From Squalus acanthias (Eukaryota): a DNA stretch of 64,000 bases. Where the stretch lies: positions 67,208,001-67,272,000 of the forward strand of contig CM059440.1 in assembly GCA_030390025.1 (NCBI GenBank), read 5' to 3'. Made by a program: the position numbers and the translations under genes. The notes under the pieces are model-generated. The model did not search any database. It had not been told where the DNA came from and saw only the letters and a list, made by a program, of their open reading frames with translations. Shown piece after piece: positions 1 to 64,000 of this stretch. Positions within the stretch are counted from its first letter, which is position 1, and the number at the start of each line of letters is the position of its first letter.

Positions 1-219
1 GTTCTGGGCATCAAGTGAGGACAGTCTCAGACTAGGCTGTGGAGCCTCCCATCGTCGAATAGTCTGCCAACATTCACTCTCTGGGCTCACACATGTAGAA
101 TGACCACTTGAGCAAATTCCTGCTTATTAATGTATATTAATCCATTTAATAATGACCATGTTTATTCACATATCTTGTATTTCTTTCTTTAAGGAATTTA
201 CCAGCTAAGAGAAACAGCA

Positions 220-277
220 ATGAGATTGAATTCTCCGTTCCAAATTCTTGTTCTGTGGGGACAATTCGTAGTTGGTC
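220..277 (+). CDS. B7/butyrophilin-like gene copy A, leader (signal peptide) exon
   Basis: ATG at 220 reads MRLNSPFQILVLWGQFVVG, then a phase-1 donor C|GTAAGT at 277/278. An acceptor (ctttctttaag) at 193 implies a non-coding exon upstream of the window. Splices in frame to the IgV exon (C+CT = Pro). Too short for the ORF track. Confidence 0.85.
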
Positions 278-1023
278 GTAAGTCATAACTAACTTAATAA
301 TTTCAAGGAATTTGATGTGATGTTCTGCATTTGCTTTTTTGTTACTGCTCAATATTTGTTACACAATTACACTTAATTATCTTTATAACTGGCAGCTTTA
401 AAATCAGTTTCTTTCATTTACAACCAAACAATCCAGGAAGTGGACGGTCCACTGATGTGAATTATGGCCCATTGAGCCTTATCCAGCTCGTAACCATTCA
501 CAATGCAGTCCACTGAGCCTATATAACTTCGTTCTATTGCTATTTACATTTCTTACTTGCTGGTTTGCCATGTTTGCATTTTCTGAGCCTGGATGTTTGG
601 AAAGAGTTTTTTTAATTCATTCATGGGATGTGGGCGTCGCTGGCAAGGCCAGCATTTATTGCCCAGTTAGGATTAGTAGTTTTGCATCATTGGTGGATAA
701 ATCCTGAATCAGAACATCAGTAGTATCTGCAGCTAGACTTCTGCAAATTAATGGGAACTGGTACATAGATCATTAAAATATGAACAGGTACAGAAAATAA
801 TCAAAAGGTTAATAGAACGCTGGCCTTTATATCTAGAGGACTAGGATACAAGGGGGTAGAAGTTATGCTGCAGCGATACACCAGGAGTACTGTGAGCAGT
901 TGTGGGCACCGCACCTTAGGAAGGTCTTTCCGCAGATATTGACTGACCTGCTGAGTATTCTTTTACTATTTTCTGTTTTTGTTTCAGATTTCTAACATTT
1001 TATCCTTCCTCTTTAACTTACAG

Positions 1024-1377
1024 CTGGATTTGAAGTCCGAATGGTTACTGGACCAGTGGCAGCTATCAGTGACCAAATTGTTGTGCTAGGATGCAGTTTC
1101 ACTGTGACTGGAGAGCCACCTGAGAAGAATATCGTTGTCACCTGGCAGCTCGTCGACACTGAAGAGGTTGTCCACAGTTATTATTATGGCGAAGACCAGC
1201 TCAGCAAGCAGAATCCTCAATATTCAGGCAGAACAAGTCTATTCCCAGAGGAGTTTAAAAATGGAAATGCTTCACTGAAATTAAAAGGAGTAAGACCAAA
1301 CGACGCTGGACTATACCAGTGTTATGTCAGTAATACAGTTGGAAATGATAAAGGAACAGTTTCTGTCAGAATTGCAG
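1024..1377 (+). CDS. B7-family (CD276/VTCN1/HHLA2-like) gene copy A, IgV exon
   Basis: Acceptor ttacag|; reads FEVRMV...VVLGCSF...VTWQ...VHSYYYGEDQLSKQNPQYSGRTSLF...GNASLKLKGVRPNDAGLYQC, the typical B7/BTN V-set motifs; phase-1 donor G|GTAAAT. Confidence 0.92.
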
Positions 1378-2950
1378 GTAAATATACTGAACGTATTTCT
1401 CTTTTCTTAGTTGCCCATCTTACCTGACTCACGCTACAGTATTGTTGCCTCGAATACATCCTCTCTCTTTATTCATAGTGAATGGGTAACAGGTCATGTA
1501 CTGTAAACTTCTTCCCATTAAGTGTTAATAAGCACAGTGCAGAACAGAGCTAATATAGCCCATTATGTAATCGAGAGGAAATGGAACATTTCTCAAATTG
1601 CCTGGGATAAAAGTTGGAGTCCCAGAGGAAAGAAAATGTTGGGAACTGCATTTTTAACACATTTACACTTTTCGTTAGGTTACAAGTTTTTCAATCCATG
1701 TCCAGTGCCACCTCACTGGGAGAACCTCTCTCACCAGTGACAGATCGCTTCTGCCACCTCACCTGCAGCTGCCATCTATTCCAGCCTATGGAGGGAGTCA
1801 TTGGAGAGCCTGGGTGCAAGAGGTCACCTTTGTGCAGTGATTGTCAGTGTTTTCAGCCCCTCAATGCTGTCAAACACTGAGAAATCAACTGTCAAAATAA
1901 AATAGTGCATGGTCCCTTTAAGGAAACCGACAGATGACGCATCATTAAATGATGTCAGCAGACCCGCTTCCTATTAATTGGCTGGCAAGCCCGCAGGGCG
2001 GGCTTAACAAGGTCAATCAAGGCAAAATCACGTCCGTGGCCCAGATGCAGCTGGGGGCGGGACTGGAAGCCGGAAACCACCTGACCCGCAGCCAACCCGC
2101 CTCCATTGATAAAATCGCGGCCTTAGTTTTATGATGCCTCAAAATAGCACTGGAGGATGATTTACCTGGACCCCCTCTCTCAGGTTCGAGCTCCGTTTGA
2201 ATATGGTCCGGTCACAGCCCTAGTACTCCTTGCAGGGCCCTAATGTCAGGAAATGTCAGTTGGAGTACAGCAGCCAGAATGGTAGAAGAGCTGGGGGGGG
2301 CTCATGGTTTAAAAAAAAACTTTCAGCTACCTTTCAGTTTCTCTTTGCTTTGCTGCCCGGTCCCCTCAGACCCACCGACCCGAGTGGGTGCCTAACACAA
2401 GGCCCACCATCAGCTTCTTGGGGTACCTCTACATCTGGGCACCCCTGGGCTGCAGAGGAAAATCTATCAGGCAGGAGACCGGGAATGCCCCTCCCACCTC
2501 ATTTAAGTGAGCACATTGTGCAGGTCCTACTCCACCCCTTGGAGCAAGCACTGGCAATCCCAGGACAGTTTAAAGGAGGTGGGTGCCTGGCATAACTGGT
2601 TTTTGCCCCTGTTATGACATTTGTGCCCAGAGAATAGGCGTTCCCTGGGGTAAAGGCCAAGATAATCTGCCTATGATGTAATGAGATTGCGATCAAATCA
2701 TTTTTTCATCTTCTGAGGATGCTCAACCTGTGCAGAACTCGAACGTCAAGTACGCACTTGACCTCTAACTCTTCTGTGCTGCACTCCTTGTACTCAAAAC
2801 AAATAAGTGACTGGTAACCAAGAACTTTATAATCATTATATTAGGCCGTGCATTGTTCTGCAATATAGCTCAAGCATATACCAAAGGTATATGGCACTGT
2901 ATCATTTATTACTGAAGAGGCAAGACTGAAAGATTGTTTTAATTTCACAG

Positions 2951-3238
2951 CATACTACAATGAGCCAGTGCTGTTGATCAAACAGAAACTGTCCAGCACC
3001 ATTTTAACATTTGAGTCCCGAGGCTTTCCTAAGGCTGATGTTTCTTGGTACAACGGAGACAATCTACATGATTCCCTTTTGTCCAAATGTTTATACCAGC
3101 AAACTGCTGATGGTCTGTACATAGTCGAAAGCACTATGGAAATCATTGTCACAGAAAGAAGTTCAAACTATACATTCGTGTTAAGAAATGCTGCTGTCAA
3201 TCAAACTATCTCGAGGACACTTAGTTTTCTTATTGCAG
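2951..3238 (+). CDS. B7-family gene copy A, IgC-like exon (canonical Cys replaced by Phe)
   Basis: Acceptor ttcacag|; AYYNEP...LTFESRGFPKADVSW...GLYIVES...NYTFVLRN; donor G|GTAAGA; phase 1 at both ends. Confidence 0.88.
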
Positions 3239-3865
3239 GTAAGATTTTGCTTGTTCTTCTCACCAATTTTCTTCCTCTCCTTCTCGCTTGAAGGTACCAG
3301 GCCACTCTCACACTCAGGTGGGTTATTATTTATGTGGGAACATTAATAGTGGGTTTTACCAGGCGGATCATCAATGGTGCATCAGAGCTGCACCTGATCC
3401 TATCCTCACCTTCTGTCCACAAAGGTGCAGTTTCAGAATGGGTCACTGATAACCCTAGGGCATTAAGACCAATTGTCACATCCATACTGCTGTCCCAGCT
3501 GTTATCAGCTAACTCAGCATATATTGAAGGTGGGACTGCATGACTCAGCTACTCACTGGAGAGACTCACTGAGCCACTGGAGGAGTTAGACTTTTCATTT
3601 TAATAATAATAACTGAGTCATCTATTTATTATTTTAGAAAATGAATCTTTACAAAACAAATTCAATTCACACAATTTTCATCGCTAGTACATTTAAGTTG
3701 AGTATTCAGTAATTTGCTCATCACTTTAGTCGCTTCTACCCACCAGGAAGCCGCAGTAGCATCTGAATAGAACCTCCTTGTGATTTTTTTGAGCTGCTTC
3801 TATTTTTATGATTCTTTTTATTCAAGGAATAAAAGGTTTTTTTCCTCTTTTTTTTCTACTTCCAG

Positions 3866-4044
3866 AGAATTCAATCGGGAAGAAAGACCGTTCCTGCAGT
3901 TATTATGCAGCCCTCATCAGTTGCATTCTGGGGACTATACTCATAATAATAATAATAATAATAATAGCACTAACTGTGATGTTACATAAACACAGGTATA
4001 TTAAACCAAAGAAAATGGAATACAATAATCCAGGTCTACCATGA
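3866..4044 (+). CDS. B7-family gene copy A, transmembrane plus short cytoplasmic exon
   Basis: Polypyrimidine tract and ttccag|; ENSIGKKDRSCSYYAALISCILGTIL(I)8ALTVMLHKHRYIKPKKMEYNNPGLP*. The four exons total 879 nt (292 aa). AATAAA at ~4593. Confidence 0.82.
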
Positions 4045-5309
4045 GATCACTCTGGATTCCAAAATATCCTGATGGTTGTAACCAATTCTCTGCTGGACCT
4101 GTATGGTGTTTGGAGTTACAAATGGATATGTTATGAATGCTGTTTGTTCCAAATAATGAGCCTGAATGGTCGGAATATCGATGAGTGATCCGCATGTAAT
4201 AGCAACAAGGAATCCATGGGTATTCGTACTGAGTGATCCACATGTAATGGCTATGAAGGATCCTGTATTCAGTCTGAGTGATCCACAAGAACTTGAACTG
4301 ATAAGGAGGTGTTTGTAATAATCAGTGAGAGAGATTATCTAACTGGTCACTCGACAGAGCTCTCTGTAACTACGGGAGAATAAGAGGAAGAGGAGTGTTA
4401 GATGACTGGTTGTGTTCTAAACCTACTAAAAACTGTTCAACTGAAAAAAATGCTGTAATAGCAGATCGATGATTTCTAGATGCTGACTGTGTTGTATGTT
4501 CGCGAATGTTTCCTTGCACCCTGAGTGTGAGTCTAATCTGTTTTCTATAGTCACCCCTACTCTGTATGTTTCACTGCTATGTTTAATTCAGAAATAAATA
4601 TATGTCAATCAAATTATGTATGACTCTGGTTTGGCATTTAATGTTCCACCATTCTAGAGTGAATTGAGGCTGTAGAATATCACTGGGCTCAACAATGCTG
4701 GCCCACTACTGCATTGTTGGAAGCACTACCCTCAGGCACCATGTGTACCTGTCCACACTCAGCTGCTCTCATTCAATAATGCTCATTGAATATATTTTCT
4801 GGCACTCCCAGTACATCAATCATGATGCTCAAGGACTGCCAAGAAAATGGATCTGGCGTATTGTGGGGAAGGTGTGAGGGGGGGAGTGGTGGTGGTGGAA
4901 GGAACAATCAGGGACATTTTTTATTTTTTGATGGGACCTCCTCTTCAGTGCCTGTATCAGCATGCACCGATGCTCCCATCACAGCTCTCCCAATCTCAGG
5001 CCATGGCTTAACATCCCATTCCTTGCCAGCTGCAAGCTCTTCCCCTCCCATCGCAGATGAGGTCATTTCTGTGGCTATATGGAGATTTGGAGCCCCAGGT
5101 CAGACTCTAGGACACTATGGGAGGTGAAGGAAAGAGGAGAAAGTGATAGACATGAAGATAGAAAGAGAGAGTGCGAGACATAAGAACAGAAATAAAATGT
5201 ACACAGAGTGAGGGACATAGAGGAAAAATAGGATACTGAGGGGAGGAGACACAGAGGAGAAGGAAAGGGTGAAGAACAATAGATACAAAAACAAGGACTG
5301 AAAGTTCAT

Positions 5310-6179
5310 TCGCAACTCCTTAGATAATGAAGCAGTCCATGCCCACATGCAGCAAGACCTGGATGACATTCAGGCTTGGGCTGATAAGTGGTAGGTAACA
5401 TTCGCGCCTCACAAGTGCCAGGCAATGCCTATTTCCGATAAGTGAGCGTCTAACCACCGCCCTTGACATTCAACGGCATTACCATCGCCGAATACCCCAC
5501 CATCAATATCCTGGGGGTTACCATTTACCAGAAACTTAACTGGACCAGCCACATTAATACTGTGGCAACAAGAGCAGGTCAGAGGCTGGGTATTCTGCAG
5601 CGAGTGTCTCACCTCGTGACTCCCCAAAGCCTTTCCACCATCTACAAGGCACAAGTAAGGAGTGTGATGGAATACTCTCCACTTGCCTGGATGAATGCAG
5701 CTCCAACAACACTCAAGAAGCTCGACACCATCCAAAACAAAGCAGCCCACTTGATTGGCACCCCATCCAACACCTCAGCCATTCACTCCCTCCACCACCT
5801 GCGCACCGTGGCTGCAGTGTGTACCATCTACAAGATGCACTGCAGCAACTCGCCAAGGCTTCTTCAGCAGCACCTCCAAACCCGTGACCTCTTCCACCTA
5901 GAAAGACAAGGGCAGCAGGCGCACGGGAACACCACCACCTCCAAGTTTCCCTCCAAGTCACACACCATCCTGACTTGGAAATATATCGGCGTTCCTTCAT
6001 CGTCGCTGGGTCAAAATCCTGAAAGTCCCTACCTAACAGCACTGTGGGAGTACCATCACCACACGGACTGCAGTGGATCAAGAAGGCAGCTCAGCACCAC
6101 CTTCTCAAGGCAACTAGGGATGGGCAATAAATGCTGGCCTTGCCAGCGACGCCCACATCCCGTGAACGAATAAAAAAAA
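5310..6179 (+). mobile_element. 5'-truncated CR1/L2-group LINE 3' fragment
   Basis: RT C-terminal residues (YKAQVRSVMEYSPLAW), then 3' UTR and A-tail (gaataaaaaaaa). Same family at 17095-17515 (-), 17835-18327 plus 26629-26837 (+), and 610-665 (-). Confidence 0.85.
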
Positions 6180-6289
6180 GTGACTCATTGCCATAACAAG
6201 AGGATGCACATGGGAAATAGTGAATTCAACCCACATCTAAATTCCCTTGTTCCCTCCCACCAACTTCTCTGCCCTCTTTCTTTATTCAT

Positions 6290-6500
6290 GAGTAGAGTAG
6301 CCTAGTGGTTAAGGCACTAGATCAGCAATCCAAAGGTCATGAGTGAAAACCCTACTTGGCAAGCTGTGAAATTGAATTTGATGAAAATCTAGCAATATGT
6401 GGGCTAGCAGCAGAAAAATGGCTTTTGGACTGTTGTAAATCACCAACTGAATTACTAATGTCCTCAGAGAAGGAATTGGCCTGGCACACATGTGACTCCA
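6290..6500 (+). mobile_element. Degenerate tRNA-derived SINE
   Basis: A-box-like TAGCCTAGTGG and a tRNA-like head. Confidence 0.45.
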
Positions 6501-6617
6501 GTCCACATTATCTGGTTGAGCCTCAATACCTTCAGGATACCTCGGGATGGGCAATAAATACTGCCTCGCCAATGTTGCCTGCATCCAAGATCATGGAAAA
6601 ACCTCACCCTGAACTCA

Positions 6618-9040
6618 GAAGAACAGAAGAAACAAGAGCAGGAGTAGGCCATACGGCCCCTCGAGCCTGCTCCGCCATTCAATAAGATCATGGCCGATCA
6701 TCGACCTCAACTCCACTTTCCCGCCCGACCTCCATATCCCTTGATTCCCCTAGAGTCCAAAAATCTATCTCTCTCACCCTTGAATATACTCAAAGAATCA
6801 GCATGCACAGCCCTCTGGGGCAGGGAATTCCAAAGAGTCACAACCCTCTGAGTGAAGAAATTCCTCCTCATCTCAGTCTTAAATGGCCTACCCCTTATCC
6901 TGAGACTATGCCTCCTAGTTTTAGACACTCCAGCCAGGGGAAACAACCTCTCAGCATCTACCCTGTCAATCCCCTTCAGAATCTTGTATGTTTCAATGAG
7001 ATCACCTCTCATTCTTCTAAACTCCAGAGAGTATAGGCCCATTCTACACAACCGCTCATCATAGGACAACCCTCTCATCCCAGGAATCAATCTAGTGAAC
7101 CTTCATTGCACCGCCTCCAAGGCAAGTATATCCTTCCTTAGATAAGGAGACCAAAACTGTGCACAGTACTCCAGATGTGGTATCACCAAGGCCTTGTACA
7201 ATTGTAGCAAGACTTCCTTACTCTTATACTCCAACTCCCTTGCAATAAAGGCCAACATGCCATTTGCCTTCCTTATTGCTTGCTGTACCTGCATGCTAGC
7301 TTTCTGTGTTTCTTGCACGAGGGCACCCAAATCTCTCTGAACACCAACATTTGAAAGTTTCTCACCATTTAAAAAATATTCTGTTTTTATATTCTTCCTA
7401 CCAAAGTGAATAACCTCACATTTCCCTACATATACTCCATCTGCCACCTTACTGCCCACTCACTTAGTCTATCAATATCCCTTTGCAGACTCTTTGTGTT
7501 CTCCTCATAGTTTACTGTCCCACCTAGCTTTGTATCATCAGCAAACTTGGATATATTACACTCGGTCCCTTCATCTAGGTCATTAATATAGATTGTAAAT
7601 AACTGAGGCCCCAACACTGATCCTTGCGGCACCCCACTAGTTACAGCCTGCCAACCTGAAAAAGATCCGTTTATCTGTACTTTTTGTTTTCTGTTCGTTA
7701 ACCAATCCTCTATCCATGCTACTATATTACCCCCAACCCTAGGAGCCCTATTCTTGTGTAATGACCTTTTATGTGGCACCTTATCGAATGCCTTTTGGAA
7801 ATCCAAATATACTACATCTACTGGTTCCCCTTTATCTACCCTGCTAGTTAGATCCTCAAAAAACTCTAATAAATTTGTCAAACACGATTTCCCTTTCATA
7901 AAACCATGTTGACTCTGCCTAATCATGTTATGATTTTCTAAGTGACTTGATACCACTTCCTTAACAATGGATTCCAGCATTTTCCCAATGACTGATGTCA
8001 GGCTAACTGGCTTGTAGTTCCCTGTTTTTTCTCTCCTTCCTTTCTTGAATAGCGGTGTTACATTTGCAACCTTCCAATCCGCTGGGACCATTCTAGAATC
8101 TAGGGAATTTTGGAAGATCAAAACCAATGCATCCACTATCTCTTCAGCCACATCTTTTAGAACTCTAGGATGTAGGCCGTCAGGTCCAGGGGATTTGTCG
8201 GCTTTTAGTCCCATTAGTTTAGTACTTTTTCTCTACTTATATTAATTACGTTAAGTTCCTCGTTCTCCACCATTTTTGGTGCGTTTTGTGTCTTCCACTG
8301 TGAAGACAGATACAAAATATTTGTTTAACGTTTCTGCCATTTCCTCATTCCCCATAATAATTTCTCCTGTCTCAGCCTCTAAGGGACCAACATTTACTTT
8401 TGCTGTTTTCTTTTTCACATACTTGTAGAAACTCTTACAATCTGCTTTTATATTTCTTGCTAGTTTTCTCTCATATTCTATTTTTTCCCTTTTTATCAAT
8501 TTTTTGGTCAACCTTTGCTGGTTTCTGAAACTACCCCAATCCTCCCTCATACTATTATTCTTTGCAACATTATAAGCTTCTTCTTTCAATCTAATGCTAT
8601 CCTTAACTTCTTTAGTTAGCCACGGTTGGATCACTTTTCCTGTGGAGTTTTTGTTTCTCAATGGAATGTATTTTTGTTAGGAATTATGAAATATTTCTTT
8701 AAATGCTAGCCACTGCTTATCTACCGACATACCTTTTAATCTATTTCTCCAATCTATCTTAGCCAACTCGCTCCTCATACCTATGTAATTGGCTTTATTT
8801 AAGTTTTAGAGTCTAGTTTTGGACTTAAGCAAGTCACTCTCAAAATCAATGTGAAATTCTATCATATTATGATCACTCTGCCCCAAAGGTTCCTTTACTA
8901 TGAGATTGCTAATTAACCCTGTCTCATTACACAATACAAGATCTAAAATAGCCTGTTCCCTGGTTGGTTCCATGACATATTGTTCTAGGAAACTGTCCTG
9001 AATGCATTCCATGAACATGTCCTCCAGACTACCTTTGCCA
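6618..9040 (-). mobile_element. CR1-clade LINE (HER1-like), 5'-truncated ORF2 with frameshifts
   Basis: Minus-strand ORFs with [36 protein letters not shown]; CR1-type 3' hairpin and short-repeat tail near 6620-6680. Confidence 0.92.
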
Positions 9041-9905
9041 ACTCACCACAACTCCCTTGCTCTCACCATAGCCACAATGTCAATTACCAACAAGGCCATC
9101 TCTGACCATTTACTTGTCTCACTGCCCTCAGCCACAATACTTTGTGGATTCTCCCCTATATTCATCAACCCACTTAACTACCTTTCTGTGGTGACCTGCT
9201 TGCTGGCCTTGTCAATTGCTCCTTTCCTGAGGCATTGCTTCCTCCCCCTCTTCAGCTATTGCTCCATCTCTGACCTCCCCTTTCTCTCTAAGCTCATCAA
9301 CTGTGTCATTGCCACCATCTCCATGCTCACTTTTTCTTAACACTCCATATTTTCTTCCCTTCAGTTTGTATTCCATCCCAACACAGGATGGAGACCACAC
9401 TGGTCAAAATCACCAACATTATCTTTCCTTGACCTCGCCACAGTTTTCAACACAGTTGATCACACCATATTTCTCTACCGCCTCCTCTCCATGGACAACG
9501 TCTGTGGCATTTACTTTACATAGTTCTATTCCAACCTATCCCGACATAGGCAGCATATCTCTTGCAATGCTGCTCCCTCTGCTCCACCATCAGTTGCAAA
9601 GCCCTCAGTCATCAGTCCTGGCTATGCATATGCAGTTATATTTCTGTTGTTCTTATGCAGTAGAATAAAGCAGAATGTCTACATAAATGTCAGTAAAAAC
9701 CACCTCTTTCGTTAAGTTTTGGCTGCTCTGGAGAATGGGCAGCAACATTGCAAAGAAAACCTCCCTGCCGTCAGGAATGATGCAAACTGCTGGCTAAATT
9801 TTAACACTGGCACAATGGAAGCATATGGTGAGATAACTACTCAAGCAGCTTTTATACTCTGCAACAAGTGCCTGTCCTGAAGAGGCGAGCTGCAACCAAA
9901 GACAA

Positions 9906-12900
9906 TGTGGTAACACAATACAGCTTCCTGTGACTCGAACTTTATTGCATCACTTCCTGTGATTAGTCCAGGATAAATACGGGACTGATCAGTTGGATCC
10001 TGGAGAGGCATAGAGTAAGACCTCTTTTGTATGTAGCAGCTTTTTAGTTGATTAAAGCTTACTTTAAGTTCACCACGCGTAAGGCTCATTCTTACGACAA
10101 TTTAATCAACTTTGAAAAACTTCGCACTCAAACTTTTTGGACGAACTCGGAACTAAGGATCCAGGGAATCACCCATCATGGAAAACATCCTTAAACCATC
10201 GCGTCTTGACTTGGACCCAAACACCCCAGCAGCCGGTAAGGTGTGGAATCACTGGTCTCGCACGTTTGACAATTTTCTCGAATATTGCAAGGCTGATGAT
10301 GACACAAAGTTGCGGATACTCATCAACTGTGTCACTCCGAATGTATTTCAGTATGTTGAGGAATGGGGCAGTTACGAGGAGGCAATTCGGACGCTTAAAA
10401 GACTATATACTAAGACACCGAATGAGGTCTATGCCAGACATCTACTAGCTACAGCCCAACAAGGGCCGGAGGAATCCATTGATAAATTCCTCCAAGAGCT
10501 TCGCAGACTTAGTATGGACTGTAACTTTCAGGCGGCCTCAGCTGAGCTGTACCGTGAAGAAATGATCCGTGATGCTTTCATCTGCGGGCTTGCCTCCCCA
10601 TTTATACGCCAGCGTCTACTGGAAAGTAAGACACTTGAGCTTCAGAGAGCTTATGACATGGCTTGCTCTCTAGATCTGGCAAAAAGAAATGCAGACCTTT
10701 ATACAGTGCCCAGACCTCGGTCTGCTGCCTTAACTACAGTCAGGCAATTTAAGAGGCCACAGGTGAACTCTATTAGGGAGGACTTTATCCCTGACGATCA
10801 ATCTGATGACTTCACTGATGAAGAGGATGATGACCCCACTGTGGCAGCCTCTTGGCAATCTAAGAAATGCTTCTTTTGTGGTGATGAGTTTCACCCTCGG
10901 AAATTCTGCCCTGCTCGCAATGCGTTTTGCAGTCATTGCAACAAAAAGGGTCATTTTGCAAAGGTTTGCCTATCAAGAGCCTCTACGAGGGCTTATCAAG
11001 CTAAGTCCTACCGAACTGCCCCGGTAAGGGCCTATCAAGATGTTCCGGCTAAAATCTATCGTGCTTCCTCTCGGGTTTTCTCTCGAAGAAACACACCTAG
11101 AGTTTCAGCCACTCTTTGTGCAACGACACCAATTACAGCTGCTTGTCCTCAGAACCTATTCCATGCAGCTACAAAAGCATCAATTAATGGACATACTTTA
11201 GATGCCTTAATTGACTCAGGTAGCACTGATAGTTTCATTAGGGAACAGATTGTTGCAGAGTTAAAGCTACATGTTTTCCCATCGGACCAGGCAATTGCGA
11301 TGGCTCAGTCATCACTTAATACCAGAATTTCTGGCTTTTGTATGGTTGAAATAACACTTAATGGTCACAGGTATCCCTCCACCCGGCTTTCGGTGCTCAA
11401 GGACTTATGTAGTGATCTTATCTTAGGACTGGATTTTCAAAAGCAGCATAAGAAGCTCACCATTGAGTTCGGCGGATCCAAACCTGAACTCACTATTTCT
11501 AATATACGACCTCGATTACCGTTCTGTGCATTGTCAGCAGCTTCACTGGATGAACCCTCACTGTTTACCAGTATCCCTCCTCGATGCAAACCGATTATAA
11601 CAAAGTCACGACGTTTCAGTCAGGAAGACCAGTCTTTTATTGCGGCTGAGATTTCTCGGCTTTTAGCAGAGGATATCATCGAGCCTTGTTCGTCGCCATG
11701 GCGCGCCCAGGTCGTTATTGTTAAGAACCCTCTACAACCTCACAAGAAACGGCTGTGCATTGACTATTCACAGACCATCAATCAATATACGGACTTGGAC
11801 GCATACCCATTGCTGCGCATCGATGATATGGTTAATAAACTGGCTGAGTACACGGTGTTCTCAACATATGATCTGAAAAGTGCCTATCATCAGGTACCCT
11901 TGAAGGTCTCAGACAAGCAGTATACGGCCTTTGAAGCCAATGGACGGCTGTATCAATTTCGTCGCCTCCCCTTTGGGGTCACTAATGGAGTGGCTGTCTT
12001 CCAGCGAGCAATGGATGACCTGGTCAAACAGGAAGACTTGAAGGATACGTTTCCTTATCTGGACAATATTACTGTCGCAGGTCGCAATCAGCGGGAACAT
12101 GACGCCAATCTCCAACGATTTTGGGATGCACTCCAGCACCGTAATTTGACATTAAATGCGGCTAAATCCATTGAGTCACAACCAACCATCAACATCCTTG
12201 GCTATTGTGTGGGCAATGGCATCATTAAACCTGACCCTGAAAGGCTTCGCCCACTCCAAGAGCTCCCGCCACCTAAGAATCCGGCCTCCTTGCGCCGGGC
12301 CCTCGGCCTGTTTGCATACTATGCTAAATGGATTCCTAACTTCTCGGACCGAATCCAACCTCTACTGAAGGCCAGCACATTCCCACTAGACACAGCGGCT
12401 GTTGCAGCCTTTAACCTCCTGAAAAAACAGTTGGAGAAAGCGGCTCTTCACTCCATCGATGAGAGTCTTCCTTTTGTTGTTGAGTGTGATGCCTCGGAGG
12501 TGGCGATCTCGGCCACTCTGAATCAGGAAGGTCGTCCGGTGGCATTTTTGTCCAGGACTTTTCAAGGGGCTGAGCTACATTATCCTCCAGTCGAGAAAGA
12601 AGCTACAGCCATCATAGAGGCAGTACGGAAGTGGACTCATCTCCTAGCTCGCCAGCACTTTACCTTAATCACGGACCAGCGATCGGTCGCCTTCATGCTC
12701 GATAATCGAAAACGGACCAAAATTAAAAATAATAAAATCCAGCTTTGGCGGCTGGAATTGGCCTCTTTTGGTTACACCATCCACTATCGACCTGGCAAGG
12801 AGAATGTGGCTCCAGATACCCTCACACGAGCATTCTGCTCCGCCATGGCACCCTCTACGCTCGTAGACATCCATGATGGGTTGTGTCATCCGGGCGTTAC

Positions 12901-14346
12901 TCGCATGCTACACTTCGTGCGGTCCCGAAATCTCCCATTCTCTACCGGGGATGTAAAGAAGATGTGCTCGGACTGCAGAGTCTGTGCGGAATTGAAACCT
13001 CAGTTTTTCCGCCCCTCGGGTGGTATACTCATACATGCGACCCAGCCAATGCAACGGCTTAGCATCGATTTTAAGGGGCCGTTGCCCTCTTCAACTCGCA
13101 ACACTTATCTATTGACCATGGTCGATGAGTATTCCCGTTTTCCGTTTGCCTTTCCCTGCCCCAATATGCTGACGACCACGGTTATCAGCTGCCTTGAGCA
13201 GGTATTTGCTTTCTGTGGCATGGCATCCTATGTTCATTCGGATCGGGGCCCTTCTTTTATGTCAGGAGAACTCAAGGCCTATCTCTCGGAACGGGGTATT
13301 GCTGCCAGCAGAACGACGCCTTATCATCCGGTCGGGAATGGGCAAGTCGAGCGTTTTAACGCTATCATCTGGAATGCGGTACGTCTGGCTTTGAGATCTC
13401 GGGGCCTACCCAACCAGCAATGGGAAGCAGTACTTCCAGATGCATTACACTCCACACGGTCCCTCCTTTCGACCGCCACAAATACGACGCCTCATGAACG
13501 GTTCTTCCGATTTCAGCATCGCTCATCCTATGGGATATCTCTCCCGTCGTGGCTGACTGCACCGGGACCAGTGCTACTCCGAAGATATGTCCGGGCGTCT
13601 AAGAATGACCCCCTGGTAGATGAGGTTGAGCTCACTGACGTCAACCCTACCTACGCCTATATTCGGTATCCTGACGGTCGGGAATCTACTGTGTCATTGC
13701 GGGATCTGGCTCCCTGCCCGCCGAAACATAGAGGGACACCAGGGGATGATATTGTACCAGGCACATCTCTGGGCTCGCCAGGTGCCTCTCATCACGATCT
13801 GGATCTGACGCCGGCTGGTACCTCACTCCAGCGTGCCGACCTGGGGCAGACTGACTATGAGCCCGTCGGGGCTCGCACGCGCAGCCACGATCCACCCCGT
13901 ACCATACGCTCGGAAACGGATCTGCCACAGCCCTGCCCGACACCCGTTCGGGCACCAGTACACAGTCAGGATCGTCCTGACCCCTCACAGAGCGGGCTGG
14001 ATCACTCGGACTCTGGTCCACGGCCCGCGGCGGGTAAACGGGCTAGGGGCCCTCTACCGCTACGAGAACCCAAACGGGTGCGGCTCTCCCTCGTCCGGCG
14101 GCTACGAAATGGAGGGAGCATCCCGGCCTCCTAATCTTTTGGGGGGGGAGAATGTGGTAACACAATACAGCTTCCTGTGACTCGAACTTTATTGCATCAC
14201 TTCCTGTGATTAGTCCAGGATAAATACGGGACTGATCAGTTGGATCCTGGAGAGGCATAGAGTAAGACCTCTTTTGTATGTAGCAGCTTTTTAGTTGATT
14301 AAAGCTTACTTTAAGTTCACCACGCGTAAGGCTCATTCTTACGACA
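9906..14346 (+). mobile_element. Intact Ty3/gypsy (Mag-like) LTR retrotransposon
   Basis: 194-bp TG..CA LTRs at 9906-10099 and 14153-14346, identical by eye; 5-bp TSD GACAA (9901-9905, 14347-14351); PPT GGGGGGGGAGAA at 14141-14152. Confidence 0.97.
10178..14134 (+). CDS. Gag-Pol polyprotein (Gag with two Zn knuckles, PR, RT, RNase H, IN), 1318 aa
   Basis: CFFCGDEFHPRKFC and CSHCNKKGHFAKVC; LIDSGS; DLKSAYHQ, LPFG, YLDN; ECDAS; integrase HHCC plus D-D-E (IDFKGP, HSDRG, VERFN). Confidence 0.96.
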   Translation: MENILKPSRLDLDPNTPAAGKVWNHWSRTFDNFLEYCKADDDTKLRILINCVTPNVFQYVEEWGSYEEAIRTLKRLYTKTPNEVYARHLLATAQQGPEESIDKFLQELRRLSMDCNFQAASAELYREEMIRDAFICGLASPFIRQRLLESKTLELQRAYDMACSLDLAKRNADLYTVPRPRSAALTTVRQFKRPQVNSIREDFIPDDQSDDFTDEEDDDPTVAASWQSKKCFFCGDEFHPRKFCPARNAFCSHCNKKGHFAKVCLSRASTRAYQAKSYRTAPVRAYQDVPAKIYRASSRVFSRRNTPRVSATLCATTPITAACPQNLFHAATKASINGHTLDALIDSGSTDSFIREQIVAELKLHVFPSDQAIAMAQSSLNTRISGFCMVEITLNGHRYPSTRLSVLKDLCSDLILGLDFQKQHKKLTIEFGGSKPELTISNIRPRLPFCALSAASLDEPSLFTSIPPRCKPIITKSRRFSQEDQSFIAAEISRLLAEDIIEPCSSPWRAQVVIVKNPLQPHKKRLCIDYSQTINQYTDLDAYPLLRIDDMVNKLAEYTVFSTYDLKSAYHQVPLKVSDKQYTAFEANGRLYQFRRLPFGVTNGVAVFQRAMDDLVKQEDLKDTFPYLDNITVAGRNQREHDANLQRFWDALQHRNLTLNAAKSIESQPTINILGYCVGNGIIKPDPERLRPLQELPPPKNPASLRRALGLFAYYAKWIPNFSDRIQPLLKASTFPLDTAAVAAFNLLKKQLEKAALHSIDESLPFVVECDASEVAISATLNQEGRPVAFLSRTFQGAELHYPPVEKEATAIIEAVRKWTHLLARQHFTLITDQRSVAFMLDNRKRTKIKNNKIQLWRLELASFGYTIHYRPGKENVAPDTLTRAFCSAMAPSTLVDIHDGLCHPGVTRMLHFVRSRNLPFSTGDVKKMCSDCRVCAELKPQFFRPSGGILIHATQPMQRLSIDFKGPLPSSTRNTYLLTMVDEYSRFPFAFPCPNMLTTTVISCLEQVFAFCGMASYVHSDRGPSFMSGELKAYLSERGIAASRTTPYHPVGNGQVERFNAIIWNAVRLALRSRGLPNQQWEAVLPDALHSTRSLLSTATNTTPHERFFRFQHRSSYGISLPSWLTAPGPVLLRRYVRASKNDPLVDEVELTDVNPTYAYIRYPDGRESTVSLRDLAPCPPKHRGTPGDDIVPGTSLGSPGASHHDLDLTPAGTSLQRADLGQTDYEPVGARTRSHDPPRTIRSETDLPQPCPTPVRAPVHSQDRPDPSQSGLDHSDSGPRPAAGKRARGPLPLREPKRVRLSLVRRLRNGGSIPAS

Positions 14347-14576
14347 GACAACCTGCCAGAATTTGCTACGACCAATGGTAGGGTTTAGACCTGTTTTTTT
14401 ACAGGGTCTTCCTGGACATAGTGAATGTATCAGCTTTATCTTTGGGTTCCAGCCAGCTGCTTAAGACGCGTTCATATGAACAGGATTCGTATGGTATAAA
14501 GGCAAATGCCTTGCAGGAGTCCCGTGCTAAAGTTCGGTTTGGGGCCATTATATTTACTAGACAATGATACTACATA

Positions 14577-16919
14577 CAGGAAACTCTCGTTTAAACGGCA
14601 CCTAAATATCCGGAATTCTCTAATAACTGGCAAAATTCATACTCCGAAAACAACACCTCAATAACCGGAAATGTTGCCGAGTCCGAGTCCAAGTCTCCCG
14701 CAGTGGCCGAGTTAGTCAGTGGGGGTAGTTCTTCAAAGTGCCACTACTCTGCTTCCTGGCGCTGTCGGAAGTCCGAACACCTCAATAACAGGAGTCTGAC
14801 TCTCCCGTGCTGCCGGTAGTCTCTTCCGATCTGCCATTTTTCTGTGTGTCTCTCCATCTTTATCATGAATTATCTCCCCCATCTTGCATTATGGAATTCC
14901 CAAAAGTTGGTCAAAGCAAAAGGAAGAGAGTGGTGTTAACTTTAAAACAGAAAATCAAGATATTTCAAAGACTAGAAAGGGGGGAGAAGCGTATCAACAT
15001 TATGAATGAATTCAAAATCGGTTCGGCAACAATCTACGACATCAAACCACAGAAGGATAAGCTGCTCAAGTTTTATTCAAGCTCGGAGACATCTAAGAGT
15101 GTAGAGAAACGGCGTACGCTTCGTAAGCCTAAGCTTGAAGAGCTGGATACCGTGCTTTATGAGTGGTTTTCTCTTAAGCGTTCAGCGGGTGTTCCACTTT
15201 CCGGACCCATGCTAATCGAGAAAGCGAAGGATTTCTACGAAAGGATGGAGCTCACTGACAAGTGTGCTTTCTCCGATGGATGGCTAACGTGCTTCAAGTT
15301 ACGGCACGGGATACGACGACTCGATATTTCCGGGGAGAAGAAATCAGCTGATCACGACGCCGCAGAAGAATACTGCGATTATTTCAATCGGATTGTGCAG
15401 CAACATGATTTGTCGCCAGCACAGATATATAATGCCGATGAAACTGGCTTGTTTTGGAGGTTTTTTCCAGAATCAACGCTTGCTGGGGCTAGTGAGGCTA
15501 ATGCTTCAGGTTACAAGAAAAATAAAGATCGTGTAACCGTGCTAACATGTGCGAACGCTGCTGGATCACACCGGGTTAAACTTCTTGTTATTGGGAAGTA
15601 TAAAAATCCCCGTGCATTTAAAAATGTGAGGCACTTACCTGTTGAGTACAAAGATCAAAAAAATGCTTGGATGCATAAGGAAATCTTTTTGTATTGGTTC
15701 CATCATATTTTTGTTCCATCTGTGAGGGAACATTTCTGTAAAATAGGGAAACCTGAAGATAGCAAATGCATTTTATTGCTTGATAATTGTAGAGCCCATC
15801 CGCATGAATCCGAGTTGGTTTCGGGAAATATTTTCACCATTTATTTGCCACCAAATGTAACTTCTCTCATACAACCCATGGACCAGGGCATTATCCAAAA
15901 TCTCAAGTGTCATTACAAGAAAGACTTCCTACGCAAACTGATAAACCAAGATGACAATATTCACGCATTTCAGAAGGAATACAATCTTAAAGATGCCATC
16001 TTTAGTGTTGCATGTTCCTGGAACTTGGTGAAAGGTCACACTTTGAGACAAGCCTGGCGCAAATTGTGGCCTTCTGTAATGTTTACTGAAGGTTCTTCTT
16101 CAGAGGAGGAATTTCATGTGTTCAATGTTCGTCCCAAGAAGAGTACAATAATGGAAATGGCTGGCATGGTGAAAAATGTAGGCCCAGCAAACCCTCTACG
16201 TCACCTCAGTGAAAGTGATATTGAGCAGTGGGTTGATGCAGATAGAGAAGTTGGTGTTGTGCATATGCTAAGTGATGATGAAATAATTGAGACTGTTTTG
16301 AATCCAGAGAAAGAAAAGGAAAGTGAGATGGAAAGTGAAGAGGATGAGATTTCTGAAGAGAAGAAGATTTCTTGGGCTAAAGCTGCAGAAGGATTTGCTT
16401 CAATCCTCCAATTTGCTGAAAGGCAGCCTTGCTACTCTGCCCAAGAAGTTATGCAACTCCATATTTTGCATTCCACCTTTCTACAGAAAAGGCAAGAGTC
16501 CACTAAGCAAGCAGACATCCGGGACACGTTTAAGAAAGCTTCCAAAAGAGTCGAAGCAGTGGAAGTGACTGAAGAATCTATTGAAGTGCATGATCCTGAT
16601 GAACCAGTTGACTTGGAATAAGTGTACAGTCAACTACAGTACTGTATACAGTCGATTATAAGTTTTGTTTTACTGTTAAGTAATTAAAGAGTTATGGATT
16701 ACCCTCAACTGGCATTACTGTACTTAATCAAGCATCTTCCACCATCCATTTAACACAACATTCTGTCGGGGAGTACCCAATTATACTGCACATTTCTTGA
16801 TTTTTTTATTTTTGTTTGTTAAAAATAGCCTCGGTAGATATACCTCTCCGTTATCCGGAATTTTTAATCAACCGGCACCATCCCGGTCCCGTCGGTGCCG
16901 GATACGAAAGAGTTTCCTG
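14577..16919 (+). mobile_element. Full-length Tigger/pogo (Tc1-mariner superfamily) DNA transposon
   Basis: TIRs CAGGAAACTCT...GGCACC at both ends (imperfect internally); TA duplicated at 14575-76 and 16920-21. Confidence 0.95.
14891..16621 (+). CDS. Tigger/Jerky-like transposase (CENP-B-type HTH plus DDE_1), 576 aa
   Basis: ATG at 14891; [12 protein letters not shown]; WF...SGPMLIEKA; catalytic motifs [29 protein letters not shown]; uninterrupted ORF. Confidence 0.93.
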
Positions 16920-17094
16920 TAATAGTATTCACACACGCACGATCATGAAAAGGCATGTTTCTCATAAATAATATAAAAATAGATCGATTTACCTCAATTC
17001 ATAAACATCACTGGATCTACTCGGAGCCATTGACTGGTTTGGGCTCCAAGCAATTGCATGGATTGCAGGGTCCTAACATCACCCCTGAATTTTT

Positions 17095-17515
17095 ATTTAT
17101 TCGTTCATGGGATGTTGGCGTCACTGGCAAGGCCAGCATTTATTGCCCATCCCTAGTTGCCTTGAGAAGGTGGTGGTGAGCCGCCTTCTTGAACCGCTGC
17201 AGTCTGTGTGGTGAAGGTACTCCCACAGTGCTGTTAGGAAGGGAGTTCCAGGATTTTGACCCAGCGATGATGAGGGAACAGCGATATATTTCCAAGTCAG
17301 GATGGTGTGTGACTTGGAGGGGAACTTGGAGGTGGTGGTGTTCCCATGCGCCTGCTGCCCTTGTTCTTCTAGATGGTAGAGGTCGCGGGTTTGGGAGTTG
17401 CTACCGAAGAAACCTTGGCGAGTTGCTGCAGTGCATCTGTAGATGGTACACACTGCAGCCATGGTATGCCGCTGGTGGAGGGAGTGAATGTTTATGGTGG
17501 TGGATGGGGTGTCAA
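17095..17515 (-). mobile_element. CR1/L2-group LINE 3' end
   Basis: Reverse complement of ~5760-6175. Confidence 0.85.
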
Positions 17516-18946
17516 TCAAGCTATTATATAAATGCAAGTTCTTTCTTTCTCTTGATTTCTCAAGTGGAACATCTGTCAAAGTAAAAGTTGAATGTACAGC
17601 AACATTTCTTGTTGCTGCTGGAAGTGCAGAGGGAATGGTCCTCTGTAGCTGACTAAAGTCCTTCAACTTCCCCAGAATGTTTTGCATTTTTTTTTTGACA
17701 CTCACTTTGTTATACACATGAACAGTTTTACTATTATTTACAGTAAGAATGTTCTGTCCTTAAGACACTTTCTTTCTCTGCAATACGATGGAGGGTGTCC
17801 TCAGTGTGAAGACGGGACTTCGTCTCCACAAAGGAAGATGGTTGTGGTGGTTGGAGCTCAATCATCACAGCTGCAGGACATCGCTGCAGGAGTTCGTCAG
17901 GGCAGTGTCCTTGGCCCAACCATCTTCAGCTGCTTCATCAATGACCTTCCCTCCAACATAAGGTCAGAAGTGGGGATGTTCGCTGACGACTGCACAATGT
18001 TCAGTGCCATTCGCAACTACTCAGATAATGAAGCAGTCCATGCCCACATGCAGCAAGACCAGGACGACATTCAGACTTGGGCTGATAAGTAGCAGGTAAC
18101 ATTCGTGCCCCACAAGTGCCAGGCAACGACTATCTCCAAAAAGCGAGCGTCTAACCACCGCCCCTTGACATTCAACGGCATTACCATCGCCGAATCCCCC
18201 ACCATCAATATCCTGGGGGGGTAAACATTGACCAGAAACTTAACTGGACTAGCCACATAAATACTGTGGCAACAAGAGCAGGTTAGAGGCTCGGTATTCT
18301 GCGGCGAGTGACTCACCTCCTGACTCCTGTGGAAGTGTATTTTCTTACTTGGACACAAAATGACTTCCTAGACACAGAATAAGAGATACAAAATGGCCGA
18401 CTCTGACTTGCCTGGGAAAAGATAGTAGTTGTTTATGACTTCTCATGGTGATGAATTTAAACTTTGCAGACTATGCTGTTTTTGCAGCAACTGGTACAGA
18501 ACAAAGAGTCTTCTTCTAATCAACTTGAGATAACCAAGGACTAGTGAAGTAAACATTTAGCCTTTGATTCCAGATGGCATGGTGGGAGGAGAACAAGCAT
18601 CCTCCGTGAGAAGAGATTAGCTAGCCTTATCTCAAGGTATTCCTGCTCCTTTAACCTTTCTGACCTTTTAGAAAGTCCTCCTTAAACATACACATACTCC
18701 TTTTTAACTTGTTTTTGTAGGCGCTATGCTTTTAATCAACTGTGATTTAATACCATGTCATGTGATACAGAAAGCTTGTATTTTCAGTGTATAAAGATGT
18801 TGCATTTTCTGTGATTCTTCAGAGTGTCAAGTAGCCTTTGACTACATGCATTCTCCTTGCGAGCAAGTAAATAATAAAGCCTGTCTTTGACGATACTTTA
18901 TGTTTCAAGAGTCTTACTCGGGAGTCGAAACTTCGACAGTATTTCT

Positions 18947-18964
18947 TGGAGGTTCCACCGAGAT
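18947..18964 (+). promoter_or_regulatory. ERV primer-binding site, tRNA-Gln
   Basis: TGGAGGTTCCACCGAGAT is the reverse complement of the vertebrate tRNA-Gln 3' end (...ATCTCGGTGGAACCTCCA). Confidence 0.85.
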
Positions 18965-19700
18965 CGCTTGCTACCTTTCGGTAAGTCACGGACAAAGGAC
19001 ACCACGAATTCCTAGTGACAAATCCTGAATGGCCACAGTGATGTTTTATCACATAAAAAGGATTTCTCATTAGATACTGAATTGGTGTAGTGTGTTTCTT
19101 CCGACGGGAGTACTGCGATCAGTCAAGATTCACATTTTAGATTTGAGTTGAATCCTGTAACTTTTGTTTCTTTTAATTTTAACGTTAAAAGGAGGAGGAT
19201 ACTGACGGCTCAAGTCTCAAAACTATCGGGCAAAGGAGGCAAAGGAAAAAGTCGGCAGGGTTGCGTCCCGGACTGATAAAAGTACCAGGTTGTGAGAAAG
19301 CGTTTAAAGGTTAAAACTGCAGTATCAAGGGTGGGTCCCTTGAGCCGGAGAAAAGAGTCTTGCGGCAGAAAGGTTTAGATAAGAAACCTTCGTATAGAGT
19401 ATAAGTTGAATGTGAATAGAGTATAAGTTAAATGTTAAGGACTCAGTCTGTTGTGGAGTACAACGCAAACTGAGAATTGACTATTTGTTTAGTTTAAAGT
19501 ATAAGGTTAAATGTTTGATTACTTGATTTGTTTGCCTGTTTGGGCTTTTGCATTCGTTATCATTGTCTTGATTGTTGTTAGTTCTTGTTATTGTTCATCA
19601 CTTGTGGTACTTTGGACGGTCAAACATAATCGTAAGGGGGTAAAGGGTAAAACTTGCGATTTAGAAGAAGAGTGCCTAGTATAATTAAAACCTTACTAAG

Positions 19701-20210
19701 ATGGGAGTTTCGCAGAGCAAGATCCCAGAAAATGGAACTCCAGCTTTTTACATCTTCCAGAACTGTGGTCGGATGTCCACAAGGGATTTGTCTGATTGGT
19801 CTAAATGGACCAAGAATGACAAACACCCGTTCCCCATTGATGGAACCTTTAACCTAGACAGAATTACATGTCTAGAGGACTGTCTCACAAATAGAGACCC
19901 ACAAAGAAAAGGTAAAAAGTCAGTAAATTGGTCAGCCTTTTCAGACTGGAAAAAGGAAGCAGAAAGGCGTAAGGACCGTAGTATACAAGCCAGTAGATCT
20001 GACGTTAAAAATAAGAGAAAAGACCCAGTGAGTAAATTGGCTAAACAAGATGAAGTCAGACAAATGGCTTTAAGACAAACCAAAGATAAAGAAGGAAAAA
20101 GATCTAATTTACCGACATTGAAATCTGAAACTCAGCAAAGAAAAAAAAAGGATTTGGAAAGCCAGGAAAAGCTGCTGAGACGCTTATGTAAAAAAAAGAG
20201 AGAAATTTAA
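19701..20210 (+). pseudogene. gag: ERV gag N-terminus (matrix), truncated
   Basis: MGVSQS myristoylation motif; W..WT...FP.DGTF matrix-like motif of gamma/epsilon retroviruses; no capsid or nucleocapsid follows. Confidence 0.75.
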
Positions 20211-20722
20211 AGTTTTATCGACATGGAAGTTATTAATGTCTGTGTCGAGACAAATAAACACAAGATTTCTTGAGTGAAAGGAATCTTAAAAGGAATGCTG
20301 GGATCTCAGTTTGAGTGAAAGTGTGTGTTAAAAGTATGAAAGTTTTCTTGACTGTGAATGTTTAAGAAGTTACAGTATTTATTTTGTCTGAAAGTCTGTC
20401 TTTAAAAAAAGTGTCTGTCATTTTTGTTTTAGCTTCACCCACTCTTTTGTACAGAGAGCTAAAAGCTGTTTAACCCTTTGAAGACTTGTCTTGAATGATA
20501 GTCAAGCGTGTGTTGTTTTAAGTTTGTTAATTGTTTTACAAAAGATAAGCTTCAGCCTTGAAGTCACAGTTGCCAATGTGCCTGGAAGAAAATGAATTTG
20601 AATGTTTACAAGGCATGGGTAATTGTTTCTTTGTTAATGTGACTATGGTTTTTTTCTTTTCCAAGTGATACTGGTTAGTTTAAAAAAAAATTGATCTGGA
20701 TTGAATTGGAGTTATTGAGGTT

Positions 20723-21153
20723 AACATAGAAACATAGAATCTAGGAGCAGGAGTAGGCCATTCGGCCCGTCGAGCCTGCTCCACCATTCAATACGATCAT
20801 GGCTGATCATCCAAATCCAGTACCCTGTCCCTGCCCCAATCCCCACAGTACACATATCCCACCCCACCCCCGTAACCCCACGCATTTAATTCCCCCTAAC
20901 ATATCCCATCCTATCCCCATAACCCCACATATTTAATACCCCCCTAACACTAAGGGTCAATTTATCATAGCCAAATCAACCTAACCCACACATTTTTGGA
21001 CTGTGGGAGGAAACCGGAGCACCCGGAGGAAACCCACGCAGACACGGGGAGAATGTGCAAACTCCACACAGACAGTCACCCGAGGTCAGATTCGAATCCG
21101 GGTCCCTGGCGCTGTGAGGCACCAGTGCTAACCACTATGCCACCGTGTTGCCC
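20723..21153 (-). mobile_element. HE1-like V-SINE inserted in the ERV
   Basis: On the minus strand: A box TGGCATAGTGG, B box GGATTCGAATC, V-domain-like core (gtgtggagtttgcacattctccccgtgtctgcgtgggtttcctcc), and a CR1-derived tail with (ttctatg) repeats. Confidence 0.85.
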
Positions 21154-21334
21154 GTTAATTAACCTATTAAAACCAGACTTTTATTGTGCACGGTGAAATT
21201 CTGGTTGGTGTAAATTTGTGTAGATTACATTGAATAAGATATTTAATGGTCTGAAACCAGACTTTAAAATATTTACAGTTTTGGATACAGAACGGGTTCT
21301 GATCCATACCATTGGCAGAGGAATCACAAGGGAA

Positions 21335-21725
21335 ATTCACCTTTTCTGTCAGGGATAGACAGTATACATGAACCAGGGTCCCGCAGGGGTTCCACAATAG
21401 TCCAAATATATTCCACCTTGTACTGAGTCAAGCCTTAGACGAGTTAGACCTATCAAATTATTGCTAGCCACCCTCCAGACACTTAAGAAAGCTGGCTTTA
21501 AATTGAACCCAAAAAGGTACAGGTTGGACTGTCCAAAGTAAAGTATCTAGGACACGAAATTAACCAGGGGTATAAGGCACTCCTGCAGAAACAAAGGCAG
21601 CCATAAAAGACATGCCAAGGCCAGTGACCATCTGGGGAGTGAGGAAAGTGTTGGGACTATTTAACTACTGCAGGAATTTTTATATCAGACTTTGCAGGGA
21701 AAGCAGAGCCGATTCAACGGTTAGT
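21335..21725 (+). pseudogene. pol: Retroviral RT fragments
   Basis: FTFSVRDRQYT*TRVPQGFHNSPNIFH; GFKLNPKK; VKYLGHEI; GVRKVLGLFNYCRNF, with deletions and frameshifts. Confidence 0.8.
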
Positions 21726-22559
21726 TAAAGAGGGATCCAGTAGCGAAGGCAATGCCATGATGTGTGGCTACAATAGATTGTGCCCCAAGAATTGAAAAAA
21801 AAAACTTTGAACTACAATTTAAGTTAAGCTGGTGTGTAAAAACTGAGAAGAACAACAAAAAGTTTGTTTAACAAAAGATTAAGTTTCGGTCTAAGATTTA
21901 ACCTTGGAGTCGCAGTTGCTATGGTGAAATCTTCCAAAGCAGTTTGATTTGATTTGCTTAAGTGTGAAAAACTAATTTTTCTCCAGTTATAAGAAATATG
22001 ATGTGATTTATGGTTTTCTACAAGCATGTACTAGTTTGTTTTGTTTTATTTGTTCTGTTCGTGTTCAGTTGAAGTGTGAAAACACAACTGTCTTTTTGGA
22101 TCGGGAAAGTTTTTTAATTTACGTAAAGTGACGCAATTGCGTGCGCCTGACAATGTTTCGCTCCACCTTCTTAAAGACCTGCAAAGGAGTTAACCCTGTC
22201 CACTGACAGCTGATTAAGTTCACCGAGCAACAACTTTAGTATGACATTTAAAGATATTGGACATTATTAAATTTAAGTTTCTTAATTTTAATTTAACATT
22301 TCCCAGAAGGAAAATTATGATTTGATAAATTAACCCCTTGGGCTTTAAGCAGAGTCACAATGGATTCTCTTCTTTCTTTTGTTATATGGAAGTTACCTTG
22401 TAAACTAATTGCAGCACTTCTGTCTCTAATGTTAAAACACTGTGTAAGCCACCTAGCCTGGAAATCACTTGTTTCTGAAATTGGAATTGATAAGATAAAT
22501 TGATAGAAATGAAATTGAACATTGACAAAACCTGTCAGTTCAACAGTACTGCTGTTTGG

Positions 22560-23711
22560 ATTTCGGGATAATTTTGAAATGACAAAATGGACTCAGGCTC
22601 TATATATTGAGATACCAGTATGGCCACTACCCAAGACATCAGAACCATGCGGTGGAAGATGAACAAAGACCTCCAGACAATTTTTTAATAAGATACCTGA
22701 AAGCCCGAGAAAGGCTTGTATCGGATGGCACGTGTGGCACGATATTGAGATACCGATATGAGTGTGCAAATGTGATTTGTTACGTATGAAGCAATTACCA
22801 TCTGGAAATGCATGGTGAATCTGCACTGAAGAACGGGTCTCAGTCTGCTCAGTTACTTGACAACAGCAAAACATGAAATGGTTAATGTGGCTCAGGAGAG
22901 CGAGATAACTTTTAAAGCATTGACACATTCTCCATCGAGAAACTATCTAATTAATGAAACAGAATAGAGTTAAACACACTGGTACCTGTTAGAGGGAGTG
23001 GAAATTGAAGTTGAAGTGGAGAGTTACCTGGAATTTGGATTGGGACAATTGAGGGCTAAGGAGAAATCATGTTTAGTAAGAATTATCCACAATATGGATA
23101 CGAGTAAAAGAGCGATCTGGAGAATCTTTTAAGTCCATGATTTGTTGATTAGATGTTAAACTGTAATGTTGCTTGAAATGATTGTAAGACTGAATTTAAC
23201 TGTGACTGTAATAATTGTGTTTTGTAGGTAACAGAGCGTGGGAAAAACCAGTGCGAATCCAGTATGAGGTGGTTTTGGTGGTGCCTGCTGTGTCACTACT
23301 ACCGCAACTACCATGCTTTACGGGTCTAACAGGACCTGTCCCATCAATCAACACGTTTTACATAATATCGAAACCTATGCTCAAGTGAAACTGACAGTAA
23401 ATGAGGTACTTAAGTATGAGCTGCACAATTATGTGGCACAATTCGGATACGACATTCCCCTGTTGTCTAAGGGTATCAGTGAGCTCATGATGCGACTGAA
23501 CTCCTCCCTAAAGCATTTTTATGTTTTGAAGGAAGACAACTCGGGAATAGATATTGAAATTGACAGCATAGAGGACAACTCACACTGGTGGGATATTGGG
23601 CTTAATACATCGGCACACCCTTACGTTCGTATTATTTCACACGCTCTGGTAGTTATCCAACTTGTAATGATAGTGTATTTGATATATGTAATGTGTGGAG
23701 TAAGACTTTGA
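22560..23711 (+). pseudogene. Remnant of a second, non-gamma-type envelope-like glycoprotein (heptad plus TM C-terminus)
   Basis: ORF 23313-23711 has N-glycosylation sites, a helical stretch, WWD and a C-terminal TM (IISHALVVIQLVMIVYLIYV); upstream fragments are Cys-containing. Identity is inferred. Confidence 0.5.
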
Positions 23712-24358
23712 TACACAAGCCAATTGGGTACTCATGCCCATGACTAACCAGCACTAACAAATTGAGCACACCGAAAGAGAAGATCCGAAGCAATGTAGAG
23801 GAGACCCCAGGCGGGGTAACATCAGGAAAGATAGAAGAAACAGAGGATACCCCAGGCGGGGCAGAATTGGAACACCGGAACAATGAATTGAATTTGAGTA
23901 AGGGGTCAGAGATTGCTCCTTCTCCTCAAAGGAATGGACTGATAACTAACGCCCAAATTGAGAGAGCAATAAGAACTAGCTAGATTAGTCAAGAGCCGAT
24001 TGTGAGAAGTCAATAAGGATATTTCCTTCTCAAAGAAGGGAATTGTAAGAAATAGCTGTTAGATTCAAAGATGGGTTTTAATTCTTAGAACAGAAACTGA
24101 CAACATGCAGCCTGGAACAGATAGCAGAAATGCCAGCAAGGTCGAATATCAAGCATCAAAAGACAAATAGAAGTGATAAGGGAATCGTAAAATGCAAAAC
24201 AGGCTCGAGGGGCTGATTGGCCTACTCCTGCTCCTATTTCTTATGTTCTAACACAGGGTGGGGGAATAATAGACAAAAATGGAGTCGAAAAGTCAAGGAA
24301 AGATCTACCTGGATCCACGCATCCCATTGCAAGAAAGCACCAAACAAGGACTTAAACA

Positions 24359-25735
24359 ATGAAGCTGTTACTTATATTTTGCATATTAATCGGACTGATA
24401 CGCATGACGTGCCAAAGAGGTGGGGAAGGATCCCGAAAGAAACGAGAATTACACGTTAACACTTTCTTGTACATGTCTTACGAGCATGCTAAAACTAGTG
24501 GTAGATCTAGTTGTTGGGTCTGTGCCCATATACCTATTCACACCACGGGAGGGATCCCCCTCAGATCAATTCCCTTTAATACTTCCGAAACAGCAGAATG
24601 GGTAATAAGAAGAAACAGTTCAAGGGACCCGGATAAGACCTCAGATGTAGAACAGTGGAGATCAGCAGGGTATAACCTAACCACCTTTCAGGGGTGGTAT
24701 CAGCCCAATTAGAATCATACTCGAACACCCCAGTTTCTTGTATTAACTAATACCTCAGGAGTCGGTAGACCACAAGGGGCATTATGTTTTAAAAAGCAGG
24801 CTGCAGTAAGCAGGATGCAGGATGAAAAGAAAGTCGGAGAGAGTTCCTGTAATCAAACAGTCATGTGGCAACCACCAATTCCTGGCCTGCTTGAGCAGGG
24901 ATTTTTTCAGTTTGACTGGACTAAAGTAAATAATAAAACCAGTAGGTCCCCCTGAACAGGCACCCCTATCCGAATATGGATGGGAGGAGAGGGTAACTTG
25001 ACGGCCTATTGCACCTATTTTATATGCGGGAACAAGGCTTATCCATGGTTGCCACATAACTGGACAGGGTCCTGCTATTTGGGTTATGTAGTACCTTATA
25101 TCCACATTTTAGACGAGATAGGAGAACATCATGAATTCCAAAGAAGTAAAAGAGAGATAGCAACTTATGAAAGAGTCTTTGGAGTATTAATAGCCCCATA
25201 CGGAATAGGGAAGTTAATGGGAGAAGTAAATGAGCTAGCAGATCTGATAGAAAAAGTGGCAAATTAAACTGAGGAAGGATTGTCCGAAATGAGTGCTGAA
25301 ATGGTAGTTATAAGAGTAATGACATTGTAGAATCGAATGGCATTAGATTATCTGTTGGCAAATAAAGGAGGAACTTGTGCTTTGATAGGGAGTGAATGTT
25401 GTACCTATATCCCAGACAGTTCAGAAAATATAACTAACATAGTTAAACACATAAGAGATGCAGTGAGTCAGTATAAGAATCCAAAGAGCCAAGGATGGTT
25501 TGACTGGATACTGGGAGGATGGCTGGGATCAATGGGACAAATATTATTGCATGGACTAGTAGTAGTGGTTGCAGTAATTCTGTTTGTCACAATGATTAAA
25601 TGCTGTTGTAATAGGCTAGGTAAGGCAGTTATACCCGGAGGAAGTATGATGGTACAGAGGGAAGTAAATGAAGAAGAGGAGAAGAACAGTCCCCTAGGGG
25701 AAGAGCTAAGGCGATTGGGTAAGATAAATTTTTAA
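24359..25735 (+). pseudogene. env: Gamma-type retroviral env (SU-TM), disrupted
   Basis: Signal peptide, CWVC (CXXC), CGNKAY..LP.NWTGSC, furin site RSKR, ISD L*NRMALDYLLA, CX6CC (TCALIGSECC), TM; stops at ~24710 and ~25328 plus frameshifts. Preceded by an integrase C-terminal motif WIHASHCKKA (~24310-24340). Confidence 0.92.
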
Positions 25736-27015
25736 GGATTAGATGACCAAGATGATGCCAGTTACAGTGGCCAAAATTAAAACTGGACAAATTAGAATTG
25801 AAAGAATTACATGCCCAACCCTAAGGATAGACAGAAAGGAGAGACGATCTTAAATAAGGTCAGCCATCAATACAGGTATAATCCCGAGGATGGTTAAAAC
25901 AGAAAAGAAGTTGGCATCCCTGGCCAAAATTCAAATTTGGTACAGGAACCGACAGGAGAGACCAAAAGGGTTAAATTGAGCTATTTTGTCCTAGAAGGAC
26001 AAAAAGGGGGGAATGTGGAAGTGTATTTTCTTACTTGGACACAAAATGGCTTCCTAGACACAGAATAAGAGATACAAAATGGCCGACTCTGACTTGCCTG
26101 GGAAAAGATAGTAGTTGTTTATGACTTCTCATGGTGATGAATTTAAACTTTGCAGACTATGCTGTTTTTGCAGCAACTGGTACAGAACAAAGAGTCTTCT
26201 TCTAATCAACTTGAGATAACCAAGGACTAGTGAAGTAAACATTTAGCCTTTGATTCCGGATGGCATGGTGGGAGGAGAACAAGCTTCCTCCGTGAGAAGA
26301 GATTAGCTAGCCTTATCTCAAGGTATTCCTGCTCCTTTAACCTTTCTGACCTTTTAGAAAGTCCTCCTTAAACATACACATACTCCTTTTTAACTTGTTT
26401 TTGTAGGCGCTATGCTTTTAATCAACTGTGATTTAATACCATGTCATGTGATATAGAAAGCTTGTATTTTCAGTGTATAAAGATGTTGTATTTTCTGTGA
26501 TTCTTCAGAGTGTCAAGTAGCCTTTGACTACATGCATTCTCCTTGTGAGCAAGTAAATAATAAAGCCTGTCTTTGACGATACTTTATGTTTCAAGAGTCT
26601 TACTCAGGAGTCGAAACTTTGACACTCCTCAAAGCCTTTCCACCATCTACAAGGCACAAGTCAGGAGTGTGATGGAATACTCTCCACTTGCCTGGATGAG
26701 TGCAGCTCCAACAACACTCAAGAAGCTCGACACCATCCAGGACAAAGCAGCCCGCTTGATTGGCACCCCATCCACCACCTTAAACATTCACTCCCTCCAC
26801 CAGCGACGCCAACATCTAATGAACGAATAAAAAAAAATAACTTGTTGGAAGTTTGCGTTCTGGGCATCAAGTGAGGACAGTATCAGACTAGGCTGTGGAG
26901 CCTCCCATTGTCAAATACCCGGTCAACATTCATTCTCTGGGCTCACACATGTAGAATGACCACTTGGTCAAATTCCTGTTTATTAATGTATATTCATTCA
27001 CATAATAATTACCAT

Positions 27016-27793
27016 GGCCCAGAATTTGAGGTCAGCAGCGAAGCGAAGGTGTTTGCTGTTGGCCCCGAAGTATGCTCCATCCAAGGATCTCGCAACCCCT
27101 GTGTCGTGAACTTAGGGTTTCAGTTCAATTCAACAGACTTTTAGTGGGGTATCCCTTGTTCGAACTGCTGTGACGTCAACAGGCTGTCTAAGCAGCCAAT
27201 CAAAAGGCAGAATTCTCAGACAGCGAACAAGGAAGTCAGTAAGCTCTTAAAATTCTAACTTTTAAAAATAGTTAGAAGAGAGCAAAGGAAAGACTGGGGC
27301 TCTGACATGGGGAAAAGGCAAACCTGAAATAAAGATGGACCAATTTTTACAATAAATGTAACAATTTTTTTTTGAAAAGTTTGTTAAAAATTAAATTTTT
27401 TATTAAAATGGACAAATTTCACACTGCACAAAATTTATAGTTTTCCAGGCCCTTAACATTTGTTTACCAGTCAATATGCTATTAAAACCCAGTTACACCT
27501 AATCCCTTTGGGTCTAACTTGTAGTGGGGAATTTAACAGTGCAATTACTGCGGAAGAGCCAAAGTTTTCCTCAGTTTCAATGATTTGGTTGATTTCACTG
27601 ATTGCCGCTCTGTGGGTGAGGGGGTGGGGGGGGGGGGCACAGCACAGCCTGTGTTGGAGTTGTTAATGAATAACTTGGGGATTTCCGTGTGCACTTGCAC
27701 ATGTGCCAAATCCCAAAGTTGCGATCAGTTTCAAAGGCGGAATGACAGCAAATGCTGCCAGTTAGCCATCATCCAGACCGCAAATTCCGGGCC
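27016..27793. mobile_element. Non-autonomous DNA transposon (Harbinger-like MITE)
   Basis: TIRs GGCCCAGAATTTG / CAAATTCCGGGCC; 3-bp TSD CAT; empty site visible in the paralogous region at ~155-162. Confidence 0.8.
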
Positions 27794-27828
27794 CATGTTC
27801 ATGCATGTCTTGCATGTCTTTCTTTAAG

Positions 27829-27912
27829 GAGTTTATCAACTAAGAGAAACAGCATTGAGAATGAAATCTCAGTTCCTTTTTCTTGTTCTGTGGGGACAAC
27901 TCGTAGTTGGTG
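27829..27912 (+). pseudogene. B7-like paralog B leader exon with dead splice donor
   Basis: Homologous to 194-277; ATG at 27861 gives MKSQFLFLVLWGQLVVG; donor is GAAAGT instead of GTAAGT; flanks 26857-28120 match 1-470. Confidence 0.8.
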
Positions 27913-30518
27913 GAAAGTTGTAAATAATTTTCAAGGAACTAGATGTGAAGTTCTGCATTTGCTTTTTGCTCCTCTTCAATATTTATACAGAATTACACTT
28001 AGGGATCTGTTCATATTGTTAGCTTTTTAACTGGCAGCTTTAAAATCAGTTTCTTTCATTTACAACCAAACAATCCAGGAAGTGGATGGTCCAGTGGGTT
28101 AGCACAGGGTGTGAATTATGGCTCATGGAGTGTGTGGAACCCCAATTACTGAGTCACAGAGCCCCGTCGCCACAACAGACGGGTCAAGCTTTACATTCAA
28201 CAGCTTATGGTCAAGCAGGAAGTTTCACCACAATTGTAGGAAAAAGGATACAGACACAAGTTTTAAATAATATAAAATCAGGATTCCTGCAGGCACGCAG
28301 GTCCCTTTAATATGCTTCTTACTTTAAGAGAGGCCTTTTTCATCTCCCTCCAAGACAAAGCTGGCAATCGTATAAACAGGCACCGTGGTTAAAATTAGAG
28401 GCACCGTCAGGCGAGGAACAGAACGTAGATGAGAAATAGGAGTGAGCCAAGGATAGATCGTTGAGGGACACCAGAGGGAACGGTGATTCTCTGGCTAGGA
28501 CTGGATCGATAATAATGGAAATACAAAAGCAAATTACTGCAGATGCTGGAAATCTGAAATAAAAACAGAAAATGCTGGAAATACTCAGCAGGTCAGGCAG
28601 CATCTGTGGAGAGAGAAACAGCGTTAACGTTTCAGGTCGATGATCCTTCGTCAGAACTGGGATAGATAATAATGGAACCAGGCGACCAATGTTCCACGCA
28701 AGGTGCGCGGCCGTGCAGCGATCTGTAAGGTCCCGCGCAGTCAAAGACACAGGCTGTGAGCTGGAGAGCTGGAGCTAGGGGAGGGGCCCAATACCCAACG
28801 GCCAAAGCGCGAGCAGGAAAAAGTCAGAGATGAGAGAATGTCCCGGGAATCCTCACAGGGAGAGTCGTTTGTGACCTTACAAAGCCGATCCGAATTGGAA
28901 CGGCGTTTGCTAAGATCTGGAGCCCTGGAACCCTTCGAGCGTTGTCTCGGGATTCTGTCGGTACTTTTTCGTGGAGACGCGTGTCGTCGTTTCCTGGGGA
29001 TTGAGCGGGGGCGGCACTTTGGAACAACACACCGCGGGAGCCAGTTATTAATCGGAACAAGTTGAGGAAAAAGCTTCCGCGGTAACCAGGGCGACAGGTG
29101 TCATTTCACCAAACCGCTCCGAGACCTCAATGTGTGCGGCTGGCAGGAAAGTGAATGCAGTTTTATTTTTATTATCTTACATTTGGAATATATTTTTGAG
29201 GTTAACTTTTTGGAAGAAAAAAAAATGATCACATATTTAACGCCCGTATATTTATTTAATGTAAATGTTTATTTTTGAGTAAACAAACGTTAACGTCCCA
29301 AAGGCGTTTTATTTAAAACGTCACTCGGGTTTTAAAGCCTTAAAAATGTCCAACGTTTTTGAAACTGAAGCCAAGAGGAAGACGACGACGTGTTGCAGCT
29401 TTGCGATAGGTGCACTATTGACAAACGGATCGCCCCTCGATATTTCAGAACTTTCCTGATCTCTAGATAGTGAGTGTCTTGGTGAGCCTCTTCAGGCAAA
29501 CTGTTTCTTAATGCTTCATGTTTCAATTCACGCGGTGTAATGCAGACAAAGGTGAGCTGTGGATGTGTAACCCAAGAAGACGGTCCTGAAATGGAAATGT
29601 TCCGCTTTTTAATCTTAAATTAGGCCGCAGTTCTACAAGCGCTTTTGCTCCTGTGGAAAGTGGTTTTTGGTGCACTTCAATGAAAAAGTGGTGGTATAAC
29701 CTAAGAGAGATAATTGAAGGTACTAAAGGCGTGAGTAATGAGTCTGGTACGGGTTTATGTTCGCACTGAGTGCACATTAACTCCAGCTTTAGTTTCTCAC
29801 CACCTCCCAACAAATGTTGGAAACAAAGTTATTGCTAATGTCTGATGTAATAATAAGAAAACTTAACAGAACAAGTCATTTGGTTCATCAAGTGTTTGCC
29901 TTCCACCAACAATATCCAGTCTATTTGTTTTTGGGATGAGATGTTAAATCTGCTCCTGTGGTTCAGATGGACTAATAACGGACAGCTAGCACAGATTTGT
30001 TAAAGGCAAATCGTGTCTGACTAACCTGATTGAGTTCTTTGATGAAGTACCAGCGAGGGTTGATGAAGGTAGTGTCGTAGATGTATATATGGACTTTAAA
30101 AAGACATTTGATGAAGTACCACATAACAGACTTATTGGGAAAATAGAAGCAAATGGTATTAAAAGGACAGTGGTAACTTGGGTGCATAATTGGCTACGGG
30201 ATAGGACGCAGAGAGTAGTGGTGAACGGATGTTTTTCTGACTGGAGAGAAGTATGCAGTGGGGTCCCCCAGGGGTTGGTATTGGGACCATTGCTTTACTT
30301 GTTACATATAAATTACCGACACAGACCTCAAGTATCTACAGAGATGCAAGAAAGCAGACAAGATCCCGAAAGGATTACAGATCACGAACCCACTCAAGTC
30401 GACATACAACACAGACTACGCTGAGAGACTCTGCCGTCATACCTCTCGCACACTCCTCAACCATCTCGTAGACCAGCTCTACAGCAAACGCCGCAACCTC
30501 GAAACCAAGATAGAGTCC

Positions 30519-32927
30519 ATGCTCTCAGCCTATGCTCAGGACACAGCAGACCAGCTACGAGACACCGCCAAACAGACGAGGCAACGGAACTACGCTGCCT
30601 ACATGCGCATCAAGAACAGGAAGCTTGAGAAACTCGGCATCACCACCAGCAGCAACCAAGCCTCCCCCGGTACCACGGTTGCAACCACAGGGAAGTCCAT
30701 CGTCAACTTGTCCGACCACACCCTTCAACCAGACGAAATCGAAGTTCTCAACCGAGGGCTCATTTTCTGCCCCACCACCAAAATGGACCCCATCGGTCTC
30801 GCGGCAGACACAGAGGAATTCATCAGGAGAATGAGGATCCGGGAATTCTTCCACGAATCCCAAGATGTCAGCAGCGAACCCAATGAGACAATCAATGATC
30901 CGGAACAGCAGACAGAGGGACTCGCAGTGCAGCAACCAAAGAAGAAAGAGTCAAATTGGACCCCTCCGGAGGGTCGTTGCCCTAAGCTTGACATGTATGC
31001 TCAAGCTGTCAGGAGATGCATCAATGCCAGATTCATCAGCCGCACTCACAAGACAGTCCAGAATGTCACCCGAGCACAACGCAACGCCATCCACGCTCTC
31101 AAGACCAACCGCAACATCGTCATCAAACCAGCGGACAAAGGAGGAGCCATCATCATACAGAACAGAATGGACTATTGCAAAGAAGCATACCGACAACTGG
31201 ACAACCTGGAACACTACAGACAGTTACCCGCAGATCCGACCAAAGAACACACCCGCCAACTCAATAGACTGATCAAGACCTTCGATCCAGACCTTCAAAG
31301 CATCCTACGCGCTCTCATCCCACGTACTCCCCGCGTGGGAGACTTCTACTGCCTCCCAAAGATACACAAAGCCAACACACCCGGACGTCCTATCGTATCA
31401 GGCAACGGAACCCTGTGTGAGAACCTCTCTGGATACGTCGAGGGCATCCTGAAACCCATCGTACAGGGAACCCGCAGCTTCTGTCACGACACCACAGACT
31501 TCTTACAGAAACTCAGCACCCATGGACCAGTTGAACCAGGAACACTCCTCGCCACGATGGACGTATCGGCACTCTACAACAGTATCCCCCACGATGACGG
31601 CATCGCTGCGACAGCCTCAGTACTCAACACCAACAACAGCCAATCTCCAGACGCCATCCTACAACTCATTCACTTCATCCTTGACCACAATGTCTTCACC
31701 TTCGACAACCAGTTTTTTATCCAAACACACGGAACAGCCATGGGGGCCAAATTCGCACCCCAATACGCCAACATCTTCATGCACAAGTTCGAGCAAGACT
31801 TCTTCGCTGCACAGGACCTCCAACCAACGCTGTACACCAGATACATCTACGACATTTTCTTCCTTTGGACCCAAAGCAAAGGATCACTGAAAAGACTATA
31901 CGATAACATCAACAAGTTCCATCCCACCATCAAACTCACCATGGACTACTCCTCAGAATCGGTTTCATTCTTGGACACACGAATCTCCATCAAAGACGGA
32001 CACCTCAGCACTTCACTCTACCGCAAGCCCACGGACAACCTCACGATGCTCCACTTCTCCAGCTTCCACCCTAACCACGTTAAAGAAGCCATCCCCTATG
32101 GACAAGCCCTGCGAATACACAGGATCTGCTCAGACGAGGAGGAACGCGATGGACACCTACGGACGCTGAAAGACGCCCTCGTAAGAACAGGATATGACGC
32201 TCGACTCATCGATCGACAGTTCCGACGGGCCACAGCGAAAAATCGCATAGACCTCCTCAGAAGACAAACACGGGACACAACCAACAGGGTACCCTACGTC
32301 GTCCAGTACTTCCCCGGAGCAGAGAAACTACGCCATGTTCTTCGCAGCCTTCAACATGTCATCGATGACAACGAACACCTCGCTAAGGCCATCCCCACGC
32401 CTCCACTACTCGCCTTCAAACAGCCGCCTAACCTCAAAAGTACCATCGTTCGCAGCAAATTACCCAGCTTTCAGGAGAACAGCGACCACGACACCACACA
32501 ACCCTGCCACGGCAACCTCTGCAAGACATGCCAGATCATCAACACAGATACCATCATCACACGTGAGGACACTACCCACCAGGTATATGGTACACACTCA
32601 TGTGACTCGGCCAACGTTGTCTACCTCATATGTTGCAGGAAAGGATGCACCGGAGCATGGTACATCAGCGAGACCATGCAGACACTGAGACAACGTATGA
32701 ACGGACACCGCGCAACAATCGCCAGGCAGGATTGTTACCTCCCAGTCGGGGAACACTTCAGCAGTCAAGGACATTCGGCCTCGGATCTGCGGGTAAGCGT
32801 TCTCCAAGGCGGCCTTCGAGACACACGACAACGCAAAATCGTCGAGCAGAAACTGATAGCCAAGTTCCGCACCCATGAGGACGGCCTCAACCGGGATCTT
32901 GGGTTCATGTCACGCTACATGACGTAG
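30519..32927 (+). CDS. Penelope RT-GIY-YIG endonuclease ORF (probably inactive)
   Basis: IKPADKGG, LPKIHK, RPIVS, MDVSALY, GTAMG; catalytic YIDD reads YIYD; GIY-YIG reads VVYLI...WYISET...R.R..H. Confidence 0.9.
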   Translation: MLSAYAQDTADQLRDTAKQTRQRNYAAYMRIKNRKLEKLGITTSSNQASPGTTVATTGKSIVNLSDHTLQPDEIEVLNRGLIFCPTTKMDPIGLAADTEEFIRRMRIREFFHESQDVSSEPNETINDPEQQTEGLAVQQPKKKESNWTPPEGRCPKLDMYAQAVRRCINARFISRTHKTVQNVTRAQRNAIHALKTNRNIVIKPADKGGAIIIQNRMDYCKEAYRQLDNLEHYRQLPADPTKEHTRQLNRLIKTFDPDLQSILRALIPRTPRVGDFYCLPKIHKANTPGRPIVSGNGTLCENLSGYVEGILKPIVQGTRSFCHDTTDFLQKLSTHGPVEPGTLLATMDVSALYNSIPHDDGIAATASVLNTNNSQSPDAILQLIHFILDHNVFTFDNQFFIQTHGTAMGAKFAPQYANIFMHKFEQDFFAAQDLQPTLYTRYIYDIFFLWTQSKGSLKRLYDNINKFHPTIKLTMDYSSESVSFLDTRISIKDGHLSTSLYRKPTDNLTMLHFSSFHPNHVKEAIPYGQALRIHRICSDEEERDGHLRTLKDALVRTGYDARLIDRQFRRATAKNRIDLLRRQTRDTTNRVPYVVQYFPGAEKLRHVLRSLQHVIDDNEHLAKAIPTPPLLAFKQPPNLKSTIVRSKLPSFQENSDHDTTQPCHGNLCKTCQIINTDTIITREDTTHQVYGTHSCDSANVVYLICCRKGCTGAWYISETMQTLRQRMNGHRATIARQDCYLPVGEHFSSQGHSASDLRVSVLQGGLRDTRQRKIVEQKLIAKFRTHEDGLNRDLGFMSRYMT

Positions 32928-33227
32928 AGTCATCCAGACTCGAGTCGTCGTTGGCCTGTTCACAGATGTGATTTCCATTAAAAAAAAGTTAAAATTTTAA
33001 AGTTTATACAGACTGCATTTGACACATTAGACCCCCTGTGACCCCACCTCATTGCCTTAGCTGTATCTTGCTATGTCTTTGATATAATGCCTTCCTGACC
33101 TGATTGTTTCTCTGCCGAGGTGTGATAAAAGGCAGTCAGAAAGATTAACTGTAGTCGTCTGACATTGTACGCTACACAGGCATTGTTCTCTGTCTATATA
33201 TGCTTTGCCGATTCGTATTCCTTCACT

Positions 33228-33265
33228 TCACCTGACGAAGGGGAAGCAGCTCCGAAAGCTTGTGA
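33228..33265 (+). ncRNA. Minimal type I hammerhead ribozyme motif in the Penelope terminus
   Basis: TCAC-CTGACGA-stem II-GAAA-GCTT-GTGA; stem I TCAC/GTGA; palindromic AAGCTT at stem III. Confidence 0.7.
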
Positions 33266-33432
33266 TTTCAAATAAAACTTTTGGACTATAACCTGGTGTT
33301 GTGTGACTTCTCAGTTTGTCCATCCCAGTCCAACACCGGCATCTCCGCATCATAAATTACCTGGACTTGGGAACAGGGAGTACAATTTTGAAGTTTGCGG
33401 ATGATACAAAACCTGGCAATGTGGTAAATAGT

Positions 33433-34712
33433 GAGCGAAGAGGTAGAATGGGATGTGTGAGGAGAGGTAGAATGGGATGTGAGGAGAGGTAGAATGGGAT
33501 GTGTGAGGAGAGGTAGAATGGGATGTGTGAGGAGAGGTAGAATGGGATGTGTGAGGAGAGGTAGAATGGGATGTGAGGAGAGGTAGAATGGGATGTGTGA
33601 GGAGAGGTAGAATGGGATGTGTGAGGAGAGGTAGAATGGGATGTGTGAGGAGAGGTAGAATGGGATGTGAGGAGAGGTAGAATGGGATGTGAGGAGAGGT
33701 AGAATGGGATGTGAGGAGAGGTAGAATGGGATGTGAGGAGAGGTAGAATGGGATGTGAGGAGAGGTAGAATGGGATGTGTGAGGAGAGGTAGAATGGGAT
33801 GTGTGAGGAGAGGTAGAATGGGATGTGTGAGGAGAGGTAGAATGGGATGTGAGGAGAGGTAGAATGGGACGTGTGAGGAGAGGTAGAATGGGATGTGAGA
33901 GGAGAGGTAGAATGGGATGTGAGAGGAGAGGTAGAATGGGATGTGAGGAGAGGTAGAATGGGATGTGAGAGGAGAGGTAGAATGGGATGTGAGGAGAGGT
34001 AGAATGGGACGTGTGAGGAGAGGTAGAATGGGATGTGTGAGGAGAGGTAGAATGGGATGTGAGGAGAGGTAGAATGGGATGTGAGGAGAGGTAGAATGGG
34101 ATGTGAGAGGAGAGGTAGAATGGGATGTGAGGAGAGGTGGAATGGGATGTGTGAGGAGAGGTAGAATGGGATGTGAGGAGAGGTAGAATGGGATGAGAGA
34201 GGAGAGGTAGAATGGGATGTGTGAGGAGAGGTAGAATGGGATGTGAGGAGAGGTAGAATGGGATGTGAGGAGAGGTAGAATGGGATGTGAGGAGAGGTAG
34301 AATGGGATGTGAGGAGAGGTAGAATGGGATGTGTGAGGAGAGGTAGAATGGGATGTGAGGAGAGGTAGAATGGGACGTGTGAGGAGAGGTAGAATGGGAC
34401 GTGTGAGGAGAGGTAGAATGGGCTGTGAGAGGAGAGGTAGAATGGGACGTGTGAGGAGAGGTAGAATGGGCTGTGAGAGGAGAGGTAGAATGGGACGTGT
34501 GAGGAGAGGTAGAATGGGACGTGTGAGGAGAGGTAGAATGGGATGAGAGGAGAGGTAGAATGGGATGTGTGAGGAGAGGTAGAATGGGATGAGAGGAGAG
34601 GTAGAATGGGATGTGTGAGGAGAGGTAGAATGGGATGTGAGGAGAGGTAGAATGGGATGTGTGAGGAGAGGTAGAATGGGATGTGTGAGGAGAGGTGGAA
34701 TGGGATGTGAGA
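33433..34712. repeat. Purine-rich minisatellite, 22/24-bp unit GAGGAGAGGTAGAATGGGATGT(GT), about 55 copies
   Basis: Directly visible tandem array. Confidence 0.97.
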
Positions 34713-35329
34713 GAGCAATGTTCCCCCTAAGCTGCGCATCAATCGCTGTATCTGCAGCAAGCAACAACTCAGGAATATTGTCGTCTGGGAAAATGAGGCA
34801 AAACAAACTTCAAGCTTCAGTCGGTGGATTGCAGGCCAGTAACGCAGAGATCATTCCAGTACAGTGCGAAAGGCCAAACCTTGCACCACTCTGCACATTA
34901 TGCTTGTTTTATAACTACAGATATGGTTTATTCAGCGGGGTAAGGGCTACATACCATGTAACTGTTCGGACTTACTGTTCATTCAAAATAACTTGCATTT
35001 ATACATAGCCAGTAACGTGGAAAAACGCCCCAAGGTGCTTCACAGAGGCGTGATCAGATGCAAATGCACACAGAGCCAAAGAAGGAGATATTAGGATTGG
35101 GTGATCAAAGGCTTGGTCAAAGAGGTGGTTTTTCAGTCGGTTTTAAAGGAGAAAAAAGAGGTAGACCCAAGGTGATTAAGCTTGGCTTCTGTAGGTGTTG
35201 GACTTCAATGTGAATCATAGCGCATAATGCCCACAATGTGTACTGAAGCGAGGTTCCTGCTCACCAAACCTCCAGACCTTGACATAATGGCCATCTTGAT
35301 GGTTTAACTGCTAACCAATTTAACCTGAT

Positions 35330-35910
35330 ACAACAGCAAAATACAGCGGATGCTGGAAAACTGAAATAACAACAGAAAGCGCTGGAAAAACTCAGCAGGC
35401 CAGGCAACATCCGTGGAGAGAGAAACAGAGTTAACATTTCAGGTCGTAGACCCTTCGTCAGAACTGAGAAAAAAGCAGGAAATGAAACAGATGAAAAAGC
35501 AAGTTGGAGGCTGGGGGAGGGAATAAAAGAACAAAAGGGAAGGTCCGTGAGACGTAGAGACATTAAGAGATGCTCAAGGCGAGACGAGATGGTAATAGGA
35601 CAGGTTAAGAAACAAAAGATGGCTCAGAAGTGTGAAATGCGCTGGCAGGATGAGAGACAGCTGCCATGAGGGAGAGAGAGAGAAAAAAAGGGAAAAGGCA
35701 CAAACCAAAAGGGGGGATAAAATGTATATATGTGGTAGGGGCCGAGGTTATGATCTGAAATTGTTGAACTCGATATTGAGTCCGGAAGGCTGTAAAGTGC
35801 CTCATCGGAAGATGAGGTGCTGTTCCTCGAGCTTCCGCTGAGCTTCCGTGGAACAATGCAAGAGGCCGAGGATGGTGAGGTCTGAGTGGGCGTGGAGCGG
35901 TGAGTTAAAA
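35330..35910 (-). mobile_element. Penelope-like (second family) 3' fragment with a hammerhead motif at 35429-35465
   Basis: Reverse complement matches the tail at 47100-47670. Confidence 0.75.
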
Positions 35911-35996
35911 TTTAACCTGATGTTTCCTGTCTGAATTTAAAAGGAACCGGAGATGACCTGGGCAATCCCAGATAGCTAATGTGACCTTGCTAATAG

Positions 35997-36687
35997 TTGT
36001 GAGAAGTCGCACAACACCAGGTTATAGTCCAACAGCTTTATTAGAAATCACAAGCTTTCGGAGCGCTGCTCCTTCATCAGGTGAAGTGAAGAGATGCATA
36101 TAGGCACAGCATATATAGTCAGAGAACACTGCCAGATGATTACAGTTAATCTTTCTAACTGCCCTTTATCACACCTCAGCAGAGAGATAATCCCGGCAAT
36201 CAAAGGTGTGGATGATGTCCAAACAGGTCAGTCAGGAAAACATTACATCAAAGATAATGAGGTGGGGCCACAAGGGGTCACATGTGGCAGATGCTGGGGT
36301 CTGTATAGAAAACAAAAGACTTTTTTTGCTGGAAATCACAGCAGGTCCGGCCGCATCTGTGTAGAGAGAACAAGCCAACGACGACTCGAGTCTGGATGAC
36401 TCTACATCAGGTGGGGTTACATGTAGCATGACATGAACCCAAGGTCCCGGTTGAGGCCATCCTCATGGGTGCGGAACTTGGCTATCAGTTTCTGCTCGAC
36501 GATTTTGCGTTGTCGTGTGTCTCGAAGGCCGCCTTGGAGAACGCTTACCCGAAGATCGGAGGCTGAATGTCCTTGACTGCTGAAGTGTTCCCCGACTGGG
36601 AGGTAACACTCCAGCCTGGCGATTGTTGCGCGGTGTCCGTTCATACGTTGTCGCAGTGTCTGCATGGTCTCGCCAATGTACCATGCT
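35997..36687 (-). mobile_element. Penelope 3' fragment, inverted (left cap of the 18-kb insertion)
   Basis: Reverse complement encodes the GIY-YIG C-terminus (WYIGETMQTLRQRMNGHR...) and 3' UTR of the 30318-33351 family; hammerhead motif at 36048-36084. Confidence 0.93.
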
Positions 36688-39107
36688 GCGAAGAATATCA
36701 TGGTCACCTGGCAACGCGTCGACACTAAAGAGGTTGTCCACAGTTATTATTATGGAGAGGACCAGCTCAGCAAGCAGAATTCTCAATATTCAGGCAGAAC
36801 AAGTCTATTCCCAGAGGAGTTTAAAAATGGAAATGCTTCACTGAAATTAGAAGGAGTAAGACCAAACGACACTGGACTATAGCAGTGTTATGTCAGTAAT
36901 ACAATTGGAAATGATAAAGGAACAGTTTCTGTCAGATTTGCAGGTAAATATACTGAACATATTTCTCTTTTCTTAGTTCCCCATCTTACCTGAAGATGCT
37001 GACTCCTGCTACGGTATTGTAGCCTGGAATACATCCTCTCTCTTTATTCCTAGTGAATGATTAACAGGCCATGTACTGTAAACTTCTTAACGTTAAGTGT
37101 TAATAAGCACAGTGAAGAATGGAGCTAATAGAGCCCATTATATAACCTAGAGCTATTGGAACATTTCTCAAATTACCTTTCTCTAAACTGATTGGATTAA
37201 AAGTTGGAGGAGTTTCACTATATTGGAAAATTTAGTTTTATGATGCCTTAAAATAGCACTAGAGGCTGATTTACGTGGACCCCTCTCTCCAGGTCGAGCT
37301 TCGTCTGGATATGGTCCGGTCACAGCCCTAGCACTCCTTACAGGGCCCTAATGTCAGCAAATGTTAGTTGGAGAAGAGCAGCCAGAATGGCAGAAGATCT
37401 GGTGGGTCACTGTTTTAAAAAAAAACTTCCAGCTACCTTTTGGTTTCTCTTCGCTTTGCTGCCCGGTCCCCTCAGGCCCCCCGACCCGAGTGGGTCCCAA
37501 ACTCGAGGCCCACCATCAGCTTCTTAGACCTGCGCCTATTGCAAGCACTGGCCCTACTCCACCCCTCGGAGCAAGCCCAGGAAATCCCAGGACAGTCTAA
37601 AGGAGGTGGATGCCTGGCATAACTGGTCTTTGCTCCATTTTCCTGACCTTTGTTCCCAGGGAATAGGCGTTCCCTGGGGTAAAGGCCAAGATAATCTGCC
37701 TATGATGTAATGAGATTGCGATCAAATCATTTTTTCATAGAACATAGAACATAGAACATAGAACAGTACAGCACAGTACAGGCCCTTCGGCCCTCGATGT
37801 TGTGCCGAGCATTGTCCGAGACCAAGATCAAGCTATCACACTCCCTATCACTCTGGTGTGCTCCATGTGCTTATCCATCTGAGGATGCTCAACCTGTGCA
37901 GAACTCGAACGTCAAGTACACACTTGACCTCTAACTCTTCTGTGCTGCACTCCTTGTACTCAAAACAAATAAGTGACTGGTAACCAAGAACTTTATAATC
38001 ATTATATTAGGCCGTGCATTGTTCTGCAATATAGCTCAAGCATATACCAAAGGTATATGGCACTGTATCATTTATTACTGAAGAGGCAAGACTGAAAGAT
38101 TGTTTTAATTTCACAGCATACTACAATGAGCCAGTGCTGTTGATCAAACAGAAACTGTCCAGCACCATTTTAACATTTGAGTCCCGAGGCTTTCCTAAGG
38201 CTGATGTTTCTTGGTACAACGGAGACAATCTACATGATTCCCTTTTGTCCAAATGTTTATACCAGCAAACTGCTGATGGTCTGTACATAGTCGAAAGCAC
38301 TATGGAAATCATTGTCACAGAAAGAAGTTCAAACTATACATTCGTGTTAAGAAATGCTGCTGTCAATCAAACTATCTCGAGGACACTTAGTTTTCTTATT
38401 CCAGGTAAGATTTTGCTTTTTTTTCTCACCAATTTTCTTCCTCTCCTTCTCTCTTGAAGGTACCAGGCCACTCTCACACTCAGGTGGGTTATTATTTATG
38501 TGGGAACATTAATAGTGGGTTTTACCAGGCGGATCATCAATGGTGCATCAGAGCTGCACCTGATCCTATCCTCACCTTCGTCCACAAAGGTGCAGTTTCA
38601 GAATGGGTCACTGATAACCCTAGGGCATTAAGACCAATTGTCACATCCATACTGCTGTCCCAGCTGTTATCAGCTAACTCAGCATATATTGAAGGTGGGA
38701 CTGCATGACTCCGCTACTCACTGGAGAGACTCACTGAGCCACTGGAGGACCTAGACTTTTCATTTTAATAATAATAACTGAGTCATCTATTTATTATTTT
38801 AGAAAATGAATCTTTACAAAACAAATTCAATTCACACAATTTTCATCGCTAGCACATTTAAGTTGAGTATTCAGTAATTTGCTCATCACTTTAGTCTCTT
38901 CTACCCACCAGGAAGCCGCAGTAGCATCTGAATAGAACCTCCTTGTGATTTTTTTGAGCTGCTTCTATTTTTATGATTCTTTTTATTCAAGGAATAAAAG
39001 GTTTTTTTCCTCTTTTTTTTCTACTTCCAGAGAATTCAATCGGGAAGAAAGACCGTTCCTGCAATTATTATGCAGCCCTCATCAGTTGCATTCTGGGGAC
39101 TATACTC

Positions 39108-39140
<33 letters not shown>

Positions 39141-39218
39141 GCACTAACTGTGATGTTACATAAACACAGGTATATTAAACCAAAGAAAATGGAATACAAT
39201 AATCCAGGTCCACCATGA
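36686..39218 (+). pseudogene. Partial duplicate of B7-like paralog B (IgV 3' part 36686-36943, IgC 38117-38404, TM 39031-39218)
   Basis: Begins mid-IgV, fused to the Penelope fragment; shares the TAC>TAG stop (36880-82) with the copy at 54461. Confidence 0.92.
37739..37877 (-). mobile_element. Short CR1-type 3' tail inserted after the duplication
   Basis: (catagaa)n tail; absent at the homologous sites ~2708 and ~55609. Confidence 0.85.
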
Positions 39219-39351
39219 GATCACCATGGATTCCAAAATATCCTGATGGTTGTAACCAATTCTCTGCTGGACTTGTATGGTGTTTGGAGTTACAAATGGA
39301 TGTGGTATGAATGCTCTTTGTTCCAATTAATGAGTCTGAATGGTCGGCACG

Positions 39352-40322
39352 TCGCACTTATTGACACTTCCATCTTGTCTGACACCTTCAATCTCAATGT
39401 CTCCTTCGGTTCCTTCTAGACCTCGCTCTAGTACTCAAATCTTAATACATGGGAAATTAAGTATAGCTTAGCATTAGCTTATGAGGCAAATAGCTTGGTG
39501 TTTAAATTAGTGTTTCCTTACAGCTAGAACAGTCATTAGCTTCAAGGTCTCCATTAACTGTTGAATAAAGAAAGTTTATAGGAAGCTAAAAACAAAGATA
39601 AGGGAACCTAAGCCTTGTCTCTGTTACAGCTAGAATAGTCATTAGTTCCAAGGTCTCTATTAACTGTTGAATAAAGAAAGTTGGTAGGAATCTAAAAACA
39701 AAGATAACCAAAGTTTCTGTCTAATTGGGATAGAGATAGGCACAATAGTGTACCATCATAATAATCCATTGTAAGGTTTTACGCCTCAAACATAATGATT
39801 CGGATGTGACTCCATATTGGCAACGGTACGTTTTATTGGTATACAGTCGAAATCAATACAACCGGCAAAGACTAATGTTAACTGATAGTAATTTACAGTT
39901 CCGAAGGATATTACCAAATTCGGTCACTGGAAAGTGTAGCGTGCGATGTCTCCGTTGTATCTTTAATCCGGTCCGGCAGTTGTCTTACAAGCAGAGAAGA
40001 GCATTAGGCTTTCGCCAGTATGGACCGCTCATTAATACCAGCGTACCAGAGAGACGTTAAGCCCTTTTGGCTAGCATAAATCCATCTCTACAGGTACCGT
40101 CGTCCTCCTCTCTATATCTGTACATCTCAGGTCAAACAGTCACCTTTTATCCTTCAAAGTTCTGATCATTTGATTAACAAAGTCCAATCGTGTCTGTCCA
40201 CGCCAGGTTCGCTTAACGAGCAAGTCGCACTTATTGACACTTCTATCTTGTCTGATACCTTCATTCTCAATGTCTCCTTCGGTTCCTTCTAGACCTCGCT
40301 CTAGTACTCAAATCTTAATACA
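39352..40322. mobile_element. LTR-like element with a 98-bp terminal direct repeat (39352-39449 = 40225-40322); duplicate at ~57082-58053
   Basis: TG..CA segment 39450-40322 with an internal ~105-bp tandem repeat; homology to the copy A 3' UTR ends abruptly at ~39347. Confidence 0.55.
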
Positions 40323-40889
40323 TTTCATAATCTCACACCATAGATAGTGTGTATGTATGCTTGTTGGCACAGTTAATTGAACAAAAGACATTGTACCTGG
40401 ACTTTAAAAAACTTGCCAAAGAAGAGCTTTTCAGATGGTTACCTGGGAACCAGATTGGACATACAGCTGCAAAATGGTATAATAAGTAAGACTCCCTTTT
40501 TCACACAGAAAAGCAGGCCAATTAGGAGTTGGGAGCAGATGAGATAAGGGACATGTTACACGCCATGAAGCTTAGTCTTTGGGCTAGGCTGGCTGTAATG
40601 GAAATGTACTGGAGGGGCATGACCACGTTAAATCAGGTGACGGAAGGGATCCAATCAAGGGAAAAGAGGCAGATTCAATTTCACTACAGGCACAGAATTG
40701 TATAAAAACAGACATTTTGTGTTTTAAAGTTTAGTACAATGTTAGGATGCATGTTTACATCTATTGTACTCTGTCTGCCAATCTACTCCGCAGTATTTTG
40801 CCTCAATATTGTAGCCTGTGTGCTCTGTCCTGCACTCCCTGGGAGTATGGCTCCCTGCTCAGAGCACAAGGTCATGGCATTAGTTGTTA

Positions 40890-41418
40890 AGTGTGTACAA
40901 TTCTGGGCACCACACTTTAAGATGGATGTCAAGGCCTTGGAGAGGGTACAGAGGAGGTTTACCAAGATGATACCAGGGAAGAGGGAATTCAGTTATGTGG
41001 AGAGATCGGAGAAACTGGGATTGTTCTCCTTAGAGCACAAAAGGTTAAGGGAAGACCTAATAGAGGTATTCAAAATCATGAGGGGTTTTGATGGAGCAAG
41101 TAGGGAAAAACTATTTCCTCTGGCCAGTAGGTCAGTAACCAGAGGTCATGGATTTAATATAATTGGCAAAAGAGCTAGAGGGGAAATGAGGAGATATGTC
41201 TTCACACAGAAGGTTGTTAAGATCAGGATCGCACTACCTGAAAGGGTGGTAGAAGCAGATTCCATACGAACTTTTAAAAGTCAATTAGACAGGTACTTGA
41301 AGAGGACTAATTTGCAGGGTTATGGGGAAAAAGCTGGGGTGTTGGACTAATTGGACAGCTCCTTCAAAGCGCAGGCATGACGGGCCAAATGGCCTCCTTC
41401 TGTGCTGTGAGAATCTAT
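40890..41418 (+). mobile_element. CR1 LINE 3' fragment (duplicate at ~58620-59149)
   Basis: CVQFWAPH...LERVQRRFTKMIP...LGLFSLE. Confidence 0.88.
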
Positions 41419-42020
41419 GGGGGAGAAATTCCCCTAGAGGGCCATTTGGGGCGCTAAGTCAAAAATGTTTGAAAAGTTAGCACCAAACATTTGAGAAATT
41501 TCCATTTTTTGCTCCAAGAGGGAAGTGGAGCTAAATCAAGTGTCTCGATCCGGGGCGATGTGCTCAGCAGCGCCACATGTGGCCACGTGTGGTGCTGCCG
41601 CGTTGCAGGGGCTCTTCCCTCAATTAAAGGGAAGGGCTCCCCGCTGCGAGCTCTGCATTTTTTTGGGCATCTGCTGGAGCACCGGGGTGCGGGAGTGCCG
41701 CGCGTCTGTTGCTCAGAATTTTTTTTTTTAAATCGCCTATTTTTTTCATGTCGGTCGGCCAGCCACCGCGCTTTTAAATGGCGCCCCGCGAGCGGTCGGC
41801 CTCACTGTTCGCGACCCCTGCAGCAGTCGGTAACATCGCCCGATGGCATCATGATCTCCGGGCGCAGAAGATCGGGGCGATACCTGTTAGCGCCGCCGCT
41901 AACCTCACACAGAATTTCGCAGGAGGCGCAGTTATCGCCTCGGGGGGGGTGGGCGGGGAAGCCATTTGCGCCCCGTTAGCACCTCCCACCGGAGGCATAA
42001 ATGAGGGGAATTTCACCACC
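41419..42020. mobile_element. GC-rich Harbinger-like MITE (duplicate at 59150-59749)
   Basis: Imperfect TIRs GGGGAGAAATTCCCC / GGGGAATTTCACCACC; 3-bp TSD TAT. Confidence 0.7.
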
Positions 42021-42448
42021 TATGATTCTAGATGTGAATGTTGTTTTAAATTTAAACTACCGGTCAGATTTTGCACATTCCCCATTAGGCTAGCTTAAAG
42101 AGCAAGGTCATATGTGTGCTTCAGAATCTTTGATATTTATTCAGATGACCTGAAGCCACAAACTTGGGCACATTCACATCAGTGCACTGTGGGCTAGCTT
42201 TGGCAAGCAGCTTGATTTTGCTGGACCTTACACTCACTTGAACAGCTGAGATCTGCTTGCCAGCACTGTGCTGAGAAACTGGCTTTCAAAATACTTTCGA
42301 ACTCCATTCTCCTGCAACCACCCCCCTTTAATGATACCAGGCCCTTATCGTACCTCCTCAAAGTACTGCCAGACCACAGTCTGTCCCAACACTACTGGAT
42401 CCCAGCCTCCCCTCTAATAACGCCAGATACTACCTCCTCAGTGCTCCT

Positions 42449-42991
42449 TGTAAGAAAGGGTTAACCTGCTCGAAAGCTTGGCGGTAGCATTTATAAATAA
42501 CTAACTGACTAACTAACATAGTTAGCAGCTATTGTGTAGGGAATAGCAGAGTCAGCAACCTGTATCCTGTTATTGAAGCCGGAACAAACCTCAGTTATAA
42601 TGCGAGGAAGACAGGACATGATCAGGAATCTGATTGGTGCAGGCATATGGCATGATCAGAACAGGAACATTAAGGAAAACGAGGGAAGTAAGTATGGTAC
42701 GTGCTGATTGGATTAGGTTGTGTGATATTCTGTTTTCTGGTGCGTAACGGACAAGCGCTTGAGGCTGTTTAGTGTAGAAGAATTTTGAGGCGAGAGGCGA
42801 TGGGAAGCATCCAGCAGGAAGGGAACAGACCTATCGCGTAACATCAAGAGGCAAACTTCTATCCAGGACGGAGCGGGTGATATACTTTCTGCTTGGTTCT
42901 GTAAAATATCACTTATGTACTGTAATGTGTTAAGTTTTACACATCTTAAAGTATCATTGTATCCAATTGGCGTTGAGTCGAATTCCCTACA
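42449..42991. mobile_element. Probable solo LTR (duplicate at ~60178-60720)
   Basis: TGTAAG...CCTACA termini, ATTGG boxes, near-match 4-bp flanks (tcct/ccct). Confidence 0.5.
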
Positions 42992-43088
42992 CCCTGGACC
43001 CAAGACCCCTCTATACAATCCTACTGAAGTAAGATATTAAAAAATTGGACATAACAAGGGCAAGACGGGCATGACTCATTTGCAGAAA

Positions 43089-43218
43089 AGCAGGCCTATA
43101 ACGAGATTAACAGAAGCAGGCCTATAACGAGATTAACAGAAGCAGGCCTATAATGAGATTAACAGAAGCAGGCCTATAACGAGATTAACAGAAGCAGGCC
43201 TATAATGAGATTAACAGA
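43089..43218 (+). repeat. Five 26-bp tandem repeats in an LTR-like segment (~43025-43495; duplicate at ~60818-60947)
   Basis: AGCAGGCCTATAA(C/T)GAGATTAACAGA x5, followed by TATAAA and AATAAA. Confidence 0.85.
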
Positions 43219-43925
43219 AAACGGCTAGCACAGTTCTGGAAACCACATCATGGGCTAGCACAGCATTGTGTGTAAATTATGTGTTATCTTTGTATAAACC
43301 GCCACCCTCGGATAATGAGTAAATGTGTAACTTTTAAAATTAATTGGACCTCCGTAAGGGTAAGGCAGAAATGTTTGTATAAATATGTGTGCTTTGATTA
43401 GCTCGGTGGAGTTGGACTTACACAGCGACGTAAGAGGTTCTCCCCAGGCCTGAATAAACCGTTGTGACTTCAATTACTTGGTCTGTCTTTCTTTCAACAA
43501 GCCAGTAGCGTCGACCTTGTATATCACTTGGTCCGCACTTTGGGGGCTTACTTCACTACCAAATGGTTGGTCCCACCTTTCCAGCACTCTAGCAGCATTA
43601 CCTTGCTCCTGGATTATGGGACCCTTCTCATTGTAGCCCCACACCCAGGGACCCCTTCCCAATGCTCCCATATCTCAGCATCCTCACTGTTAGCTACCAA
43701 ACCACACCATCCTCTTACCATTTTCCCCAGGCTCTAAACACATCATTGTCTTACATAATCTAGTCAAAATTTTATTATGTTGCACAAGCCCAAACCAATC
43801 ACAAGTGAAATGCATACAACACTTCATGCAACACTCTTACCATCCAGACATCACAGATGGAATTGGACACAGAGAAGCATTAACTAACATTACTGTACTT
43901 AACCTGCATCTACGATAACACATTA

Positions 43926-44285
43926 CAGGAAACTCTCGTTTAAACGGCACCTAAATATCCGGAATTCTCTAATAACCGGCAGAATTCATACTCCGAAAAC
44001 TACAGTACAGTATACAGTCGTTTATAAGTTTTGTTTTACTGTTAAGTAATTAAAGAGTTATAGATTACCCTCAACTGGCAGTACTGTACTTAATCAAGCA
44101 TCTTCCACCATCCATTTAACACAACATTCTGTAGGTGAGTACCCAATTATACTGCACATTTCTTGATTTTTTTATTTTTGTTTGTTAAAAATAGCCTCGG
44201 TAGATATACCTCTCCGTTATCCGGAATTTTTATTCAACTGGCACCATCCCGGTCCCATCGGTGCCGGATACGAAAGAGTTTCCTG
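43926..44285 (+). mobile_element. 360-bp MITE derived from the Tigger at 14577
   Basis: Same TIRs and TA TSD; the first ~75 bp are joined to the last ~290 bp at an AAC microhomology. Confidence 0.95.
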
Positions 44286-45354
44286 TAACACCATCTTCTT
44301 CTTCTTTTCGTGTCTTCTCGCTGTTCGGGGAACAGCGTGAAGTAACGGAAGGATTCACAGGTTGATTAACAGTCTGACTGGCCGCGTTAACGCTCCTTCC
44401 ATGGCCGTAACCATCTTTATACCAGCTGATAGGGTGGTTAGCCCTATAAGCCGGGAAGGTTTCTGGGCTCCCCCAACCCATACGATGAGGGGGGGGTGGG
44501 CCACCCACACCCACCGGATGCAAGTGTCCCGCTGGATGTCAACCCAGAATTCAAAGCCGGAGCTTCGACTCCACTCGCCGGGACTGTCTGGAGTGGGGTT
44601 TGAACCCTGCACCTTCTGGCCCAAAGGCAGGAATGCGCCAAAGGCTCACGCCAATACCACCATAAAGTTAAGCATTGAGAATTACAATAAATATTTGATT
44701 CTTCAATGTACCACAATGTCTCAGCCTTGGCTGGGTTTTTGCTCACACAGTATTCCAGGGCTATAGTCAAAGTTCACCACTGGAGTACAGCTTACCAAGG
44801 TTAAGTTTATTGCTTGTATGCAATGTATCACTGATACATTTCAGCAGTTGGCCAAAATGTGTCAGCCTTGGCTCAATCGTAGCACTCTTGCCTCTGAGTC
44901 AGAAGATTGTGGGTGCAGGTCCCACTTCAGAATCTTGCGTGCATAATCTAGGTGACACTTCAGTGCAGTACAGATGAAGTGAGTAGCACATTGGCTGAGG
45001 AAAGCGTAAGTAGGAGATAACTACATTACAAATGTAGTGGGAAGCAAATTATGACTATTGGGTAACCATGGAAGATCTGTTATAGGGAGGACCCATTGTA
45101 TTAAAAAATAATAACTTAATATGCAGTTCTAGCAATATTTGATACCTTAAATCTGGAAAAAAGTTATTAATTCTTGTGTCCTACTCTGTTGCCAATGTAT
45201 TCTTTGGCAGTACAGAATGGAGATTAATTCTGGACACTTTGCCCAAATATGGCCCTGACATTCTGCAGGACTACCACTGGTCTTCCATCATAACTTTGGT
45301 AAGAGAGACCAGAGAAAAGGCATAATTGCCTATTTACAATATTTTTCTGGGGGT

Positions 45355-46110
45355 TCTTCTTCTTCTTCTCAGGCAGTCCCTCGGAACCGAGGATGACTTG
45401 CTTCCACATTAAGAATGAGTTCTCAGGTGACTGATGAGTCCAATGCGGGACCTACAGTCTCTGTCACAGGTGGGGCAGACGGTGGTAGAAGGGGCGGGTG
45501 GGTGGGGTGCTTGGGTTGACGTGTGCTCTTTGCGCTGCTTGCGCTTGGCTTCCGCTTGCTCCTGGCGAACAGACTCGAGGTGTTCGTCGCCTTCCCAGAT
45601 ACTTCTCCTCCACTTTGTGCAGTCTTAGGCCAGGGATTCCCAGGTGTCGGTGGGGATGTTGCACTTTTTCAAGGAGGCTTTCAGGGTGTCCTTGAAGCGT
45701 TTCCTCTGCCCACCTGGGGCTCTCTTGCCGTGTTGCAGCTCCGAGTAGAGCGCTTGTTTTGGGAGTCTCGTATCAGGCATGCGGACGATGTGACCCGTCC
45801 ATCGGAGCTGATCGAGCGTGGTCAAAGCTTCGATGCTGGGGATGTTGGCCTGAGCGAGAACACTGACGTTGGTGCGCCTGTCCTGCCAATGGATTTGCAG
45901 GATCTTGCGGAGGCAGCATTGGTGGTACCTCTGCAGTGCTTTGAGGTGCCTGCTGTACATGATCCATGTCTCTGAGGCATAAAGGATGGCAGGTATCACC
46001 TACTGCTCTGTAGACCATGAGCTTGGTGTCGGGTTTGAGGTCCTGGTCTTCAAACACTCTCTTCCTCAGGCGACCGAAGGCTGCACTGGCACACTGAAGG
46101 CGGTGTTGGA
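45355..46110 (-). mobile_element. RTE-clade LINE 3' fragment (duplicate at ~63080-63835)
   Basis: LYASETW...QLRWTGHIVRMPDTRLPKQALYSEL; (GAA)n tail. Confidence 0.88.
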
Positions 46111-46374
46111 CTGGGGGTTCTTCCAGTCTCTCAGCAAAGTTACGATAGGAGACTGATGGTAGCCCCATGGAACTTCAGGGCCAGAAATGTTTAGTGCAGT
46201 AACCAGCTGGAATAGCAACTGCATTGTTAAACACTTGTTATGGCAGATGTGTTGTGATTGCCATCCACAGGGACCAATTCATTTTGTGAGAATCATCCTA
46301 CTTGAGAGTAGGTCACACCTGCATTAGCAAGCGCCAGACCCAAAACAAAAGGGTTCTAACTAGAACATTTCATT

Positions 46375-47670
46375 CACTTCGCTTCCAATTTCCACCCTTC
46401 CCTCACCTTCACATGGTCCATCTCCGACTCTTTCCTTCCCTTCCTCGACTTCTCTGTCTCCATTTCTGGGGATAGGCTATTGACAAACATTCACTACAAG
46501 CTCACTGACTCCCACAGCTACCTGGACTACACTTCCTCCCACCCCACTTCCTGTAAGGACTCTATTCCATTCTCCCAGTTTCTCCGTCTCCGCCGCATCT
46601 GCTCTGATGATGCCACCTTCCATACTAGTGCTTCCGACATGTCTTCCTTTTTCCTCAACCGAGGATTCCCCTCTACCATGGTTGACACGGCCCTTGACCG
46701 TGTCCGTTCTATTTCCCGCACTTCTGCTCTCACCCCTTCCCCCCCCTCCCAGAACCACGATAGGGTTCCCCTTGTCCTCACCTTTCACCCCACCAGCCTC
46801 CACATTCAACGGATAATCCTCCGCCATTTCCGCCACCTCCTGCGTGATCCCACCACCAAACACATTTCCCCTCCCCTCCCCTTTCAGCATTCTGAAGGGA
46901 CCGCTCCCTCCGCGACACCCTGGTCCACTCCTCTATCACCCCCAACACCCCTTCCCCTTCCCACGACACCTTCCCATGCAAGTGCAGGAGATGCAACACC
47001 TGCCCTTTTACCTCCTCCCTTCCCACTGTTCAGGGCCCCAAACACTCCTTCCAGGTGAAACAGCAATTTACTTGTACTTCTTGCAATTTAGCTTCCGGTC
47101 GCCTGTCACTTTAATTCTCCGCTCCACTCTCACTCTGATCTCTCTGTCCTCGGCCTCTTACACTGTTCCAACGAAGCTCAAGGAACAGCACCTCATCTTT
47201 CGATTAGGCACTTTACAGCCTTCTGGACTCAACATCGAGTTCAACAGTTTCAGACCATAACCTCGGCCCCTATTTTTTAAAATTTATTTTTTCTCACACA
47301 TGGCAGCTGTTAATGATCCTGCCATTGCCATTTACACCTCATCTAGAGTCATCTTTTGTTTCTTAACTTGTCCCATTACCATCTCCTTTTGCCTTGCACC
47401 ATCATCCCTGTTGTCTTTTAATCTCTCCCGCCTTCCATCCTATCACAGACCTTCCCTTTTGTTCTTTCCTCCCCTCCTCCCTTTCCCTGCCCCTACACTG
47501 GCTTAAAAATCTGTTACATCTCTTAACTTTTTCCAGTTCTGACGAAGGGTCATCGACCTGAAACGTTAACACTGTTTTTCTCTCTCCACGGATGCTGCCT
47601 GACCTGCTGAGTGTTTCCAGCATTTTCTGTTGTTATTTCAGATTTCCAGCATCCGCAGTATTTTGCTATT
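46375..47670 (+). mobile_element. Penelope-like element (second family), 3' part; hammerhead motif at 47536-47570
   Basis: YKLTDSHSYLDYTSSHP...SIPFSQFLRLRRICS; GTT-CTGACGA-AGGGTCATCGACCT-GAAA-CGTT-AAC. Confidence 0.88.
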
Positions 47671-48234
47671 GAAAGGGGTTCTTTAACTGTTTATAGCTAT
47701 CAGAGCAGATCATAACCACAGTTTAGTCATTCTCTGAAAGGCAAAGGTTGATTAACGTTTTGAGTGGAACCTCTTGATGGGAGTTCTGATGAAGGGTTCC
47801 CTCTGAAATGTTAATCTTGCTTTCTCTTTCAGGTGTTGATCGCCCCGCTGTGCATTTCTGGAATTTTCTGTTATTAATTAAGGTTTCCAGCATTTGTAGT
47901 TTTTCTTTTTATCGCTATCCTTTTTAAGTTAGATTTGATTTGATTTTGACTTTAGTTTGCAAGAGGGAATTAAAAATCAATGAGACTGATTTATTATTTA
48001 TGTGGAATCTTTGATAAATAAATTACATTTGGTGTAATTAGATCAGATCTCAGAAATGTGAACTGTGTGAACAAAGTCCTAGCTCTCAATAAATTAATGC
48101 TAACAGAAGACATTTACAGGAGTAAGTGCCTCTTAAAGAGTTTGATGCTAAAATTCATTTAATGATGTGATTGAATGGATTACAGGGTTAGTGTCACTGA
48201 TGCATTATCATTGGTTGAGCAGCAATGTATATGA

Positions 48235-50370
48235 CAATAACAACAGAAAATGCTGGAAGCACTCAGCAGGCCAGACAGCATCCGTGGAGAGAGAAACAGA
48301 GTTAACGTTTCAGGTCTGTAACCCTTCGTCAGAACTGGAAAAAGTTGGAGATGTAACAGGTTTTAAGCAGGTGCAGAGGCAGGAAAAGGGGGGCGGGGGG
48401 GAGGAAGGAACTAAAGGCACTAAAGTCTGTGCTAGGATTGAACTCAGGAGAGATAAAATGTTGCAAATGGGGATAGCAGAATCATCAACAGCTGCCGCCT
48501 GAAAAAATGGGGGGGTTATAGTCTGAAATTGTTGAACTCAATGTTGAGTCCAGAAGGCTGTAAAGTGCCTAATCGAAAGATGAGGTGTTGTTCATCGAAC
48601 TTACATTGAGCTTCTTTGGAACAGTGTAAGAGGGCAAGGACAGAGAGGCCAGAGTGGGAGTAGAGCGGAGAATTAAAGTGACAGGCGACCGGAAGCTCGG
48701 GGTCACCCTTACGGACTGAACGGAGGTGTTCCGCAAAGCGGTCATCCAATCTGCGCTTGGACTCCCCAATGTAGAGGAGACCGCATCGTGAGCAGCGAAT
48801 ACAGTATACTAAATTGCAAGAAGTACAAGTAAATTGCTGTTTCACCTGGAAGGGGTGTTTGGGGCCCTGGACAGTGGGAAGGGAGGAGGTAAAAGAGCAG
48901 GTGTTGCATCTCCTGCATGGGAAGGTGCCGTGGGGAGGGGAGGGGCTGTTGGGGGTGATAGAGGAGTGGACCAGGGTGTTGCGGAGGGAGCGGTCCCTTC
49001 GGAATGCTGAAAGGGGAGGTGAGGGGAAGATGCGTTTGGTGGTGGGATCACGTTGGAGGTGGCGGAAATGGCGGAGGATGATCCGTTAAATGTGGAGGCT
49101 GATGGGGTGAAAGGTGAGGACAAGGGGAACCCTATCGTGGTTCTGGGAGGGAGAAGGGGTGAGGGCAGAAGTGCAGGAAATGGAACGGACACAGTCAAGG
49201 GCCGTGTCAACCACGGTAGAGGGGAATCCTCGATTGAGGAAAATGGAAGACATATCGGAAGCACTGGTATGGAAGGTGGCATCGTCAGAACAGACGCGGC
49301 GGAGACGGAGAAACTGGGAGAATGGAATAGAGTCCTTACAGGAAGCGGGGTGGGAGGAAGTGTAGTCCAGGTAGCTGTGGGAGTCAGTGGGCTTGTAGTG
49401 GATGTTTGTTGATAGCCTATCGCCAGAAATAGAGACAGAGAAGTCAAGGAAGGGAAGAGAAGAGTCAGAGATGGACCATGTGAAGGTGAGGGAAGGGTGG
49501 AAATTCGAAGCAAAGTGAATTAAATTTTCCAGTTCAGGGCGAGAGCAGGAAACGGCACCGATACAGTCATCAATGTACCGGAAAAAGAGGTGAGGGAGGG
49601 GACCTGAGTAGGACTGGAACAAAGAATGTTCCACATATCCCACGAAAAGGCAGGCATAGCTCGGGCCCATGCGGGTTCCCATAGCAACACCTTTAATTTG
49701 GAGGAAGTGAGTGGAGTCAAAGGAGAAGTTGTTCAATGTGAGAACAAGTTCATCCAGGCGGAGGAGGGTGGTGGTGGAAGGGGACTGGTTGGGCCTCTGT
49801 ACAAGGAAGAAGTGGAGCGCCCTCAGGCCATCCTGGTGGGGGATGGAGGTGTAGAGAGATTAGACGTCCATAGTGAAAAGGAGACGGTTGGGGCCAGGAA
49901 ACTGGAAACTGTTAAAGTGGCGGAGGGCTTCGGAAGAGTCGCGAATATAGGTGGGAAGAGACTGGACAAGGGGAGAAAAAATAGAGTTGAGATAGGAAGA
50001 GATAAGTTCCGTGGGGCAAGAACAGGCTGAAACGATGGGTCTACCGGGGCAGTCCTGTTTGTGGATCTTGGGAAGGAGGTAGAAGCGGGCTGTGCGGGGT
50101 TTGGGGACTATGAGGTTGACAGCCATGGAGGGAAGATCTCCAGAGGAGATGAGGTCAATGACAGTCTTGGAAACAATGGCTTGATGTTTGGTAGTGGGGT
50201 CATGGTCCAGGGGGAGGTAGGAGGAGGTGTCAGAGAGTTGGTGTTCAGCCTCCGGATGGTAGAGGTCGGTTCGCCAAACAACAACGGCACCACCCTTGCC
50301 AGCAGGTTTAATGACAATGTTAGGGTTGGATCGGAGAGAACGGAGTGCTGCAAGTTCAGAGGGAGGTAGG
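48235..50370 (-). mobile_element. Penelope-like element (second family), RT-GIY-YIG with frameshifts; hammerhead motif at 48300-48336
   Basis: IKPAGKGG, LPKIHK, GVAMGTRMGP, RYIDD, LVYCIRCSRCGLLYIGE. Confidence 0.92.
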
Positions 50371-52367
50371 CTGGAGTGAGTATGTATATGACAAACTCCC
50401 TTTCGATATGTTCCTGCCATTATCATCCAGGTTTGTCAAATCCAATGCACTTTCTCAGCTAAAGTAAATGAAAATATTGGTTCAACTTCCAAATACAGCA
50501 TTGAAAATAGCTGAAAGAGTTACTGCTCTGTAGATGTGGCATGATTGACATTGCACAATCACAGGTGACTGTCACTCGATTTAAAACACAATTACCCACT
50601 TCTTCTTCCGGAAATTTGAGATTGTGCATCCCACAATGTGCTACGGTTTGAACATCACATCCTAGACACAATAATCAAGGACAGAGTAAGTCAGGGCTGT
50701 TGCAGAAACTGTCACTTCTTTCGGAACAAAATGTAAACCTACCTTTAATGCACAGCCATATTCTGCGACGGCTGTAATTTTGATAAAAGCCCCTCCGTGC
50801 AGCACTTTCAACTGTTACTTCCACATACATTCCAAAAGGAATTTTTGTTGAAGTGGTATGGGTGACTCATTCCAATTTTAAGTTCTCCCAATGTCTCAGG
50901 GTAAATGTACCAAGTGATCCAGTATTGAGCTACACGGACCAAGCAGTTTCCAGGTTCAGCCCCTGGTCTGTCTGTGCTCAGGTAGCTGATCTGAGCCAGG
51001 GTGGCAGTTGCATTAAATAAAACTGGGAAGGAAAAAGTCAGCTAGGGTACCTCCCCTCGATTGCTGACCCTTGCTGGAAAGTATCCATGTGTGAACAGCG
51101 GGTGAGGCCTGGATTGAGCTCACCTCCGATGCCTTTCATGGTTGAGTAGCCTGCTCACACTCACTGTCTAGGCTCACACATGGCGAATGCCCAAGGAACT
51201 GTTTTCAGTTTGGAAAGGCCTGATGTCCATTGAACCACATTTGCTTTGGTGAGGGCTGCCAGTGAGGAGGGGGGAGGGGAGAAAGGTGGAAGAAAAATAT
51301 CACTAAAAAGTAAAAGAAATCTTAATTTTAGAATATCAGAATCATCCATATCTACTCAATACACTATGTGATATTTAAAATAGATCTTTAACTTTATGTA
51401 ACTGAGTACGAGAGACTAGACTGATTCCCACTCCATACTCTATTTCACCAGACATAGTGCAGCCTACGTGCAGCATCAACCCACCCTCCAACCATGCGAT
51501 CTTCTAGGAAAGGCAAAAAAACTGAGAAGAAAACTTCAGTTTAATCTGAGAAAAAACCTTGCTCCTGATAGCCCGGCGAGGTTAGCGGCAGAGGTACCCA
51601 GTGGGCGGATTCTGGTCCTCGCACAGGGATCAGAGCCTTTTTGAGGCCTACATCTTTAAGATCTTTTCTTCTGACGATCAGGAAGTTGATTTCCAAATGC
51701 ACCTGTTTTATACAGACGCTCAGCAATGGTGCCATGCTCGAGGAGTTACCAACAGAAAACAAAGGGTAGGGAAGCCCCACCCTAATGTACATGTTTTTGG
51801 GGCCTTTAATGAGGCCTACACATTCAAGCAGCATGAAGGCCTTAAGCCTCCAGTGCTGTCCATTTGGAACATACTGGGCAGCTCGCTCCCAACACAGTCA
51901 AGCAGTCCCCCTTGATGCCTGGGTTTCTGCCTTCCCTGTGCCCAGCACACAGTTGTGCCAATGCTGCAAGGCAGAGGAAAATCTCCTTTTGTTTGTTTAC
52001 ATTCACAAATTCTCGACATGGAAGACAGAGGGGGCTAAATTCGATAACTCCAGAAAACGGGCACGGGATTGTGATGCGCGATCAGCCCACGCCCGTTCAA
52101 TGTAATGCAGGCAGCAACTTTGTGCTGCTTGCTCATTTCAATGATTTCACCATGCAGCCAGTGCTAACCGTGCTGTTAATTGGCTGAACGCATCAGCGGG
52201 GGGGGGGGGGGGGCAAAATCATGAGAAGATAGCACCAGTTAAAGCTAGTCTGCACTGCTTAACATAGCCAGCATCTCTTAAAGGGGAGGTGCATTGTGGC
52301 TGGAGCAGGTGCTGGAAGTCCTTCAGGAAGTGAATCTGTCCTGGGAAACAGTGAAGAATGGGACAAC

Positions 52368-53790
52368 ATGGGAGAGTGTACTCCAAAGTTTTCCGACGCT
52401 GCACTGGAGGCCTTGGTGGAGGAGGTGGAAAGGAGGAGAGATGTCCTGTATCTGCAGGGGGCCAGGAGGCCCTCCAGACGCACCCTCAGAAGGCAGTGGG
52501 AACAAATAGCCGTGGAGCTCAATGCCAGGAGTCTAGCCCTGAGGACCTGGATGCAGTGCTGCAAGAAGTTCAATGACCTCACACGAGTGGTCAAGGTCAG
52601 TGAATGCATCTTCAAATACCATATCCTACCAACTGCACCACAAGCCTCAGCCGCTGCTCAATGCATCACACCCCCATCAGTCACCTACCAACAATCTCTA
52701 TCAATCAGGACTCATACCTAACATTCATAGCTTCAACTCACCCTCACACACTTAGCACTGCTCTGCAAGCCTCACACCCACATCTCACAGCTTACACACA
52801 CTGCCAGCTATTCAACCATGACAACCACATCACCCAAACAGATTGCATGACATTCACTAACACAATTCCCTCTCTCTTGCAGGACAAGGTGGCGCACAAC
52901 CGGAGGCAGCAGGAGCTAACCGGCGGGGGACAGGCGCACCTTCATATCCTGACCCCCGTGGAGGAGATGGCGCTGGCCATTATTGGAGTGGCCATTGCTG
53001 AGGCCGTGGCCAGTGGCGGGGCTGAAACCATCGAAGATGACGATATCTTCATACCTAATCCTCCTTCTTACATCCCACTTCCCCCTCATCTCACAATCTC
53101 TTCTGATTTACAAGCTGCAGATAGTGTAAGCATGCACCTCTGATTTTCCCACCCTCCCCTCACCACAACCTTACCCTTGTGCCTTTCTCCTTTCAGATAC
53201 CCAAGTACTGCAACCTGGTCAGGCAACGGTGGAAGAGCAAGAAGACAGTGATGATGAAGACACGCCATCACTCGATTTAACAGCCACCAGCTCAGATACT
53301 GACGCTGCGCGTAATTTAGAGGATAGCATAGAGGCGGGATCTGTACATGGTGAGACACGGGGCACGAGTGTGCTGCAGCCAGAGCAGGGGACAAGGGTAG
53401 CGCAGGTGCCAGCTCGCCGGAGGGCGAGGTCGCACACGAGTTCTGCTGCAGAGGACTCAGATAAGGATTTCAATGGGGCTGGCTATCGAAGAAGGCTGAT
53501 GGGTATGCACAATGAAATGCTTGGTGCATTGGGAAGCCTTCTAGAAAAGCCTGCATGGAGGAGTTCGGCACTAACTTGGCACAGGGCTTTGTTCAGAGCT
53601 CGGAGCCCATCCTTTCCAGCATGGAAGTGGTGGCCAACTCCATTCGCACACTTGTGGGCCAAACCATGATGCAGCCTCTGATGGCCAATGTCTCAGCTTC
53701 CATTGCAGCACAAGCAGCAGCCACCCAACGTCTGAGTGCTGCAGTGGAAGCTCAGACTGCTGCCATCATGGTTCTGGATTCCAGTCTTCA
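52368..53790 (+). pseudogene. Spliced Myb/SANT-like DNA-binding gene of a Harbinger-type transposon, truncated at the duplication breakpoint
   Basis: Exon 1 52368-52595 (FSDAALEALVEEV...WEQIA..LNA...RTWMQCCKKFNDL|GT); exon 2 from 52883 (DKVAHNRRQQELTGGG); exon 3 from ~53198 is acidic; TIR-like GGGGCTAAATTCG at ~52031. Confidence 0.75.
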
Positions 53791-53836
53791 AAGGAGATGG
53801 TGCAGTCCACGGCCGGGCCTTCTCGGCCCAGAGCTG

Positions 53837-53980
53837 CTATATGCATCTCTTCACTTCACCTGACGAAGGAGCAGCGCTCCGAAAGCTTGTGATTTCTAAT
53901 AAAGCTGTTGGACTATAACCTGGTGTTGTGCGACTTCTCACATTTGTCCACCCCAGTCCAACACCGGCATCTCCGCATCA
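53837..53980 (+). mobile_element. Penelope 3' terminus (right cap of the 18-kb insertion); hammerhead motif at 53856-53892
   Basis: Near-perfect inverted copy of 35998-36103, extended to the family 3' end CTCCGCATCA; stem II GGAGC-AGC-GCTCC. Confidence 0.92.
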
Positions 53981-54460
53981 TTGCTAATAGCCATTATGTG
54001 TTAGCTTCAGTGCCTCCATTTTTCTGGCCAATCTGCTATTAACACCTCACAAACATGGGATGTTGCCAACCCGTCTGCTCCTTCCTACACCCCCATTGTC
54101 CCAACTAATCTCCAATATTAGCATATCCTAATCGGACAATGACCCGGGATGTTGTGATTAACTTTGATGGGACAAGGCTGACACAGAGCAAATTCGAACA
54201 TGAGACACATGTAATATAGTTTTTGTAAGAGCTGTGACCTGTTGGAGATTAAATAAAACCACTAATAAGGTTTATAAACCAAAAGAGAGCAACTGATATC
54301 CTGATTTTTAAGAGTTTGTCTGATTGTCTCATGATTTGAGATGGTTGGGTGGCAATATGGCATTACTGTATATACGCTTTCAAGTGGTTGCTGTTGTTGT
54401 ATTTTTTAGCAATTTCTGTTGCAGATTTCCAACATTTTATCCTTCCTCTTTAATTTACAG

Positions 54461-56949
54461 CTGGATTTGAAGTCAGAATGGTTTTTGGACCAGTGACAGC
54501 TATCCGAGGCCAAATTGTTGTGCTAGGATGCAGTTTCACTGTGACTAGAGAGTCACCTGCGAAGAATATCATGGTCACCTGGCAACGCGTCGACACTAAA
54601 GAGGTTGTCCACAGTTATTATTATGGAGAAGACCAGCTCAGCAAGCAGAATTCTCAATATTCAGGCAGAACAAGTCTATTCCCAGAGGAGTTTAAAAATG
54701 GAAATGCTTCACTGAAATTAGAAGGAGTAAGACCAAACGACACTGGACTATAGCAGTGTTATGTCAGTAATACAATTGGAAATGATAAAGGAACAGTTTC
54801 TGTGAGATTTGCAGGTAAATATACTGAACATATTTCTCTTTTCTTAGTTCCCCATTTTACCTGAAGATGCTGACTCCTGCTACGGTATTGTAGCCTGGAA
54901 TACATCCTCTCTCTTTATTCCTAGTGAATGATTAACAGGCCATGTACTGTAAACTTCTTAACGTTAAGTGTTAATAAGCACAGTGCAGAATGGAGCTAAT
55001 AGAGCCCATTATATAACCTAGAGCTATTGGAACATTTCTCAAATTACCTTTCTCTAAACTGATTGGATTAAAAGTTGGAGGAGTTTCACTATATTGGAAA
55101 ATTTATTTTTATGATGCCTTAAAATAGCACTAGAGGCTGATTTACGTGGACCCCTCTCTCCAGGTCGAGCTTCGTCTGGATATGGTCCGGTCACAGCCCT
55201 AGCACTCCTTACAGGGCCCTAATGTCAGCAAATGTTAGTTGGAGAAGAGCAGCCAGAATGGCAGAAGATCTGGTGGGTCACTGTTTTAAAAAAAAACTTC
55301 CAGCTACCTTTTGGTTTCTCTTCGCTTTGCTGCCCGGTCCCCTCAGGCCCCCCGACCCGAGTGGGTCCCAAACTCGAGGCCCACCATCAGCTTCTTAGAC
55401 CTGCGCCTATTGCAAGCACTGGCCCTACTCCACCCCTTGGAGCAAGCCCAGGAAATCCCAGGACAGTCTAAAGGAGGTGGATGCCTGGCATAACTGGTCT
55501 TTGCTCCATTTTCCTGACCTTTGTTCCCAGGGAATAGGCGTTCCCTGGGGTAAAGGCCAAGATAATCTGCCTATGATGTAATGAGATTGCGATCAAATCA
55601 TTTTTTCATCTTCTGAGGATGCTCAACCTGTGCAGAACTCGAACGTCAAGTACACACTTGACCTCTAACTCTTCTGTGCTGCACTCCTTGTACTCAAAAC
55701 AAATAAGTGACTGGTAACCAAGAACTTTATAATCATTATATTAGGCCGTGCATTGTTCTGCAATATAGCTCAAGCATATACCAAAGGTATATGGCACTGT
55801 ATCATTTATTACTGAAGAGGCAAGACTGAAAGATTGTTTTAATTTCACAGCATACTACAATGAGCCAGTGCTGTTGATCAAACAGAAACTGTCCAGCACC
55901 ATTTTAACATTTGAGTCCCGAGGCTTTCCTAAGGCTGATGTTTCTTGGTACAACGGAGACAATCTACATGATTCCCTTTTGTCCAAATGTTCATACCAGC
56001 AAACTGCTGATGGTCTGTACATAGTCGAAAGCACTATGGAAATCATTGTCACAGAAAGAAGTTCAAACTATACATTCGTGTTAAGAAATGCTGCTGTCAA
56101 TCAAACTATCTCGAGGACACTTAGTTTTCTTATTCCAGGTAAGATTTTGCTTTTTTTTCTCACCAATTTTCTTCCTCTCCTTCTCTCTTGAAGGTACCAG
56201 GCCACTCTCACACTCAGGTGGGTTATTATTTATGTGGGAACATTAATAGTGGGTTTTACCAGGCGGATCATCAATGGTGCATCAGAGCTGCACCTGATCC
56301 TATCCTCACCTTCTGTCCACAAAGGTGCAGTTTCAGAATGGGTCACTGATAACCCTAGGGCATTAAGACCAATTGTCACATCCATACTGCTGTCCCAGCT
56401 GTTATCAGCTAACTCAGCATATATTGAAGGTGGGACTGCATGACTCAGCTACTCACTGGAGAGACTCACTGAGCCACTGGAGGAGCTAGACTTTTCATTT
56501 TAATAATAATAACTGAGTCATCTATTTATTATTTTAGAAAATGAATCTTTACAAAACAAATTCAATTCACACAATTTTCATCGCTAGCACATTTAAGTTG
56601 AGTATTCAGTAATTTGCTCATCACTTTAGTCGCTTCTACCCACCAGGAAGCCGCAGTAGCATCTGAATAGAACCTCCTTGTGATTTTTTTGAGCTGCTTC
56701 TATTTTTATGATTCTTTTTATTCAAGGAATAAAAGTTTTTTTCCTCTTTTTTTTCTACTTCCAGAGAATTCAATCGGGAAGAAAGACCGTTCCTGCAATT
56801 ATTATGCAGCCCTCATCAGTTGCATTCTGGGGACTATACTCATAATAATAATAATAATAATGATAATAATAGCACTAACTGTGATGTTACATAAACACAG
56901 GTATATTAAACCAAAGAAAATGGAATACAATAATCCAGGTCCACCATGA
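54461..56949 (+). pseudogene. B7-like paralog B (IgV 54461-54814, IgC 55851-56138, TM 56765-56949)
   Basis: Same exon structure as copy A; nonsense TAG at 54751-53 replaces the Tyr of DxGxYxC. Confidence 0.93.
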
Positions 56950-59900
56950 GATCACCGTGGATTCCAAAATATCCTGATGGTTGTAACCAATTCTCTGCTG
57001 GACTTGTATGGTGTTTGGAGTTACAAATGGATGTGGTATGAATGCTCTTTGTTCCAATTAATGAGTCTGAATGGTCGGCACGTCGCACTTATTGACACTT
57101 CCATCTTGTCTGACACCTTCAATCTCAATGTCTCCTTCGGTTCCTTCTAGACCTCGCTCTAGTACTCAAATCTTAATACATGGGAAATTAAGTATAGCTT
57201 AGCATTAGCTTATGAGGCAAATAGCTTGGTGTTTAAATTAGTGTTTCCTTACAGCTAGAACAGTCATTAGCTTCAAGGTCTCCATTAACTGTTGAATAAA
57301 GAAAGTTTATAGGAAGCTAAAAACAAAGATAAGGGAACCTAAGCCTTGTCTCTGTTACAGCTAGAATAGTCATTAGTTCCAAGGTCTCTATTAACTGTTG
57401 AATAAAGAAAGTTGGTAGGAAGCTAAAAACAAAGATAACCAAAGTCTCTGTCTAATTGGGATAGAGATAGGCACAATAGTGTACCATCATAATAATCCAT
57501 TGTAAGGTTTTACGCCTCAAACATAATGATTCGGATGTGACTCCATATTGGCAACGGTACGTTTTATTGGTATACAGTCGAAATCAATACAACCGGCAAA
57601 GACTTATGTTAACTGATAGTAATTTACAGTTCCGAAGGATATTACCAAATTCGGTCACTGGAAAGTGTAGCGTGCGATGTCTCCGTTGTATCTTTAATCC
57701 GGTCCGGCAGTTGTCTTACAAGCAGAGAAGAGCATTAGGCTTTCGCCAGTATGGACCGCTCATTAATACCAGCGTACCAGAGAGACGTTAAGCCCTTTTG
57801 GCTAGCATAAATCCATCTCTACAGGTACCGTCGTCCTCCTCTCTATATCTGTACATCTCAGGTCAAACAGTCACCTTTTATCCTTCAAAGTTCTGATCAT
57901 TTGATTAACAAAGTCCAATCGTGTCTGTCCACGCCAGGTTCGCTTAACGAGCAAGTCGCACTTATTGACACTTCTATCTTGTCTGATACCTTCATTCTCA
58001 ATGTCTCCTTCGGTTCCTTCTAGACCTCGCTCTAGTACTCAAATCTTAATACATTTCATAATCTCACACCATAGATAGTGTGTATGTATGCTTGTTGGCA
58101 CAGTTAATTGAACAAAAGACATTGTACCTGGACTTTAAAAAACTTGCCAAAGAAGAGCTTTTCAGATGGTTACCTGGGAACCAGATTGGACATACAGCTG
58201 CAAAATGGTATAATAAGTAAGACTCCCTTTTTCACACAGAAAAGCAGGCCAATTAGGAGTTGGGAGCAGATGAGATAAGGGACATGTTACACGCCATGAA
58301 GCTTAGTCTTTGGGCTAGGCTGGCTGTAATGGAAATGTACTGGAGGGGCATGACCACGTTAAATCAGGTGACGGAAGGGATCCAATCAAGGGAAAAGAGG
58401 CAGATTCAATTTCACTACAGGCACAGAATTGTATAAAAACAGACATTTTGTGTTTTAAAGTTTAGTACAATGTTAGGATGCATGTTTACATCTATTGTAC
58501 TCTGTCTGCCAATCTACTCCGCAGTATTTTGCCTCAATATTGTAGCCTGTGTGCTCTGTCCTGCACTCCCTGGGAGTATGGCTCCCTGCTCAGAGCACAA
58601 GGTCATGGCATTAGTTGTTAAGTGTGTACAATTCTGGGCACCACACTTTAAGATGGATGTCAAGGCCTTGGAGAGGGTACAGAGGAGGTTTACCAAGATG
58701 ATACCAGGGAAGAGGGAATTCAGTTATGTGGAGAGATCGGAGAAACTGGGATTGTTCTCCTTAGAGCACAAAAGGTTAAGGGAAGACCTAATAGAGGTAT
58801 TCAAAATCATGAGGGGTTTTGATGGAGCAAGTAGGGAAAAACTATTTCCTCTGGCCAGTAGGTCAGTAACCAGAGGTCATGGATTTAATATAATTGGCAA
58901 AAGAGCTAGAGGGGAAATGAGGAGATATGTCTTCACACAGAAGGTTGTTAAGATCAGGATCGCACTACCTGAAAGGGTGGTAGAAGCAGATTCCATACGA
59001 ACTTTTAAAAGTCAATTAGACAGGTACTTGAAGAGGACTAATTTGCAGGGTTATGGGGAAAAAGCTGGGGTGTTGGACTAATTGGACAGCTCCTTCAAAG
59101 CGCAGGCATGACGGGCCAAATGGCCTCCTTCTGTGCTGTGAGAATCTATGGGGGAGAAATTCCCCTAGAGGGCCATTTGGGGCGCTAAGTCAAAAATGTT
59201 TGAAAAGTTAGCACCAAACATTTGAGAAATTTCCATTTTTTGCTCCAAGAGGGAAGTGGAGCTAAATCAAGTGTCTCGATCCGGGGCGATGTGCTCAGCA
59301 GCGCCACATGTGGCCACGTGTGGTGCTGCCGCGTTGCAGGGGCTCTTCCCTCAATTAAAGGGAAGGGCTCCCCGCTGCGAGCTCTGCATTTTTTTGGGCA
59401 TCTGCTGGAGCACCGGGGTGCGGGAGTGCCGCGCGTCTGTTGCTCAGAATTTTTTTTTTTAAATCGCCTATTTTTTTCATGTCGGTCGGCCAGCCACCGC
59501 GCTTTTAAATGGCGCCCCGCGAGCGGTCGGCCTCACTGTTCGCGACCCCTGCAGCAGTCGGTAACATCGCCCGATGGCATCATGATCTCCGGGCGCAGAA
59601 GATCGGGGCGATACCTGTTAGCGCCGCCGCTAACCTCACACAGAATTTCGCAGGAGGCGCAGTTATCGCCTCGGGGGGGGGGCGGGGAAGCCATTTGCGC
59701 CCCGTTAGCACCTCCCACCGGAGGCATAAATGAGGGGAATTTCACCACCTATGATTCTAGATGTGAATGTTGTTTTAAATTTAAACTACCGGTCAGATTT
59801 TGCACATTCCCCATTAGGCTAGCTTAAAGAGCAAGGTCATATGTGTGCTTCAGAATCTTTGATATTTATTCAGATGACCTGAAGCCACAAACTTGGGCAC

Positions 59901-61654
59901 ATTCACATCAGTGCACTGTGGGCTAGCTTTGGCAAGCAGCTTGATTTTGCTGGACCTTACACTCACTTGAACAGCTGAGATCTGCTTGCCAGCACTGTGC
60001 TGAGAAACTGGCTTTCAAAATACTTTCGAACTCCATTCTCCTGCAACCACCCCCCTTTAATGATACCAGGCCCTTATCGTACCTCCTCAAAGTACTGCCA
60101 GACCACAGTCTGTCCCAACACTACTGGATCCCAGCCTCCCCTCTAATAACGCCAGATACTACCTCCTCAGTGCTCCTTGTAAGAAAGGGTTAACCTGCTC
60201 GAAAGCTTGGCGGTAGCATTTATAAATAACTAACTGACTAACTAACATAGTTAGCAGCTATTGTGTAGGGAATAGCAGAGTCAGCAACCTGTATCCTGTT
60301 ATTGAAGCCGGAACAAACCTCAGTTATAATGCGAGGAAGACAGGACATGATCAGGAATCTGATTGGTGCAGGCATATGGCATGATCAGAACAGGAACATT
60401 AAGGAAAACGAGGGAAGTAAGTATGGTACGTGCTGATTGGATTAGGTTGTGTGATATTCTGTTTTCTGGTGCGTAACGGACAAGCGCTTGAGGCTGTTTA
60501 GTGTAGAAGAATTTTGAGGCGAGAGGCGATGGGAAGCATCCAGCAGGAAGGGAACAGACCTATCGCGTAACATCAAGAGGCAAACTTCTATCCAGGACGG
60601 AGCGGGTGATATACTTTCTGCTTGGTTCTGTAAAATATCACTTATGTACTGTAATGTGTTAAGTTTTACACATCTTAAAGTATCATTGTATCCAATTGGC
60701 GTTGAGTCGAATTCCCTACACCCTGGACCCAAGACCCCTCTATACAATCCTACTGAAGTAAGATATTAAAAAATTGGACATAACAAGGGCAAGACGGGCA
60801 TGACTCATTTGCAGAAAAGCAGGCCTATAACGAGATTAACAGAAGCAGGCCTATAACGAGATTAACAGAAGCAGGCCTATAATGAGATTAACAGAAGCAG
60901 GCCTATAACGAGATTAACAGAAGCAGGCCTATAATGAGATTAACAGAAAACGGCTAGCACAGTTCTGGAAACCACATCATGGGCTAGCACAGCATTGTGT
61001 GTAAATTATGTGTTATCTTTGTATAAACCGCCACCCTCGGATAATGAGTAAATGTGTAACTTTTAAAATTAATTGGACCTCCGTAAGGGTAAGGCAGAAA
61101 TGTTTGTATAAATATGTGTGCTTTGATTAGCTCGGTGGAGTTGGACTTACACAGCGACGTAAGAGGTTCTCCCCAGGCCTGAATAAACCGTTGTGACTTC
61201 AATTACTTGGTCTGTCTTTCTTTCAACAAGCCAGTAGCGTCGACCTTGTATATCACTTGGTCCGCACTTTGGGGGCTTACTTCACTACCAAATGGTTGGT
61301 CCCACCTTTCCAGCACTCTAGCAGCATTACCTTGCTCCTGGATTATGGGACCCTTCTCATTGTAGCCCCACACCCAGGGACCCCTTCCCAATGCTCCCAT
61401 ATCTCAGCATCCTCACTGTTAGCTACCAAACCACACCATCCTCTTACCATTTTCCCCAGGCTCTAAACACATCATTGTCTTACATAATCTAGTCAAAATT
61501 TTATTATGTTGCACAAGCCCAAACCAATCACAAGTGAAATGCATACAACACTTCATGCAACACTCTTACCATCCAGACATCACAGATGGAATTGGACACA
61601 GAGAAGCATTAACTAACATTACTGTACTTAACCTGCATCTACGATAACACATTA

Positions 61655-62014
61655 CAGGAAACTCTCGTTTAAACGGCACCTAAATATCCGGAATTCTCTA
61701 ATAACCGGCAGAATTCATACTCCGAAAACTACAGTACAGTATACAGTCGTTTATAAGTTTTGTTTTACTGTTAAGTAATTAAAGAGTTATAGATTACCCT
61801 CAACTGGCAGTACTGTACTTAATCAAGCATCTTCCACCATCCATTTAACACAACATTCTGTAGGTGAGTACCCAATTATACTGCACATTTCTTGATTTTT
61901 TTATTTTTGTTTGTTAAAAATAGCCTCGGTAGATATACCTCTCCGTTATCCGGAATTTTTATTCAACTGGCACCATCCCGGTCCCATCGGTGCCGGATAC
62001 GAAAGAGTTTCCTG
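61655..62014 (+). mobile_element. Tigger-derived MITE (duplicate of 43926-44285)
   Basis: Same TIRs, TA TSD and flanks. Confidence 0.95.
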
Positions 62015-64000
62015 TAACACCATCTTCTTCTTCTTTTCGTGTCTTCTCGCTGTTCGGGGAACAGCGTGAAGTAACGGAAGGATTCACAGGTTGATTAACA
62101 GTCTGACTGGCCGCGTTAACGCTCCTTCCATGGCCGTAACCATCTTTATACCAGCTGATAGGGTGGTTAGCCCTATAAGCCGGGAAGGTTTCTGGGCTCC
62201 CCCAACCCATACGATGAGGGGGGGGCCACCCACACCCACCGGATGCAAGTGTCCCGCTGGATGTCAACCCAGAATTCAAAGCCGGAGCTTCGACTCCACT
62301 CGCCGGGACTGTCTGGAGTGGGGTTTGAACCCTGCACCTTCTGGCCCAAAGGCAGGAATGCGCCAAAGGCTCACGCCAATACCACCATAAAGTTAAGCAT
62401 TGAGAATTACAATAAATATTTGATTCTTCAATGTACCACAATGTCTCAGCCTTGGCTGGGTTTTTGCTCACACAGTATTCCAGGGCTATAGTCAAAGTTC
62501 ACCACTGGAGTACAGCTTACCAAGGTTAAGTTTATTGCTTGTATGCAATGTATCACTGATACATTTCAGCAGTTGGCCAAAATGTGTCAGCCTTGGCTCA
62601 ATCGTAGCACTCTTGCCTCTGAGTCAGAAGATTGTGGGTGCAGGTCCCACTTCAGAATCTTGCGTGCATAATCTAGGTGACACTTCAGTGCAGTACAGAT
62701 GAAGTGAGTAGCACATTGGCTGAGGAAAGCGTAAGTAGGAGATAACTACATTACAAATGTAGTGGGAAGCAAATTATGACTATTGGGTAACCATGGAAGA
62801 TCTGTTATAGGGAGGACCCATTGTATTAAAAAATAATAACTTAATATGCAGTTCTAGCAATATTTGATACCTTAAATCTGGAAAAAAGTTATTAATTCTT
62901 GTGTCCTACTCTGTTGCCAATGTATTCTTTGGCAGTACAGAATGGAGATTAATTCTGGACACTTTGCCCAAATATGGCCCTGACATTCTGCAGGACTACC
63001 ACTGGTCTTCCATCATAACTTTGGTAAGAGAGACCAGAGAAAAGGCATAATTGCCTATTTACAATATTTTTCTGGGGGGTTCTTCTTCTTCTTCTTAGGC
63101 AGTCCCTCGGAACCGAGGATGACTTGCTTCCACATTAAGAATGAGTTCTCAGGTGACTGATGAGTCCAATGCGGGACCTACAGTCTCTGTCACAGGTGGG
63201 GCAGACGGTGGTTGAAGGGGCGGGTGGGTGGGGTGCTTGGGTTGACGTGTGCTCTTTGCGCTGCTTGCGCTTGGCTTCCGCTTGCTCCTGGCGAACAGAC
63301 TCGAGGTGTTCGTCGCCTTCCCAGATACTTCTCCTCCACTTTGTGCAGTCTTAGGCCAGGGATTCCCAGGTGTCGGTGGGGATGTTGCACTTTTTCAAGG
63401 AGGCTTTCAGGGTGTCCTTGAAGCGTTTCCTCTGCCCACCTGGGGCTCTCTTGCCGTGTTGCAGCTCCGAGTAGAGCGCTTGTTTTGGGAGTCTCGTATC
63501 AGGCATGCGGACGATGTGACCCATCCATCGGAGCTGATCGAGCGTGGTCAAAGCTTCGATGCTGGGGATGTTGGCCTGAGCGAGAACACTGACGTTGGTG
63601 CGCCTGTCCTACCAATGGATTTGCAGGATCTTGCGGAGGCAGCATTGGTGGTACCTCTGCAGTGCTTTGAGGTGCCTGCTGTACATGATCCATGTCTCTG
63701 AGGCATAAAGGATGGCAGGTATCACCTACTGCTCTGTGGACCATGAGCTTGGTGTCGGGTTTGAGGTCCTGGTCTTCAAACACTCTCTTCCTCAGGCGAC
63801 CGAAGGCTGCACTGGCACACTGAAGGCGGTGTTGGACTGGGGGTTCTTCCAGTCTCTCAGCAAAGTTACGATAGGAGACTGATGGTAGCCCCATGGAACT
63901 TCAGGGCCAGAAATGTTTAGTGCAGTAACCAGCTGGAATAGCAACTGCATTGTTAAACACTTGTTATGGCAGATGTGTTGTGATTGCCATCCACAGGGAC

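What the first reader, a model, noticed from the sequence alone, without database searches (positions are those of the whole stretch)
10046..10111. Intact gypsy element has no tRNA PBS; its PBS is an 11-nt perfect complement of its own LTR (candidate self-priming)
Seen: after the 5' LTR comes A-TTTAATCAACT (10101-10111), not TGG. It is the exact reverse complement of AGTTGATTAAA at 10046-10056 inside the LTR, in the geometry needed to prime minus-strand synthesis into U5. Established: S. pombe Tf1 and Tf1/sushi-group elements self-prime with ~11 nt from their own transcript 5' end. This element looks Mag-like (double Zn knuckle, no chromodomain), not Tf1/sushi. The putative primer overlaps the ATTAAA polyA signal and lies ~75 nt downstream of the best TATA-like box (GATAAATA, ~9972). 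Inference: independently evolved self-priming, possibly using an internally excised primer.
Basis: partly seen in the sequence, partly recalled or inferred. Interest (0 to 1): 0.8.

Follow-up and report, generated by a model that had tools for sequence, protein, structure and literature searches.

The report
Self-priming animal Gypsy retrotransposon lineage
This young jumping gene has, where a tRNA primer normally docks, a perfect match to a piece of its own end-repeat, and distant animal relatives change both halves together, so the whole group likely starts copying itself with its own RNA, a trick proven so far in a yeast element.

Summary
Observation confirmed. A young 4,441-bp Ty3/gypsy element (identical 194-bp LTRs, GACAA target duplication, one 1,318-aa ORF) has no TGG primer site. 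Bases 10101-10111 are the exact complement of LTR bases 10046-10056 (22 of 100,000 random LTRs reach this). The genome holds 3,190 exact junctions of this kind in three families. Among metagenome relatives, 20 of 26 testable loci carry a 10-18-nt own-LTR complement starting just after the LTR; 17 chosen loci show 11 different cores. One family changed both LTRs and the primer site together. Best reading: Tf1-like self-priming, with one cut after ...TAAA giving the 3'-OH; no second excision is needed. Caveats: start site, cut and priming are untested. A host tRNA-Ile D-loop fragment pairs this element's site almost as well (-10.1 vs -11.0 kcal/mol) but fails in 6 of 13 loci. Poly(A)-signal overlap holds in only 10 of 17. 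'Mag-like' could not be tested; Cigr-1 is a recalled lead. No chromodomain or Tf1 pretzel was found. This scan reported the same clade before on other DNA; my searches found no paper describing it.

The parts
9901..9905 (+). left target-site duplication GACAA
9906..10099 (+). 5' LTR, 194 bp, TG...CA, identical to the 3' LTR
9972..9979 (+). TATA-like box GATAAATA (function inferred; sister families B and C have TATAAATA in the first half of their LTRs, but the alignment does not superimpose it on this box)
10046..10056 (+). predicted self-primer AGTTGATTAAA; its last six bases are the only A(A/T)TAAA hexamer of this LTR
10056..10057 (+). predicted cut site TAAA|GC (TAAA ends the paired arm in 15 of 17 loci; RC follows in 16 of 17)
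   Evidence: the cut itself is inferred
10057..10100 (+). 44-nt loop that would template minus-strand strong-stop DNA; two small predicted hairpins; one unpaired A after the terminal CA
10101..10111 (+). primer-binding site TTTAATCAACT, no TGG
10178..14134 (+). single gag-pol ORF, 1,318 aa: protease, RT, RNase H, integrase; no chromodomain or env-like domain found
10868..10969 (+). two CX2CX4HX4C zinc knuckles
12056..12067 (+). RT motif reads YLDN where Ty3 has YLDD
14141..14152 (+). polypurine tract GGGGGGGGAGAA
14153..14346 (+). 3' LTR; its copy of the motif (14293-14303) has no primer site downstream and would be free to act as poly(A) signal
14347..14351 (+). right target-site duplication GACAA

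Best explanation
This is a young Ty3/gypsy retrotransposon whose primer-binding site is the exact complement of an 11-base piece of its own LTR, and it likely starts reverse transcription from that piece of its own RNA instead of a tRNA. Shown: the complementarity, its start one base after the LTR end, and its matched change across relatives. Inferred: the transcript starts in the 5' LTR upstream of 10046 (probably near 10000, about 30 nt after the TATA-like box); 10046-10056 pairs with 10101-10111; a single cut after ...TAAA (by the element's RNase H, by analogy with Tf1) frees a 3'-OH; RT copies the 44-nt loop; this DNA jumps to the 3' end of the RNA using the roughly 15-25 nt between the poly(A) signal and the poly(A) site. 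In families where the primer ends in A(A/T)TAAA, the same duplex would hide the 5' poly(A) signal while the 3' copy stays free.
For: Chance control 22/100,000. 30 of 30 fetched family-A loci, the window's own included, keep both halves; 47 of 47 family-B rows keep a 13-nt pair; 3,190 exact junctions in the genome against 0 in the reversed control. Unbiased scan: 20 of 26 metagenome loci with enough upstream DNA have a perfect 10-18-nt inverted repeat whose 3' arm starts 1-4 nt after the LTR-end dinucleotide; 17 of these 20 beat all 100 shuffles. 11 different 10-nt cores in 17 loci. Primer sites match LTRs with a different core at only 3-9 nt, against 11-17 nt for the own 5' LTR in 14 of 16 loci. 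L031 carries G>T in both LTRs and the matching C>A in the primer site relative to L040 of the same family. Subfamily A2 differs at 12 LTR positions plus one inserted A but not inside 10046-10056, and the extra A extends the pair to 12 nt. Control: two own-genome gypsy loci of another lineage have a TGG site and only 4 nt of self-complement. RNase H acidic residues are invariant in 56 of 56 aligned proteins.
Against: No transcription start, cleavage or priming data. 6 of 26 loci fail the 10-nt threshold: L075 has a perfect 16-nt match only in its 3' LTR, L100 and L101 (one family) have one mismatch, and L091, L092 and L096 are unexplained. A 5' fragment of host tRNA-Ile(AAT) pairs the window's site over 11 nt with two G-U pairs at -10.1 against -11.0 kcal/mol, and reaches -10 or better in 7 of 13 loci. 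The Tf1 three-duplex 'pretzel' is not seen (leader vs loop 142/500 shuffles as good; U5 end vs loop 25/500). The one compensated double change in the own genome (L194/L248) is absent from the 3' LTR of that copy, so it is not a replicated variant. The 17 loci are not independent: several belong to one family or one metagenome. The host tRNA set was sampled only in part.
Confidence: 0.8

Rival explanations
1. A host tRNA fragment is the primer: a 5' piece of tRNA-Ile(AAT) ending after the D-loop pairs with the site through two G-U pairs, and the LTR motif only resembles it.
For: The genome holds the D-arm motif 50 times; ARAGORN of 12 fetched loci tRNA-Ile at default settings. Duplex energy is close to self-pairing for the window element and family C (-10.1/-11.0 and -14.1/-14.7). 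Half-tRNA priming exists in copia lineages (PMC6317226, passages).
Against: The own LTR pairs better in 13 of 13 loci; the tRNA piece falls to -3.3 to -6.0 kcal/mol in L031, L035, L036, L066, L075 and L100. The site is exact to the LTR at the two positions where the tRNA needs wobble, whereas a primer is copied into the site each cycle (established retroviral pathway) and should match exactly. It gives no reason for LTR and site to change together. D-loop dihydrouridines would weaken pairing (own knowledge).
Confidence: 0.07
2. The duplex is mainly a switch that hides the 5'-LTR poly(A) signal (or sets translation or packaging), and priming uses some other, unknown primer.
For: The paired arm ends in ATTAAA or AATAAA in 10 of 17 loci and is the only such hexamer in the window's LTR. 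In the L036/L037 family the pairing runs up to the gag start codon.
Against: 7 of 17 loci have no canonical hexamer in the arm yet keep the pair. The 3' arm starts one base after the terminal CA in 15 of 17, a register that priming needs and occlusion does not. No other primer site is left.
Confidence: 0.08
3. Self-priming exactly as in Tf1: the transcript starts at or next to 10046, so the 11-mer is the capped 5' end and the poly(A) signal lies at the very start of a short R region. This is a sub-case of the best explanation.
For: Perfect pairing stops at 11 nt in the window element, the Tf1 length (PMC7175516, passages); 10044-10049 reads TTAGTT, like an initiator (consensus recalled). Pairing does not extend outward beyond chance (382/500 shuffles as good).
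Against: TATA-like boxes lie 74-92 nt before the arm in families A, B and C, too far for an animal start site at the arm; arm length varies from 10 to 18 nt; the base before the arm is not conserved.
Confidence: 0.25
4. Chance, or a DNA-level inverted repeat without RNA function.
For: The motif is AT-rich and only 11 nt; whole-region folding is not significant.
Against: 22/100,000 control; 11 different cores in the same register.
Confidence: 0.01

Closest known systems
Tf1, Tf2 (Schizosaccharomyces pombe), Tj1, Tosmo and the Tf1/sushi group of chromoviruses
   Same: Ty3/gypsy domain order; no tRNA site; about 11 nt of the element's own LTR complementary to the site just after the 5' LTR (PMC7175516, PMC4600332, bioRxiv 10.1101/2022.12.06.519325; passages).
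   Different: No chromodomain in 21 of 21 proteins scanned; no pretzel; the primer piece probably lies inside R next to its 3' end, often on the poly(A) signal, rather than at the 5' end; conserved TAAA|RC junction; YxDN in the RT; short LTRs and two knuckles.
Cigr-1 clade of Ty3/gypsy (Ciona intestinalis; also reported in molluscs and annelids)
   Same: Recalled, not from a call: about 4.2 kb, LTRs of about 245 bp, one ORF of about 1,200 aa, marine invertebrate hosts. Homologues here are mostly 1,150-1,260 aa when full length, and the named ones come from crustaceans, cnidarians and a tunicate. The clade's presence in molluscs and annelids is in PMC6238403 and PMC8556966 (passages).
   Different: No Cigr-1 sequence was available, so identity is untested; the passages read give no primer mechanism for it.
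Plant Tcn1 (gypsy) and TAR/Houba/Osr-1 (copia) lineages
   Same: Self-priming predicted from the same kind of evidence, 10 nt or more of LTR complement starting 0-5 bp after the LTR (PMC6317226, passages). This shows that self-priming has arisen more than once.
   Different: Plant hosts; Tcn1 is related to Tf1/sushi, TAR is copia; no poly(A)-signal overlap in the passages read.
Mag lineage (A, B, C clades; SURL, Jule)
   Same: Short LTRs, two zinc knuckles (recalled), animal hosts.

Membership tests
Ty3/gypsy superfamily | Order PR-RT-RNase H-IN between LTRs; RT closest to Ty3 | tested here: met
   (best solved relative Ty3 Gag-Pol, E 1.7e-57)
Tf1/sushi group | Primer site complementary to the own LTR, no tRNA site | tested here: met
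Tf1/sushi group | Chromodomain after the integrase | tested here: not met
   no chromo or SH3_Tf2-1 hit in the window protein or in 20 of 20 homologues scanned
Tf1/sushi group | Three-duplex 'pretzel' around the primer helix | tested here: not met
   leader vs loop no better than shuffles; U5 end vs loop marginal (25/500)
Tf1/sushi group | Primer is the 5' end of the transcript | not testable with these tools
   only assembled contigs were available, which cannot show starts
Tf1/sushi group | RT/IN tree places it among chromoviruses | not testable with these tools
Tf1/sushi group | RNase H-dependent cut at the primer's 3' end | not testable with these tools
   catalytic residues are present; the cut needs an experiment
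Mag lineage | Two CCHC knuckles in Gag (feature recalled) | tested here: met
   93 of 121 proteins have two; not exclusive to Mag
Mag lineage | RT/RNase H monophyly with Mag, SURL, Jule | not testable with these tools
   no reference sequences
Cigr-1 clade | About 4.2-kb element with short LTRs and one ORF of about 1,200 aa (recalled) | tested here: met
Cigr-1 clade | RT monophyly with Cigr-1 | not testable with these tools
   no Cigr-1 sequence; an earlier AI note of this scan files the YxDN group there, unchecked
tRNA-primed LTR elements | TGG 0-5 nt after the LTR, complementary to a tRNA 3' end | tested here: not met
Half-tRNA-primed elements | Exact complement to an internal tRNA piece | tested here: inconclusive
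   tRNA-Ile D-loop pairs with two G-U; best exact match 6 nt among 45 tRNA sequences of few isotypes; full tRNA set not obtained

The most novel reading that the evidence does not exclude
A large animal gypsy lineage (crustaceans, cnidarians, tunicates and this 3.7-Gb genome) invented self-priming separately from Tf1/sushi. It uses an internal piece of R that doubles as the poly(A) signal: one helix hides the 5' signal, marks a sequence-specific RNA cut at TAAA|RC and supplies the primer, leaving only about 15-25 nt of R for the first strand transfer, all run by an RT that mostly carries Asn in place of the last catalytic Asp.
Probability: 0.45. Interest if true: 0.75.

Novelty: new variant of a known kind. 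Interest (0 to 1): 0.6.

Why it matters
Self-priming has been shown in Tf1 and inferred for its chromovirus relatives and a few plant lineages. A very abundant, recently active animal lineage without a chromodomain that does the same would show the mechanism arose again, free these elements from tRNA supply and from silencing by tRNA fragments, and explain why tRNA-based annotation finds no primer site. A primer that lies inside R on the poly(A) signal makes a long-standing question testable with short RNAs: how an RT or RNase H recognises and cuts an RNA-RNA duplex, and whether the primer must be the transcript's 5' end.

Tried and rejected
Viral-contig scans found no relatives. No RNA holder listed; the runs offered were contigs of uncertain kind, which gave no start, end or poly(A) site. 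Three gag searches of the own genome were dominated by family B, with 9 older family-C rows. Pattern scans for other cores in the own genome gave 6 and 17 loci; only L194 had a gag hit. Templated repair of the primer site from the primer: at pair 5 there were 3,190 unchanged, 14 primer-only, 22 site-only and 1 compensated junction. About 0.05 compensated doubles are expected by my arithmetic, but that copy's 3' LTR is unchanged and its LTRs are only 94.9% alike, so I do not count it. Of 13 primer-only copies with a 3' LTR in reach, 12 changed in the 5' LTR alone and 1 (L372) in both LTRs: inconclusive. An initiator or a splice acceptor at the primer's 5' edge was considered and dropped as a general rule, because the AG is missing in L039, L045, L067 and L079. 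Pretzel and outward extension were not supported. The tRNA family search sampled mostly Lys and Cys genes. The search for sushi-type elements in the own genome gave only weak hits (best E 3e-5). The protein atlas gave no answer. The primary Tf1 papers I tried were not held, so Tf1 details come from passages of later papers. Mollusc-paper supplements were listed, not read; they may hold clade assignments that bear on the name.

Full report
1. The element. Bases 9906-14346 are a complete LTR retrotransposon: identical 194-bp LTRs (9906-10099, 14153-14346), GACAA duplicated on both sides, and a purine tract at 14141-14152. One 1,318-aa ORF holds two zinc knuckles, protease, RT, RNase H and integrase, with no chromodomain. 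The nearest solved relative is Ty3 Gag-Pol. The host genome is 3.7 Gb; 40 of 170 candidates were scored, all 99-100% identical over 395 bases, so the family is very young.

2. The observation. After the terminal CA comes one A, then TTTAATCAACT (10101-10111), the exact complement of 10046-10056. Random LTRs of the same dinucleotide make-up reach 11 nt in 22 of 100,000 trials, and of about 4,020 internal positions only one reaches 11 nt. Folding predicts the helix, closing a 44-nt loop with two small hairpins, though overall stability is not unusual.

3. Own genome. All 30 fetched family-A loci keep both halves. Gag searches found family B (215-bp LTR, 13-nt pair in 47 of 47 rows, a few of them the same copy fetched twice) and an older family C (11-nt core intact in 5 of 9 rows). 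Their LTRs differ widely from family A but share the motif and the site. The genome has 3,190 exact junctions. At one tested pair there were 14 primer-only, 22 site-only and 1 compensated change. Most primer-only changes are confined to the 5' LTR (12 of 13), so they are decay after insertion; one is in both LTRs. The single compensated copy lacks the change in its 3' LTR and does not count as replicated. Subfamily A2 differs at 12 LTR positions but not in the motif and adds one paired base.

4. Distant relatives. 756 homologues among 7,996 scored candidates; the best 120 are 46-64% identical, and the named ones come from crustaceans, cnidarians and a tunicate. A metagenome scan kept the best 80 of 372 confirmed loci. 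I placed LTR ends first from LTR pairs, then tested the downstream bases: own 5' LTR 11-17 nt in 14 of 16 loci (one end, L037, was set two bases late), LTRs with another core 3-9 nt; families sharing a core cross-match at 11 nt or more. The two misses are decayed copies: L075 matches perfectly over 16 nt in its 3' LTR, and L100 has one different mismatch in each LTR. A scan that assumes no LTR end was run on the 28 of 80 loci with a gag N-terminus, 26 with enough upstream DNA: 20 of 26 have a perfect 10-18-nt inverted repeat starting 1-4 nt after the LTR-end dinucleotide; L091, L092 and L096 show nothing. For the detailed comparisons I chose 17 loci (3 own-genome, 14 metagenome), leaving out duplicates and the failing or decayed loci. 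They hold 11 different 10-nt cores; the arm ends in TAAA in 15, is followed by RC in 16, and the loop (24-68 nt) ends in CAA in 15. L031 shows a matched change in both LTRs and the site within the family of L040, so a compensated variant has been through replication. The loci are not independent samples. An RT tree of 35 rows joins all 28 in-group rows (100/100) against 7 own-genome rows of other lineages; loci with short or missing RT were left out and no named references were included. One outgroup lineage has a TGG site and 4 nt of self-complement.

5. tRNA rival. No tRNA 3' end can bind, as there is no TGG. A 5' piece of tRNA-Ile(AAT) ending after the D-loop does pair over 11 nt with two G-U pairs; the genome has 50 matches to that D-arm motif. 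The energy is -10.1 against -11.0 kcal/mol for self-pairing. The own LTR wins in 13 of 13 loci and the tRNA fails in 6. The rival is weak for the lineage but not excluded for this element; the host tRNA set was only partly sampled. The likeness of the commonest core to a tRNA D-arm may be chance or a trace of origin; that is speculation.

6. Mechanism. By established retroviral logic the site next to the LTR sets where minus-strand synthesis starts, and the fixed one-base offset fits that role. In Tf1 the first 11 bases pair with the site and RNase H cuts after base 11 (PMC7175516, passages). Here the TATA-like boxes lie 74-92 nt upstream, so the piece is probably internal (inferred). Only one cut is needed; the primer could be the whole capped 5' fragment. 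Strong-stop DNA would be 44 nt, and the first jump would rely on the short stretch between the poly(A) signal and the poly(A) site. In 10 of 17 loci the arm ends in A(A/T)TAAA, so pairing could also hide the 5' signal; 7 of 17 lack this, so it is secondary. The Tf1 pretzel (bioRxiv 10.1101/2022.12.06.519325, passages) is not supported. A short stem starting right after the arm is enriched (67 paired bases summed against 50.7; 5 of 2,000 shuffles; related loci inflate this).

7. Comparison and novelty. It works like Tf1 but fails two Tf1/sushi features tested here, so I do not file it there. Self-priming has also been predicted for plant Tcn1 and TAR lineages (PMC6317226, passages), so the mechanism is known and has arisen more than once. 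The clade name is open: Mag is untested, Cigr-1 is a recalled lead. Four searches on self-priming and two on Cigr listed no paper reporting it for a non-chromovirus animal gypsy lineage. I saw search listings and passages only (also PMC3601003, PMC4600332, PMC5341516, PMC5006619, PMC6934838, PMC6238403, PMC8556966, PMC8220671, PMC3670739); subscription journals and Repbase were not covered. Earlier AI notes of this scan report the same clade on other DNA, two in this genome; they are not counted as evidence.

8. Side finding. The RT motif reads YLDN; 92 of 110 scorable proteins have YxDN and 18 YxDD, 11 were not scored. In Ty1 this exchange cuts the polymerase rate 223-fold and stops transposition, partly rescued by RNase H changes (PMC2148107, abstract). 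A link to self-priming is untested.

Verdict: real, lineage-wide feature; self-priming 0.8; new variant of a known kind; interest 0.6.

Noticed in passing
window 12056-12067; P0001-P0121: RT motif is YLDN, not YLDD; YxDN in 92 of 110 scorable proteins, although the family is very young and abundant. No paper holds 'YLDN' with 'reverse transcriptase' in the library; the scan noted it before.
   Followed up: partly
G000:C1:566513, 570760, 575007 (L385, L386): Tandem copies of family A spaced 4,247 bp, the element length minus one LTR, i.e. an array sharing LTRs.
   Followed up: partly
L356-L367; window 10046-10058: The commonest primer core plus the next two bases differs from the host tRNA-Ile D-arm at only two positions, both A for G.
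   Followed up: partly
L226-L247: 17 of 22 site-only changes at pair 5 are C>T, which would leave a G-U pair; may only reflect the mutation spectrum.
   Followed up: no
window 14912-16621 (+): Tigger/Jerky-type transposase ORF, 569 aa (CENP-B_N, HTH_Tnp_Tc5, DDE_1), starting 0.57 kb after the element.
   Followed up: no
window 30312-32927 (+): 871-aa open frame with a weak RT hit (E 5e-7) and no other Pfam domain.
   Followed up: no
window about 36700-46000 and 54500-64000, part also at 1100-4300: Long near-identical duplication with 17.7-kb spacing, partly present in a third copy; arrays of 22-24-nt units at about 33300-34800 and 26-nt units near 43000 and 60800.
   Followed up: no
L320:195-9813, L329: Another own-genome gypsy lineage, about 9.6 kb with LTRs of about 710 bp and a TGG primer site; used as control.
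   Followed up: partly
L036, L037, L090, L102: In this family the LTR-site pairing can reach 17-19 nt and runs up to the gag start codon.
   Followed up: no
G000:C3:160139419-160139488 (L198), C2:115898203, C18:45891156: Inverted-repeat stretches that matched the junction pattern but have no gag nearby; probably other repeats.
   Followed up: partly

Follow-up and report, generated by a model that had tools for sequence, protein, structure and literature searches.

A multi-copy mosaic endogenous retrovirus of Squalus acanthias with parts from three retroviral families

The endogenous retrovirus (ERV) located at positions 18328-26624 of the window, the 64,000-nt stretch of Squalus acanthias DNA analysed here, is very probably one copy of a multi-copy, non-autonomous element assembled from three ERV families (A, B and Y), likely joined by template switching and likely copied in trans by family A. 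Its own gag-pol is mostly lost, its internal segments can be traced to other families of ERVs in this genome, and the helper family A is present. All retroviral pieces lie on the plus strand, in sense orientation and in proviral order. A first-pass annotation had proposed a single LTR pair with a divergence of ~1.3%, and this was confirmed: the 5' LTR (18328-18938; 611 nt, TG..CA) and the 3' LTR (26014-26624), both of family A type, differ at 8 of 611 positions (1.31%) and are enclosed by the target-site duplication (TSD) CTCC (18324-18327, repeated directly after the 3' LTR at 26625-26628), the insertion being situated in a LINE.

Family A is an autonomous family of the same genome, with a 553-aa gag, a 1190-aa pol and a gamma-type env, and it matches the window only at 18328-20081 and from 24288 on. 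The primer-binding site at 18947-18964, which we take to be that for tRNA-Gln, is the same in sister mosaics and is followed by the family A leader and gag start (18965-20081; gag ATG at 19701), with 85-89% DNA identity to the autonomous copies L122, L126 and L127. The gag start, which had been described as a gamma/epsilon-like matrix, has 79% amino acid identity to residues 2-149 of the A gag. Downstream, the last 21 codons of the A integrase (24288-24351, read in frame from 24289) are 95% identical to residues 1169-1189 at the C-terminus of A pol, as expected from the earlier reading of a class I integrase tail, and a terminal polypurine tract (PPT) of family A was recognized by its sequence at 26001-26013. 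By its pol, the backbone family can be assigned to the class I ERVs, nearest to the gamma/epsilon retroviruses; the A pol scored 522 bits against MLV and 177 against foamy virus, and it clustered with ERVs bearing Gag_p30 (support 100/99). The LTRs of the mosaics are only 76-87% identical to those of the autonomous A copies that were fetched; hence, the exact helper subfamily is not found among these copies.

The A sequence passes into a B-Y-B cassette at junction J1 (20074-20081), where an 8-nt microhomology is common to family A and the LTR-C chimeras L032 and L162. The cassette begins with a 5' internal region of B type (20084-20724) that is decayed and has no Pfam match; its first part, 20084-20443, matches B copies, and the remainder to 20724 was seen in no copies other than chimeras and, in part, B copies of greater age. 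A SINE (20725-21153, no strand assigned) entered after integration and is private to the window copy, being absent from all 41 other loci that span both flanks. Family B sequence continues at 21154-21238 to junction J2 (B to Y), and this stretch is also present in the B-Y intermediates L108, L109, L111, L112, L115 and L116. The SINE had gone unmentioned in the first-pass annotation, as had a SINE tail and a ~350-nt deletion, two further private features of the window copy that are described below.

The reverse transcriptase (RT) remnant, reported earlier on account of the motif YT*TRVPQGFHNSP, is indeed present. It consists of internally deleted and frameshifted scraps of palm, thumb and tether of family Y (21239-21775), with 88-96% DNA identity to family Y copies at 21239-21735; blastn of the remnant against the A and B-related pol loci gave no match. 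The remnant is missing from the family B elements that carry this LTR, and the env of family Y itself shows just 27-35% identity (~31%) with the envelope stub of the window; therefore, the RT and the stub come from different donors, a point that the earlier annotation had missed. It had been proposed that a class I ERV captured a pol-env-PPT segment of one second lineage; the foreign env-PPT-LTR part of this proposal held, but the RT came from a third family.

The RTs of A, Y and the B-related pols share 33-38% identity with each other and fall into separate starred clades of a tree of 16 rows (9 from this genome and 7 database proteins) built with no outgroup and no named reference virus. The tether of the fuller copy L032 matches only MLV/XMRV RT, and the tether/RNase H region of family Y is MLV-like (289 bits against MLV, 168 against foamy virus). 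An assignment of the remnant to class I from this tether was rejected, as the parent Y is separate from the backbone A. No relative of the family Y pol was found in viral_contigs. By eye, the family Y RT shares the short motifs WPVGKPDGS, LDI(A/S)NGFWSI, PQGFH, LLQYVDDI and LGLFN(Y/F)CR with snakehead retrovirus (SnRV), and on these motifs family Y may be called SnRV-like. SnRV-related ERVs are described from a cartilaginous fish (CmiERV lineage I, clade Huo / class III) in the accessible parts of PMC4422223 and PMC6001957.

The second B part of the cassette starts with a middle region (21775-23176) in which no protein homology was detected, and the origin of these ~1.4 kb can be followed to family B and no further. 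The stretch of junction J3 (21728-21790) gave no DNA match against the Y copies L102 and L106. At 22615/22621, the window copy carries its private deletion of ~350 nt. The next segment (23177-23271) matches the sequence that comes after the stop of the integrase frame in gag-pol elements related to B, and a splice-acceptor-like site may be present near 23229.

A decayed glycoprotein-like region had been suggested at 22300-23711. Only its end, 23274-23711, could be identified as such: it encodes the C-terminal ~145 codons of an F-type env (membrane-proximal helix, WW, TM), with 34% identity (E 4e-21) to an intact homologue, env X, and an env profile scored 108 bits on 23274-23705. In the rest of 21775-24043, the profile gave nothing above 20 shuffled controls (best control 1.6 bits), and no env homology corresponding to signal peptide, cleavage site, fusion peptide or heptad A was found upstream of 23274. 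Pfam searches of all forward frames gave no match in 22300-23270, and the stub had neither a Pfam match nor a protein match among the longer candidates. The ending noted before was verified by direct reading, the frame 23268-23711 comprising 147 codons that end in WWD and a hydrophobic helix, with ISD and CX6CC absent.

The affinity of the stub was approached through its intact relatives. The env profile matches the foamy Env 8RM1 (E 0.0039). Folding env X from its sequence alone gave an unusable model (pLDDT 34), and a 40-row alignment was used instead; the resulting model (pLDDT 62) matched hPIV3 F in Foldseek with E 1.5e-11, at a TMq of just 0.28, and also matched the Env of WEHV-1, WDSV and FFV. 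The sequence of env X had no match in the PDB. The related L140 env gave a weak Fusion_gly match (E 0.007, below cut-off), and a reduced genome search with PF00523 gave no match, likewise none in controls, and was hence uninformative. The similarity to env X, the foamy Env match and the predicted fold support the earlier suggestion of an F-like/foamy-like envelope family as the source of the stub, the paramyxo/pneumovirus F fold being seen in intact homologues at ~30-34% identity. The stub is truncated alike in all B copies profiled, its frame is open in the window copy and many B copies and interrupted by a stop or gap in 16 of the 19 mosaic copies examined, and its pN/pS of 0.51-0.78 is near the neutral value. 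Nothing points to a function of the stub, which is a passenger.

The label of lokiretrovirus, which had been put forward for the RT and the non-gamma env, was not supported. Published Loki RTs read PFGY(S/A)NSP in the accessible supplement of PMC7947760, where the SnRV RT sequence is also printed and reads PQGFH; by eye, the RTs of the window, Y, X and the B-related elements read PQGFH as in SnRV, which argues against membership of the Loki clade, and a reading of the X and B-related pols as lokiretroviruses was dropped on this ground. Moreover, the RT of the window comes from Y and not from the env donor. The X and B-related families do share with Loki an F-like env, dual RNase H, a coiled-coil gag start (by eye) and a similar tether motif, judging from the accessible parts of PMC7947760 and PMC9040795. 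However, an F-like Env is not Loki-specific, since the Env of walleye epsilonretrovirus and foamy virus match the fold too, and dual RNase H, seen as RT_RNaseH and RNase_H matches in both X and Y pols, is common to all retroviruses. The Loki screen covered 3 chondrichthyan genomes and gave 0 positives, according to the part of PMC7947760 that is accessible. Compared with the foamy/subclass Ib and epsilonretrovirus Env, as presented in the accessible parts of PMC11468914 and PMC9967133, the window keeps the C-terminal stub only.

The internal PPT and LTR start proposed at 24032-24049 were borne out by the family B elements, in which the PPT (24032-24043) comes before the 3' LTR and the LTRs begin exactly at the internal TGTAAG point (24044). 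The 28-nt PPT-LTR-B junction had 424 genome matches at ≤1 mismatch and none with a reversed control. Family B is itself non-autonomous, ~5 kb long, with ~780-nt LTRs starting with TGTAAG and 4-bp TSDs in six of seven LTR-B1 elements with printed ends. The window retains the first ~202 nt (U3) of LTR-B at 24044-24295 (98.7% identity to the B LTR), split by the private 48-nt SINE tail at 24202-24249 and stopping ahead of the TATA-like (position 373) and AATAAA (position 711) motifs of LTR-B. A search for an autonomous element that combines LTR-B with a full env-B gave none; L081 and L144, the most complete of the LTR-B copies, end early in RT. Elements of L134 type were considered as the parent of B and rejected: these gag-pol elements share the stub, but they have a different LTR and ~57% amino acid identity to L081/L144 in pol. 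The 3' module of family B occurs under at least five LTR types, and one locus, L149, starts at the internal TG. It could be speculated, though we consider it unlikely, that the internal PPT still works as a plus-strand primer, so that the left end would be reset to give a 2.5-kb 'giant LTR' (LTR-B start, gamma env, LTR-A end), and that the B 3' module would be a portable cis-acting signal for particle sharing by defective RNAs of distant retroviral clades.

The gamma-type env of family A (24359-25735) was rightly described as full-length but disrupted. It matches Pfam TLV_coat (E 3.9e-7), is 87.5% identical to the parent env and has four in-frame stops; the SU CXXC (CWVC in the window), furin site, ISD, CX6CC and TM are found both in the parent env and in the window frame. 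Among the copies examined, each lesion of the gamma env occurs in three at most, and one copy of full length is free of lesions. The breaks of the middle region are common to all copies, but most of those in the gamma env are private; the master that spread is therefore likely to have had an open gamma env, which was probably still uninterrupted during spread of the hybrid and then broken copy by copy. N:S counts, for which 16 of 24 loci were used (L155, L152 and loci of short coverage being omitted), were 107:42 for private (p 0.31) and 20:9 for shared changes (p 0.34), both compatible with the neutral expectation of 2.83; the comparison with the parent gave 41:48, indicating purifying selection (p 2e-8). 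No selection during spread was found on either env (N:S; pN/pS).

A search for other copies of the same mosaic showed that junction J4 (24288-24295), where LTR-B gives way to the A integrase tail with an 8-nt overlap (parents identical at 7 of 8 positions), is present in 12 loci (control 0). Among 23 other A-ended mosaic loci, an LTR pair was found in 14 fetched stretches, with divergence of 0.56-3.09%; eight of these 14, together with the window copy, have nine different flanks and clean 4-bp TSDs. Two-donor intermediates exist in the forms B-Y and B-Y-B. There are two distinct entries from A to B, one within MA and the other where the protease ends, whereas the exits from LTR-B, at 142-335 nt, never reach its TATA-like or AATAAA motif. 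This suggests repeated crossovers or later deletions. In a tree of 480 nt, 22 A-ended mosaics nest in family B as one group that includes one B row; in the env-stub tree, which omits the low-coverage loci L157, L130, L132, L150, L121, L162 and L071, the mosaics require two changes rather than one. The frame 22623-23267 contains 12 stops, all found in most mosaic and B copies and 11 of the 12 in at least 87%. As these stops are shared, the decay is older than the integration, which agrees, along with the loss of gag-pol, with the non-autonomous spread envisaged earlier.

The proposed order starts with an already decayed B RNA, which crossed over to Y and then back to B. An RT copying A RNA from the 3' end would then have left it at the integrase tail for the U3 of the cassette LTR-B, continued through PPT-B, the env stub and the scraps of RT, and returned to A in gag. 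The product, having both A LTRs, PBS, leader and terminal PPT, could be packaged, reverse-transcribed and integrated by A Gag-Pol, and the internal LTR would be tolerated as it ends before its own poly(A) signal. Co-packaging with template switching is the route that we infer, and an 8-nt microhomology is seen at J1 and J4; with the Y copies at hand, J2 and J3 show little or none, and at J2 none that is clear. Microhomology is also a hallmark of DNA repair deletions, and a nested ERV-in-ERV is known in this genome (a gamma-env element within the B copy L073), so that a B-Y-B provirus might instead have been inserted in, or ectopically recombined with, an A provirus, followed by deletions that took away its 5' LTR and the greater part of its 3' LTR, transcription of the composite from LTR-A and copying in trans. 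This origin at the DNA level is considered quite improbable: it requires two extra deletions per origin, there are two entries and several exits, the pieces are all in sense and in proviral order, and none of the A-ended copies among the 105 ten-kb stretches examined retains, between its ends, a 5' LTR-B or a complete LTR-B on the 3' side.

Two other explanations carry far less weight. The presence of two env-derived regions within one LTR pair, together with the open stub frame in the window and many B copies, could suggest that the element was once an infectious virus and had two envelopes that worked, in which a class I virus had captured a lokiretroviral pol-env; this is highly improbable, given that the stub represents only the last ~145 codons with the same truncation in all profiled B copies, that it is disrupted in most mosaics and evolves nearly neutrally, that gag-pol is largely lost, and that the RT, with motifs not of Loki type, has another donor than the stub. 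A one-off nested insertion after integration, at the window locus alone, can practically be dismissed; the SINE, the SINE tail and the 350-nt deletion are indeed private to this copy, but the sharing of J4 by 12 loci and the nine TSD-flanked insertions with distinct flanks refute it.

Comparable elements are known and, in the accessible parts of PMC4724089, Harlequin is given as LTR2-HERVE-MER57I-LTR8-MER4I-HERVI-HERVE-LTR2, a HERV with a foreign LTR inside. Like the window element, it is a defective multi-donor mosaic within one LTR pair, with many copies and a backbone env that is often rather intact, and such mosaics are attributed there to co-packaging and polymerase jumps. Most such recombinants in that source join related viruses inside class I or class II; the window element, in contrast, combines class I with two basal families at 33-38% RT identity and keeps an F-type env remnant. 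Its 202-nt LTR-B stub is a third, unrelated internal LTR of the kind screened against in PMC4724089, but it is shared by independent insertions. The recombinant recKoRV1 (KoRV x PhER; PMC6112702, as far as accessible) has two donors and keeps only the end of env. Here as there, a younger virus provides the 5' LTR, leader, gag start and 3' end and an older, degraded retroelement the middle, with microhomologies at some breakpoints, repeated independent breakpoints and spread in trans with TSDs; the shark element differs in its full-length gamma env, its three donors and its age (LTR divergence 0.6-3%). In keeping with a trans-mobilised recombinant ERV of this type, the same LTR stands at both ends within a retroviral TSD, and several copies carry the same sense-oriented mosaic in different flanks. 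No description of this shark mosaic was found in the literature at the level of titles and abstract beginnings, with incomplete coverage.

The proposed mechanism is already known from Harlequin and recKoRV, here with recombination across retroviral clades of 33-38% RT identity, and a second envelope was not functionally gained. Parents, intermediates and breakpoints are found together in one genome, which has rarely been shown in the literature. A classification based on RT would mislabel such loci, as the RT comes from another family than the LTRs and from another family than the env stub. The element indicates that RNA was swapped repeatedly, within a single germ line, between retroviruses of distant clades, with RT identity of about one third and gamma-type as opposed to F-type env, and that the resulting hybrids then spread in trans; such RNA exchange between clades is the step required for the envelope swaps that have been invoked for epsilonretroviruses and others.

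The window corresponds to G000:C16:67208001-67272000 of the 3.7-Gb genome, and the provirus within it spans 18328-26624. It is bounded by 611-nt LTRs with TG..CA ends that differ at 8 sites (1.31%), and is flanked by a CTCC target-site duplication (TSD), the insertion site lying within a LINE. This divergence would correspond to an age of roughly 3 or roughly 30 million years, depending on which of two rates in PMC4422223 is used, neither of them measured for this host. On direct reading, the motifs named in the first-pass annotation were all found at their positions. A SINE (in 0 of 41 other loci), a SINE tail (0 of 42) and a 350-nt deletion (longer form kept in 51 of 54) are private to this copy. 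Elsewhere in the window, a 610-codon open frame (14789-16621, direct reading) resembles a Tigger/pogo transposase, and an 871-codon open frame (30312-32927) resembles a Penelope-type RT that ends in a GIY-YIG domain. Beyond the latter lie inverted repeats, extending to 36690, and a tandem array of 22-24-nt units. A tandem duplication of ~17.7 kb (36686-45641 and 54557-63367, 97-100% identity, third partial copy 1120-4236) and a long inverted repeat (46358-49534, arms ~1.2 kb, 90-97% complementarity) are also present.

A search that used the protease of a less deleted mosaic as query, in which 150 loci were scored, revealed a 1190-codon pol frame in many of them. Eight of the 12 loci fetched were of this type (family A), most with gag, pol and gamma env and two with identical LTRs. 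Their similarity to the window (76-90% identity) covers 18328-20081 and everything 3' of 24288, with nothing between; the provirus ends derive from this autonomous class I family. Its pol scored 522 bits on MLV RT versus 177 on foamy RT and groups in an RT tree with Gag_p30-bearing amphibian and reptile ERVs, and its motif, PQGYTESP, differs from the window RT motif. Intact-looking A copies with identical LTRs occur among L122-L127; L122, L123 and L124 have internal env deletions, and L125 and L128 carry a diverged gamma env alongside a 90% identical RT.

A DNA search of the genome with 22300-24200 gave 77 matches, the best 40 of 3453 candidates being scored, and ten-kb stretches around 20 of the matches defined family B. 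These elements are ~5 kb long, with LTRs of ~780 nt and 4-bp TSDs; their PBS starts TGGTGTCAG, which we take to indicate tRNA-Leu. Window positions 20084-20443 and 21775-24295 have counterparts in them, and the RT remnant was absent from the stretches compared. The internal PPT and LTR start proposed earlier are real, since B LTRs begin (TGTAAG) exactly at 24044 and the 28-nt PPT-LTR-B junction occurs 424 times in the genome at ≤1 mismatch, against 0 for the reversed control. Divergence between B LTR pairs (2.2-3.2%, six copies) is somewhat above that of most mosaics. In L128 and L129, family A proviruses, a B-type piece (20108-20558) lies just upstream of the gag start. The envelope stub and adjoining 3' region (23177-23910; L076, L084, L090, L134-L142, L032, L165) are found in elements with at least five types of LTR (LTR-B1, LTR-B2, L090-type, L134-type, LTR-A, LTR-C), with two CCCAGGCGGGG repeats at 23806-23865; a cis-acting element is a candidate role for this region.

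Direct homology searches with the stub (23274-23711) gave no protein or Pfam match. A neighbouring provirus in a fetched locus, of family X (L085:3871-10000, L091; G000:C3:136.03-136.04 Mb), has an open 783-codon F-type env whose C-terminus aligns to the stub (34%, E 4e-21). Among 1.84 billion representatives searched, 49 envelope homologues were found; the named ones are from sharks, a skate and frogs, the closest from cartilaginous fishes. A 40-row profile matches foamy Env 8RM1 (E 0.0039), and the structure model built from it (pLDDT 62, pTM 0.46) resembles F of paramyxoviruses and RSV in the post-fusion state (E 1.5e-11 at best, TM 0.28 by query); among viral models, WEHV-1, WDSV and feline foamy Env also match. 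Foamy Env is classed with paramyxo/pneumovirus F in the part of PMC11468914 consulted, and exogenous epsilonretroviruses are described as having a non-gamma Env (PMC9967133, in part). The second env is a remnant of an F-type envelope. Family X also has identical 1686-nt LTRs, a coiled-coil gag and a 1494-codon pol; with 100% identity over a 200-aa stretch in all 150 scored of 7429 candidates, it appears to be a very recent burst.

The profile scored 108 bits on 23274-23705 and never rose above shuffled controls over the rest of 21775-24043, in the window and three B copies. Since window 23177-23271 is the segment directly 3' of the integrase stop in B-related gag-pol elements, the env front (~600 codons) was lost before B spread. 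With the signal so confined, 22300-23270, previously read as glycoprotein, is not supported as envelope, and the original observation is confirmed in part.

A thumb query led to loci with open frames of up to 703 codons (84-93% identity). These belong to family Y (L102-L107, L113), which matches the window only at 21239-21735 (78-96% DNA identity); LTR-A, LTR-B and gamma env are all absent from these loci. The Y env is non-gamma; it shares ~30% identity with that of X (E 2e-64) and 27-35% with the stub. The source of the RT is therefore distinct both from the backbone family and from the donor of the env stub. Y pol scored 289 bits against MLV RT and 168 against foamy RT, and the RT regions of families A and Y and of the B-related pols share 33-38% identity. 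By eye, short Y motifs agree with snakehead retrovirus (SnRV) RT from the PMC7947760 supplement. The proposal that a class I ERV had captured a segment of one second lineage is thus partly supported: the env/PPT/LTR segment is foreign, but the RT came from a third family, hence three donors. Env N-terminal halves differ between Y copies L106 and L116, and L140 and L134 have 91% identical RTs with different F-type envelopes, that of L140 ~30% identical to the stub.

The suggestion of a lokiretrovirus-like donor fared less well. Foamy, Ty3 and MLV RT match B-related pol L134 about equally (230, 217 and 215 bits), as they do X pol. A tether motif is common to X, B-related pols and the Loki records compared, but the RT motif is PQGFH in X and B-related pols, as in SnRV, and PFGY in those records. 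The Loki screen in the part of PMC7947760 consulted includes 3 chondrichthyan genomes, with 0 positives. The motif evidence leans against lokiretrovirus membership.

The exact junction between LTR-B and the A integrase tail (J4, 24288-24295) was found at 12 loci, four of which (C1, 99.1-99.5 Mb) resemble local duplicates, with shared flanks in L154/L155. A further 23 A-ended mosaic loci were examined, of which 14 had an LTR pair (divergence 0.56-3.09%); eight of these mosaics and the window copy have distinct flanks and clean 4-bp TSDs. The mosaic spread as a unit, and the further copies sought exist. The 105 ten-kb stretches examined include four B5-Y chimeras, others of B5-Y-B structure, and cassettes that have a third type of LTR (C) and a different PBS. 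The A-to-cassette junction (J1, 20074-20081) is 8 nt common to A and C-type chimeras, and J4 is an 8-nt overlap with parents 7/8 identical; in a second A-to-B entry, the end of A protease is joined to B. LTR-B is left at positions 142-335 depending on the copy, invariably upstream of the TATA-like (373) and AATAAA (711) signals. A tree was built from 480 nt spanning the stub and 3' region, with 58 rows and 7 loci omitted; in it the 22 A-ended mosaics nest within B beside LTR-B1 copies, in a single group that includes one B row. LTR-C (~540 nt, PBS starting TGGCGTAG) carries the B-Y-B cassette in L032, L121, L162 and L165, and the L165 gamma env is 66-75% identical to A's.

Most mosaic and B copies share the 12 stops of frame 22623-23267. 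Gamma env lesions each occur in ≤3 copies, with one full-length copy lesion-free, and the four stops in the window env (24359-25735) are private save one found in one other copy. Private and shared changes in gamma env are compatible with neutral drift, the purifying signal appearing only in the difference from the parent env. The middle decayed before integration and gamma env after it.

One of the 12 loci, L149 (G000:C4:174.66 Mb), begins precisely with the TG of the internal LTR-B, directly abutting LINE sequence, and continues through integrase tail and env to LTR-A without its last 29 nt; ~50 nt of LINE are gone and there is no TSD. Priming at the internal PPT may have produced it as a solo giant LTR. 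The same structure would also result if a solo LTR-B had been repaired on one side with a mosaic as template. No further start at the internal TG was seen among 42 matches of a search with the other LTR-B exit type.

Three donors, shared junctions, intermediates and TSDs were observed, together with loss of gag-pol and presence of a helper family. The mosaic likely arose by co-packaging of RNAs and template switching, the order of events being inferred, and the internal LTR stub may be tolerated because it lacks a poly(A) signal. No description of this mosaic was found in the literature searched, coverage of which was incomplete. Harlequin (PMC4724089) and recKoRV1 (PMC6112702), as described in the parts consulted, are objects of the same kind, from which the shark mosaic differs by donor distance, three-way origin and an F-type stub kept beside gamma env. 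Complementation in trans is described as one of the standard ways in which ERVs amplify (PMC10435555, in part). Family A likely mobilised the mosaic.

What the first reader, a model, noticed from the sequence alone, without database searches (positions are those of the whole stretch)
35987..53990. 18-kb genomic duplication capped by outward-facing Penelope termini and bounded by a 10-bp TSD
Seen in the sequence, in order: TTGCTAATAG (35987-35996); an inverted Penelope 3' end (35997-36687); ~17.1 kb of host DNA starting mid-IgV exon and joined through a 2-bp CT microhomology; a direct Penelope 3' end finishing at the family terminus CTCCGCATCA (53837-53980); TTGCTAATAG again (53981-53990). At least the first 9.6 kb of the cargo is a ~99% copy of DNA starting 566 bp downstream of the right TSD (54557 onward). 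The related Penelope at 30318-33351 ends in the same terminus and has a TSD of the same length, an internal control. Established: Penelope-like elements often leave inverted terminal copies. Inference: one GIY-YIG staggered cut was primed on both ends with Penelope RNA 3' termini, and the two short cDNAs were bridged by synthesis on neighbouring chromosomal DNA. The result resembles a composite transposon and duplicated most of an immune gene. If general, this is a retroelement-driven route to tandem gene-family expansion that I do not recognise as described at this scale.
Basis: partly seen in the sequence, partly recalled or inferred. Interest (0 to 1): 0.92.

Follow-up and report, generated by a model that had tools for sequence, protein, structure and literature searches.

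The report
Penelope insertion enclosing a 17-kb local duplication
A Penelope-like retroelement insertion, bounded by one 10-bp target duplication, holds about 17 kb of copied neighbouring chromosome, including most of a B7-H3-like pseudogene, between its two outward-facing ends, which suggests that integration of this retroelement can seed local segmental duplications.

Summary
TTGCTAATAG occurs only at 35987-35996 and 53981-53990. Inside it lie an inverted Penelope 3' fragment (35997-36687), 17.1 kb of non-Penelope DNA, and a direct 144-bp Penelope 3' end (53837-53980).

The first 9.6 kb of the cargo copies 54557-64000 at 99.4-99.7% identity and joins the inverted arm through a CT microhomology. 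The source of the last 7.6 kb lies outside the window and could not be checked.

Both arms end at termini of the family. Only the direct arm carries the 38-nt "tail", which is the published canonical architecture of Penelope-like elements (PLEs).

My best reading (0.5) is one integration in which both cut strands were extended on Penelope RNA and the gap was bridged by microhomology-primed DNA synthesis on adjacent DNA. A two-step history (0.25) cannot be excluded.

The idea is not wholly new. PLE-framed, intron-containing host genes within one TSD were reported in a rotifer (PMC3846280), and L1-linked duplications are known. The new element is a local, tandem, apparently DNA-templated 17-kb capture in a vertebrate.

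The duplicated gene already carries an in-frame stop, so this copy was dead on arrival. Unchecked first-stage notes report smaller Penelope pairs enclosing nearby DNA elsewhere in this genome. Neither the junctions nor an empty site could be verified with reads.

The parts
35987..35996 (.). Left copy of the 10-bp target-site duplication TTGCTAATAG (70% A+T)
35997..36687 (-). Inverted, 5'-truncated Penelope 3' fragment. It holds the C-terminal GIY-YIG-like coding part (ORF 36417-36725, minus strand), the 3' UTR and a hammerhead-like motif at about 36048-36084. Its outer end is the short, tail-less family terminus.
   Evidence: short terminus seen in other copies, table 7
36686..36687 (.). CT shared by the Penelope arm and the source exon (junction microhomology)
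36688..46274 (+). Cargo, verified part: a copy of 54557-64000. It carries the 5'-truncated IgV exon (36688-36972, stop at 36880-36882), the IgC exon (38107-38403) and the TM/cytoplasmic exon (39018-39215) of a B7-H3/CD276-like gene.
37739..37877 (.). 139-bp repeat-derived insertion with a 3-bp loss. It is present only in the copy and absent from the source and from the older paralogue.
46275..53836 (+). Cargo, unverified part (its source would lie beyond the window). It holds fragments of a second PLE family (46358-47671 plus strand; 48238-50381 minus strand), low-copy DNA at about 50.4-52.0 kb, and a very high-copy Myb_DNA-bind_5 element from about 52.1 kb whose open frame is cut at 53836.
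53837..53980 (+). Direct 144-bp Penelope 3' end. It holds a hammerhead-like motif (53856-53892) and the 38-nt tail (53943-53980), and ends in ...CTCCGCATCA.
53981..53990 (.). Right copy of the TSD TTGCTAATAG
53991..54556 (+). 566-bp spacer between the insertion site and the start of the template. It is partly repeat-derived and includes the splice acceptor and the first 94 nt of the source IgV exon.
54557..64000 (+). Source (template) of the verified part of the cargo. It holds the IgV exon remainder (exon 54463-54843, stop at 54751-54753), the IgC exon (55841-56137) and the TM/cytoplasmic exon (56752-56946).
30318..33351 (+). Related Penelope copy used as internal control. It has an 802-aa ORF with an RT and a GIY-YIG-like C-terminus, the same terminus, and a 9-10-bp TSD, (A)TAAATTACC.

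Best explanation
This is one integration of a Penelope-like element at the A+T-rich site TTGCTAATAG.

The GIY-YIG endonuclease made a cut staggered by 10 bp, and both 3' ends were extended on Penelope RNA. The right-hand end started at the full terminus and made 144 nt. The left-hand end started at the internal, tail-less start site and made 691 nt.

The two cDNA ends were not joined to each other. [quoted passage not shown] The new strand was then released and joined to the other cDNA end. The result is an 18-kb unit with outward-facing Penelope termini inside a single TSD, and a tandem, direct copy of the neighbouring DNA.

Shown:
- the TSD;
- both arms and their termini;
- the 9.6-kb copy;
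- the microhomology;
- the direct, adjacent template.

Inferred:
- that capture and integration were one event;
- which of the two ends primed the synthesis;
- that the last 7.6 kb came from the same template.
For: The TSD is unique to the two outer flanks, and neither arm has a TSD of its own.

The arms are 105/106 identical where they overlap. They are far closer to each other than to the in-window relative (80-92%).

The direct arm has the 38-nt tail and the inverted arm lacks it. Contigs from other copies of the family leave the laid stretch at two places: 53940-53944 (26 contigs in X1, 25 in X2) and 53981 (80 in X1, 97 in X2, 14 in X6). These are among the 24 rows shown of 2,380, table 7. 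The inverted arm therefore ends at a genuine family terminus.

This matches published PLE anatomy and the in vitro finding that both strands are cleaved and extended from two internal RT start sites (PMC8557442, PMC3846280, PMC11167929).

The cargo is collinear with DNA starting 566 bp downstream, in the same orientation, at 99.4-99.7% identity. The left junction is Penelope coding sequence fused mid-exon with a 2-bp overlap. That excludes homology-driven exchange.

A later, independent break would have to fall at the inner junction of the arms, or erase all sequence of the other orientation. This favours a single event (inference).

First-stage notes elsewhere in this genome describe Penelope pairs enclosing 49 bp to several kb of nearby DNA. 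They are unchecked leads only.
Against: No read or contig evidence spans any junction. The one reads call met only short Logan contigs, and the right junction lies in very high-copy repeats.

No empty site and no intermediate allele could be examined.

The source of 46275-53836 is outside the window, so a Penelope tail at the end of the source is not excluded.

The arms differ at 1 of 106 positions (a C/T in the CTGAYGA box), against 0.21% substitutions in the cargo. This is not significant, but it gives no support for equal age.

The 139-bp insertion and the clustered differences show later or accompanying change. The differences are 20 substitutions and 6 indel events in 9,452 aligned bp, with no difference of any kind between 39875 and 41948 and no substitution in 39875-45369. 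Gene conversion among paralogues is also evident.

Nothing distinguishes synthesis during integration from repair of a later break.
Confidence: 0.5

Rival explanations
1. Two steps. An ordinary fold-back Penelope insertion (691-nt inverted arm plus a direct arm, 10-bp TSD) came first. Later, a double-strand break inside it was repaired by microhomology-primed copying of downstream DNA, with loss of any arm sequence of the wrong orientation.
For: Fold-back PLE insertions without cargo are the norm in the literature. Unchecked notes on this genome also report them. Both junction types fit any MMBIR or SDSA repair. The arms show 1 difference in 106 nt, against 0.21% in the cargo, so the arms could be older.
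Against: It needs a second rare event placed at the arm junction, or degradation that leaves purely inverted sequence on the left and purely direct sequence on the right. The 106-nt inverted repeat would have had a 584-bp spacer, which is not an obviously fragile palindrome (inference).
Confidence: 0.25
2. RNA-mediated mobilisation. A read-through, unspliced transcript of the downstream region ended in a Penelope tail lying at the end of the source. The Penelope machinery reverse-transcribed it, 5'-truncated at 54557, as proposed for the pLTR-framed NRPS gene of Adineta vaga.
For: [quoted passage not shown] The gene and the direct arm are on the same strand. Penelope tails are extremely abundant here (bin 53800-53999), so a tail near the end of the source is plausible.
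Against: A trans-acting RNA copy has no reason to land 566 bp upstream of its own template in tandem orientation. It would also need 17 kb of unspliced RNA carrying nested transposons. The end of the source cannot be seen.
Confidence: 0.08
3. Assembly artefact: a mis-join or false duplication at Penelope repeats, with the 0.2-0.6% differences being allelic.
For: PLE inverted structures are known to upset assemblies (PMC8557442 passage). The divergence is in the range of heterozygosity. No junction was confirmed by reads.
Against: There are no N runs in the window. Two novel junctions, two canonical family termini and a perfect TSD form one coherent biological structure that a mis-join would not create. 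At 51662, both independent samples X1 and X2 carry the window's T (depth about 12-13) beside the A (about 10) that relatives X6 and X18 have. This hints at two real copies of the right half of the cargo (table 3). It is weak, because contig depths are unreliable.
Confidence: 0.07
4. Ordinary DNA rearrangements unrelated to retrotransposition. For example, a tandem duplication with one breakpoint at the arm junction followed by a 720-bp deletion, or insertion of an excised or circular 17-kb fragment.
For: The locus is a tandem array of B7-H3-like genes with ongoing gene conversion. The older copy at 976-4173 is 97-100% identical to the source over 55639-56994 but only 82-95% upstream.
Against: It needs two or more independent events whose breakpoints coincide with the inner ends of the arms. 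There is no long homology at the left junction. A re-opened circle would usually be permuted, but the visible 9.6 kb is collinear.
Confidence: 0.05

Closest known systems
Penelope-mediated mobilisation of intron-containing host genes in the rotifer Adineta vaga (Arkhipova, Yushenova, Rodriguez 2013, Mob DNA 4:19; PMC3846280; abstract, section 9 and passages read)
   Same: Host DNA with introns lies between Penelope terminal sequences, including an inverted one, inside a single short TSD (8 bp there, 10 bp here). It is linked to the growth of a multigene family. Other non-coding captures between solo terminal repeats are also reported.
   Different: In the rotifer the copy is at a new chromosomal location, lies between two direct pLTRs plus one inverted pLTR, and is read as RNA-mediated action in trans; an empty allele was shown. 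Here the copy lies 566 bp from its template in tandem. The arms are 5'-truncated 3' ends (one includes coding sequence) with no upstream direct repeat. The left junction shows microhomology, and no empty site could be tested.
Canonical PLE insertion architecture: an inverted 5'-truncated copy next to the element, with a 30-40-nt tail at one end (Craig et al. 2021, PMC8557442; Frangieh et al. 2024, PMC11167929; passages read)
   Same: Outward-facing 3' termini, a tail on one side only, a short TSD in an A+T-rich target, and two alternative RT start sites.
   Different: The interior is not Penelope sequence. It is 17.1 kb of other DNA.
L1 twin priming, and L1-associated duplications and templated insertions (PMC7058536; PMC11702581; twin priming only as cited in PMC12350158; passages read)
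   Same: Both ends of an endonuclease-made break are used. A cDNA end engages other DNA and yields duplications, templated insertions or inversions at the integration site.
   Different: It involves a different element class and endonuclease. In twin priming the two segments come from one RNA and barely overlap, whereas here they overlap by 106 nt. In the reported L1 tandem duplications the element sits between the two copies, not around one of them.
MMBIR/SDSA templated insertions (PMC2621351, search listing only)
   Same: Microhomology at the junction, and a nearby template copied in direct orientation over a long tract.
   Different: Here the primer ends appear to be retroelement cDNAs at a TSD-marked endonuclease cut.

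Membership tests
Endonuclease-positive Penelope-like element (insertion of) | ORF with a reverse transcriptase followed by a C-terminal GIY-YIG endonuclease | tested here: met
   The reference ORF at 30519-32927 matches RVT_1 at 30.1 bits (cut-off 29.6). Its C-terminus is 36% identical (E 3e-11) to the ORF of the second PLE family, which does match Pfam GIY-YIG. The RT cores are 31% identical (E 2e-34). The arm ORF matches GIY-YIG only weakly (E 0.037, below the cut-off).
Endonuclease-positive Penelope-like element (insertion of) | Short target-site duplication flanking the whole insertion unit | tested here: met
   The 10-bp TTGCTAATAG occurs only at the two outer flanks. The control copy has a 9-10-bp TSD.
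Endonuclease-positive Penelope-like element (insertion of) | An inverted 5'-truncated copy at the 5' side, giving outward-facing 3' termini | tested here: met
   definition from passages in PMC8557442 and PMC3846280
Endonuclease-positive Penelope-like element (insertion of) | A 30-40-nt tail present at one end only | tested here: met
   The 38 nt at 53943-53980 are present on the direct arm and absent from the inverted arm. Two classes of terminus appear among other copies (table 7).
Endonuclease-positive Penelope-like element (insertion of) | A hammerhead ribozyme motif in the terminal region | tested here: inconclusive
   CTGAYGA, a 5-bp stem II and GAAA are seen by eye, and the MFE fold gives the three-way shape (z-score only -0.23). 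Rfam gives no hammerhead match at gathering score or at E up to 10. Recognition of the motif is recalled.
Endonuclease-positive Penelope-like element (insertion of) | Pseudo-LTR (a direct terminal repeat from partial tandem insertion) | tested here: not met
   The self-comparison finds no direct repeat between the ends of the control copy or within the focal unit. The literature describes pLTRs as frequent, not obligatory.
PLE-mediated host-gene mobilisation in trans (sensu Arkhipova 2013) | Intron-containing host DNA framed by PLE terminal sequences within one TSD | tested here: met
PLE-mediated host-gene mobilisation in trans (sensu Arkhipova 2013) | A copy placed at a new, unlinked location through an RNA template that ends in PLE cis-sequences | tested here: not met
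   The template starts 566 bp from the insertion site, in tandem. Whether the source ends in a Penelope tail cannot be seen.
PLE-mediated host-gene mobilisation in trans (sensu Arkhipova 2013) | An empty site with a single copy of the TSD | not testable with these tools
L1-type twin priming | The inverted and direct segments derive from one RNA and abut with little overlap | tested here: not met
   The arms overlap by 106 nt of the element.
Microhomology-primed templated insertion (MMBIR/SDSA-like) | Microhomology at junctions, and a nearby template copied collinearly | tested here: inconclusive
   At the left junction the overlap is 2 bp (5 with one mismatch), and the template is 566 bp away and collinear for 9.6 kb. 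The right junction cannot be scored without the source.
NAHR tandem duplication | Long homology at both breakpoints | tested here: not met
   The left junction fuses Penelope coding sequence to the middle of an Ig exon.
Composite transposon | The whole unit is mobilised again from its outer ends, giving several copies with different TSDs | not tested
   There is no second copy of the unit in the window, and the genome could not be scanned.

The most novel reading that the evidence does not exclude
Penelope integration intermediates have both strands cut and both ends carrying short cDNAs. In this reading they regularly prime long-tract DNA synthesis on adjacent chromatin, so each such event leaves a TSD-bounded, Penelope-capped tandem segmental duplication. 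In Penelope-rich elasmobranch-type genomes this would be a general, retroelement-driven route to growth of tandem arrays, immune-gene clusters included. The captures would range from tens of bp to at least 17 kb.
Probability: 0.25. Interest if true: 0.8.

Novelty: new variant of a known kind. Interest (0 to 1): 0.6.

Why it matters
If the capture was part of the integration, this locus is a natural record of a PLE intermediate in which both cut strands were extended. So far that has been seen only in vitro. It would also show that the resulting ends can recruit the cell's long-tract repair synthesis.

That would give a concrete, sequence-diagnosable mechanism for some tandem segmental duplications in PLE-rich vertebrate genomes: outward Penelope termini, a tail on one side, a 9-10-bp TSD, and microhomology to a nearby template.

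For this particular gene the functional effect is nil. Source and copy share a premature stop, and the copy lacks its 5' end.

Tried and rejected
Reads. The look-up of sequencing runs listed 20 runs, all kept as Logan contigs and none as raw reads. I laid 4 of the 20 (X1, X2, X6, X18) on 51200-57199. The bins from 52200 to 54399 have summed contig depths of about 10^3 to 10^6, against about 10-60 in low-copy bins. The junctions at 53836/7 and 53980/1 therefore sit in repeats that k=31 contigs cannot cross. No contig listed in table 8 bridges any junction (32 rows shown; 106,620 not shown). Loose ends before 53837 only show the Penelope sequence of other copies. The tool itself warns against using contig depth, so I draw no copy number from it.

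Empty-site paralogue. Neither flank (35700-35996, 53981-54420) has another copy in the window.

Rfam. There was no hammerhead hit at gathering score (30000-55000) or at E up to 10 (53780-54000).

Older paralogue as a guide to the right half of the cargo. Collinearity ends after about 3.2 kb plus two short blocks.

Rejected readings. Two independent Penelope insertions are rejected because neither arm has its own TSD. NAHR is rejected because there is no homology at the left junction. A giant-TSD model is rejected because the element would then lie between the copies, not around one.

Literature. Six searches were answered. In the listings shown, only PMC3846280 links PLEs with capture of host genes, and I saw none that describes a local, tandem, DNA-templated capture by a PLE. 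Subscription papers and supplements were not visible. The supplementary figures of PMC11167929 (tail mapping) and of PMC3846280 may bear on the tail and capture claims.

Full report
1. WHAT IS THERE

TTGCTAATAG occurs exactly twice in the 64-kb window, at 35987-35996 and 53981-53990. Shuffles expect 0.15 matches, and 1 of 100 shuffles gave two or more.

Directly inside the left copy, 35997/8 to 36687-36690 is the reverse complement of positions 32651-33313 of the Penelope copy at 30318-33351. That is the end of the ORF plus the 3' untranslated part.

Directly inside the right copy, 53837-53980 is the last 144 nt of the same family in direct orientation, ending in ...CTCCGCATCA.

The two arms share 106 nt and differ at one position, a C/T in the CTGAYGA box.

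The in-window relative has an 802-aa ORF with a Pfam RVT_1 match. Its C-terminus is homologous to the GIY-YIG domain of a second PLE family in the window. It is flanked by a 9-10-bp duplication, (A)TAAATTACC.

2. THE CARGO

Two blocks of the cargo copy downstream DNA:
- 36686-37738 copies 54557-55609 at 99.43%.
- 37878-46274 copies 55612-64000 at 99.69%.

In total there are 20 substitutions and 6 indel events in 9,452 aligned bp. No difference of any kind falls between 39875 and 41948, and no substitution falls in 39875-45369.

The copy starts in the middle of an Ig V exon. The bases CT at 36686-36687 belong both to the Penelope arm and to the source. The next three bases would extend the overlap to 5 nt with one mismatch.

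The remaining 7.6 kb (46275-53836) has no partner in the window, because its expected source lies beyond base 64000. It contains two fragments of another PLE family, about 1.6 kb of low-copy DNA, and a Myb_DNA-bind_5 element whose open frame runs into the Penelope arm. That element is very high-copy in all four runs laid.

The copy carries a 139-bp repeat fragment at 37739-37877, with a 3-bp loss. Both the source and the older paralogue lack it.

3. THE GENE

The V exon is closest to CD276/B7-H3 among solved structures (E 6e-28). A 288-aa database protein that is 80% identical over the V domain (P0014) maps onto three exons in each of three gene copies:

| Gene copy | V exon | C exon | TM/cytoplasmic exon |
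|---|---|---|---|
| Older paralogue | 1026-1403 | 2941-3234 | 3853-4041 |
| Copy (cargo) | from 36688 (truncated) | 38107-38403 | 39018-39215 |
| Source | 54463-54843 | 55841-56137 | 56752-56946 |

These are small two-Ig genes in a tandem array.

The source and the copy share an in-frame stop just before the second cysteine of the V domain, at 54751-54753 and 36880-36882. The older paralogue has tyrosine at that position. The copy also lacks the acceptor site and the first 32 codons of the V exon.

The event therefore duplicated most of a pseudogene. Only about 2.5 kb of the 17.1 kb is genic.

The older paralogue is 97-100% identical to the source over 55639-56994 but only 82-95% upstream. Gene conversion therefore operates in this array. 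The conversion boundary coincides with the 139-bp insertion site.

4. HOW THE ANATOMY COMPARES WITH WHAT IS KNOWN OF PLEs

Published descriptions (passages read) state two things. An inverted 5'-truncated copy often lies next to the element, so that inverted repeats flank the unit. A 30-40-nt tail is often present at one end only.

Here the direct arm has a 38-nt A/C-rich extension (53943-53980) that the inverted arm lacks.

Contigs from other copies of the family, in independent runs, leave the laid stretch at two places: 53940-53944 (26 contigs in X1, 25 in X2) and 53981 (80, 97 and 14 in X1, X2 and X6). These are among the 24 rows shown of 2,380, table 7. The family thus has two termini, and the inverted arm ends at the short one.

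Frangieh et al. 2024 (passages) report that a purified PLE protein cleaves and extends both DNA strands, and that it starts reverse transcription at two internal sites whose spacing is the tail.

The hammerhead motif is visible by eye, and the fold has the right shape. Rfam does not score it.

5. MECHANISM

Because the two arms share a TSD in trans and neither has its own, they stem from one integration.

The cargo was placed between them by a process without long homology, from a template that starts 566 bp away, in direct orientation.

The most economical account is that a cDNA 3' end annealed by microhomology to nearby DNA (the opposite end of the break, the sister chromatid or the homologue). 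It then primed displaced-strand synthesis for about 17 kb and was joined to the other cDNA end. I give this 0.5.

A later break inside an ordinary fold-back insertion, repaired in the same way, gives the same product (0.25). It needs the break, or subsequent degradation, to leave purely inverted sequence on one side and purely direct sequence on the other.

Reverse transcription of a read-through pre-mRNA ending in a Penelope tail is the model proposed for the rotifer NRPS case. It would not explain a landing 566 bp upstream of the template (0.08). It stays open until the end of the source is seen.

An assembly artefact (0.07) is unlikely given the internal coherence of the structure, but no junction was confirmed.

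Multi-step rearrangements unrelated to retrotransposition get 0.05.

6. EVIDENCE FROM PUBLIC RUNS

All 20 runs found were Logan contigs, and I laid 4 of them. The right junctions lie in high-copy repeats, and no listed contig bridges them.

The useful by-products were these:
- the two family termini;
- the repeat status of 52.2-54.4 kb;
- relatives (organism H, X18) hold 51200-52259 at about 96% and 55607-57181 at about 98%;
- at 51662, X1 and X2 each hold the window's T beside the A that the relatives have, which is compatible with two copies of the right half of the cargo but also with a shared polymorphism.

At several sites where the two window copies agree (55269, 55654, 56588), X1 and X2 show another base. 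These runs are thus not simply the assembled haplotype. Whether they carry the duplication is unknown.

7. NOVELTY

Arkhipova et al. 2013 (PMC3846280) already showed an intron-containing NRPS gene framed by Penelope terminal repeats with an 8-bp TSD and an empty allele. They also reported other captured sequences and linked this to expansion of gene families.

L1-bridged tandem duplications, and templated insertions at L1 sites, are documented (PMC7058536, PMC11702581; passages).

In the listings shown from six answered searches I saw no account of a local, tandem, apparently DNA-templated capture of this size between PLE arms, nor any in a vertebrate.

First-stage notes on other pieces of this genome describe smaller Penelope pairs enclosing nearby DNA. 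These are unchecked and are used only as leads. If they hold, they would favour the one-event reading and generality.

8. VERDICT

This is a real and neatly diagnosable structure. It is a new variant of a known kind rather than a new category. The key mechanistic step is inferred, and the decisive checks (end of the source, spanning reads, empty or intermediate alleles) are still to be done.

Interest is 0.6.

Noticed in passing
window 54751-54753 and 36880-36882: The source and the copy of the B7-H3-like V exon share an in-frame stop (TGL*QCYVS). The older paralogue at 1026-1403 has Tyr there, so the duplicated gene was already a pseudogene.
   Followed up: yes
window 976-4173 versus 54413-57078: An older tandem paralogue of the same two-Ig gene. 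Identity to the source jumps from 82-95% to 97-100% at about 55610-55640, which suggests a recent gene-conversion tract over the IgC and TM exons. The boundary coincides with the 139-bp insertion site in the copy and with the start of the organism-H contig (55607).
   Followed up: partly
window 37739-37877: A 139-bp fragment of a repeat (it begins with CATAGAAC repeats), with a 3-bp loss and no TSD or 3' end. It is present only in the duplicated copy. It could be a template switch during copying or a later filler insertion.
   Followed up: partly
window 33439-34713: A 24-bp minisatellite (55 copies, 93% matches) that starts 88 bp after the 3' end of the Penelope copy at 30318-33351.
   Followed up: partly
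window 46358-47671 (+) and 48238-50381 (-): Two fragments of a second PLE family lie tail to tail. The minus-strand one has a 13-bp TSD, ATGTATATGACAA, at 48225-48237 and 50382-50394. Further tail fragments of this family lie at 28521-28660, at 35328-35909 (77 bp from the focal target site) and just upstream of the V exons (925-998; about 54380-54412).
   Followed up: partly
window about 52100-53836: The Myb_DNA-bind_5 'gene' at the end of the cargo is a very high-copy element in all four runs laid, which come from at least three organisms. It looks like a transposon family rather than a host gene.
   Followed up: partly
window 53856-53892 and 36048-36084: The Penelope terminal hammerhead-like motif is not detected by any Rfam hammerhead model, even at E up to 10. 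The two arms differ at the variable base of the CTGAYGA box.
   Followed up: partly
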